IMG/VR virus record: IMGVR_UViG_3300028832_000122
Span: 1-64,000 of that record
DNA from: a virus
Taxonomy: Duplodnaviria > Caudoviricetes
Length of the DNA stretch: 64,000 nucleotides
Reading direction: 5' to 3' (one strand)
Shown: one piece after another, positions 1 to 64,000 of the stretch
Layout: each line of letters opens with the position of its first letter
Position numbering within the stretch: position 1 is the first letter of the stretch
Made by a program: the position numbers and the translations under genes
The notes under the pieces: generated by a model
Seen by the model: only the letters and a program-made list of their open reading frames with translations
Databases searched by the model: none
What the model was told of the DNA's origin: nothing

Positions 1-1
1 C

Positions 2-757
2 ACCACCACCTGTTGCAACAGCAAAGCACACAGAATCAAGTCCGCTTACATTTGTAGGTATATCAAACGTATAAGGACCAACACCACTTGATTGCTGATC
101 GTAACCGGACGAAACACCCTGCACACACCACGCACCAACATTCGTCAGTGTTTCCTGTTTTGTTGAATCAAAATACAGCGTCCTTGTATAGAACTTACCA
201 AGCGAACACGATACTTTAATCTGTGTTGCTCCTGTCGGAATCATAATCGGCACAAAGCGATACGGAGAAGTGTCAACATCTGATTTGCTTTCAATCGGAT
301 AAAGTCCGGTTGCTTGATTTTTAGCAATAATATATGAAGCTGATGTTGCGTTTGCACTCTTTGCGGATGTTGTTGCCATTGTACCGCTTGACCGTTTCTT
401 CGGATCATAACCACAAATTGCAACATAATCCGGCACAACATTGTCCACCGTAACGGCACAGGTTGCCGTCTGTTCCCCACAGGTTACCGTGATAGTTGCC
501 GTCCCCAATTTCAACGGAGTAACAACCCCATCAGCAACCGTTACAACGGTACTGTCTGATGTACTCCATTCAACGGAATCGGTTGTATTTTCCGGAACAG
601 GCGTGGCTATCAGCGTAAATGGTGTCAATGCAGTAAGGCTTTTTGTCTGTTGATCAAGTGTGATCCCTGTGCATGGGATAGAACCAAAGACAACCGTTTC
701 GATTTTATGTGCTGAAAAATCAGCATCCGGGATAACCAATGTAGTTGCCATCTTCAT
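2..757 (-). CDS. Ig-like (Big_2-type) domain virion/surface protein, 3'-partial (runs off window)
   Basis: Not in ORF track. Manual translation from the ATG overlapping the upstream stop gives MKMATTLVI...CTGITLDQQTKSL...TDSVEWSTSDSTVVTVADGVVTPLKLGTATITVTCG, a typical bacterial Ig-like repeat. Confidence 0.75.
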   Translation of the reverse strand, partial: MKMATTLVIPDADFSAHKIETVVFGSIPCTGITLDQQTKSLTALTPFTLIATPVPENTTDSVEWSTSDSTVVTVADGVVTPLKLGTATITVTCGEQTATCAVTVDNVVPDYVAICGYDPKKRSSGTMATTSAKSANATSASYIIAKNQATGLYPIESKSDVDTSPYRFVPIMIPTGATQIKVSCSLGKFYTRTLYFDSTKQETLTNVGAWCVQGVSSGYDQQSSGVGPYTFDIPTNVSGLDSVCFAVATGGG

Positions 758-2157
758 TACCTCCCCAGCATAAGAATCTGTGCGTTGTCATTGCTATCCG
801 TGTATTTGACTACTCCGACAGCGTTTGCTTCTGTTCCTCCGCCTGTCAGTTTCATGTTTCCGTCAACGGTAATATAATCGCCAACGCTCAAACCGCTTGA
901 AATTCCTACTGATTTTGCAGGAATATATCCTTCTGTCTGGATATAGTCAAAATAAGTGTCCCTATCCACAAGCACACCAAGCGCAGATGGAATGTCCGAA
1001 GCCGCTACCGCTTTTATACCGCCGCTTGTGGCTGTCATTTCATCTGCTCCAACTGTTACAACCGTTCCAACCGGCACGCTTGTCGGATATGTTTTTAATA
1101 CTTTTGCAATATGCGGATGATCCGCAGTACCGCAGAAAACCATAGTGTTTTTATTGTTCACGCCCACGACAAAAATATGGGGAGTAGTTGCAGTATCTCT
1201 GCTTATTCTTACCATTCTGAAATCACAATCATTCAGATGGAATGTGTGTTTCGCTGTGTCAGCTTCTGCCGCTGTATCCCCAAGCCTTATACCAAGACCT
1301 GAACAATGATTGAAAATAACGGTTCCGTTCCCTGTCATTCCTGTCTTTGTGTGCATACCGAAGCACGCACCAAAGTCGCAGTTTTCAAAAATCGCATCTA
1401 CTCCTGCTTCTCTCATTCCTGCGCCGTATGTTATCGCAGGATTGCTCGACATACTCATTCCAACAGGGATAAAAGCGCAGTTTCGCACGATCCTTGTATA
1501 TCTTTTCAGAAACTTGAAATCATCATGTACGCAGTAACGGATTGCCTGTGCTACAATAGTTAGGTTTTCAATTCTGCAACTTCCTTGCAGATTTAGTGTT
1601 GATATATTTCCACGAACCCCAGCTCCGTAATCTACCGTTGAAAGTGCGGCTGTCATGACAATTGATTCCCTGTTTCCAATGCCGATTAGCGAAACACCGT
1701 CTTTCAGTTTCACACCGACCATGCTGTTTTCTGTGTATCCACCCCCAATGTCAGCAGATCTGATTTCCTCATCTGTATATCCTTCAAGCGTGTTATACGT
1801 TCCCGGATAAATATGGATTTCATAAGGATTTTTAACAGGGTCAGCATCTGTTATGCTTTCCGTTGCCGCTTTCAGCGTTGAGAAATCTCCTGATCCGTCC
1901 TTTTTGACGGTGATGATATTCGGATTACTTGCGAAGCGTTCTGTAAAAAACGCACCATTTTTGAACCTTCCGATCACATTCCCATCAGGATCAGACAGGT
2001 CGAGATCAATCCCTGTTTTATTGCTATTTTTATATTCTGCTTTTAGCTGTATTGCGCTCTTTAGATTCTCCACGTCCGCTTCAATCTCAGCGGTACTGCC
2101 TCCGGCTACCGCTTTTGCAAGGGCAATAATCTTCCCTGTATCACTCATCGCCGCCAC
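757..2157 (-). CDS. Tailspike/depolymerase-like protein (pectinesterase/pectin-lyase-like beta-helix) with C-terminal cement-like domain
   Basis: IITVKKDGSGDFSTLKAATESI...YEIHIYPGTY pectinesterase-type start motif followed by beta-helix-like repeats. Confidence 0.65.
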   Translation of the reverse strand: MAAMSDTGKIIALAKAVAGGSTAEIEADVENLKSAIQLKAEYKNSNKTGIDLDLSDPDGNVIGRFKNGAFFTERFASNPNIITVKKDGSGDFSTLKAATESITDADPVKNPYEIHIYPGTYNTLEGYTDEEIRSADIGGGYTENSMVGVKLKDGVSLIGIGNRESIVMTAALSTVDYGAGVRGNISTLNLQGSCRIENLTIVAQAIRYCVHDDFKFLKRYTRIVRNCAFIPVGMSMSSNPAITYGAGMREAGVDAIFENCDFGACFGMHTKTGMTGNGTVIFNHCSGLGIRLGDTAAEADTAKHTFHLNDCDFRMVRISRDTATTPHIFVVGVNNKNTMVFCGTADHPHIAKVLKTYPTSVPVGTVVTVGADEMTATSGGIKAVAASDIPSALGVLVDRDTYFDYIQTEGYIPAKSVGISSGLSVGDYITVDGNMKLTGGGTEANAVGVVKYTDSNDNAQILMLGR

Positions 2158-2356
2158 CTACCTTTACCCATTTCTCGCCCGCAGCGCCGTCTTCGTTGTA
2201 CAGGTATACGTTGCCTGTGTCCACTTCCAGGAACGTGCTTCCGGTTGCGATTTTCTTATTCGTCGGTTTCGTATCGCCTGAAAGGCCGGCGTATTCCATG
2301 TACTTCTTCTTCCCTATGACGACGTCGTGAGCGGCTATATTCCTGATCACGCCCAA
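2141..2356 (-). CDS. Small hypothetical phage protein
   Basis: ORF tightly coupled to neighbours; KPT...ATGSTFLEVDTGNVYLY motif. Confidence 0.6.
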   Translation of the reverse strand: MGVIRNIAAHDVVIGKKKYMEYAGLSGDTKPTNKKIATGSTFLEVDTGNVYLYNEDGAAGEKWVKVGGGDE

Positions 2357-2865
2357 TCACTCTCCCTATATGTTCCGTCTATCAGATAGTTCTGCATCGC
2401 ATGATGCGCTTTCGTCAGTTTATCGATACTGTTACCGTTTACTTCATGTGATAGCAGGGCGAACACACCGTGGCATAACGCTCTATTGCCATCTTCCAAC
2501 TGGTCCACCCTGTCCTCGTAAGCGTTCAGCTGGCGTGTATGACTCTCTATGGACTCCTTGTCATTCGACAGCTTTTTATCAATCTCGGTGAACTGGTTGT
2601 TCACGTCGTCGAACTTCTTGTTCACCTCATTGAACTTCTTCTCAAGCTCCGGGGTCAGCTTAATCATCACCGCATTGGCGATGCGTTCCTCAATCCCCTG
2701 TCCAACCAACTGTTCCCTGTTCTCCCTGCGTTCGCGTTCCTTTCGCATGATCTCAATCACTTTGTAAACGAGAACGACCAGTGCGAGGAGACCCACCAAA
2801 ACGACACAGAATGTCCACAGCATGGACGGGGTGATCCCCTCAATTGCCTGTTCCATTTTTCTCAC
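2347..2865 (-). CDS. Membrane protein with N-terminal TM helix and coiled coil (holin/lysis accessory-like)
   Basis: Hydrophobic N-terminal segment then heptad-rich region; directly downstream of the endolysin. Confidence 0.55.
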   Translation of the reverse strand: MRKMEQAIEGITPSMLWTFCVVLVGLLALVVLVYKVIEIMRKERERRENREQLVGQGIEERIANAVMIKLTPELEKKFNEVNKKFDDVNNQFTEIDKKLSNDKESIESHTRQLNAYEDRVDQLEDGNRALCHGVFALLSHEVNGNSIDKLTKAHHAMQNYLIDGTYRESDWA

Positions 2866-3578
2866 CCCACAATCAAGAATTTGGTCATCATGTACCAGCC
2901 CTTCCGGCTGCCGTAACTGATCTTCGTCCAGTCATAGCCGAACGCATCAATCTTCACCGTCGCACCAATCGGAACATCATCGTAGATCCTGCACTTCGTG
3001 CTCGGTTCCTTCCGCATCTTTACCCACCGTCCGCTTTCTGCGTACACGGTTGCGGTTTCCTGCGTCTTGTCCGGCACCGGCTCGATTGTCACCGGCCCTG
3101 TGGCCTCTTCGCTGTCGCTGATATACTGCTTCTTCAGGCACGCGGCCCGCTTCCATTTCCCGATGGAGGTGTCCGTCTTTGCCGTCGGGCTGGTCATGTG
3201 GATGATCTTCAGCGGACTGACGCTCTTCACAACGCCGATGTGGCAGTAGTCGTTCAGGTCGCCGTTGAATGCGTTTCCGCCTGGTTTGTACCGGCTCGGC
3301 AGGTTGTACCCGCTTTCGCTCGGCGTCCGCATCTTGAACACAACGTCGCCGAACTTCAGGTCTTTGGCGCTCTTGATCGTTCGGATGTCTTCCACCTGGT
3401 TGCGGAACGTCCAGTTCGTTCCGCTTGTTGTGAACGCTACGTCGTTTTTATGCAGGCCGTACTTCACCATCCCGATGCAGTCGCACTCTTTTGTACTGCT
3501 GCACCCGAGTTCGTACTTCGGTTTTGCCTGTACGATTACGTCGCACTTGTCCACAAACTTTTTCCTGGTCGTCGCCAT
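2862..3578 (-). CDS. Endolysin: NlpC/P60-CHAP-like catalytic domain plus SH3b cell-wall binding domain
   Basis: CDCIGMV (Cys) and YCHIGVV (His) motifs; C-terminal VKMRKEPST...WTKISYGSRKGWYMMTKFL SH3-like segment; next to holin. Confidence 0.8.
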   Translation of the reverse strand: MATTRKKFVDKCDVIVQAKPKYELGCSSTKECDCIGMVKYGLHKNDVAFTTSGTNWTFRNQVEDIRTIKSAKDLKFGDVVFKMRTPSESGYNLPSRYKPGGNAFNGDLNDYCHIGVVKSVSPLKIIHMTSPTAKTDTSIGKWKRAACLKKQYISDSEEATGPVTIEPVPDKTQETATVYAESGRWVKMRKEPSTKCRIYDDVPIGATVKIDAFGYDWTKISYGSRKGWYMMTKFLIVG

Positions 3579-3898
3579 TACCCGTTGCTCACCTCCGTTT
3601 CGCCGTCACTTTCATCGGATGTTTCTGCAGGCTTGCCGGATCGCAGGCTGAATTCGATCTTCGCCTTGTCCAGCATCGCAAGAGCACCCTTCTCGTATAC
3701 GGAGTTCTTTGTGTACGCCCACACATTCAGGAGCATGACTGCCGTAACGTTGATGCCCATGTACACGCAGTACAGTGCGGACGCAGGCTGAAGGTAAATC
3801 ACCACACTCAGCCATGTCATGTAGAAGAACCAGAACAGGCTCGTCCACCATGCGAGGCGTTTGCTGAACTGCTGGCGCGGATCCATTCGGTTCGTCAT
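3578..3898 (-). CDS. Holin-like protein
   Basis: 106 aa with two predicted TM helices and a charged C-terminus, immediately upstream of endolysin. Confidence 0.7.
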   Translation of the reverse strand: MTNRMDPRQQFSKRLAWWTSLFWFFYMTWLSVVIYLQPASALYCVYMGINVTAVMLLNVWAYTKNSVYEKGALAMLDKAKIEFSLRSGKPAETSDESDGETEVSNG

Positions 3899-4051
3899 TC
3901 GCCATCACCCATCATCTGATTGATCAGGGCCATGATTGCAAGTCTGCGGGCGATGTCAACAGGAGTATCACCCGTGATGCTCTCCAGCTTTTTTCTCAGT
4001 TTCTCTATCGTCATTTTTTTCTGCCCCCTATATGTACTACCTTACGTATTT

Positions 4052-4081
4052 ATTTTAGCACAATATGTAGTGGTGATACAA
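4052..4081 (-). promoter_or_regulatory. Putative sigma70/SigA promoter upstream of lysis genes
   Basis: On minus strand TTGTAT-18-TAAAAT with TG extended -10; spacer contains ACTACA. Confidence 0.5.
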
Positions 4082-4088
4082 TGAAAAA

Positions 4089-4931
4089 TTAAATACAGTT
4101 TTTCCATGCGGAACCGTTGTAATACTTCGGATCGCATCTTTCAAACGATGTGCCGTTGTAATGCCAAGCTGTACACCAATCAATGTTCCCGTTTTGTTTA
4201 TATACTCGAAAATGTTTCTTTGGGCTTTTTTTATAATCAACGGAAACGGTCACAGTTCCGGACGGGAAACTTCCTTGTGAAGCACTAAGCTTTATTTGAT
4301 TTAAATCATGCAGATAATTTCTTGCTATGTAATTATCATTTCCGTTTGTTATGCTTGTCGAAGCATGTGTTCCACCAGAAGAAATCATGCCATCCCCGAT
4401 GCTCTTACTCCCGGCATACACATAAAAACCAATCAGCGCAGGGGCTGAACTTGAAATATCAACGTTAAATGTATCAAGGCATTCAATCCATTCTGAAGGG
4501 AAATAATCATTGCTCGTTACCGTTGGCGTTGACGTTGCTGAAGAAAGAGTTGCAGTACCAGTCCACGTATAATAGTTGTAATCATAATAGCTAAACTCTA
4601 TAGTTATTGTGCCTGTAAAAACAGGATAAGTTACACCTCCAAGTTCAAGGACAACAGTGCTGCATCCCATAAAATCTTCTATAGTACGATTATACATCCA
4701 TGTTATAGTTGCCTCATCAGAATTTGTTATTTGTGCTCTTGCGATAGCATTGAAATTATTAGGCTCTATAACATAAAAATCCATTCCTGCAACAGTGTCT
4801 GAAGCTTTTATTGTTAATTCTTTTAATGCCTTGACATTCGCAGAAGTAAGAGGAACAGATAAATTGCACAGAGTATGGTGTGCAGTTTCAATATCCCATT
4901 CTTTTGTTGCGGAGAAACTTGATATTTCCAT
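4089..4931 (-). CDS. Hypothetical tail-associated protein (AT-rich module)
   Basis: 280 aa ORF at end of tail-fibre cluster; beta-rich composition. Confidence 0.6.
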   Translation of the reverse strand: MEISSFSATKEWDIETAHHTLCNLSVPLTSANVKALKELTIKASDTVAGMDFYVIEPNNFNAIARAQITNSDEATITWMYNRTIEDFMGCSTVVLELGGVTYPVFTGTITIEFSYYDYNYYTWTGTATLSSATSTPTVTSNDYFPSEWIECLDTFNVDISSSAPALIGFYVYAGSKSIGDGMISSGGTHASTSITNGNDNYIARNYLHDLNQIKLSASQGSFPSGTVTVSVDYKKSPKKHFRVYKQNGNIDWCTAWHYNGTSFERCDPKYYNGSAWKNCI

Positions 4932-4948
4932 ATCTTATTCTCCTTTCA

Positions 4949-6343
4949 TTAAGATTCCGGTTTCAGCCAGATCATTCCCTGAACGGGATTTGCGGGTTCT
5001 GTTGAGGAATACACAATCCCGATGTTACTGTGAACCGTCTGAATCTGATTGCTCGACAGCGTCTGCTGCGAAATGGTCAGCACGTCCCGTTCCAGCTTAT
5101 TCTTCAGGTTCGCGCCGTACACGGTTTCCGCATAAACAGCCTGGTTCGTACTGTTAAAGAACTCAATGCCGTGGTCGTCCGCCGTGTATCCGCCGTCAAC
5201 ATTGATAGCATATGGCACAGGGTTTTCCCGCTCAAGGTATATGTAGTTTGCATCGTACTCGTACTGCCGTCCGCTGTTCTTCGCACTGTTCATGTTCGTG
5301 CTGTTGTTTGCCATCCGCACAACACGGCTTATTGCGGCGCCGATATTGAAATTGATTTCATCCTGTACCGTTCCGACCTGCAGCAGTCCGTACGGGAAGT
5401 TGCTCTGCATGAAACTGGCGAAGTCAACCTCGTACTCCCTGTACGGCGCAAAGGATCCGCTGTATAAACTCGTCCAGTCTGACCTTGTCATCCAGATTGC
5501 TGTGTCCGTGGTGTTTCCGTCCTCAACAAACAGGTATCCTGTCGTTCCGACGGGGTCGCCTGAAGAGAACGGGTTGAAGTTTCCGCTGACAGGCGTTATC
5601 GTCGTCCGTTCTCCTGTCAGTGTCTTGGAAAACTCCAGGGACGTATACGTGCCTGTAATCTTGAACGCCTGCGAGTCGCTGTATTTAATCAGCCGTGCAT
5701 ACCCGTTCGTGTAGTCATACAGATTCCAGTTCGTGGACACAAACGACGTCGGGTCGCTCTGCGTGATTGTGCCCGGGACTTCCTTTGTGTACGTGATGGT
5801 AATGTAGTCGCTTTGGATCGGGTCGCCGTCAATCGTGATGCCGTAGTTCTCCGGGTCTGCGCTCCATCCGTTTTCAGTGCTGTATGTCAGAACGGTCGTT
5901 CCGCTGTTGGAAACGTAGGCAATAAATGTTTCGTCGTCAATCGTCGCCGTCGGGTTGTCAACACCTTCCGGGCGCGTTGCCCATGTAGGCGTCATCGTCA
6001 GCACGTACGGGGAGAAACCTGTATGCACCCGTGTACCTTTGATCAGCATCAGCCATGCGTTGCCGTCCGTGATGGACGCTTCCCCGCCGGATGTCCGCAG
6101 GATAAATGTTTCGTCGCTCTTCTGGCTCGCACTGGTTTCGAGGTTCTCGGCATACGGGATCATCCGCACATGGAATCCGCCGTCCTCGCCTACGGTTTCA
6201 CCGTTAAAGCTTTTGCCTCTCGACCAGATTTCGCTGTCGAGGCTGTCGAGGTTATCGTGGTCTTTTTCATAATCCGGCGCTGCACTGGCGTCCTGCTTGA
6301 TCAGGTTCAGGTGTGTCGTTCTGGTATCTGCCAATTGTATCAT
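4949..6343 (-). CDS. Tail fibre/baseplate-associated protein
   Basis: N-terminal TTHLNLIKQD...DHDNLDSLD tail-fibre-type motif; C-terminal YSSTEPANPVQGMIWLKP. Confidence 0.6.
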   Translation of the reverse strand: MIQLADTRTTHLNLIKQDASAAPDYEKDHDNLDSLDSEIWSRGKSFNGETVGEDGGFHVRMIPYAENLETSASQKSDETFILRTSGGEASITDGNAWLMLIKGTRVHTGFSPYVLTMTPTWATRPEGVDNPTATIDDETFIAYVSNSGTTVLTYSTENGWSADPENYGITIDGDPIQSDYITITYTKEVPGTITQSDPTSFVSTNWNLYDYTNGYARLIKYSDSQAFKITGTYTSLEFSKTLTGERTTITPVSGNFNPFSSGDPVGTTGYLFVEDGNTTDTAIWMTRSDWTSLYSGSFAPYREYEVDFASFMQSNFPYGLLQVGTVQDEINFNIGAAISRVVRMANNSTNMNSAKNSGRQYEYDANYIYLERENPVPYAINVDGGYTADDHGIEFFNSTNQAVYAETVYGANLKNKLERDVLTISQQTLSSNQIQTVHSNIGIVYSSTEPANPVQGMIWLKPES

Positions 6344-6352
6344 CTCCTTGTC

Positions 6353-7330
6353 TTATTTCGTCAGGCTTTCAATATGCTCCAGCCATCTGTCAACCGTGAT
6401 GGCCTCCATCCGCATGCCTTCCATGACCATCCGGGAGCGGACCTGGTTGGAGATCATCATCTTGTCGTTGATCGGTATGTTCGTCCACATATCCTTGTGC
6501 TTCTCGTAGTACTCAGCGAACCGGTACTCCGTGCTGTCGCGGTAGGTCTTGTTCTCCTGGTCGATCCACTCCGGTTTGTTCATCGTGTAGTAGGCGTCGA
6601 AGATCATCATCACGGCGTAGAACGTCGCCTTGTCGCTGATGCCCCGGGACAGGAACTCATCCACCAGTGCGTCGTTGCTGTCCAGCATATTTTTAAAAGT
6701 TTTTAAAATATATTTTGGATCATGACGACATACGCTTTCATCCCGCCACCGCCACAGGTAGAACGGCATCTGGCTGTACTTCACGTTCGGGCTGAGGCTT
6801 TGGCACAGGATGTTGAAATAACTGTCCTCGTGGATGGTCAGTTTGTCATTGAACCGGATATGGTTCTTTGTGAGGTACTCGCGCCTGTGCACCTTGCCGT
6901 GGACAAATGTGCTGTCCATCTCATGGTTTACGTACGTCGGCTCATTCGTCTGCGGGTCGCGTGTTTCCTCAATGAACAGGGAGGTAAGGCTGTCGAACCC
7001 TGTCTTCATCTCCCGGAACACGATCCAAAGCCCGCACACATTGCTGAACATGTCATCTGCGTCGCAGAACATGACATAGTCAGCGGTTGCCCTGTCGAGG
7101 CATGCGTTTCTTGTTGCGGACACGCCTCCGTGCTCAAGCTTGTAGTAGTCGATTCTGAACGGGTAGGATTGCAGGAAGTCTTCCGGCAGAAAAACGTCCG
7201 ATCCGTCATTGCAGATAATGACGCCGACCTCGTTCATGTCCACGTTCTGCTGAACGGCAATGCTGTCCAGCAGCGGTTTCACAACCTCCTTTGTTTCCTT
7301 GTACTGTGGCACCAGGATTTGCAGTTTCAT
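6353..7330 (-). CDS. Glycosyltransferase family 2 (GT-A fold)
   Basis: ILVPQYKE...IICNDGS...HGGVSATRNACLD...YVMFCDADD (DxD)...IHEDSYF motifs. Confidence 0.9.
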   Translation of the reverse strand: MKLQILVPQYKETKEVVKPLLDSIAVQQNVDMNEVGVIICNDGSDVFLPEDFLQSYPFRIDYYKLEHGGVSATRNACLDRATADYVMFCDADDMFSNVCGLWIVFREMKTGFDSLTSLFIEETRDPQTNEPTYVNHEMDSTFVHGKVHRREYLTKNHIRFNDKLTIHEDSYFNILCQSLSPNVKYSQMPFYLWRWRDESVCRHDPKYILKTFKNMLDSNDALVDEFLSRGISDKATFYAVMMIFDAYYTMNKPEWIDQENKTYRDSTEYRFAEYYEKHKDMWTNIPINDKMMISNQVRSRMVMEGMRMEAITVDRWLEHIESLTK

Positions 7331-7348
7331 TATGTATCCTCCTAATTT

Positions 7349-9703
7349 TTATATGCCTACAAATCGTGAGCTGAAGTATGACCAGTTTGTTGCCGCCTGG
7401 TAATCGGATATCATTGAAGACGGAACGTAGATTGTTCCTGTTGTTGGCAGCAATGTTCCTTCAAATGCGTTTGAATTGTTGAGTGACGCCATATAGGATC
7501 CTGTAAGGTATAGCGATCCAAGGACCGCACAGTTTCTGAACGCATTGCTGTTAATTGTGCTGCAATTTGGGAAGCTTATGGTTGACAGTGCTGTACAATT
7601 CGCAAATGCGCTTTCATAAATTGATGCGCACTTCGGGAAGTATGTGGTTACAAGCGATGTACAGTTATAGAATCCCAGCACTGCAATTGATTTGAGTTCT
7701 GGAAAACTAACATTTGACAATGCTACACAGTTGTTGAATGTTCCGTTTGCAATAGAAGAGCACATGGGGAAACTTATTGATGACAGGGAAGTACAATCCT
7801 TAAAAACAGTTCCTCCGATATTTACGCATGATGGGAAGTACGCTTCTTTAAGCGATGCACAGTTAAGAAATACAGCTCCGCTGATATGCTCACACGCAGG
7901 GAAACTCGCAATTGAAAGTGCTGAACAGTTCGCAAACGCATAATTGTAAATGGATGAACACACAGGGAAAATTGCACTTTCAAGCGATGTGCATTCAAAA
8001 AACGCATACGCTGAAATATTCTGACATACAGGGAAACTTATTGTTGTCAATCCTGTGCATGAATAAAATGCAGAAAGCCAAATATTTTCACATAGCGGGA
8101 AGTTTGCACTTTGCAGTGACGTGCAGTTTACAAACGCACTTGAATAAATCCCTGTACATGACGGGAAACTTACAGTTTCCAGCGCCGTGCAGTCAATAAA
8201 CGCATAATATCCGACCCTTGAACAAACAGGAAAACTTGCGTTTCTCAGAGACGCACAACTCCTGAATGCAGAGGATGACATGCTTGTACATGCTGGGAAA
8301 TATGCTTCTGAAATTCCGCATTCACAAAACGCACTGACTCCAATAGACTGGCACGCAGGGAAACTGATGTTTGTCAGTGACGAACATTTATAAAACGCAA
8401 TTTCGCTTACGCTTGTGCATGAAGGGAAATTTGCCGTTGTTAATGAATCACAGAAACGGAAAGCACCAAGCCCAATTTTCTCACACGCAGGGAAATATGC
8501 ACTTTGGAAAGCACAGGATTGGAATGCGTAAGTTGAAATATGTGAACACACGGGAAAACTTATGTTCGTTAGTTGTGAACAGATACCAAACGCATTTCCG
8601 CCTACATATGTACATACGGGGAAATTTGCTTCTGTTAATGAACCGCATCCGTAAAACACATCTGAAGTAACACTTTCACATTCCGGGAAATATGCAGTCT
8701 GAAGAGCCGAACAGCTATAGAATGCATAATCGTATATATTTGAACAAGCAGGGAAGCTTATTTCTGAAAGAGAATAGCAACAGTAAAAAGCATGCGAACC
8801 AATATCAGTACATGCCGGGAAACTTGCATTCTTTAGCTTCATGCATCTGTCGAACGCACTGTCTGAAATTAGCTGAACGCTTTCTGTATTGCATATATTT
8901 TCAAGATTTGAGTATTTGGAAAAGCATAATGCCGGAATTGCGCTCGCTTCTGACCAATAGACCGTGTTGAGTGTGCTGCTGATATTGCTCCATCCGTAAA
9001 GCGAGGAAGAAGAACCGATGCCAGAACCGGAGAACCACACAGTAGAATCATCGAGATCCCTGAACCATACGCAGTCAGGGAACGGACTGTACGGATTGTA
9101 TCCAGGAACAATAGACGACACCATTGTTATTGATGCATATTTATATGTCAGCGTTCTTTTTGAAGAAGCGTTCGCAGCTGTAATTGTTGCTTGTGCTGTA
9201 CCGCTATTATACAGGTGAATAATATAACTTCTGCTTGAATTAAGAAATACGCTTACAGAAACATTGTTAACAGAAAATGAAGATGTAACGGGCAGCATTG
9301 TATTTTTGCCAACAGTTGTTCCGGTTATTACTCTCCTCGACTTTGCACCAACTGCTATCGATACTCCTGTTGTCGTAGATATCTGGTATGTAAGCGTTGA
9401 TGTGGGAAAGCTTACAGATGATGAATACGACACAGTGTCAGGCACCATAGGCAGAGTATCAAGTGCCATCGCCATTTGGAACGCTTCCTGTGTCCCGATG
9501 TACACGCTGTCATGAATATACTTTTCAGACTTAATGGGCGCAGCGAGTTCGTTCCAGTCCACGGTGCGGCCGTATGGCAGGTCATGGATCGCACTCACAA
9601 ACCCGCCCGGGAAACTCAGTGACGCACTCGTATCTCCCTTGTAACGGATCTCATCCGCAATAGAGGTCAGTTCCTGTGCGTCAACAACATAATTCGTAGG
9701 CAT
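7349..9703 (-). CDS. BspA-type leucine-rich repeat (LRR_5) protein, probable receptor-binding/adhesin
   Basis: 20 consecutive 21-22 aa repeats FPxCxxIxxxAFxxCxxLxxxx; capping segment TGTIYVPSSMISDYQAATNWSYFSSRFVGI. Confidence 0.9.
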   Translation of the reverse strand: MPTNYVVDAQELTSIADEIRYKGDTSASLSFPGGFVSAIHDLPYGRTVDWNELAAPIKSEKYIHDSVYIGTQEAFQMAMALDTLPMVPDTVSYSSSVSFPTSTLTYQISTTTGVSIAVGAKSRRVITGTTVGKNTMLPVTSSFSVNNVSVSVFLNSSRSYIIHLYNSGTAQATITAANASSKRTLTYKYASITMVSSIVPGYNPYSPFPDCVWFRDLDDSTVWFSGSGIGSSSSLYGWSNISSTLNTVYWSEASAIPALCFSKYSNLENICNTESVQLISDSAFDRCMKLKNASFPACTDIGSHAFYCCYSLSEISFPACSNIYDYAFYSCSALQTAYFPECESVTSDVFYGCGSLTEANFPVCTYVGGNAFGICSQLTNISFPVCSHISTYAFQSCAFQSAYFPACEKIGLGAFRFCDSLTTANFPSCTSVSEIAFYKCSSLTNISFPACQSIGVSAFCECGISEAYFPACTSMSSSAFRSCASLRNASFPVCSRVGYYAFIDCTALETVSFPSCTGIYSSAFVNCTSLQSANFPLCENIWLSAFYSCTGLTTISFPVCQNISAYAFFECTSLESAIFPVCSSIYNYAFANCSALSIASFPACEHISGAVFLNCASLKEAYFPSCVNIGGTVFKDCTSLSSISFPMCSSIANGTFNNCVALSNVSFPELKSIAVLGFYNCTSLVTTYFPKCASIYESAFANCTALSTISFPNCSTINSNAFRNCAVLGSLYLTGSYMASLNNSNAFEGTLLPTTGTIYVPSSMISDYQAATNWSYFSSRFVGI

Positions 9704-9891
9704 CAGAAACTCACCCCCGTTGCGCGTTCAAGCGTACCAGTTACCGGCGCTCCGCTTGCGTCATGCGCCGTATATCCTTCAATGATTTTGTCCGGCTCAA
9801 CAGTGTCCTGCGTAAGGTCAATCAGCGTAACGCCACCGGCAAGAACGACCTTGTTGACATATTCATTGTTGGCCATATCACCACGCTCCAA
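9703..9891 (-). CDS. Small tail-associated hypothetical protein
   Basis: VNKVV...TLIDLTQDTV...GYTAHDASGAPVTGT motif; coupled to neighbours. Confidence 0.6.
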   Translation of the reverse strand: MERGDMANNEYVNKVVLAGGVTLIDLTQDTVEPDKIIEGYTAHDASGAPVTGTLERATGVSF

Positions 9892-10132
9892 TCGTCACGG
9901 TCTTTCCGCCCTGCGGATTATCCTCTTCGGTAACCGGAATCCTGTTGATCGTTACGTCATCTGTCATCACCCGTCCGTACGTGCGGAGTTTCTTCGCATA
10001 GTAGAACGAAGCATCCTCACTGTACGGGCCGTCATAATACAGATGGTACTCTCCGCCTTTTTCAATATCGAAGTCAACCGTCTTCCAGCTCAGGTCAACT
10101 TCAAGCGTGATGTCGAGAGATTCACCTACCAT
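9878..10132 (-). CDS. Small tail-associated hypothetical protein
   Basis: Coupled ORF in tail cluster. Confidence 0.55.
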   Translation of the reverse strand: MVGESLDITLEVDLSWKTVDFDIEKGGEYHLYYDGPYSEDASFYYAKKLRTYGRVMTDDVTINRIPVTEEDNPQGGKTVTIGAW

Positions 10133-10451
10133 CCCCGATCACCTCCAGGATTTTGAAAGAGGCGGGTTTCATCGGTGTATACACGCTGCCGTCCCGGAAG
10201 ATGATCCGCACGTCCCACCAGTACTGCCCGAACGGCAGATCCGTGTCTGGCTGAATCAGAAGCACAAACGCCTGGTCGTTCTCAATCGTGATCTTCTTTT
10301 CCCAGATATGAACATCACTTGTCTTTGTCTTTTTCAGGCTGACCTCTGCAATGCATCCGTCTTCCGGTTTATCGTTCCCTGTAAACGTAACCGTGAATGC
10401 GCCAGTGTCCCCGCGCGAGATCTCAATATCCCGACCGTTAAGGTTCATCAT
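10122..10451 (-). CDS. BppU N-terminal-like baseplate/tail adaptor protein
   Basis: IEISRGDTGAFTVTF...GQYWWDVRI motif; paralog of 11104..11634. Confidence 0.55.
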   Translation of the reverse strand: MMNLNGRDIEISRGDTGAFTVTFTGNDKPEDGCIAEVSLKKTKTSDVHIWEKKITIENDQAFVLLIQPDTDLPFGQYWWDVRIIFRDGSVYTPMKPASFKILEVIGDGR

Positions 10452-10481
10452 GTTCCTCGCCTCCTTCCCCGTCAGCGTTCC

Positions 10482-11087
10482 TTACGCGGTGCGCAGCCAG
10501 AAGTGTACCGCTCCGCCACTGTCGCCGTCTTCCAGCTCTGCATACCCGCGCTTGCCGGTCTTCAACTGTGCCCATGTCGCTGTAATTGCGATCTCGACCC
10601 ATGTCCCTGTGAACGTCGGTGCTTCATCGCCGACCGTCATGTAGATGCTTCCGACAGGGTAACTCTCGCTGACGATTCCGCCTATGGCGTCCGCAACACT
10701 CTGTGCTCCTGGCGTACTGCTCATCGGGATGTCTGCCGCCGTCCACGCTTTGATATCGTTAATGTCTGACGTGTTCGTCGCAATGTTCGTCGTGTTCGTT
10801 CCGACCTGCGTTGCAATCTTCGGAGCACCCTGCTCTGCTGTCAACGGAATATCTGCGCCCGTACGTGCGTTAATCGACGCAACATCCGCCTGAAGGTCAC
10901 CGAGTTTGTCTCCGACAGCCCATGCGTCTGCAGCCATACCGTGGATTTCAAGCGTCGTATCCGTCGGGTACGCCGTCATGCCGGAAACCTCGAGGTCGAG
11001 TTCGATCAGCGGGATACCGCCCAGTTCTTCTATGCTCTGCTGTATGCTTTCTTCCGTTGCACTTGTATTGGTGTTTACTTCAGACAT
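10482..11087 (-). CDS. Tail fibre-related protein
   Basis: Two internal (T)xADIP repeats and C-terminal YPVGSIYMT...FTGTWVEI motif. Confidence 0.55.
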   Translation of the reverse strand: MSEVNTNTSATEESIQQSIEELGGIPLIELDLEVSGMTAYPTDTTLEIHGMAADAWAVGDKLGDLQADVASINARTGADIPLTAEQGAPKIATQVGTNTTNIATNTSDINDIKAWTAADIPMSSTPGAQSVADAIGGIVSESYPVGSIYMTVGDEAPTFTGTWVEIAITATWAQLKTGKRGYAELEDGDSGGAVHFWLRTA

Positions 11088-11103
11088 GATCTCACCTCCT
11101 GTA

Positions 11104-11634
11104 TCAGATCTCGCCGACGACCGTCAGCATGTTCATACTCATCGGCAGATTCGGCGTAATGACCTGATCACCGTCCACCGGTTTGCGGAAGTCAGCGCAC
11201 ATCCAGTGCGACGACGTCCATTCCTCGCTCGTGCTGATGTCCTGCTTCGCAATGTAGTACGTTCCGCCATGCATGCACTTCGTGTCCTTTGCCACAGGGA
11301 ACTGCAGCTCGTCATAAGGCGTCCACGTTCCTTCCGGCGGGTCTGTGTCGTAATGCGGATTGATAACATACCGCACGTCCCATGTGTATCCGCCTGCAGC
11401 AAGATTCTCCGTGTCCTGGTTTGTGAACACGACGATGAACGCATTGTTCACCATCGGGTACGCCTTCTGCCGTTTCAGTGCGCCAGATCCGTCCTTGATT
11501 GAAAACAGTACCCTGTCGCACTCGCCGAATGTATACGCTGCTCCCGTGTCACGCCTGGTCACGGTTGCGTGGAATCTGACAGCGCCCGTATCGCCCCTGG
11601 AGATTGTGATATTCGTTCCTTCCACACTGAACAT
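11104..11634 (-). CDS. BppU N-terminal-like protein with inserted small carbohydrate-binding-like module
   Basis: NITISRGDTGAVRF...GGYTWDVRY; insert WTPY...CMHGGTYYIAKQDISTSEEWTSSHW resembles CBM5/12. Confidence 0.5.
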   Translation of the reverse strand: MFSVEGTNITISRGDTGAVRFHATVTRRDTGAAYTFGECDRVLFSIKDGSGALKRQKAYPMVNNAFIVVFTNQDTENLAAGGYTWDVRYVINPHYDTDPPEGTWTPYDELQFPVAKDTKCMHGGTYYIAKQDISTSEEWTSSHWMCADFRKPVDGDQVITPNLPMSMNMLTVVGEI

Positions 11635-11663
11635 TTTTTCACTTCCTTCTCTGTTGAATGGAA

Positions 11664-11707
11664 AAAGGCATCGGATGAAAAGTTTTCACTCATCATTCGA
11701 TGCCTTG
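11664..11707 (-). terminator. Hairpin followed by U-tract, directly downstream of an internal promoter
   Basis: AAGGCATCG...CGATGCCTT stem then TTTTT on minus strand. Confidence 0.6.
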
Positions 11708-11727
11708 TAAATCTTCAGTTCAATTAC

Positions 11728-11756
11728 ATTCTACACGATAATACTACTTGGTGCAA
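11728..11756 (-). promoter_or_regulatory. Putative SigA promoter
   Basis: TTGCAC-17-TAGAAT on minus strand in an AT-rich intergenic region. Confidence 0.6.
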
Positions 11757-11764
11757 TAAGATTA

Positions 11765-13741
11765 TTACATGTAAATATAATAGTACTTTGTTCCAGAACC
11801 ACCAGTAATTGTTGCTGGAAATCTTACATACCGACCCTTACCATCCTGATTTAAATAGGCTTGTACAAGTGCTTGTGCAAGTGAACTAAGCCCACTTCCA
11901 CTCGGTTTCGATGTTGACCGTGTTATTTCGCCTGCTCCACCTGCATAAAGTTGTATGTCGCTCGCAGTCGGAATAGTTGGTGCGGCGACAGTATACTTTA
12001 CCGTTGTCGTAGTTCCATCTGATTTGGTGTAAACATCTTGAATAGTCCACCGTTGAGCAGATGATAACGTCTTAATAGTTGTTTCACTGTTTGTTGCATC
12101 TCTTGTCGTTCTTGTTCTCTGCCCTTGTCCGTAATCCCATCCAGCATTATATCCAGCGCTATAACCATCGTTATATCTGTCTGCTTTTGAAGCCACCGTA
12201 TATTTTACATCCGACGTAGTCCCGTTCGGTGCTGTATATGTGTCAACAATTGTCCATCTCTGTCCGTAATCCAGCGTCTTGACTGTCAGTTCCTGGCTGG
12301 TTGCATCCCTTGTTGTCCTTGAACGTTGCGATTGACCGTATGTCCAACCGTTATTATATGTTGTTGCAGTGCTTATGGATCCCTTCGTTAATCCGCTTTC
12401 GTCCATCTTTAATATTACTGTCTTTGATCCTGCGTTCTCCTGAAGTACCATTTTTGAAGATGTAATATTATTAGCAGCAACACTCGGATTGTCTTTGTAT
12501 ACCTTTGCATATATAGTTGAATTTGGGTTTGGACTTCCTTCAACAGTAAGATATACGCTTGTGCTCGGGGGTGTGCCATTGATTATGCCATCCGTTGCGG
12601 AAACATTGTATGTTGTGCCGGTCCATCCTCCGCTTAATGAAACGGCCCTATTAAAAGTCCATGTTGGGTCGCCTGTTTTTGACGCCCCATGTTTCCATAG
12701 TTTTAAAGTGCTGCCTGCAACATCAGCTTTGATAATCATGTCCTTTATATCATCGGACGATAGTGACTGAACATCTGCGCTCTGAGAGCTTGACCCACCT
12801 ACAAGTCTTAATGTTTTTCCCTGAATATAGTTCAAGTTATCGAGGCCTGCCTGAATATTGCCGGAGATAATAAGACTCCCACCGGATACACTCAGCATGC
12901 CTTTTACGGTTGTATCTCCGTCAAGACTTATTTTATCAGCAGATATCAGAACGCTACTGCTGCTGTTATTAATAGACGTAACAATCGCTGCAGGCTTTAT
13001 TTCAGGATGAGCATCGTTCGTAACAACAAGGTCAATTCTTCCAGCCTGTGTCGTGATTCTTGACCTTAATCCGCCAGGATCATATACTTCATGATACAGG
13101 CCATCTGCCGTGTTTGCCAGTGTACTGAAACTTCCGTTTGTATCATACACTTCATGATACAACCCGTTCACGGTATTCCGCAGCGTGCTGAATCGCCCAT
13201 CCGTATCATACACTTCATGATACAGTCCGTTTACGGTATTCTGTAATTTACTGAACCGGCCTTTCGAGTCATACACCTCATGGTACAACCCATTCGCTGT
13301 ATTCTGAAGCTTACTGAACCGACCGTTTGTATCGTACACTTCATGATACAGTCCGCACACAGTCACTTCCAGCTTGCTGAAGCGTCCCTGCGAGTCGTAC
13401 ACCTCGTACAGAAGGTGATCCTGGTTCACCTCGTACACGTACATGTTCTCGTCGTTCCGCACGCCGCTTCCGCCACGGTTGTACTTCTTCTTCTCAGCCT
13501 TCGACACAGCATCACGCTTTTCGTTGCCTGTGCTGTTGATCTCAACCGTCGGCGTCTTACCCTTCCACGACATGGAAGAATTATGCACGGTACCCTGGTA
13601 AGTCTGCCCGTCCCGCGTTAAGGTCACCCTGTCGCCAGCTTCAAGCGACCAGTCCGAGAATGTGCTCGCACTCATCGGTCTTGTGGACGAATTGTTCAGC
13701 CTGTCATAAATCCCGCTCAGACTTGCGCCTGTTACCGCCAT
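11765..13741 (-). CDS. Tail tip/host-specificity protein with internal repeats
   Basis: Follows Dit/Tal-like genes; 21-aa GLYHEVYD repeats and two Thr-rich ~68-aa repeats. Confidence 0.7.
   Translation of the reverse strand: MAVTGASLSGIYDRLNNSSTRPMSASTFSDWSLEAGDRVTLTRDGQTYQGTVHNSSMSWKGKTPTVEINSTGNEKRDAVSKAEKKKYNRGGSGVRNDENMYVYEVNQDHLLYEVYDSQGRFSKLEVTVCGLYHEVYDTNGRFSKLQNTANGLYHEVYDSKGRFSKLQNTVNGLYHEVYDTDGRFSTLRNTVNGLYHEVYDTNGSFSTLANTADGLYHEVYDPGGLRSRITTQAGRIDLVVTNDAHPEIKPAAIVTSINNSSSSVLISADKISLDGDTTVKGMLSVSGGSLIISGNIQAGLDNLNYIQGKTLRLVGGSSSQSADVQSLSSDDIKDMIIKADVAGSTLKLWKHGASKTGDPTWTFNRAVSLSGGWTGTTYNVSATDGIINGTPPSTSVYLTVEGSPNPNSTIYAKVYKDNPSVAANNITSSKMVLQENAGSKTVILKMDESGLTKGSISTATTYNNGWTYGQSQRSRTTRDATSQELTVKTLDYGQRWTIVDTYTAPNGTTSDVKYTVASKADRYNDGYSAGYNAGWDYGQGQRTRTTRDATNSETTIKTLSSAQRWTIQDVYTKSDGTTTTVKYTVAAPTIPTASDIQLYAGGAGEITRSTSKPSGSGLSSLAQALVQAYLNQDGKGRYVRFPATITGGSGTKYYYIYM
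13075..13430 (-). repeat. About six tandem 63-bp (21 aa) coding repeats GLYHEVYDxxGRFSxLxNTxN
   Basis: Repeats of ATCATACACTTCATGATACA at 63-bp period. Confidence 0.9.
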
Positions 13742-14895
13742 TAACTCACCCCCCTCAGCAGCGGATTATCCTGAATCAGATACGCCTGTTTGCCCGTTCC
13801 TCTCGACTTACTGTAGCTTCCGTCAGACCCACGGTTCACAACCTTGTCAACGTTCGGCGTTTCATACCAGTACGGGTCAAACTCGGCGTAGTTGTACTCG
13901 TTCAGCGAATGCGACGATGCATGCACCCAGTCAATAATCAGTTCCCCGTCCCTGTTAAACCTTGCGTTGCCTCCGGCCGCCTCCGCAATCCACTTCACCA
14001 CGTCGCGCATTGTCGCATGGTTAAAGTCCTTCGGTTCTTCCGTAAGTTTTGCACTGCTGTTGATGAACGAATCCGTCCCCAGAACCACATCCGCATAATC
14101 GCATATCTTCTCCAGCAGTTTCTTAAACGTGACGGGATATGTTATTCCGAGTTTGTTCTTGCTCGGCATGTCATCTTCGAGCTTCATCATGAAGTCATTG
14201 CATGTCATGCTGATAAGAATCGTGTCCGGTGCCTTTGGGCGTTCCGCTGTAAAGTACCCGAGCGGTACAAACTCATACGTGCTCTTCTTGCCGGAGTCAT
14301 AAACGTCAAGCATCCTCGTCGAGTTGTCATAGCAGAAACTCCGGCCTGCCCATCCTTTCACCTTGTTCTTCATGAATGCATTCAGACTGTATGAACCCGT
14401 AATGTTCTCGCCGGTGTACACATACGCAGCATGTCTTACGTCACCGTTAATCTCGCCAAATGCGAACACAACGCCGTTGTACCCGAGCATGCTTTTGACA
14501 GGGAATGACGGTTGTGCAGACGCCGCGACGCCGTTCCTCCGAACGTACGGATACACATCATGCCCCGTCCACGTAGCGCCTCTGACAACAACCTTCACGC
14601 CGTCTGTCTGCTGATACTGAGATTCACCAATCAGCACGCCAAGCGTTGCCAGAAAGTCTCCGAACGCATAAGTGTTCAGCAGCCTGTCGTCATTGAACAG
14701 GTTGAAACTGATCTCGTTCGACACTGCCTGACCGATGGCGATATCCTCTTCAAGGTTAAAGTAATCCCTGAACTCAATGCCTGCCTGCACGTCAATGTCA
14801 TCGTTCGTGAACACGGCATCCTCGAAGATCAGCAACGCCATCTGATCCGCTCCGTCCGCTACCGCCTGGTGAAAGGCTGCGCTTGCGTTGTACAT
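13741..14895 (-). CDS. Minor tail/baseplate protein
   Basis: Position downstream of TMP and distal tail gene; TMRDVVKWIAEAAGGNARFNRDGEL motif. Confidence 0.7.
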   Translation of the reverse strand: MYNASAAFHQAVADGADQMALLIFEDAVFTNDDIDVQAGIEFRDYFNLEEDIAIGQAVSNEISFNLFNDDRLLNTYAFGDFLATLGVLIGESQYQQTDGVKVVVRGATWTGHDVYPYVRRNGVAASAQPSFPVKSMLGYNGVVFAFGEINGDVRHAAYVYTGENITGSYSLNAFMKNKVKGWAGRSFCYDNSTRMLDVYDSGKKSTYEFVPLGYFTAERPKAPDTILISMTCNDFMMKLEDDMPSKNKLGITYPVTFKKLLEKICDYADVVLGTDSFINSSAKLTEEPKDFNHATMRDVVKWIAEAAGGNARFNRDGELIIDWVHASSHSLNEYNYAEFDPYWYETPNVDKVVNRGSDGSYSKSRGTGKQAYLIQDNPLLRGVS

Positions 14896-14906
14896 CGTCC
14901 CACTCC

Positions 14907-15290
14907 TTAATACTCAATGAACTTCAGCTTCAGGCTGAACACTGCCTTGTCGTCCCTGTTCTTCAGATAGTAGTTGCAGCTTCCCGTACGGTCGCCGACG
15001 TAGTAGTTTCCCTTGTACATCGTGTTGAACGTACGCGGATCCGGTGCGGTCAGTTTAAACTTCGGCTTCTGCACAGCGTTGACGATGTGCTGGAGCATTT
15101 CCCACTCGATGGCGTTCCACTCGAACTCGTAGTTGATCTTCGTTGCAACATACGCCCTGTGGAGCAATCCCCTTGCATCACGGCTTCCGCTCGTGTCCAG
15201 GTCGCCGACCTGGTACGTCCACTTGGACGGGTCGGGGATTTGCGCTTCCCCGACCTTTATGCCCATATCGTACTTATACGGATAAACCAT
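14907..15290 (-). CDS. Distal tail (Dit-like) protein
   Basis: 127 aa immediately after TMP; PDPSKW...DLD..GSRDARG...YVGDR motif. Confidence 0.65.
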   Translation of the reverse strand: MVYPYKYDMGIKVGEAQIPDPSKWTYQVGDLDTSGSRDARGLLHRAYVATKINYEFEWNAIEWEMLQHIVNAVQKPKFKLTAPDPRTFNTMYKGNYYVGDRTGSCNYYLKNRDDKAVFSLKLKFIEY

Positions 15291-15304
15291 CTTCTACCTC
15301 CATA

Positions 15305-18300
15305 TCAGTAATTCTCACCAGACGACCTGTTCCACATGTTTCCGCTCCGCTGATTGTGCTGGCCCCAGTCCGCAGAAGGTTTAACAACCACGGTCCAATC
15401 CTTGTTCAGTATCCGACTGAGCTGCATCATAATAGATTGCAGTTCGCTTACAACGTTTTGGTTTGCGGAAGTTGCTGCTGTTGCCATGCTGTTCGCCATC
15501 TGGTTGTAGTCGATGCCGCCTGACGCAGGTTCGGTTGTCGTTGTCGGCCTGTACATCGGATTATAATCAGGTGTTTTTGCAACTGAACCAACCGTTCCTT
15601 CAAGCGGATTTACGAACGAGCGGTTGCCCATATTCACAGGATTAGTCCCACTATTGCCCTTCCAATTCCAACCGTACTCTTCGCCAATCTGATCAAGTAC
15701 TTTCTGCACAATATCTGAACCGTAGTCTTGTACAAGCTGTAATATCCTTTGGTCATAGTTATATCTGTCAATGTCACCATTGTTCATACCAGCAAGTACT
15801 TCAAGTGCTTGGTCTTTAATGAACTGTGCCTGGTAGAACTGTTCCTGCCGTTCATGAAGCTGTTGTGCATATGCCTCTGAATCTTCAAGCGTATCGAATA
15901 TACCAAGATGCTTTCCAGTTTGCTTATAATTTTCAATTGCTTCGTCAAGTTCAAGTTGTTTTCCATCAACAACCGTAGGAATGACAATATACTTTCCGTC
16001 AATTTCAATCGTTGAAGAGTTTTCTGTGCTGAAGGATCCATCTCCGTTGTTAAGGATCTGTCTGTTGTTGAGGTCAATGTTCCCCATTCCATAATAAGAT
16101 CCTTGTGTTGGAGCATTATCAAAGTATTCTTTGAATTTCAACTTAATATCCATTTCATACACATTGTTTTCATCAAGGCCAAGATACTCTCTTATGAAAT
16201 TGTCGAGAACTTTCTTTCTTCTTTCTCCGCCCTGTATATCAAGCATTGAAAGTGACGGATCGCCAATGCCATATGCATTAGTTATTGCATCCTTTATCTC
16301 TTGACTTACAGTACCTCCGGAATCTTCGATTTGTTGCACAAGCGGGGCAACGAATTTAATAAGATATTGTGCTACTTCCTGCCTGTTAGGAAGTCCATTC
16401 TCATCTGTCTTCAGGAATTTAATTCCTTCGAGAGCATTATTGATAATTGAACCGTATGCGCTCTGTACTGATTCCTTTACCTTGTTTTTTCTGTCTTCAG
16501 CTTCCCCTATGATGTTCTGCTCAATCTTATCAAGAAGCTCCTTGTTTGCATTGTACTGATCTTCACCAATAAAGTACCTAAGCACCTCGTTCTGACTTCT
16601 GAGATCATCCAATGCCTGTTTCCCAGCGGCAAGGCCATCTTCGATTTCTTGATATGCGTCTGCGCTCGCTGTTCCAATATTGCCAATAAACGCAAACACT
16701 TTTTCTGTATCACTCAAGTCAAGATTTTCAGCCTCAAGTGCTAAGTTCTGCATTGTTGATACAGCAACATCATTTGCTTTCGCAAGACTTTCAACATACT
16801 GCTCGTATTCAAGAATTTCTTCTTCCGACGCCTCATTCATAACAATCTTATCAATAAGCGTATCCATTCTTTCTTTGAATTGCGCCTGACCTTCAGTAAG
16901 TCCCTTTTGCATTTTCAGGGTTTCTATACGAAGTTCTCTCGCGGTCTTGCGAATTTCCTCAACAGAAGAATTCAAACTGAGGCTCAGTTCTTCAAGCACA
17001 GTAGTAAAGCTGTCCGTTGTTATTCCTGCAAAACTGCTAAATACAGTTTCCCATGCCTTCTTGAACCTATCTGCCTCGTCTTGCGTGAGTGCGTCATCTC
17101 CATTTATAATGCCTGTAAAATTGTCAATAGCGCCTAAAGCATCCGCAAGGTCTTGCTTTAACTGTGGTACATTTTTATATACATCAACAACAATTGCATA
17201 TCCGTTTGATGCTTTGTCAAATCGCTTTTGAATTTCTGCAAACAATTCCTCTACATCTATTCCGCCTTCATTTTTGCGTTCAAAAGCTTCTTTTGCGGCT
17301 TCTTCTGCGGTTTTAATTGACTCAACGTAGTACGTAATTGCTGCAGCAGCAGTAAACATTACTGTTGAGAAAGTAAGTCCAGCCACAACACTTGCCGCAG
17401 CCTCGCCGGTCATAACAACAAATCCAGCTACTGTAAACATGTCAGCAATAATCTTTTTGATTCCTGCTACTACTTTAAGACCCCTTGATTTATCATTTTC
17501 AGGATTTGCCAGTGCAATACCGTATGAAATGCCTCCACTCACAGCCATTGCCAGACCAAACGTAAGAGCACCTGTTCCTTCTCCAAGAACAGACTCCACT
17601 ATTGTTCCGGCTAAATAATCTCCAACAATATTTGTCAAAACGTCTGCGACAAGCCAACCTGCATCTCCATCTTTCAAATATTGTTTGTCAATTATATTCG
17701 TCGCTTCCCACGTAAACGTAATTATGCCAGCTGCTGCAGCAAGCGAACCGATCGTTCCAAGGACTCCTTCAAATACCTTGCTTATTTTCCATCCAAGAAT
17801 TGCTGCACCTATATCGATAGCTGCACGCTTTACGGAATCTAAGTTTTCTTTAATGGTATCAATAATGCTCTTTAATTTATCGTTGAACTTGTCAACCTGC
17901 TCGAACATGTTCATATAATCTTCTGCTGCGGTTGTTGTGCCTCCACCGCCGCCTCCGCCGGCTTCGCTTTGGATTATGTTCAGTTCATCCCAGTCGGCAA
18001 GCAAATCTTTTACAGCTGCAGACGCTTTTTTTGCAGACTTTGTTTGGTCATCATATGCTTTTTTTGTTTTCTCAACAGCACGAGTCCATGTTTTTTGTCC
18101 GCGAATCAATGCAAAGAATTGATTTACATAATTTATTATTTCAATAAACCATTTTACAATACTTTGCAGAATCGGAATCAGTGACTGCAGCAAAGGCGCA
18201 AATGCTGCACCAATGCTATTCTTCATTTTTTCAAGAGAAGAAGCAGCGCTATCCATTGCTAGCGCGAATTCTCCGCCTATCGCCTGTGAATAATAGTATA

Positions 18301-20071
18301 CGTTTTTTATTCCTTCGCTTAATCCAGATGCTAACTGCCTAATTGCGTAACGCATCGTGCGCATAATTATCATGCCCTTAAAACGTTTTGCAAGTCCGGT
18401 AAGCGTAGGGAACAAGGCTTTCATATTCGAGCCAAGGTTCTTAATTCCGCTTTTTATTGCATCTATTGAATGGCTTAATGTAGGGCCAACTGCATTTGCA
18501 AAACGGTGCAAAAGCGAAATATGTTCAGACATACTCGCATTTGTTTCTTGTATTGCTGGGTTTTCTTTTGCAATTTCTTCACCAATTGTAAACCTAAAAG
18601 AAGACCCTTCTGCCTCAAGCAACTCATTTACCTTTGCTTTAACATCATCAACGGTCATTCCAAACATCCTGGCGGTTTCTTTAAATGCATACAGTTGTTC
18701 TCTTTCTGTTCCGTTTCCATGCAACCAATTAGACATTAAATCGTTTTCCCTTTGGCGTCCAAAGCTAATGCCTTTAAAAGCATCCTCAATAGATGCATAA
18801 GGCTTTACGTCAGAAAGTTCTTTTTTCACATCCTGTACATTGTTGCGAAGCGTTTCTGTGTTTGCAGCTGCTGTTTCAATTCCATTAGAAACTTTTTCTT
18901 CAATAACTTCACCTGCAGATTGTACTTCATTCTTAACTTGAACAAGATCATTCTGCATTGTTTTCATAGAACCAAGCGCATTGTTTGTTGCTGTTGTAAT
19001 TGTTGCAAATACCGCTTCAGATGATATCTTTGCCGCAACACCATAATTCTCTTTTGATACAGAACCAACAAGGCTTTTTGTAAAATCTCCCGCCTCTTTT
19101 GCTGCACTTATAATAGTGTTTTTAACGGTGTCAGGAAGGTCAATACCTTCCATCATAGTAGCTATTGTACTTTTAATTGCGTCTGCTACTTCCTTTGCCG
19201 CAAGCGGAGCGTTATCTTTTGCGGAAAGAATAGCAGCATTAGTCATATCAGAAAGCACTTTTGCAGCGTCGCCAATTCTACTTCTTACACCTTCTATAAG
19301 TCCTTCAACAGTATACTCGCCAACCTTCTTAAATTCTGTTGACGGCGACGCAATTCCAAGGACTTTTTTTGCGGCATCAAGCATTGCAAGCGCCATTTGC
19401 CTTGCAGCCTCAATTGCCTCACTATCATTGCTGAATATTCCAATTGCAGCACCAGCGGGAATATTTGCGCCCATTGCACTTGCTGTTGCTGATATTTGAG
19501 ATGAATCAATAGCAGAAGATGCAGACACACCTCCTGTTGCAGCGGCTTTTAACTCAGCTATTGATTTTGCATATTCAGATATTGACGTGGCCATTGCACT
19601 GAGGTTTTTTGCATGAGAAGCAAGACTTGTCCCAGTAAGTGATTTTGCTCCTTCACCAATTGCGGAAAGTGCAATTCCAGCCTGATACGCATTATCAGTC
19701 TTCCACTCACCTTCGAGTGCAGCACGAAGATTGTTAAGTTGCGTGCCTGCCTGACCTATTTTTATGCCGTCGCCAACAGCATCTTTAAGTTGCTTAATAG
19801 GCTCTGCATTGAACTGTACACCTTCAAGATCCTTGAAAGCTTTTTTATAACTTGCGATAGAATTAAGGAACGTACCGATGTTCGCAAGTGATTTGCTATC
19901 ATTAACGGCTTTTGTCAGTTTGTTAAGAGGACTGACAATGCCCTTTAAATTCAGTTCTGTACCAACGGCGGTCTGAATACTTTCAAGCGCGCCAGCAAGT
20001 TGGTTAAGACCTTCTGCTGCTTTATTAGCATTGCTTTCAATTGTTAAGCTAAGAACTCCTACATCCGGCAT
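15305..20071 (-). CDS. Tape measure protein
   Basis: 1588 aa, Ala-rich helical, LGIASPS motif, hydrophobic mid-section, follows tail chaperones. Confidence 0.92.
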   Translation of the reverse strand: MPDVGVLSLTIESNANKAAEGLNQLAGALESIQTAVGTELNLKGIVSPLNKLTKAVNDSKSLANIGTFLNSIASYKKAFKDLEGVQFNAEPIKQLKDAVGDGIKIGQAGTQLNNLRAALEGEWKTDNAYQAGIALSAIGEGAKSLTGTSLASHAKNLSAMATSISEYAKSIAELKAAATGGVSASSAIDSSQISATASAMGANIPAGAAIGIFSNDSEAIEAARQMALAMLDAAKKVLGIASPSTEFKKVGEYTVEGLIEGVRSRIGDAAKVLSDMTNAAILSAKDNAPLAAKEVADAIKSTIATMMEGIDLPDTVKNTIISAAKEAGDFTKSLVGSVSKENYGVAAKISSEAVFATITTATNNALGSMKTMQNDLVQVKNEVQSAGEVIEEKVSNGIETAAANTETLRNNVQDVKKELSDVKPYASIEDAFKGISFGRQRENDLMSNWLHGNGTEREQLYAFKETARMFGMTVDDVKAKVNELLEAEGSSFRFTIGEEIAKENPAIQETNASMSEHISLLHRFANAVGPTLSHSIDAIKSGIKNLGSNMKALFPTLTGLAKRFKGMIIMRTMRYAIRQLASGLSEGIKNVYYYSQAIGGEFALAMDSAASSLEKMKNSIGAAFAPLLQSLIPILQSIVKWFIEIINYVNQFFALIRGQKTWTRAVEKTKKAYDDQTKSAKKASAAVKDLLADWDELNIIQSEAGGGGGGGTTTAAEDYMNMFEQVDKFNDKLKSIIDTIKENLDSVKRAAIDIGAAILGWKISKVFEGVLGTIGSLAAAAGIITFTWEATNIIDKQYLKDGDAGWLVADVLTNIVGDYLAGTIVESVLGEGTGALTFGLAMAVSGGISYGIALANPENDKSRGLKVVAGIKKIIADMFTVAGFVVMTGEAAASVVAGLTFSTVMFTAAAAITYYVESIKTAEEAAKEAFERKNEGGIDVEELFAEIQKRFDKASNGYAIVVDVYKNVPQLKQDLADALGAIDNFTGIINGDDALTQDEADRFKKAWETVFSSFAGITTDSFTTVLEELSLSLNSSVEEIRKTARELRIETLKMQKGLTEGQAQFKERMDTLIDKIVMNEASEEEILEYEQYVESLAKANDVAVSTMQNLALEAENLDLSDTEKVFAFIGNIGTASADAYQEIEDGLAAGKQALDDLRSQNEVLRYFIGEDQYNANKELLDKIEQNIIGEAEDRKNKVKESVQSAYGSIINNALEGIKFLKTDENGLPNRQEVAQYLIKFVAPLVQQIEDSGGTVSQEIKDAITNAYGIGDPSLSMLDIQGGERRKKVLDNFIREYLGLDENNVYEMDIKLKFKEYFDNAPTQGSYYGMGNIDLNNRQILNNGDGSFSTENSSTIEIDGKYIVIPTVVDGKQLELDEAIENYKQTGKHLGIFDTLEDSEAYAQQLHERQEQFYQAQFIKDQALEVLAGMNNGDIDRYNYDQRILQLVQDYGSDIVQKVLDQIGEEYGWNWKGNSGTNPVNMGNRSFVNPLEGTVGSVAKTPDYNPMYRPTTTTEPASGGIDYNQMANSMATAATSANQNVVSELQSIMMQLSRILNKDWTVVVKPSADWGQHNQRSGNMWNRSSGENY

Positions 20072-20104
20072 GGTCTTTTCCTCCTCGCTGACGCGCCCGT
20101 ATTC

Positions 20105-20572
20105 TTACTGCCCAGATTCCGCCTGCTTTTTTTCCATGGTCTTATTGAACCTTGCGGTCATTGCCTGGAACATAGCCATAGCAAGCTTGGACTGGTCTTC
20201 CTGTTGTTGTTTGCGAGCCTCTTCCTTCTTCTGCTCCTCGTGCTTCACAAAGAACGGCTTATCCGGATAATCCGGAAGATTCGCTCCCTTTGTGTTGAAG
20301 CCTGCTACGAACAGCGGTACGGCCTGTAGCGCGGCAGCGATGTACTGCCCCATGTACCAGTTATTCGTATCAGCAATCCTCTGCTCGTTTTCGACCCGAA
20401 GCTGATAGGCTTTCCGAAATGCTTTCTTCGTTCCGTACTCGCCGTCCCAGAATATGTCATACGGCATTCCGATTGCAAGGTATTGCGGAAGTGCCTCGTC
20501 AAACATATCTCCATACGGGGTCGGACTCGTCTGCTTGGACTTCTTTTCTTCCTCTGTCAGACGGTCTCCCAC
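20105..20572 (-). CDS. Tail assembly chaperone, downstream ORF
   Basis: YLAIGMPYDIFWDG motif; overlaps upstream chaperone in the -1 frame. Confidence 0.7.
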   Translation of the reverse strand: MGDRLTEEEKKSKQTSPTPYGDMFDEALPQYLAIGMPYDIFWDGEYGTKKAFRKAYQLRVENEQRIADTNNWYMGQYIAAALQAVPLFVAGFNTKGANLPDYPDKPFFVKHEEQKKEEARKQQQEDQSKLAMAMFQAMTARFNKTMEKKQAESGQ

Positions 20573-20961
20573 GTAGGGGGTTCGGTTTCCTCTTCGCCTT
20601 CAGGCTCTGCCATCAGATCCTCCAGCGGTTTCATGTAAAGCTTGGTTAGGATACCGAGCAGCTCATCCTTATGGCTCTGCTGCTTCCATATCTCCTTGAC
20701 CTTTTCGGGCATCATGCCCTTGTGATGCATCTGGAACGCACCGAGGAACAGATCCTCAATCATCGTGTGCGGGAAATCAGTGTTCAGCTGGAATCCCCTG
20801 CGCTCCATGTTCTTAATCACCCTGGCGTTAAATTCAAGGGTGTACTTTTTGCCGTCCTTATCGGCGATGATTACCTTGGTGAAATCCTTCTCAGTTGTCG
20901 CAGCCATTGGCTTGCCTTCCTTTCTCGCCTGACTTGCAGGCACACTTTTTCTTGTTGCCAT
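20557..20961 (-). CDS. Tail assembly chaperone
   Basis: KKYTLEFNARVIKNMERRGF motif; between major tail protein and TMP. Confidence 0.75.
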   Translation of the reverse strand: MATRKSVPASQARKEGKPMAATTEKDFTKVIIADKDGKKYTLEFNARVIKNMERRGFQLNTDFPHTMIEDLFLGAFQMHHKGMMPEKVKEIWKQQSHKDELLGILTKLYMKPLEDLMAEPEGEEETEPPTWETV

Positions 20962-20986
20962 TGTTTTTTCTCCTTATATAAGTTTG

Positions 20987-21020
20987 GGTCGGGAGAGAGG
21001 CTGTCCTCTCCCCCTTCCCT
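20987..21020 (-). terminator. Stem-loop after major tail protein gene
   Basis: GGGAGAGAGG/CCTCTCCCCC imperfect inverted repeat. Confidence 0.5.
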
Positions 21021-21029
21021 TACTCATCA

Positions 21030-21479
21030 TCAGGTGGAACTGAACACAACGACCGTGCTGGGGGTGACGTTGATAGTCATACCGACAGCCTCGTTCACGC
21101 CGCCGCCATTGATACCAGCGGAAATTTCACCGGTCCAGCTGAACTTCCCGTTGTGACCATCGGGGGTTTCTGCACCGGCGGAACCGGTAGCGCCGAACCA
21201 TACAGCCATGTGCAGTGTCTTACCTTCCTTGGCAACAACAGCAGCATAGTTTTCGGGGGTGTAATTGGCCCCGAAGCTGAACTCGGAGGTGTCGCCGATG
21301 CCCTGGATGTAGACGCGCATATAGTCGGACAAGGAGGTAATATCGATACGATCCTTCGGAGGAATCAGATCCGGGAAGGAAGTGATATCGATAAGTTTGT
21401 CAGCCGCTGTAAGCGCACTCGTTGTGGTGCTGCACAGCAGATAAGTCTGATACGTGGAAATACCTTTCTGAGCAGGCAT
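21030..21479 (-). CDS. Major tail protein
   Basis: DLIPPKDRIDITSLSD...IQGIGDTSEFSFGANY...GGGVNEAVGMTINVTPS tail-tube motifs. Confidence 0.88.
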   Translation of the reverse strand: MPAQKGISTYQTYLLCSTTTSALTAADKLIDITSFPDLIPPKDRIDITSLSDYMRVYIQGIGDTSEFSFGANYTPENYAAVVAKEGKTLHMAVWFGATGSAGAETPDGHNGKFSWTGEISAGINGGGVNEAVGMTINVTPSTVVVFSST

Positions 21480-21581
21480 AGTCTTTTCTCCTTTCGTCAG
21501 TTATTGAATGTAAAAACGCATGAATGCGTGGGTAGAACCCTAACTCGCAATCATGCGTCTTTATGTTATTCTGTTTCACCG

Positions 21582-21977
21582 TCAGCTTATACGGTAGATA
21601 TTTCCTTCTCGGTCTATCTCCGCTTCGTATCTGGCGGTGTATCGGAATATGTTGACGTTGTCGGAATTATCAAGATAATCCCCGCCAACCCTTGTGAAAC
21701 CCATGGAAATCATTTCGTCGTCCGCTGCATTCAATACGGAACGCGCCTCCGCCTTTGTCTTTGCATATATATCAAGCTGATACATAACCACTGCAAAGTT
21801 TTCAATCGGCGTTGAGCTTTGACGTTTTCTGACCGTTCTGTTAGTCAGTTCCATCAGGGATCCTGCAGGGAATGCGGTTGGATCTGGGACATATACACTG
21901 ACGAACTTTCCTTTTGCACACATCGGTGCAACCTTCCGATAAACCCTGTCAAACACATTGACCTCATAGTCTATCAT
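21582..21977 (-). CDS. Tail terminator/completion protein
   Basis: YQLDIYAKT...MISMGFTR motif and position. Confidence 0.7.
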   Translation of the reverse strand: MIDYEVNVFDRVYRKVAPMCAKGKFVSVYVPDPTAFPAGSLMELTNRTVRKRQSSTPIENFAVVMYQLDIYAKTKAEARSVLNAADDEMISMGFTRVGGDYLDNSDNVNIFRYTARYEAEIDREGNIYRIS

Positions 21978-22678
21978 CAGTACGCACCTCCGCCTGGAAG
22001 ATATTCAGCAATAATATCTGCACCATTCCTTTGGGCTTTATCCATCAAATCCAATAGCGTGTTATACATAAACGGCTTTGGCGGCTGACCGCCCCTTACA
22101 GTATAAAACTTCCCTGTCCATCTGTCCTTATATACCCATCCGCGAAACTGACCGCCCTGTGCGTTCTCAATCATCTTGTACTCTTTAGACGGCCTGTACT
22201 TTCCTTTTTTTGAAGGATGGTCGGATGTGCGGCCTTCTGAGCGTGCAACAAGCCCTTGCGATTTTAATACGTTGTAGGCTTTTGAGCTATTGATGCGCGA
22301 CCCGTCCTGTCTGTAATGGTTTGAAGTGCCGAATCCAAACTCAAAGAACACCGCATAACTGACATTGCTGTAAAGTGGATTGTCTGACATATGGTCGTTT
22401 GGATAACCGGCCATCAGATATCCCTCTCCGGACTTTCCGTTAGCCATTTCATATCGGATGCTTCTCAAAAGGTTTCCCTTGTTTGCGCCGTCACCCTTTG
22501 TGAAATATCTCCTAAGATTAAGCCTTGCAATCATCACGCCGTCTTTAAGAAGTGATTCGCACAACGCATCCAAAGCCATTTGCAAATCAGTATTCAGATT
22601 GCGCACATCGTCAATTGCATGCTGGATTGATTCAGGGTCAAGCGTCATTTTTATTTCTTTAAAAATGATTTTGCCCAT
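21977..22678 (-). CDS. HK97 gp10-like neck protein
   Basis: GNLLRSI...YAVFFEFGFG...GQPPKPFMYNT motifs. Confidence 0.75.
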   Translation of the reverse strand: MGKIIFKEIKMTLDPESIQHAIDDVRNLNTDLQMALDALCESLLKDGVMIARLNLRRYFTKGDGANKGNLLRSIRYEMANGKSGEGYLMAGYPNDHMSDNPLYSNVSYAVFFEFGFGTSNHYRQDGSRINSSKAYNVLKSQGLVARSEGRTSDHPSKKGKYRPSKEYKMIENAQGGQFRGWVYKDRWTGKFYTVRGGQPPKPFMYNTLLDLMDKAQRNGADIIAEYLPGGGAY

Positions 22679-22693
22679 CAGTCACAATCCCCT

Positions 22694-23050
22694 TCAGACC
22701 GTACATTCATTGTCAACGGTGTCAGCAAGAAGTGCTACGGACAGAACATTTATGCTCGGACGCACAGCGGTAATCGCATACATATGCCCCTTGTATCGAA
22801 TCTTCCCATACTCGCAGATATCCGCTTTAGGGTTGTCCATAATAAGGACATGCGAATACCGAATCTCAAGTCCGTCAAACGCCTGTATTGCACTTCCGCT
22901 TGGTGACGAAATGTTTCCGGTATAAGTAATCGGATCGCCGTACACAGGCTGCGGAACGCCTGTATGAAGGCCGTTATCGTCAAGATCTGACTCAAGGCCT
23001 GTGTACGGCATGTACTCAAACTCAGTGCAGTTTCTCTTCAGCAGCTTCAC
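22694..23050 (-). CDS. Head closure/head-tail adaptor protein
   Basis: Position and GNISSPSG...FDGLEIRYSHVL motif. Confidence 0.7.
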   Translation of the reverse strand: MKLLKRNCTEFEYMPYTGLESDLDDNGLHTGVPQPVYGDPITYTGNISSPSGSAIQAFDGLEIRYSHVLIMDNPKADICEYGKIRYKGHMYAITAVRPSINVLSVALLADTVDNECTV

Positions 23051-23064
23051 TTCCGCTCACCGCC

Positions 23065-23400
23065 TTATCGGATTGCCTGTGCGTATGAGTACACATCCTT
23101 CAGCATGGCATCCGGCACGTCAGACGACCCGTAATTTCGGTGGATTCCGTTTTCTATATGCTGGATTTCGCCTTCTGCGCCGCGTTTATTCAACATGTAA
23201 ACGCATATGTTCAGCTGAATCATCGCATACCGATCAGGGACTTCCAGCCCGTCGTAGTTGTCTTTGTACGGATACATGCGGTTAAGGATTTTCTGAGCGG
23301 CGATTTCAAGGTAGGCTTCCAGGATGCCTTCGTCCGTATCGTCCCCGTCCATCATCCGGCGGAGCAAATCGATTTTCTTTTCGTTGGTCATCCTGATCAT
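23065..23400 (-). CDS. Head-tail connector (SPP1 gp15-like)
   Basis: NKRGAEGEIQHIENGIHRNY motif. Confidence 0.8.
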   Translation of the reverse strand: MIRMTNEKKIDLLRRMMDGDDTDEGILEAYLEIAAQKILNRMYPYKDNYDGLEVPDRYAMIQLNICVYMLNKRGAEGEIQHIENGIHRNYGSSDVPDAMLKDVYSYAQAIR

Positions 23401-23405
23401 CTCCC

Positions 23406-23615
23406 TTACTCGCTGATCTTTTTGCGCCTCGTTCCTGAGGACGCACGTGCCTTCGTTTCCGCCTTCGGCTCTTCCTTCGCAGGTTCTTCCATCGCCGGAA
23501 CTTCAGGCACTTCCGCAGGCTTCTCAGTCTTCTTCGGAGTTTCTTCCTTTTCGGGAATCTCCTCACCGGCGCGATACCACCGGCCGTTCACCTTGATGTT
23601 ATGAGTCGCAATCAT
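23406..23615 (-). CDS. Small charged head-associated protein
   Basis: NIKVNGRWYRAGEEIP followed by low-complexity tail; after MCP. Confidence 0.55.
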   Translation of the reverse strand: MIATHNIKVNGRWYRAGEEIPEKEETPKKTEKPAEVPEVPAMEEPAKEEPKAETKARASSGTRRKKISE

Positions 23616-23634
23616 GGCGAACTCCTTTCATATG

Positions 23635-23671
23635 AAATCTGTCCCGGGCGTCCGAACACAGACGCCCAGGA
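23635..23671 (-). terminator. Stem-loop after major capsid gene
   Basis: GGGCGTC/GACGCCC inverted repeat. Confidence 0.5.
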
Positions 23672-23678
23672 TTATTCA

Positions 23679-24749
23679 TCAATAAACCTTCAGCAGGGCA
23701 ACCTCGTCCATGCGCTCGTAGCTGGGCAGCACGATCTCGGAAGCGAAGGTGTTCAGGTTCACGGGATGCGGGTCGAGGATCTGAGTCACAGCGACGCCGG
23801 TCTCGACAATCTGAACGGAGGCGATGCTCTTGCCCATCAGGTCAGCTTCTTCGGGAGTCGTGCCGTAGCAGGTTTCTCCGAGAGCGCCGGTTGGAACCAG
23901 GGCCACATAGCCGTCCGGTACGAACTTCGCAGCGACCTTGCTCTCGTTCCTGTACTGCTTGTCGTACAAAACGATGCCGTCCAGGTCGTTGGTGTCCTTC
24001 AGGATCTGAATGATTTCAGCATCCGTCAGGTAGCCGAACGCAGTGCCGGACTTGGTCAGGTAGCGGTTCTTGATGTTGGCATTCGTCCGCAGGTTCTTGA
24101 AGGTGTTCTTGTTCATAATCATGATGCGCAGATCAGAACCGGTCTTCGCGGCAATCGCATCCTTCGCATCCTGAATGTCACCAAACGGATCAGCGGTGGC
24201 GGGGGCATTCCACTTCGCAGTGTCGTCTGTCAGCTCAAAGTAGTTGGAAGCCCTCCAGGATCCATCCGGGTCGTAGTTGTAGGTGTAATCCACACCGTTC
24301 GCAGTGATGGTGATGCCGACGTTACCGTTCTTGGCGAACAGCAGCTGCATCCTCTCACGCTCACCAACGACCAGAGCGCCTTCGATCAGTTCACGGGCGT
24401 CATCAAAGACGCGGGCAATCGCGGCGTTCACATAGGGGTCATTGGCACTCTGGGCACGCAGGATATCCTGACGATCCCGTTCCTTAATCTTAAAGCCTTC
24501 ACGGAAGAACGGCATCTCGGTTTCGACTTTCTCGACACCGATCCGATCACGGAAGGTCGCTTTCGCATCAAAAGCACTGGGCATCAGGGATACCGGAATG
24601 CCCTTGCTGCCTTTAATCCATTTCAGATCCAGACCAGCCTGCTTACGGGCGGGGAACAGACCTTCGCCCAGGTAGGGAATCCGGTTGCTGACATTTTCAG
24701 TCCAGTTCGCACCGATGGCGGCAGGACTAAACAGTCCATCAAACAGCAT
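23679..24749 (-). CDS. Major capsid protein (major capsid protein E-like)
   Basis: 356 aa; YLGEGLFPARK...MPFFREG...VPDGYVAL...LPSYERMD motifs and position. Confidence 0.88.
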   Translation of the reverse strand: MLFDGLFSPAAIGANWTENVSNRIPYLGEGLFPARKQAGLDLKWIKGSKGIPVSLMPSAFDAKATFRDRIGVEKVETEMPFFREGFKIKERDRQDILRAQSANDPYVNAAIARVFDDARELIEGALVVGERERMQLLFAKNGNVGITITANGVDYTYNYDPDGSWRASNYFELTDDTAKWNAPATADPFGDIQDAKDAIAAKTGSDLRIMIMNKNTFKNLRTNANIKNRYLTKSGTAFGYLTDAEIIQILKDTNDLDGIVLYDKQYRNESKVAAKFVPDGYVALVPTGALGETCYGTTPEEADLMGKSIASVQIVETGVAVTQILDPHPVNLNTFASEIVLPSYERMDEVALLKVY

Positions 24750-24790
24750 ATTGGTTATCTCCTTTCATTTTTTGTTTCTTGTTATGCCTG

Positions 24791-25438
24791 TCAGACGGGC
24801 CACTGCACATGCCTGAGCAGGTGACCGCATCCGACTCTTACGTCCGCATAAATCCGAATCCCGCTTGCCCTGCACAGGGAGCAGAAGTACAGGTCTTCAC
24901 TCAGCATCCCACGGTTCTTGTCCCCGTAATTCACCCAGTCGTACCACGGGTACTCGAGTTTACGGAACACTTCCGTTCGGATCAGTGCACATCCCATACC
25001 TCCGCCATGAACCTCAATCTTCGACGTCACCGTACTCAGTGCCATCTCATTCAGTTCCTCAGCGGTATACTCGGATTCCAGCGGATAGTGGTAATACTCG
25101 TTGCCGTCATCATCGTACAGTTTGCAGATGCATGTCCTGCCGTGATAAAGGTTGTCAGTTCCCCTGTGAGCGTAGAAGCCAAGGTTGACTTCGTGTGCGT
25201 CCTCAAGAAGCAGTTTCAGTGCATCCTTCGGAAGCACCACGTCGTTGTCGACCATCAGCACATAATCCGTTTCCAGATCAAGCGCCTTCTGAGCAATCTT
25301 GTTCCGTGCCGTAGCAACGTCATAGCCACGCACGGATTCAAACAATACTTCATGCTCGTCCTTATCCAAATCCCACAATGACTTGTAGGTGTCAGGATAA
25401 ATCGTTTCAAATGTAGGAACTGCAACGAGTATTCTCAT
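24791..25438 (-). CDS. GT-A fold glycosyltransferase inserted in head module
   Basis: ILVAVPT...VATARNKIAQKAL...YVLMVDND (DxD)...GMGCALIR...SEDLYFC...GH motifs. Confidence 0.82.
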   Translation of the reverse strand: MRILVAVPTFETIYPDTYKSLWDLDKDEHEVLFESVRGYDVATARNKIAQKALDLETDYVLMVDNDVVLPKDALKLLLEDAHEVNLGFYAHRGTDNLYHGRTCICKLYDDDGNEYYHYPLESEYTAEELNEMALSTVTSKIEVHGGGMGCALIRTEVFRKLEYPWYDWVNYGDKNRGMLSEDLYFCSLCRASGIRIYADVRVGCGHLLRHVQWPV

Positions 25439-25452
25439 CGGTTACCTCCCGA

Positions 25453-25800
25453 TCAGGTAGCCCCGGTCGCACCCTGCTGAGCGCAGATGTTGGTACGGAA
25501 CACAATGCCGGGAAGCGCTTCATACAGAGCGGACACATAGGTCACAGTGCTGTGAGCCTGCGCCTTGGTGGCGTCGATAATGCCCTGCACAACGGCAGCA
25601 CCGTTCGGATTCTTGGTGGGATCCACATCGTACAGCAGGATACCGACAGCACCGGAACCGGTGGTGGATTCACCCGCAGCAGTCAGGGGCGTGCCAGCCT
25701 TCAGAACGCTGCTACCGGCCACTTTAACCGGGATCGCCTGGAAGTCCTTGCTGGCCAGAATTTCAATCGTTCCGGCATAAGCAGTCTTGGCAAAATTCAT
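25453..25800 (-). CDS. Head decoration/auxiliary capsid protein
   Basis: 115 aa between scaffold and MCP; VLKAGTPL...AVGILLYDVD motif. Confidence 0.7.
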   Translation of the reverse strand: MNFAKTAYAGTIEILASKDFQAIPVKVAGSSVLKAGTPLTAAGESTTGSGAVGILLYDVDPTKNPNGAAVVQGIIDATKAQAHSTVTYVSALYEALPGIVFRTNICAQQGATGAT

Positions 25801-25841
25801 ACCTTTTTCTCTCCTTTCACGTTAGTGAATAAATATTTCCT

Positions 25842-25860
25842 ATCGGTCAGACTGACCGAT
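25842..25860. terminator. Perfect 8-bp stem-loop between scaffold and decoration genes
   Basis: ATCGGTCA-GAC-TGACCGAT. Confidence 0.5.
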
Positions 25861-25867
25861 TTCAGTC

Positions 25868-26584
25868 TCACCGCATATAGGCACTCATGGCTTTCTGAGC
25901 CTGTTCGTTCTGTGCGTTCCGAGCCTTGCCGATTTCAGCGGCGCGCTTGATCGCCTGTGCCTCCGGGCTGTTGCTGTCCGCTCCCGCACCGGGACCTGTG
26001 ATCTTCCCGTACTCAAGCTTCAGTGCTTTTTCCTTCGCCTGCCATGCTTTCTGAATCTCAAGCAGGGCATTGTCAATATCCGATGCGCCGTACAGATGAT
26101 CCGCAAGATTGCCTGCGGTCCCTTCATCAAGACCAAGCTTCCCCATCACGGACTTTACGGTATCCGCCCGGGCAACCTGTCTTTCAAGCTCGGCAATGCG
26201 CTTTGCCTGTGCCTCCTCCGCCTCTTTTTTTTCGGAGGCGTCAATCTGTTCCTGGGTCATCTTGCTCCGCAGTTCTTTCCGAAGGTTGCCCGCTTCGCTT
26301 GTCGCCTTGTCGAGCGACGCTTTTTGACGCGCCATTTCAGCCTTCAGACGGGCGATTTCAGCGTCCTTTGCGTCAGGCGTGCTGTCAGTCCCGTCTTCCG
26401 CTACATGGGCGTTTATGGCCCCTTCTGTGCCGTCTGCTGATACGTCTGTCGTATCTGCCACATCGCCTGCAGGAGCGGAAACGCTTCCGCCCATTCCGGC
26501 ATCCCCGGCAGAACCGCCGTCGCCCGCGCTCATAAAGAACTTCGGACCCATCCAGAAACAATTCCGATTACGAATCATGCTCAT
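25868..26584 (-). CDS. Capsid scaffolding protein
   Basis: Acidic low-complexity N-terminus, coiled coil, position upstream of capsid genes. Confidence 0.78.
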   Translation of the reverse strand: MSMIRNRNCFWMGPKFFMSAGDGGSAGDAGMGGSVSAPAGDVADTTDVSADGTEGAINAHVAEDGTDSTPDAKDAEIARLKAEMARQKASLDKATSEAGNLRKELRSKMTQEQIDASEKKEAEEAQAKRIAELERQVARADTVKSVMGKLGLDEGTAGNLADHLYGASDIDNALLEIQKAWQAKEKALKLEYGKITGPGAGADSNSPEAQAIKRAAEIGKARNAQNEQAQKAMSAYMR

Positions 26585-26592
26585 ACTCCTTT

Positions 26593-26678
26593 GCGTTTTT
26601 TACCGTGCTTCTCTGCACCTGTTTATTGTGCGTTTTAACGTCTTCTCTGACGGTTCGCGTTTTAACGTCTTCTCTGAC
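26593..26678 (-). repeat. Leader repeats upstream of scaffold gene
   Basis: GCGTTTTAACGTCTTCTCTGAC exact at 26630-26651 and 26657-26678; degenerate copy at 26593-26618. Confidence 0.85.
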
Positions 26679-26713
26679 ATTTATTTCAAACAGCTTTACG
26701 CCGTCTAAAACCT

Positions 26714-27358
26714 TTACTCAATCGGTTTCAGCATGCACCTGCATCCGTAGTGAGGTTTCGGCGGGATCTCGTTTATCGGGAATTCCATGCCGTGCAACTC
26801 ATTACATGCGTGGCATGTCCGCTCGTCTTCCTCGGTTATCCACTGCACCCGTTTCACACCTGCATCCTTAAACGCCTGCACAACAGCCTCGTCCGTGAAC
26901 TCGATGGCGTACTGCCCGAGCTGCTTTGTCCAGTCCCGAAGCCCCCTGTCAATCAGCCTGTTCCTGTCCTGCGATACTTCCAGCTGTTCGGCGAGCCTGT
27001 ACGCTTTCCGCTCCGCCTCGCTTGTAAACCTGTACAGTGTTACGAAGTCCGTCTGGTCGAGGATCTTGTCCACCCACTTCATGGTAATGGCTTCGTCTGC
27101 CATCTTCTGGGCTTTCTTCATATCCTCGCCGAGCATTATCATGGCAAGGATGTACGCCTCGAACGCAACCTCATAGTACCGCCTGCGTGCCTTCTTCACG
27201 CTCGTCCTGTACACTGTCACGACCGTGCGGATGATGTTTACCCTTTCCCACTTCGCCATCTTCAGCTGACCGAACGCTTCCACGCTCTCACGGTCCATTG
27301 CCTTGATAGCCTTGTCACACGGCTGGTAGTAGTTCAGTTCGCTTCTTTTCATGCTCAC
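26714..27358 (-). CDS. Minor capsid protein (SPP1 gp7/Mu gpF-like)
   Basis: VQWITEEDERTCHAC...PPKPHYGCRC motif. Confidence 0.85.
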   Translation of the reverse strand: MSMKRSELNYYQPCDKAIKAMDRESVEAFGQLKMAKWERVNIIRTVVTVYRTSVKKARRRYYEVAFEAYILAMIMLGEDMKKAQKMADEAITMKWVDKILDQTDFVTLYRFTSEAERKAYRLAEQLEVSQDRNRLIDRGLRDWTKQLGQYAIEFTDEAVVQAFKDAGVKRVQWITEEDERTCHACNELHGMEFPINEIPPKPHYGCRCMLKPIE

Positions 27359-29079
27359 CGCCTGAACCCGATGCCGTTATCACGCCGTGCCTTGTTGGCG
27401 CAGGACAGGGAGTCGTAAATCTGCTTGTCATCGTGCTTTTGGAATCTCTTCCCGCACACGGGGCAGATTGCCCACTTGCCCTGTGACGAACCGCTCCCGC
27501 CTCCTCCACCACCGGAGGATTCTTCATCACCCGCAGCCGCTACGGCTTCCGGGCTTGTCGGGTTCACGGTGTCGTTCTCGTCAAGTGGCAGGCCTTCCGT
27601 AACGCCGTTCAGCCTGTCCAGTTCATCAGCCAGTTTCTGCTGATAATCGTCATATATAATGGCGTCGCTCTCAGGATCCCTGCTCAGATGGCTGAATGTG
27701 AACGCCTGGATTGCAGGCATACCGCTCGTCCTCAGCGTGCTGAAGCTTTGTGTCTTCACGAGCAGGTCCTCGTAACTCTGCCGCCAGAACTTCGGCTCAA
27801 GGTCGGAAATCTTCAGCCCTTCAAGCACATTGCGCTGGTCACATATCTTCAGCACGACCTTGAGGAACTCCGTTTCCGCAGCCTTCCACATTGCCTGTGT
27901 TTCCTGCATCCGCGCCTCGGCATCCCACCAGCCGTTTTTCATAATGACCGCGCCGTTATTACTGCTATCGCCCGTGTTTGCGTCGCCCTGGCTCGGCATA
28001 CCTACAATCCGCAGGATCTGCTGATACATATTGTCAATCAGCGTCTGCGTCTGGCTTTGGTCGAGCTGTTCATTCAGGTAGTACAGCTTACGTCCGCCGT
28101 TCGCACCCTGTGACGCAGGCAGTTTGATCGCACCAAGATCTTTCAGTTCAAGGAAGTCCTCCCTGCTGATGTCAACACCGTCGAACACCATCAGTGCCTG
28201 GATGAACTGATCCACGCCGTCAAGCCTGTTGCTCTGTGTAAGGTTAATGGCGTCCAGGAGCGGCACGACAGGCTCAAACGCACCCATATAGTTCGGGTTA
28301 CACGGGTATTCAATCAGGTTGACCATTCCGAAGTTGTGCTTCTCCTTCGCAATGATCTTCATTTCCTTGTCCACACCGTTGATGACGTACTTCGTGTTCG
28401 GCGTGTAGACCGTGTACTCCGGGCTTTGGTTGTTTTCTTCCTTGAACACGTACGTGACGCCCATAAGCACACGCTTCGTGAAGTCGCTCCTGCGGACAAC
28501 AAACGTGTTTTCGCTGTCGAGCACGTACATCTCGAAAGGCGCTTCGTCAAGGAACTCTTCCTGTGCGTTGTTCTGATTGTGGATGGCAAGCCTGTACGCC
28601 ACGCCACAAGTAAACATCTCATGGGCCAGGGTCAGATCCTTTGTCTGCTTGCCTTCACTCAGCATCATGCTGTTGACCGCGGCAACCTTCTCTGGGATTG
28701 TAACCTCGCCTTCCGGCACTTCCTCACGTACGCCGCTCGCACGGCTCACGTACTGGATAGGCTCTCCGGCAAACTCGGAAGTCTTGAACGTCACAATCTG
28801 GTTGGCGATATTCACGACAACCTTGTTATTCACCTCGGCGTTGTAGTTCTTCTTACGGAACAGCACAGGCTGTTGCCCCCGTACATACTTCTTGAGGAAG
28901 ATTTCCTCACGCCGGTTCATCTCATGAATAGGCAAAGCTTTCGTCAGCACTTCAATCACGTTCTCATCCGTGATCTCCTCAGCCGAGTTAAAGATCTGCC
29001 TTCTCCCGCGAAGGTTTTTTGACATTTCAAGATCTTCAGGCGTCAAACCGACGGTAACGTCGTAAACCTCAAGACCCAT
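27355..29079 (-). CDS. Portal protein (SPP1 gp6-like) with C-terminal zinc-finger-like extension
   Basis: NKVVVNIANQIV...YLNEQLD...SSNNGAVI motifs; start refined to ATG 29079 with GGAGG RBS. Confidence 0.88.
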   Translation of the reverse strand: MGLEVYDVTVGLTPEDLEMSKNLRGRRQIFNSAEEITDENVIEVLTKALPIHEMNRREEIFLKKYVRGQQPVLFRKKNYNAEVNNKVVVNIANQIVTFKTSEFAGEPIQYVSRASGVREEVPEGEVTIPEKVAAVNSMMLSEGKQTKDLTLAHEMFTCGVAYRLAIHNQNNAQEEFLDEAPFEMYVLDSENTFVVRRSDFTKRVLMGVTYVFKEENNQSPEYTVYTPNTKYVINGVDKEMKIIAKEKHNFGMVNLIEYPCNPNYMGAFEPVVPLLDAINLTQSNRLDGVDQFIQALMVFDGVDISREDFLELKDLGAIKLPASQGANGGRKLYYLNEQLDQSQTQTLIDNMYQQILRIVGMPSQGDANTGDSSNNGAVIMKNGWWDAEARMQETQAMWKAAETEFLKVVLKICDQRNVLEGLKISDLEPKFWRQSYEDLLVKTQSFSTLRTSGMPAIQAFTFSHLSRDPESDAIIYDDYQQKLADELDRLNGVTEGLPLDENDTVNPTSPEAVAAAGDEESSGGGGGGSGSSQGKWAICPVCGKRFQKHDDKQIYDSLSCANKARRDNGIGFRR

Positions 29080-29110
29080 ACCGCTCACCTCCGCTTCGTA
29101 AATGTAGAAA

Positions 29111-29146
29111 AAGACGCTGAAAACGATCTCTCGCAATCAGCGTCTT
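29111..29146. terminator. 10-bp perfect stem between terL and portal
   Basis: AAGACGCTGA...TCAGCGTCTT. Confidence 0.45.
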
Positions 29147-29280
29147 CCACTGTCCCGCTGGTGTCGGTTCCGTTCGCCCCGTAAATGTGGTCGAAAAGAA
29201 AGCGGAACAGTATCCTACGAATGCATTATATAGTGCATATCGTAGTTCTGTCAATACTAAATGTCGTATGCGTAAAAAAT

Positions 29281-30921
29281 TTAAAACGGCCTTGAAAAAA
29301 CCTGCACCTGCCCCGCAGTGAACCACTGGATATAATCTGCAAACATTGCCATACTGTCTGGCGCATCATCGTGCTTTGCTTTCCCGTTCATTGTCCAGCT
29401 GCACAGGTTGTCCATGAAGGATCTGTATTCCTTGTCTTTAATCACTGACGGATCCTTGAACAGAAACCGTTCCTTCACGTACGGAGACGCCATGACGATC
29501 TTTGTCTCTTTATTCTGCGTCGTGAATTTCGTGGTCAGTTTTGTACGCCCACCACGCCGTTTTACCTCTGCCTGCACATCCTGGGCAACCCTGCCGCCAG
29601 CACTGTTGGACTCAAACCGTCCCATATGAACATTATGTTCCAGGAGCTTTGACACAATCTCTGCTTCTACGACTTCCGGATTCGCATTGTTAAACACCAC
29701 GTCTTCCACGTAGAAGTCCTGGCCGTACTGATACGCAATAGGCATAGAACAATAGTCTGCACCTTTGTCTTTTGTATCACACACGCACAAGATCGCATCA
29801 GGTTCCCTATCAGGCAGTTCAAAGTACCGTCTCAGTTCATCCGGATGATACAGCAGGCCTTCTCTCTCAATCGGCTCGTTCATGTACAGCGCGCGCCATG
29901 ACACATCGTCCATAACTTTCCGCTGTTCATGGTAAAACTGCGTGCTGAATCCTACGCCAAACTGATAGTCGAAGTTGCTCTCATCATTCTCATCCAGCGC
30001 AGGCACAGCAATAAACTCAGCCCTGTTGTTTCCTTCATATTGGCGTTTAAGTCTTCCAAGTATATCTGCCACAGCCCACCTTGTCGCAACGTGAAGTTCC
30101 TTGCAATGATCTCCAATCTTTCTCTGCCGAAGGTCTGTAGTGTAGATTTCCCATAGTTTGTCCAGTCGTTCTATACTCAACGCAACCTCCAACCCACTGA
30201 TTAAGTCGTCGCAATATAGCAGACGCATGGCACGATACAGACCTGCATTCCCAGAACCTATACTTGTAAACTCAAGTGTTTCAAATCTTTTTCGTTTCCC
30301 TAAATCTATCCGATAATCCTTTGCATTTGTGTTTGTAACGTTCACGTCCGGAAACACGTCATGCCACAGATATTCTCCGTTCGGATCAAATATCCTCAAG
30401 CACTCATCATATACACCACGTACAAATGCGTTACTGTGCGATCCAGTAAGATCCGGTTCTTCCGGCCATTTCCCCGCCACCCATGTCAACAGGAAAATTG
30501 CCAACGTCGATTTTCCAACACCTGGAGGCAGACTGACCCCAAGTATATCAAGTTCGTCGTCCATTAACCTTTGGAACGCATTCACAACCTTCAGAAGTTT
30601 TTTCCTCCTGGGAAGATAAAACCGCTTCCTCGGCTCTCTGTCCCGCTCAATGTACTGGCAGTATGCGTCAAAGTCCACACGTGCATCCGCAAGCAGGCTC
30701 TTGTAGTACGTGTCGTTCATTATCTCAAGAAACCGCGTGTCCTTCGGATGCGCTCTTCGGATCTCATTGCTGATCTTTCTCCGAAGTTCCTTATTTGCTT
30801 CGTGCATCCCTGGCTTCCCATTCTGTATCCCTTCATACAGAATCGAAAGAGCGTCCCTGTATATCAGCGGGTCATAAGGCCGTAACTCTATGTTCCGCCG
30901 TATAATCTTTAACTCGTCCAT
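29281..30921 (-). CDS. terL: Terminase large subunit
   Basis: SLPPGVGKS Walker A, LLYCDD Walker B, VATRW, DTKDKGAD nuclease Asp, HDDAPDS C-terminal motif. Confidence 0.93.
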   Translation of the reverse strand: MDELKIIRRNIELRPYDPLIYRDALSILYEGIQNGKPGMHEANKELRRKISNEIRRAHPKDTRFLEIMNDTYYKSLLADARVDFDAYCQYIERDREPRKRFYLPRRKKLLKVVNAFQRLMDDELDILGVSLPPGVGKSTLAIFLLTWVAGKWPEEPDLTGSHSNAFVRGVYDECLRIFDPNGEYLWHDVFPDVNVTNTNAKDYRIDLGKRKRFETLEFTSIGSGNAGLYRAMRLLYCDDLISGLEVALSIERLDKLWEIYTTDLRQRKIGDHCKELHVATRWAVADILGRLKRQYEGNNRAEFIAVPALDENDESNFDYQFGVGFSTQFYHEQRKVMDDVSWRALYMNEPIEREGLLYHPDELRRYFELPDREPDAILCVCDTKDKGADYCSMPIAYQYGQDFYVEDVVFNNANPEVVEAEIVSKLLEHNVHMGRFESNSAGGRVAQDVQAEVKRRGGRTKLTTKFTTQNKETKIVMASPYVKERFLFKDPSVIKDKEYRSFMDNLCSWTMNGKAKHDDAPDSMAMFADYIQWFTAGQVQVFSRPF

Positions 30922-31150
30922 ACCATACCTCCAGTAAAAAACGGGAACAAGCCTTTCGCTCATTCCCGCAATCATGCGTGTTCATTATTCGCTTAGTATC
31001 TCGTCCGCCTGTGACTCTCCATCATAGAACGCTTCCCATGTATCACACTTCTCCGGATCACAGCCGTCCTTGTACTCTTTGCACAAGCCCGCGTATGCAC
31101 ACTCGCCTTCATGCCTGTATACGTCGTCTCGCTTCCAGAAAACAGGAGCA

Positions 31151-31360
31151 TCATTTCCCATTGCGATTGTCTCCGCCGTCCTTCCAGTAATCAACAAAGT
31201 TGTTGTACGCCTTATCCCCATCGTGCCACGCACTTACAAACAACCCTAACAGAATTACTATCAGCACAGCTAACGCAATCACGCCCGCCTTATCCCCAAG
31301 GTCTGTGCCTATCCAGTACACTATGCCTATCAGCAACAGTAACTCAAGCATCAGCACCAC
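31151..31360 (-). CDS. Small membrane protein
   Basis: Two hydrophobic segments. Confidence 0.55.
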   Translation of the reverse strand: MVLMLELLLLIGIVYWIGTDLGDKAGVIALAVLIVILLGLFVSAWHDGDKAYNNFVDYWKDGGDNRNGK

Positions 31361-31565
31361 CTTCCTCTGTACTTTCGTTGATGCTCTCTGTCATAAGGTT
31401 CTCGTATGCTATCGCTGCCTCACGCTCACATGCGTTCACCAGTATATCATATATCGACATCCAGTCACGTATCTTCAGCACACCGTTATCATACAGTTCA
31501 TTTATCCGCCTGATCAGCTGGTCACGCTTCTCTTCGTCAATCGCCTCGTTCAGTCGTTCTTCCAA
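31344..31565 (-). CDS. Hypothetical protein
   Basis: Coupled ORF with RBS. Confidence 0.55.
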   Translation of the reverse strand: MEERLNEAIDEEKRDQLIRRINELYDNGVLKIRDWMSIYDILVNACEREAAIAYENLMTESINESTEEGGADA

Positions 31566-31570
31566 TCACA

Positions 31571-31888
31571 TCACCCCAACATATTCATCAGCTTTTTCAG
31601 TTTCTCAAATACCGGCCAGTACGCAGACGCCTTCGCATCCTTCCACGCCGTGTACTCCTCGCTGAACTCCACCGCAGGCTCGCTCCCGTTCTCAGCCAGG
31701 AACGCATACAGACTGTCCTTCGATACAGTCAACTCCAGCGTGTCATACTCCTGGGCCAGCACGTACAGGATCTCACCGCCGTTATCAACCTCAGCTTCCG
31801 TTACAACCGCCCACGCACCAGGGCACGCCATGACTTCCTTCGCCTTCATTCCAATGATCTTCATTGCTTTCTCCTCCTTATTAATCAT
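31571..31888 (-). CDS. Hypothetical protein
   Basis: ORF with GGAG RBS downstream of recombinase-like gene. Confidence 0.55.
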   Translation of the reverse strand: MINKEEKAMKIIGMKAKEVMACPGAWAVVTEAEVDNGGEILYVLAQEYDTLELTVSKDSLYAFLAENGSEPAVEFSEEYTAWKDAKASAYWPVFEKLKKLMNMLG

Positions 31889-32594
31889 TCAGTATCGCTT
31901 CGTGCTTTCCCTGCACCCACTCATCAGTTCCTTTGATCCTGTAGTAGCCGTGGTAAAACCTCTCGTTGTTCCAGATCCCCTGCACGGTACCAATCGTGAA
32001 CAGTCCGCCCTTCCGGTTTCTGTATCCGTTTGCGTTCAGTTTCTCCATCGTCCCCATCATCGTCCGCCCTGCATGCTTCTCCTCCATAATGAACTTCACT
32101 ACAGGTACTTCAGATTCGTTCACTAAAAGCTGTCCGCCTGATACACGATAACCCATCGGCGCATTCCCACCAATGTACTCCCCGCGTATCTCCTTCCGCT
32201 TCCGACCGTCCGCATTCCTGATCCGCTCATGCTCCAGTTCCATCCTGCACAGCGTTTCGGAAAACCTCTCGAGTACGCTCCTGTACGCCATGTACCCCGC
32301 ATACTCCTTCCATTCCGCTACAATAAGCATGCTTCCGCGCATCTGAAGCCTGCACCTGTACGCATAAAACTCAAACACGTTCCCCGTTATGTCCAGGTTC
32401 GACGCAGCAACAACAGCATCAATCTTCCTGTGACCTTTCCAACTGCCGTAAACTACGTCGCCAAAGTCGCTTACCTCCTCTCCGACCCAGTCCACAACCT
32501 CATACCCTTCATTGTCACAGTATAACTGCACAGTACGCTTCTGCTCCGCTTCGCTTCCATCCCCGTACCGTATGTATCCTACCGCCTTCTTCAT
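31881..32594 (-). CDS. Serine-recombinase-fold protein with degenerate active site and recombinase (DNA-binding) domain
   Basis: MKKAVGYIR start and GGNAPMGYR...LNANGYRNRKGGLF...GKHEAI recombinase domain; YIRYG replaces YxRVS and no DRLSR motif. Confidence 0.78.
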   Translation of the reverse strand: MKKAVGYIRYGDGSEAEQKRTVQLYCDNEGYEVVDWVGEEVSDFGDVVYGSWKGHRKIDAVVAASNLDITGNVFEFYAYRCRLQMRGSMLIVAEWKEYAGYMAYRSVLERFSETLCRMELEHERIRNADGRKRKEIRGEYIGGNAPMGYRVSGGQLLVNESEVPVVKFIMEEKHAGRTMMGTMEKLNANGYRNRKGGLFTIGTVQGIWNNERFYHGYYRIKGTDEWVQGKHEAILND

Positions 32595-32626
32595 ACACTC
32601 ACCTCCTCCAGTTTCGCTGCGGTTCT

Positions 32627-32668
32627 GTTTACGCCTAATATTATACCACGTTTACGGCAACTTTGCAA
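32627..32668 (-). promoter_or_regulatory. SigA promoter for recombinase-like operon
   Basis: TTGCAA-17-TATAAT with TG extended -10, followed by ATTAGGCGTA. Confidence 0.75.
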
Positions 32669-32795
32669 AATATTTTATTTCAAGTCCTTTTTTATTTTCG
32701 GGGGATTTTCAGGACGTGAACAAGGTAGGCCTTTTTTATGCTGCGGATGCTGGGAGGGGTTACGGCTCTGCCGGAACACCTCAAAAAATCCCCAT

Positions 32796-32848
32796 GGGAT
32801 GCTGAAAAAATGTAGCATCCTGGCGGGATGCTGAAAAAAAGTAGCATC
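32796..32848. repeat. Two tandem palindromic sites GGATGCT-N10-AGCATC
   Basis: GGGATGCTGAAAAAATGTAGCATCC (32796-32820) and GGGATGCTGAAAAAAAGTAGCATC (32825-32848) between divergent promoters. Confidence 0.8.
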
Positions 32849-32910
32849 ATATCGATAAAAACAGAACAAAAAAGTCATGAAAAGCCCTGTAAACGCCTTG
32901 TTTCCTTTAG

Positions 32911-32943
32911 GTTTACGCCGTTTTGTGGTACAATATAGGCGTA
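32911..32943 (+). promoter_or_regulatory. Extended -10 promoter with TACGCC-N18-GGCGTA operator
   Basis: TGGTACAAT at 32926-32934 flanked by inverted half-sites. Confidence 0.6.
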
Positions 32944-33261
32944 GGGAATAACCGCTGAACAGACGACGCCACGGGGCGTCATGACGGAGCACGACGCAAG
33001 GCGGGTAGCACGTCGGAAAACAACCGCCCGTGATCATTGTCAAGTCAATAGAAACAATCCGCTTTACCTCACGGAAAACACGTCATGACTGAACAAGGCA
33101 AGACGGGCGACAACGTAGGCGAAAACGTCACGCAGAACAGGACGGGCGGAGGAAACGCAAAAAATCCTGTACACGTTGGGCAATGTTTGAGAATTGCGGA
33201 GCGTGTACGGGAATCAGCACGGCAGGCAAAAAACAATTATTGAAAGTGAGGAAGTAAAAAA

Positions 33262-33576
33262 ATGGAAAGCGTAACTATCAATATTCTGTCAAAGGAAGAA
33301 ATAAAAGCTTTGCGGAAATCCGATATCTCAATAACAAAAAACCTTGCGTCACATATGAATAAATGTAATCGGATTGCGTCGGCGTTAAATGCCGAAATGA
33401 AGGCGGTAAAAGACAATCTCAAAGAAAAGCACGGGGAAATTGACAACGCAATTGTCACGATTGAAAACCGCCCCGAACATTACTTTAGCAAAGAAGAATT
33501 TATCGCCGTATACGGTGAAGAAGAATATAACAGATTCTATCTATTACGGGATAAATTCTATGTGACGTTCCACTGA
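33262..33576 (+). CDS. Hypothetical protein flanked by ~25-bp inverted repeats
   Basis: GAAAGTGAGG RBS; flanks 33202-33227 and 33590-33613 are reverse complements with one indel. Confidence 0.7.
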   Translation: MESVTINILSKEEIKALRKSDISITKNLASHMNKCNRIASALNAEMKAVKDNLKEKHGEIDNAIVTIENRPEHYFSKEEFIAVYGEEEYNRFYLLRDKFYVTFH

Positions 33577-33652
33577 TAAAGCCCGCCCCGCCTGCCTGCT
33601 GATTCCCGTACACGATACGGAATAAAACAAATTGAAAGTGAGGAAAAAGGCA

Positions 33653-34441
33653 ATGGCAAAGCATGAAACACTGAAAGAAAGACGGACAAACCCGCTATAT
33701 ACAAACGGGTTTATATGGAGCGGAAACGGGAAATTGCTCGACTATGATTCCGACGACGGAGTAATACAATGGCGATATGCACAATTCAACGTACGGGCAA
33801 TTGAAGATTGCCCGTGCAGAACAGCGGGATGTACTGCCGTCTGTTATGCGACAAAAGGCAATCATGTTTTTCCTTCTGTAAAGGCAAGCCGTGAGAAGTC
33901 GTACAATGAAAGCAGGCGGGCAGATTTTTCCGACGCCGTCGTGTATACGATTCGCACGGAAAAACAGAGCGGACGCTATAAAGACAAAATAATGGGCGTA
34001 CGTATTCATGAATCGGGCGACTTTTATTCCGTGCAATATTTACGTAAATGGCTAACCGCATGGTATGAACTGAAAAACGATGAAGGTGTATGCTTTGTGT
34101 TTTATACAAAGTCTTTTCCGTTTTTCCTTATGCTTAACGACTTAGAGCGGGCAATGTTAAACGAGTTATTAGAATCGGGAAAAGTCGCTATGAATCTTTC
34201 AATAGACGACACAACAACGCCCGAACAATGGAAGGCATACGTCAAAATGCGGAAGGCATTCCCAAAGGCGAACACGTACGCCGTAACGGAACACACAAAA
34301 GAAGGCGACGACGTTTGTGATTGTGCGGATTGTGCACGTTGCGGGGCATGCAATAAAGCGACGGGAAAGCGGAAAGTCGTTGTCATCCATTCCGCTAGTA
34401 ATGCGGACATGGACGTATACAGAGCGAACGTGAACAAGTGA
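33653..34441 (+). CDS. GP88-like Cys-rich (radical-SAM-related) phage protein
   Basis: CPCRTAGCTAVCYA Cys cluster, RIHESGDFYS and FYTKS motifs. Confidence 0.65.
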   Translation: MAKHETLKERRTNPLYTNGFIWSGNGKLLDYDSDDGVIQWRYAQFNVRAIEDCPCRTAGCTAVCYATKGNHVFPSVKASREKSYNESRRADFSDAVVYTIRTEKQSGRYKDKIMGVRIHESGDFYSVQYLRKWLTAWYELKNDEGVCFVFYTKSFPFFLMLNDLERAMLNELLESGKVAMNLSIDDTTTPEQWKAYVKMRKAFPKANTYAVTEHTKEGDDVCDCADCARCGACNKATGKRKVVVIHSASNADMDVYRANVNK

Positions 34442-34501
34442 AACGTGAACAAGCGGGGCGGGAATTCCGCCCCGCTCGAATAATGAAATGGAGGAAAGAA
34501 A

Positions 34502-34805
34502 AATGGAACGTTACTACTTCAACAATGAAACCGACGAAATCGAAAGCCTCGACACAATCCGCTCAGACTACTATGACCTTTTCGGCGATGATTATGACTC
34601 ACTCGAGGATTATATCACCGCTTGTCAATGGTACAACAACGGAACACTGACGCCCGTTTCCGTACGGCTCGCACGGGTAAAGCGTGAACTCAACCGTAAG
34701 TTGATGCTCGCTCAGAAGTATGGCTATGACGAATATGCTGATGAACTCGCCGATCTGCTAGAGCAGATGGACGTGTTGAGTAAGTACAACAGGGAGCGGG
34801 AATAA
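34502..34805 (+). CDS. Acidic hypothetical protein
   Basis: GGAGG RBS; D/E-rich. Confidence 0.6.
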
Positions 34806-34909
34806 CCCGCTCCCGCCATGCATGACACCGACGACAGCGGGCGGGAATCCAGCTCGCCCGCTGAGGTCGATGCCATACGGCACGAAGAACAACAAGGAGG
34901 CATACACAC

Positions 34910-35152
34910 ATGGTATACGACTGCATCGCATCTTCCCGAAAAAAACCGAACACTATTGTCCTGTTCGGTATTGTCCGCCCCGTTTCCCCGTACAGTGAAA
35001 AGCGGGTCGGTTTCCTTGCGGAGGAGGGGCTTTCCCGCTACTGCTCCGCTCGTGACCAATACGGGAACATGTACGAACTGTACACCGACTATGATCCATG
35101 TCTGCGGGTATCGCACGCCGTCGCCCTGCTTGTCGAGGAGGTGACAGCATGA
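34910..35152 (+). CDS. Hypothetical protein
   Basis: GGAGG RBS upstream. Confidence 0.6.
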   Translation: MVYDCIASSRKKPNTIVLFGIVRPVSPYSEKRVGFLAEEGLSRYCSARDQYGNMYELYTDYDPCLRVSHAVALLVEEVTA

Positions 35153-35379
35153 CACGTTCCTATCCGTACCGCATCACGCTCCGCATGTATAGCGGACTGA
35201 CCGAACGCCACTACATCGAAGCGTCCAACTATCGGGACGCATTCGATAAAGCCCACCGCTTCGCCAACCCGATAGCCTATAGCGGGAAGTATCACGGACA
35301 CACCGACGGCGTGCAGTTTATCGACGTGGACAAACTGACCCGTTCCTACTGCAAAGAGCATGATATCAAACTTGAATAA
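35149..35379 (+). CDS. Hypothetical protein
   Basis: MTRSYPY start overlapping upstream stop, GGAGG RBS. Confidence 0.55.
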   Translation: MTRSYPYRITLRMYSGLTERHYIEASNYRDAFDKAHRFANPIAYSGKYHGHTDGVQFIDVDKLTRSYCKEHDIKLE

Positions 35380-35391
35380 GGAGGTTTATCC

Positions 35392-35595
35392 ATGAACGCC
35401 ACGATTAACGACCTCAATATCCATTCCCCGTACAGAGTGTACGACCTCGACACAGGGCACTACGTATTCTCATGGCTCGATACCAACGCATGGGGCGACA
35501 TCCCGCCCGATATCGCAACCCTGCCCGTCGTTGGACTCCGTGCCATGAATGGAGTCCTGTACATCGACACCCGCACGGGAAACCGTATCGACTGA
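35392..35595 (+). CDS. Hypothetical protein
   Basis: GGAGG RBS. Confidence 0.55.
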   Translation: MNATINDLNIHSPYRVYDLDTGHYVFSWLDTNAWGDIPPDIATLPVVGLRAMNGVLYIDTRTGNRID

Positions 35596-35652
35596 CCGCA
35601 CGGGGCGGGGATGCCCGCCAGGTCACCTCCGCCCCCACTCCCGTTTTCCTCG

Positions 35653-35690
35653 TTGACACTTACGCCATCATAGTGGTATAATTAGGCATA
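35653..35690 (+). promoter_or_regulatory. SigA promoter with TACGCC-N18-GGCATA operator
   Basis: TTGACA-18-TATAAT with extended -10. Confidence 0.8.
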
Positions 35691-35712
35691 AACTGAAAGA
35701 GGAGGAAACCCC

Positions 35713-36225
35713 ATGCAGAAGTACACATCATCCGCCACGAGCATCAACCGCTCGAAACTCCCCGCCGTATACGGCAGGGCGACCCTGTCCCGCACGACGC
35801 CGTTCGTCGTCGACTATGGCTGTGGGAAGTTCACCGACCACATCGACGAACACCTCCGCCGTCTGAGCAAAGTCCTCTACCCGTACGACCCGTACAATCA
35901 GCCCGACTACGTGAACCTCCACACGCTCGACTTCATTCGTTGGGCAATGGATAACCGCATCGAGGTCGACGTCGTCTGCTCGAACGTGCTGAACGTCATC
36001 GACTCCGACGGCGAGGTGTCCCGCATATGCCACGACCTCGAGCGGATTGCCACCACCACAGGCGGGACGGCATTCGTAACCGTCTACGAAGGCAACCGCT
36101 CGGGCGTCGGACGTCAGACGGGGCGTGACCAATATCAGCGGAACGCTACGCTCCGTGACTATCTCCGCTTCTTCCATAACGCCACTATCAAAAACGGAAT
36201 GATTATCATCAAAGGAGGAAACTGA
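35713..36225 (+). CDS. Class I SAM-dependent methyltransferase
   Basis: VVDYGCGK motif I; VVCSNVLNVID motif. Confidence 0.75.
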   Translation: MQKYTSSATSINRSKLPAVYGRATLSRTTPFVVDYGCGKFTDHIDEHLRRLSKVLYPYDPYNQPDYVNLHTLDFIRWAMDNRIEVDVVCSNVLNVIDSDGEVSRICHDLERIATTTGGTAFVTVYEGNRSGVGRQTGRDQYQRNATLRDYLRFFHNATIKNGMIIIKGGN

Positions 36226-36226
36226 T

Positions 36227-36577
36227 ATGAAAATCACCAACATCCATACCGACGACGGCTACACCTTCACGCTCACGCTCGAGGACGGGACAGAGGCGAC
36301 TCTGTCCCCCGCCTTGGCGGGATGCCTCAAAGAGCAGATGCTCAAGCGTGAACTCCGTGACGCCATCACGAACATCATCGATGAGGAAATCAGCTACGGC
36401 AACATCGACATGGACAAGCACGAGTATAGCCGTGATGACTTCGAGGAGGAAATCTACTGTGACCTCGAGGAGGAAATCGAATACGGCGACTACTCCGCCC
36501 TGTGCAACGACGGCGAATGGATTCGTGAGAAGATTACCGACACGGCAGACTTCTATGAACTCTGCCCCGACGAGTGA
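36227..36577 (+). CDS. Highly acidic small protein (DNA-mimic candidate)
   Basis: Very D/E-rich; similar C-terminal half to 37317..37649. Confidence 0.6.
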   Translation: MKITNIHTDDGYTFTLTLEDGTEATLSPALAGCLKEQMLKRELRDAITNIIDEEISYGNIDMDKHEYSRDDFEEEIYCDLEEEIEYGDYSALCNDGEWIREKITDTADFYELCPDE

Positions 36578-36590
36578 GAGGAGTGATATC

Positions 36591-37001
36591 ATGATTCCCG
36601 TTCTCTTCATTAACTGCCTGCGTGAGCAGTTCGTCGATTGGATTATCGGCGGGCTGAAACTGTATGAAACACGTACGAGGAACACGCTCAAGAAACTGCT
36701 CGAGTCGTATCTCGGGGAGCGGATACTGATAGCGGAAACAGGGCGGGGCGACCCGCTCGTCCGCTGCTCCGCCGTCATCGATGAAGTCATAGCCGTCTAT
36801 GACCAAGCCACATGGGAGGACTACCTCGGACAGACTTGGATTCCTGTTGACTCCAAGTATGATTGGAAACCTACGACTAAGGTCAAGTATCTGTATCATC
36901 TGACAGACGTCCACAAACTCGCTCGCCCGTTCCGCCTGCCGAAGTCGTGCCGGAGGCATGGGCGTGTGTGGGCTGAATATGAATGGGGGTGTGCATTATG
37001 A
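36591..37001 (+). CDS. ASCH/PUA-like domain protein
   Basis: FVDWIIGGLKLYETRT...GERILIAETG ASCH signature. Confidence 0.7.
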   Translation: MIPVLFINCLREQFVDWIIGGLKLYETRTRNTLKKLLESYLGERILIAETGRGDPLVRCSAVIDEVIAVYDQATWEDYLGQTWIPVDSKYDWKPTTKVKYLYHLTDVHKLARPFRLPKSCRRHGRVWAEYEWGCAL

Positions 37002-37255
37002 GTAAGAGCATCATCTCCCTGGCACGTGGCATCTCGACCCTTGGGATCGCTCGCCGTGAGCTGGACCGTGTGGAACGGCTCACGGGGGTACGCCCCGAGG
37101 ATTGGCTCATGGACGTGTACGACGAGGATATCGACGAGTTCTACACGGCCGACGGCTTCGATTGGGAAGCGTTCGAGATGCACATGGGATTCATCGCAGA
37201 TTCCTACATCGACTTTTTCGACGACCATCAGCGTGACCTCGTCATGGATTTATAG
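36998..37255 (+). CDS. Acidic hypothetical protein
   Basis: ATGA overlap with upstream gene; D/E-rich. Confidence 0.55.
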   Translation: MSKSIISLARGISTLGIARRELDRVERLTGVRPEDWLMDVYDEDIDEFYTADGFDWEAFEMHMGFIADSYIDFFDDHQRDLVMDL

Positions 37256-37257
37256 TC

Positions 37258-37295
37258 TTGCAAGTTACGTCATCATGTGATATAATATAGGCATA
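37258..37295 (+). promoter_or_regulatory. SigA promoter with TACGTC-N18-GGCATA operator
   Basis: TTGCAA-17-TATAAT with extended -10. Confidence 0.8.
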
Positions 37296-37316
37296 GATTG
37301 AAAGGAGGTATCCCGC

Positions 37317-37649
37317 ATGGATATCAAAGTTATCAGACGCACGCCCGACCTCATCGAAATCGAGTCAGCTACCCGCACGAACAACATCACAACCGACGAA
37401 CTGAATGCCCTGCTGAAGTTTAATCTGCACGAGCGACTCCGCTCGGAAGTGACCTACGTCGTCGACCACATGATTGAAGACGAGGACATCGACATGAATG
37501 ACTACCCGTATTCCTATGAGGAACTGATTGACGAAATCTACATAGACTTCGAGGACAAACTCGACGCCGACGAGATCCCGTTCCCCGCTGATGACGACGT
37601 ATACGACGCCGTCAGCGACCTCATCGACTTCTATGTACTGAATAAGTAA
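37317..37649 (+). CDS. Highly acidic small protein (DNA-mimic candidate)
   Basis: About 31 D/E versus about 9 K/R in 110 aa by manual count. Confidence 0.6.
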   Translation: MDIKVIRRTPDLIEIESATRTNNITTDELNALLKFNLHERLRSEVTYVVDHMIEDEDIDMNDYPYSYEELIDEIYIDFEDKLDADEIPFPADDDVYDAVSDLIDFYVLNK

Positions 37650-37662
37650 GGAGGAATCAGCA

Positions 37663-38208
37663 ATGGCTAAACTGACGAACGTATCCTGTGTGTACACGGG
37701 CGGTGGCATCTACGTCTACACCGCCCAATTCAATGACGAGGTTTGGCTCGGCACGGACTTCGACCTCGTCGGCAGTTACGACACCCCGTGGGAAACCATC
37801 ACCGACGAACTGAATTGTGATTACGATTCTCATTGGAAAGACCCGTCCGTTCCGTACCCTACATGGGGTGAGATCCTCGCCTCTGTCTACGAGAACTGCG
37901 ACTCCGCTACCTACTCTGACGTCGCACGTACCATGGAGTACTACGGGGATATGCTCGGAAAGCGTATCCTTGGCGACGACGAACCCGTCAGGCAGGCACG
38001 GGACGAGCATTCCGCCCGTTTGGAAATGCTCTGCGACATCATCGAGGTGTTCGAGGACTTCCTCGACGAGAAGGGTATCGTCATCCCGAACGACGAGAAG
38101 GATCAAGATCCCGACGCTTCCAATATTTACGGCACAGATTACGGCAACCTTGAGAGCAGACTCGAATCGCTGCTCATCAGCTTTGGACTCATGAAGGAGG
38201 AGAAATAA
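37663..38208 (+). CDS. Acidic hypothetical protein
   Basis: GGAGG RBS; YTGGGIY motif. Confidence 0.6.
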   Translation: MAKLTNVSCVYTGGGIYVYTAQFNDEVWLGTDFDLVGSYDTPWETITDELNCDYDSHWKDPSVPYPTWGEILASVYENCDSATYSDVARTMEYYGDMLGKRILGDDEPVRQARDEHSARLEMLCDIIEVFEDFLDEKGIVIPNDEKDQDPDASNIYGTDYGNLESRLESLLISFGLMKEEK

Positions 38209-38209
38209 C

Positions 38210-38500
38210 ATGGATAACATCAGAACCTACTCCGTCGGCAACGGAGAGATTACGCTCACGGCTCAGGACGCAGAGGAACTCCGCATTCTGCTTCAGTCAG
38301 ATTATATGGAGTATGTCATCAATGAACTGATTGATGCCTCGCCGAAAGCATACAAGTTCTATTCCGATAAGGCTCGTCGTGCTTTCGTAAACAACATGGT
38401 TCTTCGTCGCTCCGACATGCGGGACATCGAAGGATGCTTCGAGGAAATGCTCGAGGATTCAATGCTCGAGTACGCCGAGGATCTCGGCATAAGGGGGTGA
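38210..38500 (+). CDS. Hypothetical protein
   Basis: GGAGG RBS. Confidence 0.6.
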   Translation: MDNIRTYSVGNGEITLTAQDAEELRILLQSDYMEYVINELIDASPKAYKFYSDKARRAFVNNMVLRRSDMRDIEGCFEEMLEDSMLEYAEDLGIRG

Positions 38501-38505
38501 CGCAC

Positions 38506-39258
38506 ATGCTCCACTCCCTTCCACGTGCATACCGCACACCATCCGGTGCAGTATATACCCCGTTCCTCCGCCTTGCTGAACGTCCGCACCTGCTCATAGC
38601 GGGTGCGACGGGAAGCGGTAAGTCCGTCGCTCTGAATGGTATCATTCATTCCATGCTGATGACTCAATCCCCGTTCAAGTGTCAGTTTGTACTCATCGAC
38701 CCGAAGAAGGTGGAACTCGTGCAGTATGAATCGATCCCGCACACAGCCCGCTACGCTTCGGATCATCCCGAGATTGTCCGTGCCCTGCAATGGAGCGTGG
38801 AAGAAACTGACCGCAGATTTTCTGCCATGCAGATAGCAGGCGTCAAGGAGTACGACGGTCCGCATCTGTACGTCATCATCGACGAACTCGCCGACCTCAT
38901 GGTTTCCATTAAGAAGGAAACGCTCCCGCTCCTGCAACGCCTCGCACAGATTGGACGTGCTGCCCGTGTCCATGTCATCGCCTGCACGCAGAACGTCCTG
39001 GCGGTAACAATCCCGACCGTCCTCAAGTGCAATTTCTCGACCATCCTCGGCCTGCGTACATGCAACGCACAACAATCCCGCTTCCTCATCGCATCGACAG
39101 GATGCGAGATGCTCCCCGATCCGAAGCGTGATGGCAAAGGCTATGGCTTCATTCGGGACGGGGCCGACCTCGAAAAGCTTCTCATCTATAAGTACCCCGA
39201 CGACCAGGTCGACGCCGTCATCGACTGGTGGACATCCTCCTCCTGCATCGCATCATGA
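38506..39258 (+). CDS. Stand-alone FtsK/SpoIIIE-type ATPase domain
   Basis: PHLLIAGATGSGKS Walker A, LIDPKKVEL, IIDELADL Walker B, GRAARVHVIACTQ. Confidence 0.88.
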   Translation: MLHSLPRAYRTPSGAVYTPFLRLAERPHLLIAGATGSGKSVALNGIIHSMLMTQSPFKCQFVLIDPKKVELVQYESIPHTARYASDHPEIVRALQWSVEETDRRFSAMQIAGVKEYDGPHLYVIIDELADLMVSIKKETLPLLQRLAQIGRAARVHVIACTQNVLAVTIPTVLKCNFSTILGLRTCNAQQSRFLIASTGCEMLPDPKRDGKGYGFIRDGADLEKLLIYKYPDDQVDAVIDWWTSSSCIAS

Positions 39259-39271
39259 AAGGAGCACAGCA

Positions 39272-39580
39272 ATGAAGAAAGAACTGAGAGAATATGCCAG
39301 GAAGATCCTGGCAGACCATGGGTGCGATGAGTTTTCATACGGCACCACATCAGGCGAACAGATTATGAGCGATCTGAAGGAAGCATACCCGGACGGCATG
39401 GACCATCCGTACATCGACGTCCTCCGCGATGAGGAAGAAGAAGCATACGAAAACCTGCCGGAGTCTATCCAGGAGTCTGAGCGCGGTGAAACGATGACCG
39501 ACGCGATTGGCAACCTGGAGGATGCGATCTCTACACTGGAGGACGCTACCAGTTGCCTCAGTGACGCAAAGGGGGAATAA
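39272..39580 (+). CDS. Hypothetical protein, possibly a two-gene fusion
   Basis: GAAAGGAG RBS; C-terminal half RDEEEEAYENLPESIQESERGE is a distinct acidic helical module. Confidence 0.55.
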   Translation: MKKELREYARKILADHGCDEFSYGTTSGEQIMSDLKEAYPDGMDHPYIDVLRDEEEEAYENLPESIQESERGETMTDAIGNLEDAISTLEDATSCLSDAKGE

Positions 39581-39582
39581 CA

Positions 39583-39837
39583 ATGAGTCAGAACAAGCAT
39601 TACTTTATCAGACGCACATGCCTGCGGACCGGCCGCATTGACTACAAAAAGAACAAGTGTGTCGATGGGTGGGTTAACAAAAAGTCTATGTGCTGGCAGT
39701 TTTCTCTGACCGGCGCAACGGATCTCGTCAAAGAGTTTCAGCGCCACGCTGACAAAAACGGCAATTTTTATCAGTACTTCTACGACCTGGTTGAAGGTAC
39801 TCTTCCCTACTCCGGCCGCGATCCACACTGCGATTAA
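39583..39837 (+). CDS. Hypothetical protein
   Basis: ORF with RBS ending before a terminator. Confidence 0.55.
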   Translation: MSQNKHYFIRRTCLRTGRIDYKKNKCVDGWVNKKSMCWQFSLTGATDLVKEFQRHADKNGNFYQYFYDLVEGTLPYSGRDPHCD

Positions 39838-39856
39838 TCCTCTCTCTCTTTCTTGG

Positions 39857-39890
39857 CCGTCCGGATCCGTTCCGGGCGGTCTCTTTTTTA
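39857..39890 (+). terminator. Intrinsic terminator ending plus-strand block
   Basis: GCCGTCCGGA...TCCGGGCGGT stem followed by T-run. Confidence 0.65.
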
Positions 39891-39902
39891 TACCGTTCTT
39901 TA

Positions 39903-40036
39903 TGTCACAAACGAGCGTTTCTGACACGTTTTTGCAAGCTGTCCGTTCCGCTCATATCGCCCGGGTGTTTTCGTATCAATATCCGTATCAAAATCATGTT
40001 GTCTAATACGTCCGTTTGTGATATAATATAACTACA
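39903..40036 (+). promoter_or_regulatory. Putative res site (resolvase binding subsites) overlapping resolvase promoter
   Basis: Palindromes TGTCACAAACG-AG-CGTTTCTGACA (39903-39926) and TGTCTAATACG-TC-CGTTTGTGATA (40000-40023); CGTATCAA direct repeats between them; TATAAT at 40022. Confidence 0.7.
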
Positions 40037-40064
40037 GAATCATATGAAAGGTGGCAGATGCCAA

Positions 40065-40625
40065 GTGAAAATCGGATATGCTCGCGTGTCCACCCAGGAC
40101 CAGAATCTCGACCGTCAGCTGGATAACCTCCGCGCCGCTGGCTGCGAGAGAATCTTTAACGAGAAGATGACCGGAACGAAATCAGACCGGCCGGAGTTGA
40201 AGACGATGCTTCTCACTCTGCGGCCGGGAGACGTCCTGGTAATCGATTCGTTCTCGCGCCTCAGCAGATCCACCAAAGACCTGCTGGATCTCGTAGAGAA
40301 ACTGACAGCCATGGACGTCCATCTCGTCAGCCTGAAGGAAAACCTGGACACGACCACGGCGACCGGGAAACTGATGCTTACCATGTTGTCCGCGCTGTCT
40401 CAGTTCGAGCGGGATCTCATTGCCGAACGAACCATCGATGGACTGAAGGCCGCTCGTGCTCGTGGCCGGTGCGGAGGCCGGCCGGTGATCGGAACCGATA
40501 AGGACAGGAAGCAGGCGCTTGCGATGTATCGCTCAAACGCCATGACAAATCCGGAGATCGCCGAACGGTTTGGGATATCGTTGTCGACGCTGAACCGGTG
40601 GATCAGAAAGGAAAAGCAGGGGTGA
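40065..40625 (+). CDS. Small serine resolvase/invertase (Tn3 resolvase/Pin family) with C-terminal HTH
   Basis: IGYARVSTQDQNLDRQ (catalytic Ser intact), SFSRLSRS, ARARGRCGGRP, HTH. Confidence 0.95.
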   Translation: MKIGYARVSTQDQNLDRQLDNLRAAGCERIFNEKMTGTKSDRPELKTMLLTLRPGDVLVIDSFSRLSRSTKDLLDLVEKLTAMDVHLVSLKENLDTTTATGKLMLTMLSALSQFERDLIAERTIDGLKAARARGRCGGRPVIGTDKDRKQALAMYRSNAMTNPEIAERFGISLSTLNRWIRKEKQG

Positions 40626-40647
40626 TCGTTCCCCTGCTTTTTTTATT
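40613..40647 (+). terminator. Intrinsic terminator after resolvase
   Basis: AAGCAGGGG...CCCCTGCTT then TTTTT. Confidence 0.8.
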
Positions 40648-40722
40648 TCACCTTGGAGCAACCTGTCACGTCGTAAGACTATATATATATTATTTATCCG
40701 TAATAGTAGTAATATATATACG

Positions 40723-41289
40723 TCACTCGTCCTCGTCTGGTATCGCTTCGATCAGACGTTGACGTGCTGTGTCCGCATCCAGCCCCTGCATCGGGTTGTT
40801 CGGTGTCACGACAACGTCCGCTACGTCCTTGTACCCGTACCAGTTCTTTGCGAGGAAGATCGCCGTGGGCGGAGATATCTTTCCGTACGTCATGTAGTCC
40901 GTCCACATTTCCTCCATAAAATTGTATGCTTTTTTAATGATGTCGCTGTGCGTATCAGCCCGTGTTACTCCTCTTACCCATTCATTCAGCGTATCCCGGC
41001 TTATTCCCAGCCAATTGCACATCCCGATGATTTGCGGACGCCGGTCGTTATCTGAGCAGAACTTGAAGTACATACCTATCCGTTCCCGAACCTGTTCGGG
41101 GTCGGAGATATCGATAGGCGGAAGATCCCACGAAGCGAGTGCCCACCGGACGAACCGTGCGTTGTCACCAGGCTGAACGTTTCCACCGTCTTCCGACAGT
41201 TCCTTCATCCAATCAGAGCCGCGGTTACGTTTCTTTTTCACGACCTGTTCTATCTGTTCGGTTGAGATTATGTTATCTTTATCACTCAT
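40723..41289 (-). CDS. terS: Terminase small subunit (DNA-packaging gp3-like)
   Basis: GMCNWLGISRDTLNEW HTH, AIFLAKNWYGYKD motif. Confidence 0.78.
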   Translation of the reverse strand: MSDKDNIISTEQIEQVVKKKRNRGSDWMKELSEDGGNVQPGDNARFVRWALASWDLPPIDISDPEQVRERIGMYFKFCSDNDRRPQIIGMCNWLGISRDTLNEWVRGVTRADTHSDIIKKAYNFMEEMWTDYMTYGKISPPTAIFLAKNWYGYKDVADVVVTPNNPMQGLDADTARQRLIEAIPDEDE

Positions 41290-42727
41290 TGTTCTCGCCT
41301 CCATAAGCGTACTTAATGTCCTTCCAATCGAGATCCGCGTACTGTTTTACCTCGGGCCAGAAGTGGGGTTTTGATGTCGACACGAAGTGTTTAATGATCG
41401 GATTGGTGCACGGTTCGGACACGAACGAATCAGAGTAGCGTGACGGCAGACGGCGGATGCGCATATGGCAGAGGTAATTAAGCACGTCCTGCTCGAGGTG
41501 TTCGTAGTGTTTAGTGTTAATCTCGTCGATTACTTCCTTGTCTTTACCGTCCTCGGAGAATTTCTTGAGGTTCATGAGCATGACGCCTGCGTTGAAGTAC
41601 GGGCGGAGTGTGTGGTTGTGGTTGCGTACCTCTTCAACGGCAGCGAAGTAGCGGTGTGTGATATCCGTTGTCCACAGGTCGGATATATCATCGACGACGA
41701 CGGTATCAGGATCCAGCCACAGGACTTTCTCGACGTAGAGCGGGAGGATGCGAGTCAGACCTGCTCGAAGGGTTGTCATAGTACCGTACCATGCCATGAT
41801 ATTCGGGCCGTTTGCGGGGAAGATAGTCTGGTTTGTGACGTTAATGCATTCTATCACAGGCGGGAGCGGTCCGTACTTTGACGGGAGAGTGTCGCCGTCG
41901 ATGAGGAAGAAGACTTTGTCGATGTGCGTGTGATACAGCAGGGATTTTGCCGCGGACACCATCATATCGTAGACTCTGCGGTCGCCAGCGTACACGACGT
42001 AGCGTGGTTCGGGCGTGGTATGTGTGAGCCAGTACTGCACCTCACCCATATCAGACCAGTCATCGAGTCCTGCAAAGTGCTTAATGATGGTACGTTTCGG
42101 GTTGCCGGTGACATCAAACGTCTGCTTTGTGACATTGTAGTCAGGCGGAAGCGGGTCGAAACGGTTACCGCAGATTTTAACGAATGCGTCCTGCTCGGGG
42201 TAGGCGTGGTAGCGTGTGTTTACTTCTGCGATTATCTCTTCGTCCTTGCCGGATGAACGGAGTTTGTTAAGGTTCAGCATAGCCACGCCGAAGTTCGGGT
42301 ACGGAATCCCGCGAAGCTGTGAACCACGAGGCTCGACGACGGCTGCGAAGTATGCGTGTGAGAGATCCCACTCCCAAAGCGGGGATATGTCAGCGCACAC
42401 GATTGTGTCGACGTCGAGGATGACAGCCTTGTCCGCATCGGGGAAGATCTTTGTGAGCGCGGTCTTAAGGAGGATCATGTACGAGTACTTTGTGTTGTAG
42501 CACGGTCCGTCCTGGGGGAAGAGCGTCTGTCCTGTGACGTTGACGCATGTGACCTGTGGCGGGGTTTTAACGGGGAGTTTATCGTGCTCAATGAAGCAGT
42601 ACACGTGGACATCTGGAGTGTATGCAAGCAGGGAGTTGTATGCTGCCGGAAGCACGCCGTACAGGGTCTGAGTGCAGAAGTACGACACGATTTTCTCGCC
42701 TGGTTGCGTGTGGATTACGGGAATCAT
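41282..42727 (-). CDS. Tandem double glycosyltransferase family 8 protein
   Basis: Two copies of (K)xxxLDxDTxV...YFAAVxE...xNxGVxxxNL...EQDxxN...IxHF GT8 motif set. Confidence 0.9.
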   Translation of the reverse strand: MIPVIHTQPGEKIVSYFCTQTLYGVLPAAYNSLLAYTPDVHVYCFIEHDKLPVKTPPQVTCVNVTGQTLFPQDGPCYNTKYSYMILLKTALTKIFPDADKAVILDVDTIVCADISPLWEWDLSHAYFAAVVEPRGSQLRGIPYPNFGVAMLNLNKLRSSGKDEEIIAEVNTRYHAYPEQDAFVKICGNRFDPLPPDYNVTKQTFDVTGNPKRTIIKHFAGLDDWSDMGEVQYWLTHTTPEPRYVVYAGDRRVYDMMVSAAKSLLYHTHIDKVFFLIDGDTLPSKYGPLPPVIECINVTNQTIFPANGPNIMAWYGTMTTLRAGLTRILPLYVEKVLWLDPDTVVVDDISDLWTTDITHRYFAAVEEVRNHNHTLRPYFNAGVMLMNLKKFSEDGKDKEVIDEINTKHYEHLEQDVLNYLCHMRIRRLPSRYSDSFVSEPCTNPIIKHFVSTSKPHFWPEVKQYADLDWKDIKYAYGGENNE

Positions 42728-43695
42728 GTGTTCACCTCCTCTATCAGTTTACATATGCGTTCACAGGCATGTCCGTCGAGCGATGCATCGGCTACGGTAC
42801 GCAGGCAAGCCTTCTCTGTTTCAGTGAGGCCGTCGGCAGTGCGGAGCAGTGTGATGAGTTCTGCTTCCGTCCGTGCGTAGCGGGAAGAGTAGAACGCAGG
42901 GTACGGGAAGTACATACCGCGTGTCTGGAGGTAGCCTGGGTTCTTCTCGAACAGGACAACGGGCTTGCGGAGGATGTATGCATCGAACATCACGGAAGAG
43001 TAGTCGGTGATGACGACGTCTGCATCGTAGAGGTACGGGGCTGAAGGTTCGTCCCCGGGGACTGCGATGATGTGCCTGTACTGACTGTCGATAACTTTCC
43101 TCGACACGTACTGGTAGTACCACGGGTGCGGTTTGAACACGAACATCTCGTCGTCAGACAGGATACTGTCGATATAGTCAAGGTCGATGTATGGTAAAGG
43201 TGTTTCACCTTTGTCCCTGAACGTTGGCACATAGAGGTACGCACGCTTGCAGGAGAGAGGTGTGTGCCCGTCACCTTTATGTTTTCCGACGTACTGGTCA
43301 GTACGTGGCATTCCAAGCGGAAGGATCCTGTCATGTGGGACAAGCGTGCAACTCTCCCATATGCCGATTGTACCCGTTCCGGCTGACACGATGTAAGTTA
43401 TCCTGTCTGCTACGGACGGGTGGTAGTACGGCGTACCTGGCTGATCCATACCGCAACACTTGCTTCCGTGGATTCCGTGACCGATGACGATGCATTTGCC
43501 GGGAGTGTAAGCTGGAAAGTCATCTATCACCATCAGGTCATACCGTCCGGATGTTACCTGTTCGCGGTAGTCGTCGTCATAGGAATGAATCAGTTGCTTG
43601 TCACCGTCGTATGCTTCATAGATGGCACGCAGGTTTTCAGCACGCTCGATTGGACGGAAGCATGAGAACAGCACAGGCTTAGGCATCGTTGTCAT
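42724..43695 (-). CDS. CDP-glycerol/ribitol:poly(polyol-phosphate) phosphotransferase (TagF/TagB-like)
   Basis: HG...K..GMD, LPLGMPRTD, LYVPTFRD, KPHP, ADVVITDYSSVMFDAYILRKPVV motifs. Confidence 0.88.
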   Translation of the reverse strand: MTTMPKPVLFSCFRPIERAENLRAIYEAYDGDKQLIHSYDDDYREQVTSGRYDLMVIDDFPAYTPGKCIVIGHGIHGSKCCGMDQPGTPYYHPSVADRITYIVSAGTGTIGIWESCTLVPHDRILPLGMPRTDQYVGKHKGDGHTPLSCKRAYLYVPTFRDKGETPLPYIDLDYIDSILSDDEMFVFKPHPWYYQYVSRKVIDSQYRHIIAVPGDEPSAPYLYDADVVITDYSSVMFDAYILRKPVVLFEKNPGYLQTRGMYFPYPAFYSSRYARTEAELITLLRTADGLTETEKACLRTVADASLDGHACERICKLIEEVNT

Positions 43696-44032
43696 TCTCC
43701 TTCCGCTCGAGGAATCCGCACTCTTCCATCACGGTACGATTTGCACGGCGGATCACCATCCAAATGACCTTCGCAGGGATATTGTTCTTGAGGCTGTAGT
43801 CCTCGACGGCGTATTGGTCATCGCCCCAGCGTGTGGTGAAGTACATCTGCAGGATATCCTGATCAGACTTCACGAAGTCCTTGAGGTAGACATGATTGCA
43901 GATGGCATAGATACGTTGCTCGGGCAGTGTGAGTTTATCCCAATTGAATCCGTCACGCTGCATGGCGAAGTAAGTACGCCACATGTGGTTGGATACGCCT
44001 CTCCACCACTCAATGTTCTTCATCGGTATCAC
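43679..44032 (-). CDS. Hypothetical protein, possibly RinA/ArpU-like late regulator
   Basis: Size, position before late genes and C-terminal WMVIRRA...ECGF resemblance; weak. Confidence 0.35.
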   Translation of the reverse strand: MIPMKNIEWWRGVSNHMWRTYFAMQRDGFNWDKLTLPEQRIYAICNHVYLKDFVKSDQDILQMYFTTRWGDDQYAVEDYSLKNNIPAKVIWMVIRRANRTVMEECGFLERKENDNDA

Positions 44033-44169
44033 CTTCCTTCCCTTGTGCGTACTCCTCGAGCCTGTCCGCGGCTTCCGTGAGGAGTTTAAGCCTGTCCCGG
44101 GTAAGCATCCCGCCTGCTGACGCCATCAGACGCAGGCGTGAGATTATCTTATCCGTAGGCAGACGTGGT

Positions 44170-44826
44170 TTACTGTTCATTCGCATTCCCCCTTTGCCTG
44201 TATGCCAGGAAGTCTTTCTCCGTGTACACGTACGGCCCGATGTGACCGCATGACACACGGCTGTCACACCATATCGGATACCCGAGCTGGTTTACCCGAT
44301 GGCAGAAGGCAATGTCTTCCCCTGCCCACGGGAGCGGGCTGAATGCAGGTCCGCACTCATCCCACACCGCCTTCAGCAGTTTCACGGATGTAAGCACGAC
44401 GCCAAACCCGCAACCTTTTACCTTGAACAGCGTGTCCCTGGGGAAGTCATCGTAGTTGTGTATCTTCCCTATCTTTTTCCCGTTCTCATCAAGGTATGGT
44501 TCTTCGAGAACGTCATAGATTACAGGCGAGTACGGAGGCCGGCGCTTGAAGTACACACCTGTGACCATGTCTGCGTTAAGTTTGTCCATGTCTTCCATGA
44601 GCAGTTTCATGGTTGACTTCGTGAACATCATGTCCGAATCAAACCACATCACCCTGTCGTATCCCTGTGTGATAGCATTGATACTGATGAGATTCCGGCT
44701 GTCATACACGAGCGAGTTCGCCTGTTGGTTCACGAACACGTTATCACCCTTCTCAAGGTAGAGCAGGGACGTCTGAAACCCGACAGGCACGTCATCCATG
44801 CATGGGATTGCAATCATTGTCTTCAT
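44170..44826 (-). CDS. GT-A fold glycosyltransferase, paralog of 24791..25438
   Basis: MIAIP...YDSRNLI...VMWFDSD (DxD)...GCGFGVVL...GEDIAFC...CGHI. Confidence 0.82.
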   Translation of the reverse strand: MKTMIAIPCMDDVPVGFQTSLLYLEKGDNVFVNQQANSLVYDSRNLISINAITQGYDRVMWFDSDMMFTKSTMKLLMEDMDKLNADMVTGVYFKRRPPYSPVIYDVLEEPYLDENGKKIGKIHNYDDFPRDTLFKVKGCGFGVVLTSVKLLKAVWDECGPAFSPLPWAGEDIAFCHRVNQLGYPIWCDSRVSCGHIGPYVYTEKDFLAYRQRGNANEQ

Positions 44827-44850
44827 GATTTCTGTCCTTTCTGCGTGTTT

Positions 44851-45150
44851 TGTTACGGTGTCGCACGTTTTGTTACGGTGTCACTTTGAAATCCGTAACA
44901 AGCAAGAGCGTTGATTTATAAGGCTTACAGGATTTTTGTTACGGATGTTACGGATGTTACGGTGTGAAAATACCTATTACGCGCGCGAGCACGCGTGCCT
45001 TGAATTCGGATTTCACAAAATATACGTCCAATATATAGGGTGTATGTCCGAAAAATCCGTAACATCCGTAACAAGGTACCTCAACTCCTTATGTTTCAAG
45101 GCTTCCGCTTGTTACGAACCACCGTAACAAGCCACTAACATCCGTAACAA
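44851..45150. repeat. Iteron array (TGTTACGG/CCGTAACA), probable replication origin
   Basis: About 10 copies in both orientations in a non-coding region downstream of the DUF927 gene. Confidence 0.8.
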
Positions 45151-45162
45151 GGTCAGGGAAGG

Positions 45163-45555
45163 TCAGTCTGATAATTTATAATCGAACCATCCGCTGATGA
45201 TGTTCTGCGGGTAGAAGATAATTTCGTATTTGTATTTGCTGACTTCTTTTGTTTCGATCTGCTCGACGATATACGTCGTGTCCTGCGAGAGGTGGGCATA
45301 GTTCAGAACGTATTCGCCAGGGGCCTTTTCAATGGTGATATTCAGGTCGCCGTCCTTGTCCACGTCAATGGACAGCAGGCCGGTAATCTGCATCATAGCC
45401 TTGTCCGTACGCGTGTTCATGACGGTTATCCTTCTGCGAACGTTGAACTCTTCCGCCTCACGCTTGAGGTTGTACGTGACCTTATCCGACTGCGAGCAGG
45501 CGGACATCACAAACAGGAATGCAATCAGAATTGCGAAGACCAAAGAACGTTTCAT
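45163..45555 (-). CDS. Phage lipoprotein
   Basis: Signal peptide with lipobox MSAC; FNVRRRITVMNTRTD motif. Confidence 0.75.
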   Translation of the reverse strand: MKRSLVFAILIAFLFVMSACSQSDKVTYNLKREAEEFNVRRRITVMNTRTDKAMMQITGLLSIDVDKDGDLNITIEKAPGEYVLNYAHLSQDTTYIVEQIETKEVSKYKYEIIFYPQNIISGWFDYKLSD

Positions 45556-45725
45556 ACAGAATCCTCCTATTAATTACTTCACATAAATGATTCCTTTGGC
45601 TGCGTATTGCCTTTGGAAATCATTCAGCATTCGCTGACCAAGTCTGTGCCAGCGTGCTTTCTTATATGACTTCCGATAAATCTTCCATATGATTTTGCCA
45701 TATGACGTCACGATAATAACCATGT

Positions 45726-46031
45726 TTAGCCTCCACCAGTCGGGTAATTATTCCTGATGACCGTCACAATTGCGTAGTTATATGCACGTTCACGGGCAAG
45801 ATCCTTTTCAAGTTTCAGGTTTTGCTGGATGAGTTCAGAGTTTTCAATCCTCATCTTGTTCATATCTTTCTCAAACTTATCTTCGATAAACGCCAAAGCG
45901 TCAAGCATCAGATACGAATCGCAGCTGATCTCCTTAGTTGACGAGCCATAGTACGGGCAGTTATCGCATCCGTTGTTGGATGAGTGAATGCAATGTCGCA
46001 ATCCTTCGGCTACATTTTTTAATTCTCTCAT
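45726..46031 (-). CDS. Hypothetical Cys-containing coiled-coil protein
   Basis: LRHC...GCDNCPY...C motif. Confidence 0.5.
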   Translation of the reverse strand: MRELKNVAEGLRHCIHSSNNGCDNCPYYGSSTKEISCDSYLMLDALAFIEDKFEKDMNKMRIENSELIQQNLKLEKDLARERAYNYAIVTVIRNNYPTGGG

Positions 46032-46045
46032 GCTGTACCTCTCTT

Positions 46046-47938
46046 TCAGAACGGCATGTCGGGATCGTCCACTGCCACATAATCCTGATACGCCTGCTGT
46101 TCTGTCTTCTCTTCCTCCGTTGGCAGTTTGATTACAACGTGCGGGATCTGCTTTTTGTTCACCCAAACGGGCCATGTCGGGCGGTTGTTCTTATTACCCT
46201 GCCCATAGTACTGGCACTTCAGCAGGTTCTTCCGACGTGCCCAGTCCAGAAACGCACTCGGTGAGAAGCCTTTGTTCTTCACGATGTCATCGAACACGGT
46301 CTTGTTAATGAACACGTACCCGTCCTCGTACTTGCCCCACAGTTCACCGATACTGTTATCCTCTGAATCAAAACGGCGCGGGTTTGCTGCGCAGAATCCT
46401 ATCAGCCACTGATAGCACCGCAGGTTCACGTCTGTTTCAGACCGGCTGACGAGGTAGCCTTTGATCTCGTCAACGGTAAGGGCGTGCTTGTCCTTGAAGA
46501 TGGCTTTGGTTGCGAGTGCGTCGGCTGCAAGGAGGATGGACGCTGACAGCACCTGCTTGTCCTGCACATCCTCCTGCATAAGTTCCGTATAGAACTTCTT
46601 TTGCAGGGCCTTCAGTGCGTCTATTACGCCGTCCTTGCGGATCATCTGTATGAATTTCGGACCTGCAAATCCATAGTGTTCCTTGAGCGTATTTGCGGTC
46701 ATACGTGCATCCTTGAAAAGCGGTACGCCGCCGAAGTTAACCTCGACAATACGAGCCACTGCACCACCGCCGGAGTTACCCTGGGTGATAGGCATCTCGC
46801 CTGTGGTAATGATGCATGATGACCATCGTTTCTGTGCCTGCAGTCCGCCTTCCTTTGCACCGCGTCCCTTGCTGACCCCTTCGCACAACATGTAGATAAT
46901 GTCGTCAAAGGTTTTTCTGTCAGAAATGACCTGCAACTCATCAAACAAGATAGGTAAATTGCAGCAGAACGATGCGTATAACTCCTGGGATACCTTTGTC
47001 CCGGAGAATGTCTTAACGTACCGGCCAACGTCCGGATTCCCCCAAACGGAAGCGGCCAACATCAGACCGACGGTCTTGCCACATCCGGTCTCGCCCCAGA
47101 AGTGTACAAAGAAAGGCAAGCCACCCAGGATTTGGACAAGCGGGGCCGCAAAAGACGAAGCCAGTGCAATCCGCGCCGGGATAGATTCTGCCTTGCGTAC
47201 TTCCTTTGCGAGATTCAGCCATGTTTCCTCATCCCCCGTTGGTTTAAACTCTGTGTACATCTTAAGGAACTCTACACTGTCCCCGTCATAGGAAACGTCG
47301 TTCACGTACGGCATGAACTGTCCGTCCTGCAACCATCCCATGTGCGATACGGAATTCTGCCTCGGCAGTGCGTCATAGTTCAGTGACTCAAGCACTCCCA
47401 TGTACTTAACGACTTCCTTTGCGTTCTCAGAATTGACAGCGACGCCCTGCTTTGACAGGCCGATTATCTTCTGAGCGGAAGCGAGCATCTCCCTGGACAC
47501 GGTAAGGGATTTCCATGGATCCCTTCCACGGCAGTAGGCAATCTCCAGCTTTTCCTCGAAGGTTTCGATATTGGTTACACGCTTCACAGGCATCAGTGGA
47601 TGTGATATAACCTCAACGTCCGCACCCATCTCATTTGTGCGGTGAACACCGAACTCGTCTGCAAAGTAGATCCCGCACTCAAGCTGCGTAGGCTGCTTCG
47701 GGAACATGGTCTGATTGCTTCCGAGGATGGTTGCCTTCGGGGACTTTGACTCAACGTATGCGTTCCATGTCTTCATGAAACCCGTGAACTTCAGGTCTTT
47801 GGCGACGGTTTGCATCTTGTTCAGCAGTTGCTGGAGCAGGAACTTGTTGTCTTTCTGCTCATACAACCATGCATACGGACGTTCTGTCAGGAAGTCATCA
47901 TACGTCCAGTTCGGGATCAACTGTGTTGCTTCTGACAA
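46046..47938 (-). CDS. DUF927-domain replicative helicase/primase partner
   Basis: WLQDGQFMPY, FFVHFWGETGCGKT Walker A, ILFDELQ Walker B, GEMPIT...GGAVARIVE. Confidence 0.82.
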   Translation of the reverse strand: MSEATQLIPNWTYDDFLTERPYAWLYEQKDNKFLLQQLLNKMQTVAKDLKFTGFMKTWNAYVESKSPKATILGSNQTMFPKQPTQLECGIYFADEFGVHRTNEMGADVEVISHPLMPVKRVTNIETFEEKLEIAYCRGRDPWKSLTVSREMLASAQKIIGLSKQGVAVNSENAKEVVKYMGVLESLNYDALPRQNSVSHMGWLQDGQFMPYVNDVSYDGDSVEFLKMYTEFKPTGDEETWLNLAKEVRKAESIPARIALASSFAAPLVQILGGLPFFVHFWGETGCGKTVGLMLAASVWGNPDVGRYVKTFSGTKVSQELYASFCCNLPILFDELQVISDRKTFDDIIYMLCEGVSKGRGAKEGGLQAQKRWSSCIITTGEMPITQGNSGGGAVARIVEVNFGGVPLFKDARMTANTLKEHYGFAGPKFIQMIRKDGVIDALKALQKKFYTELMQEDVQDKQVLSASILLAADALATKAIFKDKHALTVDEIKGYLVSRSETDVNLRCYQWLIGFCAANPRRFDSEDNSIGELWGKYEDGYVFINKTVFDDIVKNKGFSPSAFLDWARRKNLLKCQYYGQGNKNNRPTWPVWVNKKQIPHVVIKLPTEEEKTEQQAYQDYVAVDDPDMPF

Positions 47939-48163
47939 TTTGTATCACCTCCCTTCAGCGGACACCAGTCTGGTGACGATTCATACATACCAAGGTTCGG
48001 AGAATACATTTTTGCGAGCGTACATTCCCTGTATATCTGTCCGCAAAAGTAATCCGTATAACAATAATTGCATCCCATACAGGAAATCACTTGTCCTGTG
48101 TCGGATGCAGTTGCGTTGTCATTCATGCTTTTTCCCCCTTACACAAGGTCTTTGATTCGTTTG

Positions 48164-48199
48164 TGTAGTTAGTATACTACATATTGCAGTGTTATTCAA
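48164..48199 (-). promoter_or_regulatory. SigA promoter with TGTAGT-N6-ACTACA palindrome
   Basis: TTGAAT-17-TATACT on minus strand. Confidence 0.65.
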
Positions 48200-48209
48200 T
48201 AAATAAAAA

Positions 48210-50754
48210 TCAGTCTACTCCGATAAACTCCAAATGCACTTCCCTGTCGATACTGCCGACGATGTGCCTCGGTACGACGGCACCAAGGGAGGAGACGTCC
48301 AGTGTATTCGGCGTGAATGTGATGCTTGCCATGTGCGGGATCGCCTTCATAAGGAACAGGTTGTTTGTCCCGGGCATCTTCAGCCGGAGGATGCACGGCG
48401 TCCTGCCGTCCAGGTCCACGTCCGCCATGTCAAAGTATGCTGTCCCACAAAAGGGACACACGACCTGCTCTATGTCCTTTGCCGATCCGCAGTTCACGCA
48501 GTTAGTCTTGCTCATTTTCCTTCTCCACATCCGATGCTGTTACATCATATATTGTTTGTAGTTCTTCTACTGGCGGGAGCTGCTTGCCGTCAACAATCAT
48601 TTGTTTAAGTGCGGTTGCTACTCTTTCATTGACCACAAGTCTTTGCCTGTATGCGGAGTTGTCGAAACTGCTGGATGTTGAATAAAACGCAGAGTTCGGG
48701 TTGTAATATTTACCGTCACGTTCCCTGATCAGTTCCTCCCTGGACGTGTTGCGTTCGTAGCAGTACTCAGCAAACTTGTCCTGTGCGATCTTCAGAATCA
48801 CCTTGCTGTTCTTTCCATACCGCATAAGGTTTCTATAAATCCGGTCGTCTGACAAAGAAAGCGTGAATTCAAACGGGTTTCTCCAGCCTTCGGAAATTCT
48901 CGGTTTTACCTGTTCTCCGCACAACGTGAGTTCAAGAATATCGTTATACTTATAATCATAGGACACAAACAGATAATCACTGACAACATTCAATTCTAGG
49001 TCATCCACGTCGTACTCTTCCACCCGCCTGTCCTGATCGAGCAACGAATATATATGTGCTTTACTCCTGTTGGAGAACACTTTTTCAATGCGATAATCAG
49101 AATAATCACCGGACGTCACTATATATACACGCTTCATGCTTCAGCCTCCGCCTCCTTTCCTTTTCTTTCTGCCTTTTCTGCCACCGTATGTACCGCTGTG
49201 CAGCCTTTGTATACGCTCTGCCACAGAGAATATCAAGTAATCCTTTGCGAATTTGTCTTTTTAAAGAGATCGTGAATGATAAATCCGTATTAAACGCAAG
49301 CTTGTCATACGTCACGGGCGGTTCGACTTCAACAGGATTCTGCTTAATGTCTTGAATGTTTGTGATTCCTGTGAATGGAACATAGTTACCGGACTGGTCG
49401 CGGATGTATATAACAGATGATTCGTCAAGCAAATTCGGATGCATCAGTCATCCCTCCTGTAAATGTAATGACTGAACGGACACGTATCACAGTTGCTCAC
49501 AAGTTCTTCTCCGTCGATTCTGTAATCGTCCCCGAGTCCACGACATTCATAACAGTGATCGTACTCATCCCATGCGGTTTGGTTGTCCAACAGGCGCTCA
49601 TACTCTTCGCACCATTCTTTCGCTTCACAGTTCTTGCAGTCGTCAATGTCCGCATAGTCATCGTCACAGTAGAATCCAGCATCCCTTACCATGGCAACCC
49701 TGTCTTCCATGTTGTCCCAGTCCATGAACGTATTGCCATGGTAATGCTTGTCCAGGGCTGGTTCCCGTACTGCCTTCAGCTGCGTATAGTCCCATTCATA
49801 CTTCGGGTATTCATCAGTTCCGATGGCATAGGAGATTGCCTTGCCCCTGGTTTCAGCAAACACAACGATGGAATACGGACTGTATCCTTCCCTGTCGCTT
49901 ACTTTATAGGCCTTCATAGGTTCTCCTTTCAGCACGTAACCTGTCCCATGCTCCCGAGTGTACAGTTGCAGTTTCCGCTGCCGCCGTTGTTCGGATGATT
50001 GGAACAGTTTTTACAGTTGTCAGGGACGTTTTCTTTTAAATCTGTTCCGGTCAGTGTAATGGTTTGATTTTCCGCGGCCCGCTGTTTTGTCTTGACGACA
50101 ATCTTATGGCACTCCGGGCAGGAGCAGACGTATGTGTCTGTAACGGTGGAAAGATACACATACGTCAGCGATGACGACGTCGTGAAACTGGATCCTTTCT
50201 CCACATAGTATTCGTCATAGTCGGCGGTAAACTTACACCCACACTGACCGCACTCGAATTCTTCTGTCATCATGTTCTCTTTGGCTTCTTCTCCATGTTT
50301 GATGATGTTCATTACTGATCCTCCTCTCTTGGATGCTTATCCCTGAACTTATGCTTGCGGTTTTCCATGCACCATGGACAGCTTCCATGGTTTCTGCATG
50401 TACAGTCGATTGCCTTTGAACCTTTGTATGGTTTCCTGTGTTCTTTGCCGTGCTTGATGGCTTTATCAAGGCTCATATATTCATCTTTACCTGCCCTTCA
50501 ATCTGTTTCATGTTCCGTACAACAGTCGGTTTCTCCGTCGTGAACCGCTTGCATTCTTTTCCCCCGTATCCTTTGTAGTCCATAAGATCATCGTACGGGA
50601 AGTACTTCTCATCCCACCTGGCTTTCTCCGTCATACGATACGTCCGGCAATATCCTTTCCGAAAGCGGGTGCATCGGAAGCAGTTGTGTTCAAGAAACCA
50701 CTCGTACTCAGTACCATTGCTGAACATGGTCTTGCACTCAATCAGTTCAGCCAT
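48210..50754 (-). other. Run of small hypothetical genes (48210..48530, 48502..49137, 49106..49444, 49444..49935, 49929..50312, 50312..50476, 50473..50754)
   Basis: Translationally coupled minus-strand ORFs, several Cys-rich; 50312..50476 (MSLDKAIKHGKEHRKPY...) found manually. Confidence 0.6.
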
Positions 50755-51165
50755 TCATCTTCACCGACCTTCCCATCCTTTTCCGTACAGTATTCTTGCT
50801 CCTATCCGTATAAAGAACCAACCGAACCGCATCCTTGCACCACTTACAATCCGTTTCGGAGAATTATATGTGACGGTAACTGGCATCAATCCATTGTCTG
50901 CGACCATTGAAATTGTCATTTCATGGATTCTCATTCCACTTCACCTTCCTTGAGTTTGTTCCATGCCCAATTGCCAAAGTTTCTTAATTCTAACTGGAAT
51001 GCATAGAGAGAATTGCGACGTGGAAAAGCTTCATTAAACTTTAGTTCACTGTACGTTGCGCCGTCTAAAATTCTTCGTTTTGCTTTTTCTTTGAAATCTG
51101 TTCCTTTGTAATAAAATGGTTCGTACTCATCCAACAATCGTTTTATATCAGTACGAGATAGATTA

Positions 51166-51384
51166 TTAATCATCTTTCATCACCCCGTCCGCACAGAACC
51201 AATCCGGTCTTTTATATTTGTCGTTATAAATTGCCTTAATACAGAATATGTCCTCCTTTGAATTGCGTATTCCGTAATGGCAATCCTCGCATCTGACCAG
51301 TGGCTCTTCCGAATACGTTTCAACATGCGGTTTCCCTTCAACAATTGTGATTGACCGTCTGACAATGAAATCTTTTTTCATCAT
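51166..51384 (-). CDS. Small Cys4 zinc-finger protein (RCxxC...DWFCADG family)
   Basis: Motif shared with four paralogs. Confidence 0.6.
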   Translation of the reverse strand: MMKKDFIVRRSITIVEGKPHVETYSEEPLVRCEDCHYGIRNSKEDIFCIKAIYNDKYKRPDWFCADGVMKDD

Positions 51385-51647
51385 CAGAATTCCCCCGCGA
51401 CAGGTCGGATCGACATGATGCAGTACCCATCCATCAGTCCGAACCTTTCAGCATTCCGCAGGATGTACGTGATCTCACACTCGCAGGTATGTCCGGTATA
51501 TTTCTCACCGTTCCATTCCCTGAGTACGAGGATATCGCCGACCCGGTAGTCCGCATCGTCATTCCGCAGCTCAAAGGTTTTCTGCCCTTTGTATACGGCC
51601 TTGTAATATCCGGGCAGGATCTTCTTCTCAATACGCTTGCTCATCAT
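51384..51647 (-). CDS. ASCH/DUF3850-like protein
   Basis: KKILPGYYKAVYKGQKTFELRNDDADYRVGDILVLREW. Confidence 0.8.
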   Translation of the reverse strand: MMSKRIEKKILPGYYKAVYKGQKTFELRNDDADYRVGDILVLREWNGEKYTGHTCECEITYILRNAERFGLMDGYCIMSIRPVAGEF

Positions 51648-51905
51648 TCCACCTCCTTCAGCGTACCATCTTTCTCTTCAACCCAGGTCTTTTCAGCTTC
51701 GACCCGTCTGAGCATCCTGTCCATTTCGTTCAGATACTGGATCTCAGCGGCCCATAATTTGATTTGGTTGTGCTTTCCGGACTCAGTTGCGTTTCGCTTG
51801 ATCGCTTCACACAGTTCGCATACTCTTGCCGAGATATGCACGCAATACGGAGAGCATCCAAGCTGTGGTTTTTCAGAATCATGAAAGTTCATGCTTATAT
51901 TCCTT

Positions 51906-52553
51906 TCAGTCTGCTTTGTCTTTCTTCATATCCTCCGCAATGTTCCCCATGATGAACGCCACGCATGGCAGTGCGACGCCGTTGCCCCAGAGCTTGTACA
52001 TTGCAGAATCAGATCCGTTCGCACCGTCGCACCACCAGTCAGGGAAACCCTGGAGGCGTGCACATTCCGTAGGTGTCAGCCTGCGAAGCACATATTTCCT
52101 GTCGTTCTCCATAATGTCATCCTCCACTATTACTATTTTCTGATCGTGCATACAGTCAAGCGTGCCAAAGGTTTTGTCATCAACAACGGAGTTGGCAAGC
52201 TGACCGTTGCCTGTTGCGTGAAACTTAATCATCACATACTCTCTTTCTATCCCCTGCCTCAGTCCGCATCCTTTATAGTAGCTTGCGTCAAGCGGAGCTG
52301 CGATACCGTCATCTGAACTGTTCATGACAAACAAGTCCTTCGCTTCCGTTCCCGCAGCTTCCGCCGTCGGCACGCATACTTGCGACGTTGTACAGTTTCC
52401 ATTCTGCGAATCTGCTTTCGTAGAAGTAATAAGGACGAACGGCGTGTTGTTTCCACCCGTTCCCATCCTCGACGACAGGGTCTGAACAATGCCGTTCGGG
52501 TCTATCGTCACACGGCTGTCGTTCGGATGGTCCTCTATTGCGTAGCATTTCAT
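51906..52553 (-). CDS. C5 DNA methyltransferase C-terminal polypeptide (variable modules plus motifs IX-X)
   Basis: RRLTPTECARLQGFPD...YKLWGNGV. Confidence 0.85.
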   Translation of the reverse strand: MKCYAIEDHPNDSRVTIDPNGIVQTLSSRMGTGGNNTPFVLITSTKADSQNGNCTTSQVCVPTAEAAGTEAKDLFVMNSSDDGIAAPLDASYYKGCGLRQGIEREYVMIKFHATGNGQLANSVVDDKTFGTLDCMHDQKIVIVEDDIMENDRKYVLRRLTPTECARLQGFPDWWCDGANGSDSAMYKLWGNGVALPCVAFIMGNIAEDMKKDKAD

Positions 52554-53239
52554 TGGTTCTCCTTTAGGATCGGATTCAGATAGTTATAACTGAATCCGCC
52601 GTTGCTTTTTGCCTGCAATGTGCCTGAAACTTCCTCGTTTGTACACAGATTCCTGCAGTCAACGCTGTAGCATACACTGTGCTGTTCAATGGTATTCAAT
52701 GTGTACATTGTTCCGCCGTCACTGTATCCGTTCCCCATGTGTGAAGGGCGGGCACCGTTCCCTTCCAATGCAATAACCACCATGTGTCCGCCCTGGTTGC
52801 ATGCAGGATCAAGACATCGTGTGTCAAGGCACTTAGCCACATCTGTTTCATGGATACCGCTATGCGGATTTGAACTCTTCATGCTGTTGGATGACAGTGC
52901 ATCTATTGTGAACACAACTGCGTGCCTGTCCTGTGTGTTCAGCGTAGGGCTTATGTTCTCGCACCATCCTTTGCCGTTCTTTGCGGATACACGGTCAACG
53001 ACATTGCCTTCGATTGCGTAGCATATGGCAGGCCGGTTATCTCCCATCTCGGCACGAAGTGTACCGCATAAGTCCTCAACAAATCTGCTTTCACTGCCTT
53101 CACGCTTAACAATCCCGGGTTCAAAACAGATAACAGGCTCATGCTGATGGGACTGGGCACGGAGTGTAGATGGTATATCAGATACACTCATCACGCTCCC
53201 GCCCTGATCATTCAGCACGATTACTTTACTCTTCCTCAT
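52550..53239 (-). CDS. C5 methyltransferase variable-region (TRD-like module) polypeptide
   Basis: Repeated xxTLxxxxxHAV/PAI modules; coupled to flanking MTase ORFs. Confidence 0.65.
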   Translation of the reverse strand: MRKSKVIVLNDQGGSVMSVSDIPSTLRAQSHQHEPVICFEPGIVKREGSESRFVEDLCGTLRAEMGDNRPAICYAIEGNVVDRVSAKNGKGWCENISPTLNTQDRHAVVFTIDALSSNSMKSSNPHSGIHETDVAKCLDTRCLDPACNQGGHMVVIALEGNGARPSHMGNGYSDGGTMYTLNTIEQHSVCYSVDCRNLCTNEEVSGTLQAKSNGGFSYNYLNPILKENQ

Positions 53240-53702
53240 CGTATTCTTCTTCGGAATCTTCATCGTCGAAGTCGTCTGCGTCGTCAGTCACCGCACCATC
53301 TGAGCCAGCCACTTCCATCAGGGCGTCCCGCAACATAGGCGGAAGCGTTTTCCCACGCTTCTCTGCCCGTCGGAGGATGCCATTGCATGCCTTCGCACTC
53401 AAAGAGTATTTCTCCGGCGCGTCCACCTGCAAGATCTCCGATAAGGAACACTCGGCGGCGTCGCTGAGCGACTCCGAAGTATTGCGCATTGAGGATTCTC
53501 CAGGCAAAACTGTAGCCGTCTCCCAGTACGCACCCAGCAGGTTTCCATACCCCGTCCGCAGGTCCAGGAACTGAAACTCCTTCGTCAACGATGGAACAGA
53601 GTGACTGGAGGACTGCCTGGAAGTCTTTTCCTCCGTTGGAACTGAATGCTCCGGGGACGTTTTCCCACAGAGTGTATCGAGGAAACTTATTTGCTGTTGC
53701 AT
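53226..53702 (-). CDS. Overprinted MTase beta-subunit-like protein (M.EcoHK31I beta type)
   Basis: Alternative frame inside the alpha gene, own AAGGAG RBS; SLSEILQ...YSLSAKACNGILRRAEKRGK motif. Confidence 0.7.
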   Translation of the reverse strand: MQQQISFLDTLCGKTSPEHSVPTEEKTSRQSSSHSVPSLTKEFQFLDLRTGYGNLLGAYWETATVLPGESSMRNTSESLSDAAECSLSEILQVDAPEKYSLSAKACNGILRRAEKRGKTLPPMLRDALMEVAGSDGAVTDDADDFDDEDSEEEYDEEE

Positions 53703-54018
53703 TTCGCATCTCCTTAATGATTCGTACAGCCTGGAAAAAGAGATTCGACCTTTCTCCTTCATGGATACCAGCCTGCTTTCCTGCTATCGACAAATCCTGA
53801 CACGGACTGCCGAAGGTGATGATGTCAACGGGTTCAATCTCGGCACCGTTTATATTGGACACGTCGCCGAGGTGCTTCATGTTCGGGAATCTGTTCGTCG
53901 TGACACGGATCGGGAAGTCCTCAATCTCGCTTGCCCATACAGGCTCTATGCCGTACAGAGCACCCGCGAGCGGAAACCCACCGGAACCGTCGAAGAGAGA
54001 TCCAAGCTTCATCTGCAT
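53284..54018 (-). CDS. C5 cytosine DNA methyltransferase N-terminal polypeptide (motifs I-VIII)
   Basis: LFDGSGG (I), GSPCQD (IV), WENV (VI), QRRRRVF (VIII). Confidence 0.92.
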   Translation of the reverse strand: MQMKLGSLFDGSGGFPLAGALYGIEPVWASEIEDFPIRVTTNRFPNMKHLGDVSNINGAEIEPVDIITFGSPCQDLSIAGKQAGIHEGERSNLFFQAVRIIKEMRNATANKFPRYTLWENVPGAFSSNGGKDFQAVLQSLCSIVDEGVSVPGPADGVWKPAGCVLGDGYSFAWRILNAQYFGVAQRRRRVFLIGDLAGGRAGEILFECEGMQWHPPTGREAWENASAYVAGRPDGSGWLRWCGD

Positions 54019-55115
54019 CACCCCGCTACCCGCACCGGCAGGATAAGCCTGCATCCGTTGCTGCTCTTGCCCTGTATCACGCACGGTGAAACGGAGGAGT
54101 TGAACTTCATCGTCATCGACTTCTCACTGACGGAAGCAATTGTTTCCATGAGGTACTTGTGGTTGAACGCAATCTTCAGACTGTCGCCGTTGGTAGCACA
54201 CTTCACGTCGGCGTCGAAGTCTGCCTGTTCACTGTTGCTCATGACCTTGATTGCGTCTTCCTGCACTTCCATCTTCACAAGGTTGTTGCTTGTATTCACG
54301 ACGCTTCCGCACTTCAGTGCGTTCTGAATATCGTCAACCTCAACAAGGGATTCCGTCTTGAATTCCGTCGGAAGAATCCGCTTGTAATCCGGGAAGTCGT
54401 CCGAGAGCAGGGTGCAGGACATCAGCACACTGTCCGTGCTTGCCTGTATCCGCTTGCCGTCTGTCTTCAGCGTGATGCGTTCGCCAAGCAGCGTGCTTGT
54501 GGCTACGAGTTTCATGAACGCCCCGGGAACAACCATACGGATGTCGTCTGATTCGCATGCAACGTCCTCAACTGCCATACGGAATCCGTCAAGGGACACC
54601 ATCCGCATGCCGTCGTCAGTGGATTCCATCAGCACGCCTGTCAGAACGACACGCCCCTGATCACTGGAGATGGCGTAGGAAACACTGTTGTATCCTGCCC
54701 GGAAGTCCTCTGTCTTGACCGTGCATGTCTTGCCTTCCACATATTCAAAGGCTGGGATCTTCGCCTTCACAATCGGGATGCGCGTGCGGCCCGCGCCCTT
54801 GACCGTACATACCTTGCCGTCCGTGCTGACATCCACAATGTCATTGCACATGGCACACACACGGGCGAACATCGTGCCGTCAATGCAGAAGGATTCTCCG
54901 TTACCGCCGAGCACAGGCGCGCTCATCACGGCGGAGATCTGCCCGTTTGTTCCACGGATGGAGAACAGATTGTTGTCATAGATAATCTCGATGTTCCCGA
55001 GGTTCTGTGATTTCGGATCGATGCACTGCGTCATCGTCTTCATCATCCTGCTGAGTTCAGCACTGTGAAGTTTAATGTTCATTGTATTCTCCTTACTACT
55101 TTTTGTATTATCCAT
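54018..55115 (-). CDS. dnaN: DNA polymerase III beta sliding clamp homolog
   Basis: 365 aa three-domain pattern; VLTGVLM...VSLDGFRMA...FPDYKRILP...IAFNHKYLME...LILPVR. Confidence 0.88.
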   Translation of the reverse strand: MDNTKSSKENTMNIKLHSAELSRMMKTMTQCIDPKSQNLGNIEIIYDNNLFSIRGTNGQISAVMSAPVLGGNGESFCIDGTMFARVCAMCNDIVDVSTDGKVCTVKGAGRTRIPIVKAKIPAFEYVEGKTCTVKTEDFRAGYNSVSYAISSDQGRVVLTGVLMESTDDGMRMVSLDGFRMAVEDVACESDDIRMVVPGAFMKLVATSTLLGERITLKTDGKRIQASTDSVLMSCTLLSDDFPDYKRILPTEFKTESLVEVDDIQNALKCGSVVNTSNNLVKMEVQEDAIKVMSNSEQADFDADVKCATNGDSLKIAFNHKYLMETIASVSEKSMTMKFNSSVSPCVIQGKSSNGCRLILPVRVAG

Positions 55116-55127
55116 GGGTACAAAAAA

Positions 55128-55605
55128 TCAGTCGCAGGAACTGCCGATGTTTACATAGGCGTATTCGTTGTCGAACCATACGCCGTAGATCCCATACCCG
55201 CATGCCCATGCGGTGCCCTCGCCGTTGTTGCGGGTGTTGAGCATGTCGATCAGTGCTTCCACGGCTTCCTCGTGGGCCATGCTCTTCAGCTCGTTCAGTT
55301 CTCCGTCGCTGAATCCGCTGATCCGCTGGCATGACATCCCCGGCCTGCCGGATGAGATTGATTCAGTCTTCAGTCTTGCCATGTTCTGTCCTCCTTTTAT
55401 ACTCCTGTCCAAGGTAGTTCATTACTCCGTTCAGCAGTTCCATGGCAAGGACGTTATTACCGGATGAATCGGACGCTATACCGACATCCTTTGCGGACTG
55501 TATCCACCACTCGTCATCCTCACCAGGCGGAAAGTGCGTGTTCAGAAAGTCGAAAGCAATTCGGAATGCTTTCTGATGTGCCTTTGCGTATTCCTCGGGT
55601 GTCAT
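55128..55605 (-). other. Two small hypothetical genes (55128..55382, 55363..55605)
   Basis: ORFs with GGAGG RBS. Confidence 0.5.
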
Positions 55606-55657
55606 CCTGTGTCACCTTCTTGTATGCTCGTCATACGACGCCTCCTTATATATGATG

Positions 55658-55693
55658 TGTAGTAATTATAACACAGATTGTAGTGATTTGAAA
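55658..55693 (-). promoter_or_regulatory. SigA promoter with two ACTACA motifs
   Basis: TTTCAA-17-TATAAT on minus strand. Confidence 0.65.
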
Positions 55694-55706
55694 CTTAAAA
55701 AAACTG

Positions 55707-55943
55707 TTACGTTCTGTTAATGTAGATGCTTCTGATCCGTTGGCGTTGCTCAATAATCTTTCCGACCTGCTCGCACTTTTTCAGTGCACGCCGTGAAAGC
55801 AGTTTCATGATGCTTGCGTACAGTTCAAACTCAGGAAAGTCCTTGCTTCTCTGTATTGTTGCTGTTGGTTTTACGTTGTATGATGCCTCCCATACGAGAG
55901 AGTACGGGATTTCATACTTCCTGGCAAACTCTTTCAGCGTCAT
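55707..55943 (-). CDS. Small HTH-like protein
   Basis: MTLKEFARKYEIPYSLVWEA N-terminus. Confidence 0.45.
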   Translation of the reverse strand: MTLKEFARKYEIPYSLVWEASYNVKPTATIQRSKDFPEFELYASIMKLLSRRALKKCEQVGKIIEQRQRIRSIYINRT

Positions 55944-57615
55944 GTCCAGTCAATCTCCTTCCCGCACTTGTGGCAGAACCGTGCTTTAATCTTCAGCGGG
56001 ATTCTTTTTCCGCATGCCCCGCAGTACGCTTTTCCCTGCCGCCATGTCGGTTTCGCTGACGTCACTGGAAGATTCCCAAAGTTTTCTTTCGGGCAGTCGC
56101 CTGGAATCTCCATGAAATATGAATGCGGTATTGTCCTGTCACGGATGTTTTGCTGGTTTCTCATGCAGCTGGTATAAGTGCATCTGTCATCAGGGCAGAA
56201 TGATATATCATCGCACCATAACCCGATAAAATTACTTGAACTCATATGTCCTCCGTTTTTATAGCCGCCTTTTAATCAGAATCTTCACGTTTTCCGTTAG
56301 CGCAAAACCAATCTTTTGAGTGCCAATTATTTCTTCCGTCACCAATACCAATCCCACAAGAACCTGCGTTTTGACTTGCACTATTCCAAATAAAGTTCTC
56401 GCAATCCTTGCACCGGATTAGTTCTGGAGCATTGTGAGCATCAAACGAATCAATCGTTTCTTGTGCTATGGCTTGAACGATGTATTCTTTCATTCATTTC
56501 ACCGACCTTCCTGCCTTTAAGTGCGTAAATTGCATTGCATATTTTCCGGATGGTATTCCATCACACATGATGGATAATAATCACCGACATCTTCTGTGCC
56601 TATTTTCAAAATGACGTTTGCCGTAAACGGGTTTTTAATAATCAGAATGTCAGAGTCATCGCCCATGAAAGAACCTTTATCAGTGTGATCGCAAAATACT
56701 CTTTCAGGTTCAAATGTGTTTTTGCACGGCGTTTCAGATATTCGTAAGTCCTTCATGTAGCTTCTATATCCATCGTCTGGATCTTCTTCTGCAATATATG
56801 TCACTCCATCAAGACAGAAAAGTATATTTGTTTCCCCATCTTTCCCTTTTAAATAATCAATCCCGGAAAACATATGCTCACCTTTCAAACTTTTGAGTTC
56901 CATTACCTTTCCTCCGTTCTCGCTTATTGCATCATTTTTGCCTTTAAGTGCCTTGATCCTTTTCGTTTTTTGATGCGATTGCCCTTGCAATATTGCAAAC
57001 CATGTTGTCGAGTATCACGCCAATCGCAATAACAATAATCAGTATTTGCCACCATTCCACATAATCACCGCCTTTAAGTCAGTTTCCATCATTTTCAACA
57101 ATCTCATACGCCATTTTCAAACCGTTCCATTCTCCTGTCTTTTTTGCGAGTCCTTCTTCTGTTTCATATCCGGTAGGAGATACCGCAAGTTGATTGTCTG
57201 CAATATTCCGAAGTATTCGTTCTTTTGTTTTCTGTTGTTCTTTCAGCAGAGCAAGTACCGCTTTATGCATCTCAAGGACATAATCATCGCTTGAACAAAA
57301 GCATTCGTATTTGTCAACAAATTCTTCGTACTCTTTGATAACCTTCTCCTTGTCAGTCATCATCCGTCGCCACTTTCCCATCATGTCAGGACTTTCATCC
57401 CATCCTTTTTCAAGTTCAAGCTGTTCGATGCGTTCCTGTTTCTCTTTCAGCAGGGAAACCGCTGAACGGCAAAGCCACGCATAAAATCGTATTTCATCAT
57501 TCGTGATTGATCTTCGTTGAGGTATTTCCCAACCACAATATTTTAGTTCGGCAAGTGCATTGCATTGCTTAAAACGTTTATTGTCATGCAATGCCTGTTC
57601 TTCTGTTAATCTCAT
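55940..57615 (-). other. Hypothetical genes 55940..56245 (zinc ribbon), 56272..56493, 56517..56990, 57079..57615
   Basis: Coupled minus-strand ORFs in an AT-richer stretch. Confidence 0.55.
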
Positions 57616-57916
57616 TCCCGTTTCACCCCAAATGATTTAAAGCTTCATTTACACTCATGCAGCCACATGCTGCCCTAACTTTGTAAGCTTCATTTGTTAC
57701 TGTTCCTTTTCCCCGTCAGCACAGTACCAATCCGGATCCCTGCTATAATGATCGTTCTTGTTTCCGCACAGGATATAAGATTTTTGATTCATTGCGTCAA
57801 TGATTGTCGTCCCGTGCTTGCAGTTTGCACACCGAACAAGTTCACCATGGTTATCGTTCCACTCATAATCTCCGTTACCAATCTTGATATATGATTCAAT
57901 AAACTCTACCTTCTTT

Positions 57917-58489
57917 TTATCCATCCTTCTTCTCCTCATACTTCATACAGTACATCATGCAGTCTTCCGCAAACTGCCGTGCTTCCGGCAGTAATACAAC
58001 AGCTTCACAGAAGTCTTTATCCCAGTCGCCGTACGTTCTCGGTCGCTTCTCGTCACGTATATTCTCGAGCCTTTCCACAATCATGTCAGCCGTCAGTGCG
58101 AGATCGAACTGCATGCGCTCTTTCCACGCCTGGAACTCAATAGCGTTCTTTCGCCTTTGAAGGGCGATTTCCGCCTGTCTTTGTTTCGCCTTGTCAATCT
58201 TCCCGTCCAACGCCAGGCCCATGTGGAAGGTGTCGTTAAACCACGATATGGAGTCTTTAAACGACATATTGTAGTATCGCTGGACAAAAGAAAGAACGTC
58301 CCCGCCGGACTTGCACACGTGGCAGTAGTATCCACGGTTGCCTTTGTACAGTACGCAGTTAAAATCGTTTCCGTTGTGGATCGGGCACTTGCATCTGCCT
58401 CGCCGTATCTCCAGCCCGATGGCATTGCCAACGTCCTGGGCGGATATGGTGTCCTTAATGGTTTGAGCTGCTATTGTAAGGTTGTTCAT
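57917..58489 (-). CDS. CHC2 zinc-finger primase N-terminal domain protein
   Basis: CKCPIH...YYCHVCKSGGDVLSFVQRYYNMSFKDSI. Confidence 0.85.
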   Translation of the reverse strand: MNNLTIAAQTIKDTISAQDVGNAIGLEIRRGRCKCPIHNGNDFNCVLYKGNRGYYCHVCKSGGDVLSFVQRYYNMSFKDSISWFNDTFHMGLALDGKIDKAKQRQAEIALQRRKNAIEFQAWKERMQFDLALTADMIVERLENIRDEKRPRTYGDWDKDFCEAVVLLPEARQFAEDCMMYCMKYEEKKDG

Positions 58490-58500
58490 AATATCCGCCT

Positions 58501-59966
58501 TTAAGTGCCTTTCCGTTCTCCGAAGTTACAAAACCAATCACCCAACTTGTTATACTCTGGATACATTTCACACTCCCCAAGGTTTGGACAACCATCATAC
58601 TGTTTCCATGCTTTGCAGTGCTTACATTGAACAACTTCTTTTAATGGACACCATTCCGGTCTGCTTTGGTTGAAGTCTTTCACATCATTTTCACCCCATC
58701 CTCTGCCATCGCAAGGAATTGCACACATCAGATATTCATTACAGGCAGGACAATCAATGCAGTTCTTTGGCATCTGCATATCAATCTGTATCATTTAATC
58801 ACCACCTTTAAATGTGAGCATATCCGACCCAGCCGCACTCACATTCATACTGATATTGTGCAGGATGTGAAGTCAGAACAATGTCGTTTCGTCTCCAAAT
58901 CTTCTTGCCACACTTTGGGCATTCAACATCAACTTGCGTTTTGTGTTGCCATTCTTCTGGTTTTATAGGCATTTGTTTTTCGTACTGTTCCCATCTCATT
59001 CACTTCACCGACCTTCCTTGCGTTCTCCGTCAGCGCAAAACCAATCGTCATTGGTAAAAATGGAATTGAACGGGCAATGTCCATTTGATTGTTCCCAATG
59101 CTTACAATCCTTGCACCGGACTATCTGCGGTCTGCTTTCAACAAATGCCTTTACATCTTCGACCAGTCCTATAGGAGTCATGTACTGTCCAATGTCTTCA
59201 ATATGCTGAAGAAGGTTTCTGACGGTTTCATTCAGATTGTCTATTGTTTCTTTCTGCTCTTTCAGCAGTTCAAGGGCATCACGAACAAGAAGTGCACAAT
59301 TTGGCATTATTTCATCAAGAACCATTGCCAATCGTTCAAGGCGTTCGTTCAATAATTCCGGTTCTGTTATCATAATTCACCCCTGATTTATATCGTCATT
59401 GTTGCACTTTAATCAGTTCGCTTTATCATTCCATTAATAGTATTTTTGATTTCGTCCATGTTTTTTATTGCTATATCTTCGGCGGTTGTAAATCCATAAT
59501 TATACGCAGCACGCATCTGAAAGCATTCTCTTAAATCTACTTCTGTGCATTTCCTTACAGCACACATACAAACCTCATCTTCTTCGCATCTTATCGGACA
59601 ATTTGACACCCTTGGTAGTTCAGCCATACTCTCACCTCACTTAAAGCTTCAATTCCATATGTCCGTCGATTCGACGACGTTAACTACAGCATATACGTCC
59701 TGCGGGTAATCGCTTTCCCCGGTGGACCGTGGCACCGTGTAATACGTAATCAGATTTTCTTCAAGCATCTTGTTGATAAGCTTTGCAGCCAGTTCGTTTT
59801 TCAGCCATGACTCAGGCGGTTGCCTGTGCGGATCACTGATGCAGTACCCGGCTTTTATCTTTTTTATATGTGCATTGTTTACATGTACAACAGGCCTGCT
59901 GTATTTTAATACTTCTTCCTTTGTGTGTCCGCCCAATAAATGAATGAGCCTGTCTTTTATCTTCAT
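58501..59966 (-). other. Small hypothetical genes (58501..58794, 58808..58999, 59005..59373, 59409..59627, 59649..59966)
   Basis: Coupled Cys-rich ORFs. Confidence 0.55.
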
Positions 59967-60463
59967 TTTGCGACACCTTTCACTTTGCCTTCGATCATCC
60001 TGTATACTGCAAGTCCTGCGATCATTGTTGTGGCGTCTGCAGCAAACGCCACAGTGTTTTTCGGTATTTTGACCACGAGAGGGATACTGTACAGATAGCA
60101 TTCGATTGACGTCTTAACAAGAATCATTCCAATGCCAACAGCAAACATGATAGCAGTGCATTTCGCAATCGTGTGGACATTCTTATGCAACGTTCCTGCG
60201 GCAATCAGACCAATGGCAAGGTTCGCAAGCACCCAGCTGATCGAGAATCCGTACGCGGAGAACAAAATGCTCTCCAACGCGCACCCGATCACACCAACGA
60301 CCGTACCGTATATACCGTACATACACAGGGCAACCGTAAACACGATGTACCCAAGATCTACCATGATATTGCTGAACAAAGTAAACTTCAGGAATGCGCT
60401 GAGTACGACGTACAACGCTGTAAGCATGCCGAGGATCGCAATCATCCGTGTTTTACTTTTCAT
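59963..60463 (-). CDS. ECF transporter S component-like membrane protein
   Basis: 166 aa, about six TM helices, AILGMLTALYVVLS AxxxA-type helix 1. Confidence 0.75.
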   Translation of the reverse strand: MKSKTRMIAILGMLTALYVVLSAFLKFTLFSNIMVDLGYIVFTVALCMYGIYGTVVGVIGCALESILFSAYGFSISWVLANLAIGLIAAGTLHKNVHTIAKCTAIMFAVGIGMILVKTSIECYLYSIPLVVKIPKNTVAFAADATTMIAGLAVYRMIEGKVKGVAK

Positions 60464-61851
60464 TTTTCAATCTCCGCCCCCATCTTCCGGTAACTCGTAC
60501 ACCGCTTCTTATATGCTCCCATACAGAACCCGATTGCGTCGTCAACAAAGTCATATACAATGGGTGTTTCCTTCCCTGGGTTCGTCCTGCGTACACGTCC
60601 GACGGCCTGTGTGATGATTGCACTGTACTTGCACGGAGACGCAAGGAACAACCGGTCAAGGCACGGGACGTCAAGCCCTTCCTTTGCAAGCGAGTACGAT
60701 GCAAACAGATACTTCTTCTTTCCTGTCCGCATGTCTTCCAGGGCCTGTGCCCTGGCCAGCTTTGCTTTCTTGCTCTGCATCTTACCGTTGATGAATACGC
60801 TGTCGGCAATCATCTCGTCCGGCAGCATGTTCATAATCTCTTCCAGCTGTGCAAGCCGGTCCGACAGGATCAGGCAGCTATGCCCGCTTTCGCTTTCAAT
60901 GGCGTTCACAATCATCTTGTTCCGATACCAGTCTGTCGTAAGGCTTTCGATCAGCTTTACATAGTTAATCGTGCCGTCGTCGTTCAGGCAATCGTCGTCA
61001 ATATCGCAGTCCGTGTACACGGTCCGCACCTTCACGTCCATCACCCTGTCAGCAACGTCACTGTCCGGCACTGTGTACGCAATCTTCCCTATTAAGGCGA
61101 ACGTTGCGCGTATTAATCCATCCGAACGTTCGGGGGTTGCGGTTAATCCGTACTTGTGCCGTGCGGCCAGGTGGTTCAGCACCTTCTCATATCGGGTGAA
61201 TGTCGTTGCGGAACTGCTGACCCTGTGGCACTCGTCCACAATCACAACGTCCCAGTAATCACGGTAGTATGTCAGATCCAGGTTAGCCATCGTCTGCACT
61301 GTTGCAAACGTAACGCCGACGCCGACGTTCACCTTACCTTCCGTGATTGTCCCTATCAGTTCCGGGTCGATAAACTGCAGTGCACGGTCCATGCTCTGCT
61401 TCAGAAGATCCTGCGTATGGCATAGCCACAGTGCACGCCTCCGCAGTCCTTTGATTATGGCAATCCCCATCTGCGTCTTTCCGCTTCCTGTCGTTGCCTT
61501 GAGGATGCCGTACTTGGCGGAGATCATAGCAGAAACGGCTGCCATCTGATAGTCGTACAGGTTCATGCTCTTGCTTCCGTAGTTGATGATGCTGTCCTGT
61601 CGGAAGTCGCAGTCAATACGTGTACCACGGAGCATGGGCATGATCTCTCTGCATATACCGAATGGAAGGATTAATGTCCCGCCGTTCCACTCGTACATCT
61701 GAAGTTCACGTGGCGTCCTGCCTGTCCAGAATCCCATCCGCTGCTTCTTCTCAAACTCTGGGTTCGGGAACTTCAGATTCTCTTTCGCCCACCTGGAGAT
61801 TTCAATCGATGGATCCTCAATGTATATCCTGTTTGCTATCTTTGTATTCAT
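60460..61851 (-). CDS. Superfamily 2 (DEAD/DEAH-like) helicase
   Basis: ATTGSGKT, VIVDECH, GLTATPERSDG, AKEGLDVP, QAVGRVRR. Confidence 0.92.
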   Translation of the reverse strand: MNTKIANRIYIEDPSIEISRWAKENLKFPNPEFEKKQRMGFWTGRTPRELQMYEWNGGTLILPFGICREIMPMLRGTRIDCDFRQDSIINYGSKSMNLYDYQMAAVSAMISAKYGILKATTGSGKTQMGIAIIKGLRRRALWLCHTQDLLKQSMDRALQFIDPELIGTITEGKVNVGVGVTFATVQTMANLDLTYYRDYWDVVIVDECHRVSSSATTFTRYEKVLNHLAARHKYGLTATPERSDGLIRATFALIGKIAYTVPDSDVADRVMDVKVRTVYTDCDIDDDCLNDDGTINYVKLIESLTTDWYRNKMIVNAIESESGHSCLILSDRLAQLEEIMNMLPDEMIADSVFINGKMQSKKAKLARAQALEDMRTGKKKYLFASYSLAKEGLDVPCLDRLFLASPCKYSAIITQAVGRVRRTNPGKETPIVYDFVDDAIGFCMGAYKKRCTSYRKMGAEIEK

Positions 61852-62279
61852 GTGTCCTCCGCCCATGTGTTGCTGGAGTCAAGCCATGCTTCCAGCGACC
61901 ATGTTCCCGTCCGGATATCATCCTCTGTCAGTTTCTTTTTGCCCCTGTTCCTCAGCGTTTCACACCGCTCAAGGGAGATCATCCATATTGATTCATCCGG
62001 AAGTTTCAGTGCAAAGTAACTCAGTTCACCGCACTTGCGGAAGAATGTCTTCATTGCCGACCGCTGGTTGTCTTCAATCCGGTCAAAAGAGAAAAAGCCA
62101 TTGTCGCACACCTTGCAATCAATCAGCGTATGATATCTGCCCTTCACGGCGATGATATCCGCAGGCTGACCGGACTTGTTCTGCTGCATCACATGCACCC
62201 AGAACCCGTGCTCCGCAAGGATATGGCTCAGATCCTGCTCGAACCTTCCGCCGACGGATCTGTTGTCTGTCTTCTGCAT
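61848..62279 (-). CDS. PD-(D/E)XK nuclease, Holliday junction resolvase-like
   Basis: GGRFE...PADIIA...LIDCK motif. Confidence 0.72.
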   Translation of the reverse strand: MQKTDNRSVGGRFEQDLSHILAEHGFWVHVMQQNKSGQPADIIAVKGRYHTLIDCKVCDNGFFSFDRIEDNQRSAMKTFFRKCGELSYFALKLPDESIWMISLERCETLRNRGKKKLTEDDIRTGTWSLEAWLDSSNTWAEDT

Positions 62280-62302
62280 TCAGCTTCTCCTTTCGTAATC
62301 GT

Positions 62303-62339
62303 CTCCGGATGGCGTCTCACTGTCCGCCTTAATCCGGAG
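62303..62339 (-). other. Strong hairpin immediately 3' of the tRNA-like RNA
   Basis: CTCCGGAT/ATCCGGAG plus GGCG/CGCC stems. Confidence 0.7.
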
Positions 62340-62344
62340 GAAAC

Positions 62345-62493
62345 TGGTGATGCGGGTGAGGACTCGAACCTCACACGAGCCGGTACCTGCTCAGGTTAGT
62401 GGGATTTGAACCGCTGTGCCGAATCCTACCATCAGTCTTTAACTAATCGGCTTTCCAAACATTTCCCCGCGTCTGCCGTTCCGCCACCGCATC
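62345..62493 (-). ncRNA. 149-nt tRNA-like RNA (Leu/Ser class II scaffold) with anticodon arm replaced by ~74-nt insert
   Basis: GATGCGG/CCGCATC acceptor, A73, encoded CCA, TGGCGGAACGGCAGACGC D-arm, GTGAGG-TTCGAGT-CCTCAC T-arm, GAGC/GCTC variable stem. Confidence 0.75.
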
Positions 62494-62503
62494 GTGCTAC
62501 CGT

Positions 62504-62917
62504 TTAGAATGGAAGGCTTTCGGAATCGATGTCCACAACCGTTCCGCCACTCGGATCAGCAGCCGGAGCATGAGCATTCTGCTGCTCGTTTCCGTTTCCG
62601 GACGACAGGAACTCCACGTCGTTTGCGTACACTTCCAGGCTCGCTTTCGGCGTCCCGTCCTGTCCGCTGAACGCGTGAACGGATACGCTTCCGGTCACGC
62701 CAACCTTCCGTCCCTTGGTGAGAAACTTCTGGCATACTTCTCCGGTCTTTCCCCAGGCTGACACCCGGAAGAAGTCGGCTACGGTGTTCCCGTCCTTGTC
62801 CCTCTGCCTGCGGTTGACGGCAACCGTGAAATTGCACACGGTCTTGTTGTCATTGGTCGTGCGGGATTCAGGATCACGCACGAGGTTTCCGATAATGGTG
62901 AGTGAGTTCATATACAT
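62504..62917 (-). CDS. ssb: Single-stranded DNA-binding protein
   Basis: MNSLTIIGNLVRDPE...FTVAVNRR...acidic tail ending ESLPF. Confidence 0.95.
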   Translation of the reverse strand: MYMNSLTIIGNLVRDPESRTTNDNKTVCNFTVAVNRRQRDKDGNTVADFFRVSAWGKTGEVCQKFLTKGRKVGVTGSVSVHAFSGQDGTPKASLEVYANDVEFLSSGNGNEQQNAHAPAADPSGGTVVDIDSESLPF

Positions 62918-62923
62918 TCCTCC

Positions 62924-63493
62924 TTATTCTGCATCTGCCATCAGCTGGGCAGCCAGGTCGTCCTGTGATTCCTCGGCGGGCGCTTCAGCCTTTGCCTTTG
63001 CGTCCAGGTCTGCCTGTGCTTTCTTACCGCACTCGATGCACAGGCACTTGCCGTAGCGTTCCTTGTTCTTGTTGGCGACGAACTCCGGTCCGTACTGCCC
63101 CATGCCCTTGATAATCTTTCCGCAGGACTCGCACTTGATATCAGGCACCTTTGTATCGGTCACCTTGTTCTTCACACGCACAGCGTCGGTTATATCGCCA
63201 AACGCTTTTACCTGCTTGACACACATGGTGATCTTCTTTCCGGCCCAGTTCTCAATGTACGGCGTGTTGTACAGCTTGCTGATCGTCTTGCAGTTCGTCT
63301 TGTTCAGGATCAGCGGCTTCAGGTTCTTCTCCTTGAAGTGGCAGACGATGCAATCCTCGCTCTTTCCGTCTGCGTTCATCACACTCTCGGACACGACGTG
63401 GTCAATCGTGCCGGTCTTTTCCTCACCCTGCTCAAAGGCGTACGCGCCAAGGTAGTTGGGGTTTGTGAGTTTCTTCCAATGTGTCATGTTCAT
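62924..63493 (-). CDS. Putative recombination/ssDNA-binding protein with C-terminal zinc finger
   Basis: Between RecE-like gene and ssb; LILNKTN motif; CESC...CIEC. Confidence 0.5.
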   Translation of the reverse strand: MNMTHWKKLTNPNYLGAYAFEQGEEKTGTIDHVVSESVMNADGKSEDCIVCHFKEKNLKPLILNKTNCKTISKLYNTPYIENWAGKKITMCVKQVKAFGDITDAVRVKNKVTDTKVPDIKCESCGKIIKGMGQYGPEFVANKNKERYGKCLCIECGKKAQADLDAKAKAEAPAEESQDDLAAQLMADAE

Positions 63494-63999
63494 TCCTCCT
63501 CTTCATCCATATCTACCCATGCTGGGAGTTCTGTCCAGTTATAGCCACCGTTAATTGGAAGATATCCTGGATATTCATCGAGTTCCTTGCAGGTATGCAG
63601 GCGACCGAGCAGGGTATGGAACTGCTTCACGCCGTACTCCATAACCTCGGGACTCACCTGCACGATGTTGATGCTGTACGGGGCCTTCTTCTCCTGCACC
63701 ACGAAGATGAACCCTGGGCGGTACGGGAGATGGTATCCGATCATCACGGCTTCCGTGTACATCGCAGCCTGCAGGCTGTACCCGAACTTCATGATTGAGC
63801 GGTTGAACGCTTCCGTTTCAGCACACTGAGCGGTCTTGTAATCCACCACATATAACCTTCCGTCGAGTCCTTTAATCAGCCTGTCAAGCTTTACCTTGCA
63901 CTTCTCTCCGGTCTCACCGTCCGTCCAGAAGAACGGTGCTTCCGTCGCACCTTCGCCCCTGATCAGGTCGTTTGCGAGCGAGCACTTCTCGAGTGCTTC
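63490..63999 (-). CDS. RecE/exonuclease VIII-like PD-(D/E)XK nuclease, 5'-partial
   Basis: Frame stays open to window end: ...TGEKCKVKLDRL...VVDYKT...GYSLQAAMY. Confidence 0.82.
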   Translation of the reverse strand, partial: EALEKCSLANDLIRGEGATEAPFFWTDGETGEKCKVKLDRLIKGLDGRLYVVDYKTAQCAETEAFNRSIMKFGYSLQAAMYTEAVMIGYHLPYRPGFIFVVQEKKAPYSINIVQVSPEVMEYGVKQFHTLLGRLHTCKELDEYPGYLPINGGYNWTELPAWVDMDEEEE

Positions 64000-64000
64000 C

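Follow-up and report, generated by a model that had tools for sequence, protein, structure and literature searches.

Organization of the cassette and the head module

The window, that is the whole stretch of 64,000 nucleotides analysed here, carries on its minus strand intact ORFs for a GT-A glycosyltransferase (GT), a TagF-like CDP-alcohol phosphotransferase and a tandem double GT8 protein in front of the gene for the small terminase subunit, terS (Table 1). The TagF-like gene shares 4 nt with the GT8 gene, which in turn shares 23 nt with terS. Between the GT-A and TagF-like genes are two small, conserved ORFs, each overlapping its neighbours. The shorter of these shares 61-69% identity with the ORFs at the same position in three relatives (L002, G006 and G011). 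The longer, of 114 aa, is kept in all pre-terS loci and has a 30%-identical relative upstream of terS in G010, a phage devoid of GTs; it is not a glycosylation gene and is possibly an ArpU/sigma-like late activator, its Atlas look-alikes (phage sigma-70-like and ArpU clusters) providing a lead only. The sole terminator-like site on the strand of the unit is located just past terS, and a scan of the cassette region revealed no promoter-like site of the cassette's own. The genes from GT-A to terS thus have the arrangement of one tightly coupled unit, predicted to be co-transcribed with terS, and this co-transcription would place their expression late in infection. The late operon proposed by an earlier, sequence-only reading holds to this extent, although the unit ends at the terminator after terS and terL does not follow, as the two terminase genes are separated by a 9.7 kb block of the opposite strand. 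The cassette sits at a module boundary, a frequent insertion place for accessory genes.

Table 1. Coordinates of the pre-terS unit, the head module and the tail-end GT in the window.
Feature	Position	Strand	Remarks
GT-A glycosyltransferase, 218 aa, small, soluble	44170-44826	minus	first gene of pre-terS unit; paralogue of head-module GT
Small conserved ORF, 56 aa from ATG at 44180	44010-44180	minus	conserved in relatives; no function assigned
114-aa core phage gene	43679-44023	minus	possible ArpU/sigma-like late activator
TagF-like CDP-alcohol phosphotransferase, 323 aa	42724-43695	minus	PF04464, E 7.7e-36
Tandem double GT8, 481 aa	41282-42727	minus	PF01501, E 3.1e-38
Small terminase subunit terS (gp3-like), closing gene of unit	40723-41304	minus	PF16677 and phrog_606
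Terminator-like hairpin closing the GT-A-to-terS unit	40612-40641	minus	11-pair stem, then T-rich tail
gpD/SHP-like head decoration protein, 115 aa	25453-25800	minus	phrog_909; lambda gpD-like fold
GATGAT, last six residues of decoration protein, proposed acceptor tag	25456-25473	minus	
Head-module GT-A paralogue, 215 aa, proposed initiating protein O-glycosyltransferase	24791-25438	minus	
Major capsid protein, lambda gpE type, anchors head module	23679-24749	minus	PF03864, E 1.3e-41
GT2 glycosyltransferase, tail end	6353-7330	minus	PF00535, E 1.2e-12

Two further GTs had been assigned to the head and tail modules, and both were located. The head-module GT-A, 27% identical to the pre-terS GT-A, sits between the decoration gene and the gpE-type capsid gene just downstream of it. 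The decoration protein has no match in Pfam or in a PDB sequence search. Its model (pLDDT 88) is matched by Foldseek to phage 21 SHP, lambda gpD and other decoration proteins (1td3, 1td0, 1c5e, 8xqb and other decoration chains; probability 0.99-1.00, TM 0.46-0.60). The Thr-containing tag at its C-terminus is short, comprising two triplets, and the capsid and major tail proteins of the window are untagged. The tail-end GT2 adjoins a gene for a BspA-type LRR protein and has homologues, 25-30% identical, inside the pre-terS cassettes of L002 and G011. Placing both additional GTs in one pathway, as the sequence-only reading did, is borne out in part: the co-variation described below indicates that the head-module GT-A belongs to the glycosylation system, whereas membership of the GT2, linked solely through these distant homologues in two relatives, is uncertain.

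Folds and catalytic motifs of the cassette enzymes

The TagF-like protein matches PF04464 with 124.2 bits (cut-off 22.1), and the closest relatives with solved structures are TarL (8va1) and TagF (3l7i). Residues H73, R160, H190 and D231-Y232-S233 are invariant among 22 homologues; H73, H190 and the DYSS motif align with the corresponding motifs of TarL and TagF, such that both catalytic histidines are kept and the (I/V)TDYSS nucleotide-binding motif is present. The nearest named families are TarF, TarL and TarB, but the protein scores far below the equivalog cut-offs of all three (48.5 bits against 550, 41.3 against 1000 and 30.2 against 500, respectively). Its clade, comprising 61 viral loci and 641 metagenome proteins, is found in viral contigs only, the top match in 185,579 species genomes being about 31% identical. 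No wall teichoic acid locus context was observed in any of the 61 viral loci, which all have phage GT, terS or capsid genes next to the TagF-like gene (61/61).

The double GT8 protein matches PF01501 (132 bits) over two stretches, whose halves are 40% identical to each other (E 5e-46), align with LgtC and GlyE and each retain the DxD, NxGV, EQD and KHF motifs. Both GT8 domains that had been read from the sequence keep the catalytic motifs. GT8-TagF fusion proteins occur in L107 (537 aa) and P0112 (540 aa). The pre-terS GT-A remains under the Pfam cut-offs (19 bits against 21.7 for GT2-type models) and matches PHROG glycosyltransferase families. Its predicted structure displays a GT-A fold (pLDDT 92), with at least 500 Foldseek matches to GT-A enzymes led by STIV A197 and followed by collagen and mucin-type protein GTs, a ranking that is weak evidence for a protein substrate since GT-A folds are all alike. 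Residues D63, D65, E170-D171 and H195 are invariant among 35 homologues. The loss of catalytic residues that would have spoken against the cassette was not seen in any of the three enzymes.

No cassette enzyme contains a TM-like segment and the cassette holds no transporter gene, which, together with the invariant catalytic residues, suggests active enzymes that work in the cytoplasm. The record of the window lacks PF01467 and PF12804, families that would mark a cytidylyltransferase for the CDP donor, and PF01467 is also absent from 30 TagF-bearing records. The phage would rely on host CDP-alcohol pools, which implies a host that makes such polymers.

Co-variation of the Thr tag and the glycosyltransferases

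A survey of relatives revealed that the (G-A/E-T)n tail occurs in all 19 non-redundant loci in which a GT gene separates the decoration gene from the capsid gene, and in none of the 41 loci lacking such a GT. Tag and GT both change about seven times on the capsid tree, always together, and independent pairs on that tree agree in 6/6 cases (sign test, p 0.03). Members of the GT-A family anywhere in the record accompany 6/6 tagged decoration proteins against 0/14 untagged ones. The tag and head GT are also present in all five phages that have a TagF-bearing pre-terS cassette and a visible head region. In contrast, the untagged complete genome G010 has primase, the orf114-like gene and terS, with no GT between primase and terS and none elsewhere. 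The tag is separated from the head GT gene by 15-50 nt, so that both can be passed on as a single block. Such linkage could by itself account for some of the co-variation seen in this lineage, but it does not account for the tagged tail proteins that other lineages encode several kb away.

The placement of TagF is complementary. Each complete genome holds one copy, either before terS, as in the window and G025, or in the head slot, as in G011, which carries GT-A, GT2 and double GT8 genes before terS. The gene lies directly beside the head GT-A in approximately 35 loci, and G006 carries the tag and head GT but no TagF. The pre-terS and head-slot genes form separate sister clades and, for this reason, could have diverged in function.

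The association extends to unrelated phages, in which the TagF/GT-A/GT8 trio adjoins capsid genes; in L105, L134 and L107, whose head modules are unrelated, the TagF-GT-A pair directly follows the capsid gene. In these phages a (GAT)n terminus is found on major head and major tail proteins that represent four PHROG families, with 21 such tails in 232 kb against a background of one in 723 kb of GT-less loci. Across phages the tag is made up of 2-10 GAT/GET triplets with which virion proteins end at their very C-terminus. A GxT tail is missing from the retrieved stretch of about half of the TagF-anchored loci; many of these loci are fragments that lack head genes, and some have Thr/Ser-rich tails of another kind.

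A putative virion glycosylation pathway and its known counterparts

The phage probably encodes a pathway for glycosylating its own particle, which would operate late in infection in the cytoplasm of the host. The head-module GT-A would place the first sugar on Thr residues of the (Gly-x-Thr)n tail of the decoration protein, a tail that is expected to project outward, by analogy with lambda gpD. The pre-terS enzymes would then build on this sugar: the second GT-A may add another sugar, the TagF-like enzyme may draw on a CDP-alcohol made by the host to attach a phospho-alcohol, most likely glycerol- or ribitol-phosphate, and the two GT8 domains may add alpha-linked hexoses. The phages in the survey are all uncultured. 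Decoration of virion proteins had previously been favoured over lysogenic conversion, and the co-variation of tag and GT-A, the capsid-adjacent trio in unrelated phages and the placement of TagF all argue in the same direction. The teichoic-acid-like polymer put forward at the same time is not supported as stated. Polymerization of glycerol- or ribitol-phosphate on the tail sugar, yielding protein-anchored, teichoic-acid-like capsid chains substituted with alpha-hexoses by the double GT8, is doubtful if conceivable, and a single phospho-alcohol cap, of the type added by CD0244 (see below), would fit equally well.

Remodelling of a host wall glycopolymer, either wall teichoic acid or a secondary cell-wall polymer, could alternatively exclude other phages or keep progeny off debris, and prophage-encoded teichoic acid GTs of staphylococci (TarP) constitute a precedent. 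TagF-family enzymes usually act on teichoic acid precursors at the inner membrane face, where no flippase is needed; the similarity to TarF, TarL and TarB, the dependence on CDP-alcohol pools of a polymer-making host and the module-boundary position are all compatible with such a role. It is nevertheless unlikely, as the genes overlap with terS and have no detectable promoter-like site of their own, the same enzymes lie between the decoration and capsid genes or right after the capsid genes in many phages, and the co-variation with a tail on virion proteins is perfect. Furthermore, the absence of the TagF clade above about 31% identity from the species genomes is unexpected for a prophage-borne gene of lysogenic conversion.

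A virion function might also be confined to the head-module GT-A and the tag, leaving the pre-terS GT-A, TagF-like and double GT8 enzymes as a separate system directed at another target, such as a tail or receptor-binding protein or a soluble product. The distinct clade of the pre-terS TagF genes, the tag and head GT of G006, which work as a pair without TagF, and the mere two triplets of the window's tag agree with this division. However, the one-copy, two-site distribution of TagF, its position directly beside the head GT-A elsewhere and the fact that a TagF-bearing pre-terS cassette was never seen in a tag-less phage make it quite improbable. Glycosylation or phospho-alkylation of phage DNA as a defence against restriction has the least to recommend it and is very improbable: some phages do glycosylate their DNA and the genes lie beside the packaging gene terS, but the 81.6 kb record holds no thymidylate-synthase-like hydroxymethylase and the genes are associated not with replication genes but with capsid and tail proteins that have Thr-rich tails. 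We know of no TagF-type DNA modification.

So far, experiments have demonstrated glycosylated particles for a few mycobacteriophages only, in which the modification alters antibody recognition. In abundant phages of Gram-positive anaerobes from the gut or rumen, a set of unrelated enzymes appears to serve the same purpose, bringing with it a readable, portable acceptor tag and a virus-specific enzyme of teichoic-acid type. If glycosylation of the particle is confirmed, self-coating would be widespread among phages, tag and GT would provide a simple sequence rule for predicting modified virion proteins, phospho-alcohol chemistry would join the viral protein glycans and the compact tag-enzyme pair could serve to glyco-engineer phage capsids. 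Were the polymer also real, the particle would wear a coat of the type of polymer found in the host wall. Such coats would bear on phage behaviour in mucus, in the rumen and toward host wall-binding proteins.

The system shares individual components with several described ones. The phage TagF-like protein belongs to the same Pfam family as TagF, TarF, TarL and TarB (3l7i, 8va1) and keeps their catalytic histidines and nucleotide-binding motif; in contrast to TagF, it has 323 aa without a long N-terminal region, is encoded outside a tag/tar locus and falls in a virus-only clade. The closest structural match of the GT-A, STIV A197 (2c0n, TM 0.63-0.70), is likewise a small viral GT-A, but it belongs to a virus of archaea, shares 20% identity and lacks a proven substrate. 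The capsid protein of Sulfolobus turreted icosahedral virus is itself glycosylated.

In the mycobacteriophages Che8, Corndog and Myrna, phage-encoded GTs modify major virion proteins of the capsid and tail tube, according to PMC12363180 (citing Freeman et al. 2023, Cell Host Microbe). Here, too, phage-encoded GTs lie in the late or structural region, and in the relatives surveyed the proteins with tags, as candidate acceptors, are likewise the capsid and major tail proteins. The enzymes, however, are not homologous to those of Che8 and Corndog, a tblastn search of 50,697 phage records having returned no mycobacteriophage homologues of the GT-A, TagF-like or GT8 proteins. The hosts also differ, being Clostridia-type Firmicutes here, as does the proposed carrier in the window, a gpD-like decoration protein with a defined (G-x-T)n tag. 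To our knowledge, no TagF-like phosphotransferase has been described in mycobacteriophage virion glycosylation.

In Clostridioides difficile, the GT-A enzyme SgtA attaches O-linked GlcNAc to Thr within the GPT repeats of BclA3, a spore protein (PMC7157674). There, too, the GT-A is encoded beside its substrate gene and Thr residues of Gly-x-Thr triplets are the sites, as proposed here, although BclA3 has long collagen-like GPT regions on the spore surface in place of 2-10 GAT/GET triplets. In the type A flagellin glycan of C. difficile, CD0240 places GlcNAc on flagellin and the TagF-like CD0244 modifies that GlcNAc, both activities being fused in FgtA of P. aeruginosa (PMC10714395). The flagellin system makes its own donor through the cytidylyltransferase CD0242, a gene lacking in the phage and in 30 relatives, and it differs in GT families and in substrate, which is here proposed to be a virion protein. 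It does, however, have a soluble GT that places a sugar on Ser/Thr before a TagF-like enzyme adds a phospho-alcohol from a CDP donor, as proposed for the phage, and GT-TagF fusions are found in both systems.

The decoration protein, its tail and the head glycosyltransferase

The 115-aa protein encoded beside the head GT-A glycosyltransferase is, by its modelled fold (pLDDT 88), a head decoration protein, with best structural matches to phage 21 SHP, lambda gpD and decoration proteins from recent capsid reconstructions. Only the fold search identified it, a sequence-profile search against the PDB having returned no match. Its last six residues read GATGAT and no other C-terminal repeat of this kind occurs in the genome. 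The head GT-A is 27% identical to the GT-A of the unit preceding terS (pre-terS unit). The 214-aa ORF at 26714-27358 was considered as a third GT-A and rejected, being a Mu F-like head protein.

The co-occurrence survey proposed in the sequence-only reading was made on 80 related viral loci, fetched by a capsid-protein-anchored search. The site between decoration and capsid genes (head slot) displays four states in these loci: empty, GT-A alone, TagF-like plus GT-A, and GT8 plus GT-A. In the decoration-protein alignment a C-terminal tail of the form (G-A/E-T)n, 2 to 7 triplets long (the tag), is present together with the head GT-A in 19/19 non-redundant loci carrying that gene and in 0/41 loci without it, where the protein terminates in NIGVN plus one residue. 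Near-identical pairs, such as loci L015 and L017, differ just in the tail and the GT gene. On the capsid tree the tag and GT-A switch seven times, always jointly, and all six independent pairs are concordant for both (sign test p 0.03). Over the whole record, any member of the GT-A family is found in none of the 14 untagged records and in all six tagged ones.

The pre-terS unit and its surroundings

The sequence-only reading had described a GT-A, a TagF-like enzyme and a double GT8 upstream of terS, with the TagF-like, GT8 and terS genes as one coupled unit, and the description is correct for both the enzymes and their coupling. Neighbouring genes of the GT-A-to-terS run overlap or abut, and the sole terminator-like site on the minus strand here (40612-40641) lies 3' of terS. 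The TagF-like gene product has a PF04464 match (7.7e-36), with both of its histidines and its DYSS motif present and invariant across 22 homologues. The double GT8 is, on sequence, an internal duplication with two halves 40% identical to each other, each displaying DxD, NxGV, EQD and KHF. The GT-A falls under Pfam thresholds and adopts a GT-A fold in its model (pLDDT 92), its DxD, ED and His being invariant. No loss of these catalytic residues was found, and no membrane-spanning segment was detected in any cassette enzyme. The further glycosyltransferases noticed earlier in the head and tail modules were both recovered, as the head GT-A and as a GT2 at the distal end of the tail module. The latter is followed by two proteins lacking a family match (4949-6343 and 4089-4931), and its distant homologues occur in the pre-terS cassette of locus L002 and of G011, a complete genome of a relative.

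Coordinates of the features discussed
Feature	Position	Strand	Remark
Primase-helicase	46046-47938	minus	first in order
VG64/RDF-like gene	45163-45555	minus	after primase-helicase
Spacer	44827-45162		336 nt, between VG64/RDF-like gene and GT-A
GT-A	44170-44826	minus	
Small ORF	44010-44180	minus	
114-aa ORF	43679-44023	minus	
TagF-like gene	42724-43695	minus	PF04464
Double GT8	41282-42727	minus	internal duplication
terS	40723-41304	minus	last gene of unit
Invertase	40044-40625		in opposite-strand block
FtsK/SpoIIIE-like ATPase	38434-39258		in opposite-strand block
GP88-like gene	33632-34441		in opposite-strand block
41-nt promoter-like repeat, extended -10 box	32914, 35661, 37266, 40007		four copies, opposite-strand block
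Recombinase domain	31881-32594	minus	within split frames 31571-33043
terL	29281-30975		then portal, Mu F-like protein, scaffold-like protein
Decoration protein (predicted)	25453-25800		115 aa, after scaffold-like protein
Head GT-A	24791-25438		215 aa, between decoration and capsid genes
gpE-type capsid protein	23679-24749		after head GT-A
BspA-type leucine-rich-repeat protein	7349-9703		784 aa, distal end of tail module
GT2 glycosyltransferase	6353-7330		directly downstream of leucine-rich-repeat protein

A 30%-identical relative of the 114-aa ORF sits upstream of terS in G010, a complete relative with no GT between primase and terS. The ORF is thus a core gene, around which the glycosylation genes seem to have entered on both sides. 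Its likeness to late regulators of phages, of the sigma-70-like and ArpU types, comes from language-model features only. The spacer carries the heptamer CCGTAAC in 10 copies, both strands counted (the full 81.6 kb record has 20), while each relative has its own different 7-mer, in 6-13 copies, at the same spot, following the primase-helicase (DUF927, with a Cch HTH domain). The spacer looks like a replication origin with an iteron specificity co-evolving with the helicase; a late promoter or pac site was dropped for origin iterons since every relative has its own 7-mer there. terS and terL are not adjacent and are separated by a 9.7 kb opposite-strand block (31000-40700), a layout that relatives share. 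Seven relatives and G011 likewise have an FtsK-like gene 3' of terS and oriented opposite to it, and therefore the block is not a recent insertion. At its left edge, serine-recombinase-like frames are split across three minus-strand ORFs.

The IMG/VR virus record, 81,576 nt long with the window as its initial 64 kb, is complete by the CheckV rating. Its closest portal and primase-helicase, the sole basis for naming a host, belong to phages of Clostridium, Anaerostipes, Roseburia and Ruminococcus and to uncultured faecal phages, so that the host is probably a Clostridia-type Gram-positive anaerobe and not an actinobacterium, towards which the Pfam name 'Mycobacterium phage VG64' on the neighbouring gene could mislead.

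TagF-like genes in relatives and in unrelated phages

The analysis as a whole is based on comparing sequences of uncultured phages. The complete gene order (primase, GT-A, small ORF, 114-aa ORF, TagF, double GT8, terS) occurs in seven loci including the window, and the downstream portion only, TagF to terS, in three further fragments. The five phages with both regions visible all have the head GT-A and the tag. Among complete genomes, G010 has no tag; G006 has the tag and a cassette of GT-A and a single GT8, with no TagF anywhere; G011 has GT-A, GT2 and double GT8 before terS and its TagF in the head slot beside the head GT-A. Exactly one TagF-like gene, at either site, is present in each complete genome examined for TagF placement. 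Pre-terS and head-slot placements form sister clades, and repeated hopping between the two sites was rejected, the tree needing only one change. The two loci are treated as one pathway mainly because TagF placement is complementary; that the pre-terS unit serves another target than the tag is improbable. Triplet number tracks TagF presence for head-slot TagF and not for pre-terS TagF, and was therefore set aside as evidence.

A profile of the TagF-like clade retrieved 61 viral loci, with a GT-A gene within a few bases of TagF in about 35 and a GT8 also in at least 15. In other head-module types the TagF/GT-A pair directly follows the capsid gene, as in L105 (phrog_10 capsid), L134 (protease-capsid fusion) and L107 (phrog_422 capsid), the last with GT8 and TagF fused in one 537-aa protein. 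In phages of these types the capsid protein terminates in (GAT)3-10, as does a protein encoded several kb off; the distant tagged proteins include major tail proteins from four PHROG families. The background of such tails is 1 per 723 kb in GT-less loci versus 21 per 232 kb in GT-bearing loci. With tagged proteins kilobases away and so low a background, adjacency cannot explain the association of tag and enzymes. To judge from these sequences, the tag acts as a portable acceptor, carried by the proteins most abundant at the particle surface. Some TagF/GT-A loci have other Thr- or Ser-rich tails in its place. Four loci with a TagF/GT-A/GT8 module (L127, L121, L123 and L132) show other C-termini on proteins of capsid and tail size. 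These end either in poly-Thr (TTTTTTTA or ATTTTA) or in a Ser-rich stretch (SASSSGVAGA), suggesting that one enzyme set has several tag dialects.

At least 641 metagenome proteins, mostly of 311-333 aa and one of them a GT8-TagF fusion, match the clade at E below 1e-10. Across 185,579 prokaryote species, one genome each, the best TagF match is ~31% identical and comes from ordinary cellular enzymes; with no close match there, the clade appears virus-specific, a spread unexpected for a lysogenic-conversion gene. The cassette DNA had no match in 50,697 phage records, and protein searches in cultured phages gave no convincing TagF-like or double-GT8 homologue. Within the phage collection, the GT-A has its nearest homologue (38.5% identical; BK063679.1, 7381-7980) inside the structural module of a goat-faeces virus of 34 kb, predicted to infect Methanobacteriales, in which no GxT tails were seen.

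Proposed pathway, rival readings and precedents

The cassette and the head GT-A would together glycosylate the phage's own decoration protein. The head GT-A would initiate on the tag threonines, and the second GT-A, the TagF-like enzyme and the two GT8 domains would extend and substitute the glycan. A TagD-type cytidylyltransferase is absent from this genome and from 30 TagF-bearing viral records; the CDP-alcohol must therefore be host-derived, suggesting as donor a common metabolite, for instance CDP-glycerol or CDP-ribitol.

Remodelling of the host wall is the most serious alternative, as TagF-family enzymes normally act on wall polymers. However, the enzymes described here are embedded in head operons and co-vary with virion tags, and their TagF-like clade is absent from the bacterial genomes searched. 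DNA glycosylation, also raised by the sequence-only reading, is unlikely, since no hydroxymethylase was found and the association is with structural proteins. For glycosylation of the virion, the solved structure closest to the GT-A belongs to STIV A197 and the next ones to protein glycosyltransferases of the collagen and mucin types, a ranking taken only as a hint.

In the literature searched, no report was found of a TagF-type enzyme or of Gly-x-Thr tags in phage virion glycosylation, and the term 'glycerophosphotransferase' did not occur in the phage papers that one of these searches listed. The window contributes the decoration protein as proposed carrier, the tandem double GT8 and a proposed pathway split over two loci, with TagF at either site. 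Each step has a precedent. Mycobacteriophage capsid and tail tube proteins are glycosylated by the phages' own enzymes, according to a passage of PMC12363180 citing Freeman et al. 2023. Initiation on Gly-x-Thr threonines, as proposed for the head GT-A, has its precedent in SgtA, a GT-A enzyme whose gene adjoins that of its substrate BclA3 and which O-GlcNAcylates threonines of the BclA3 GPT triplets (PMC7157674). Similarly, transfer of a phospho-alcohol onto a protein-bound sugar has its counterpart in the TagF-like CD0244, required for the phospho-alcohol on the GlcNAc that CD0240 places on flagellin, both activities being fused in one protein in P. aeruginosa (PMC10714395).
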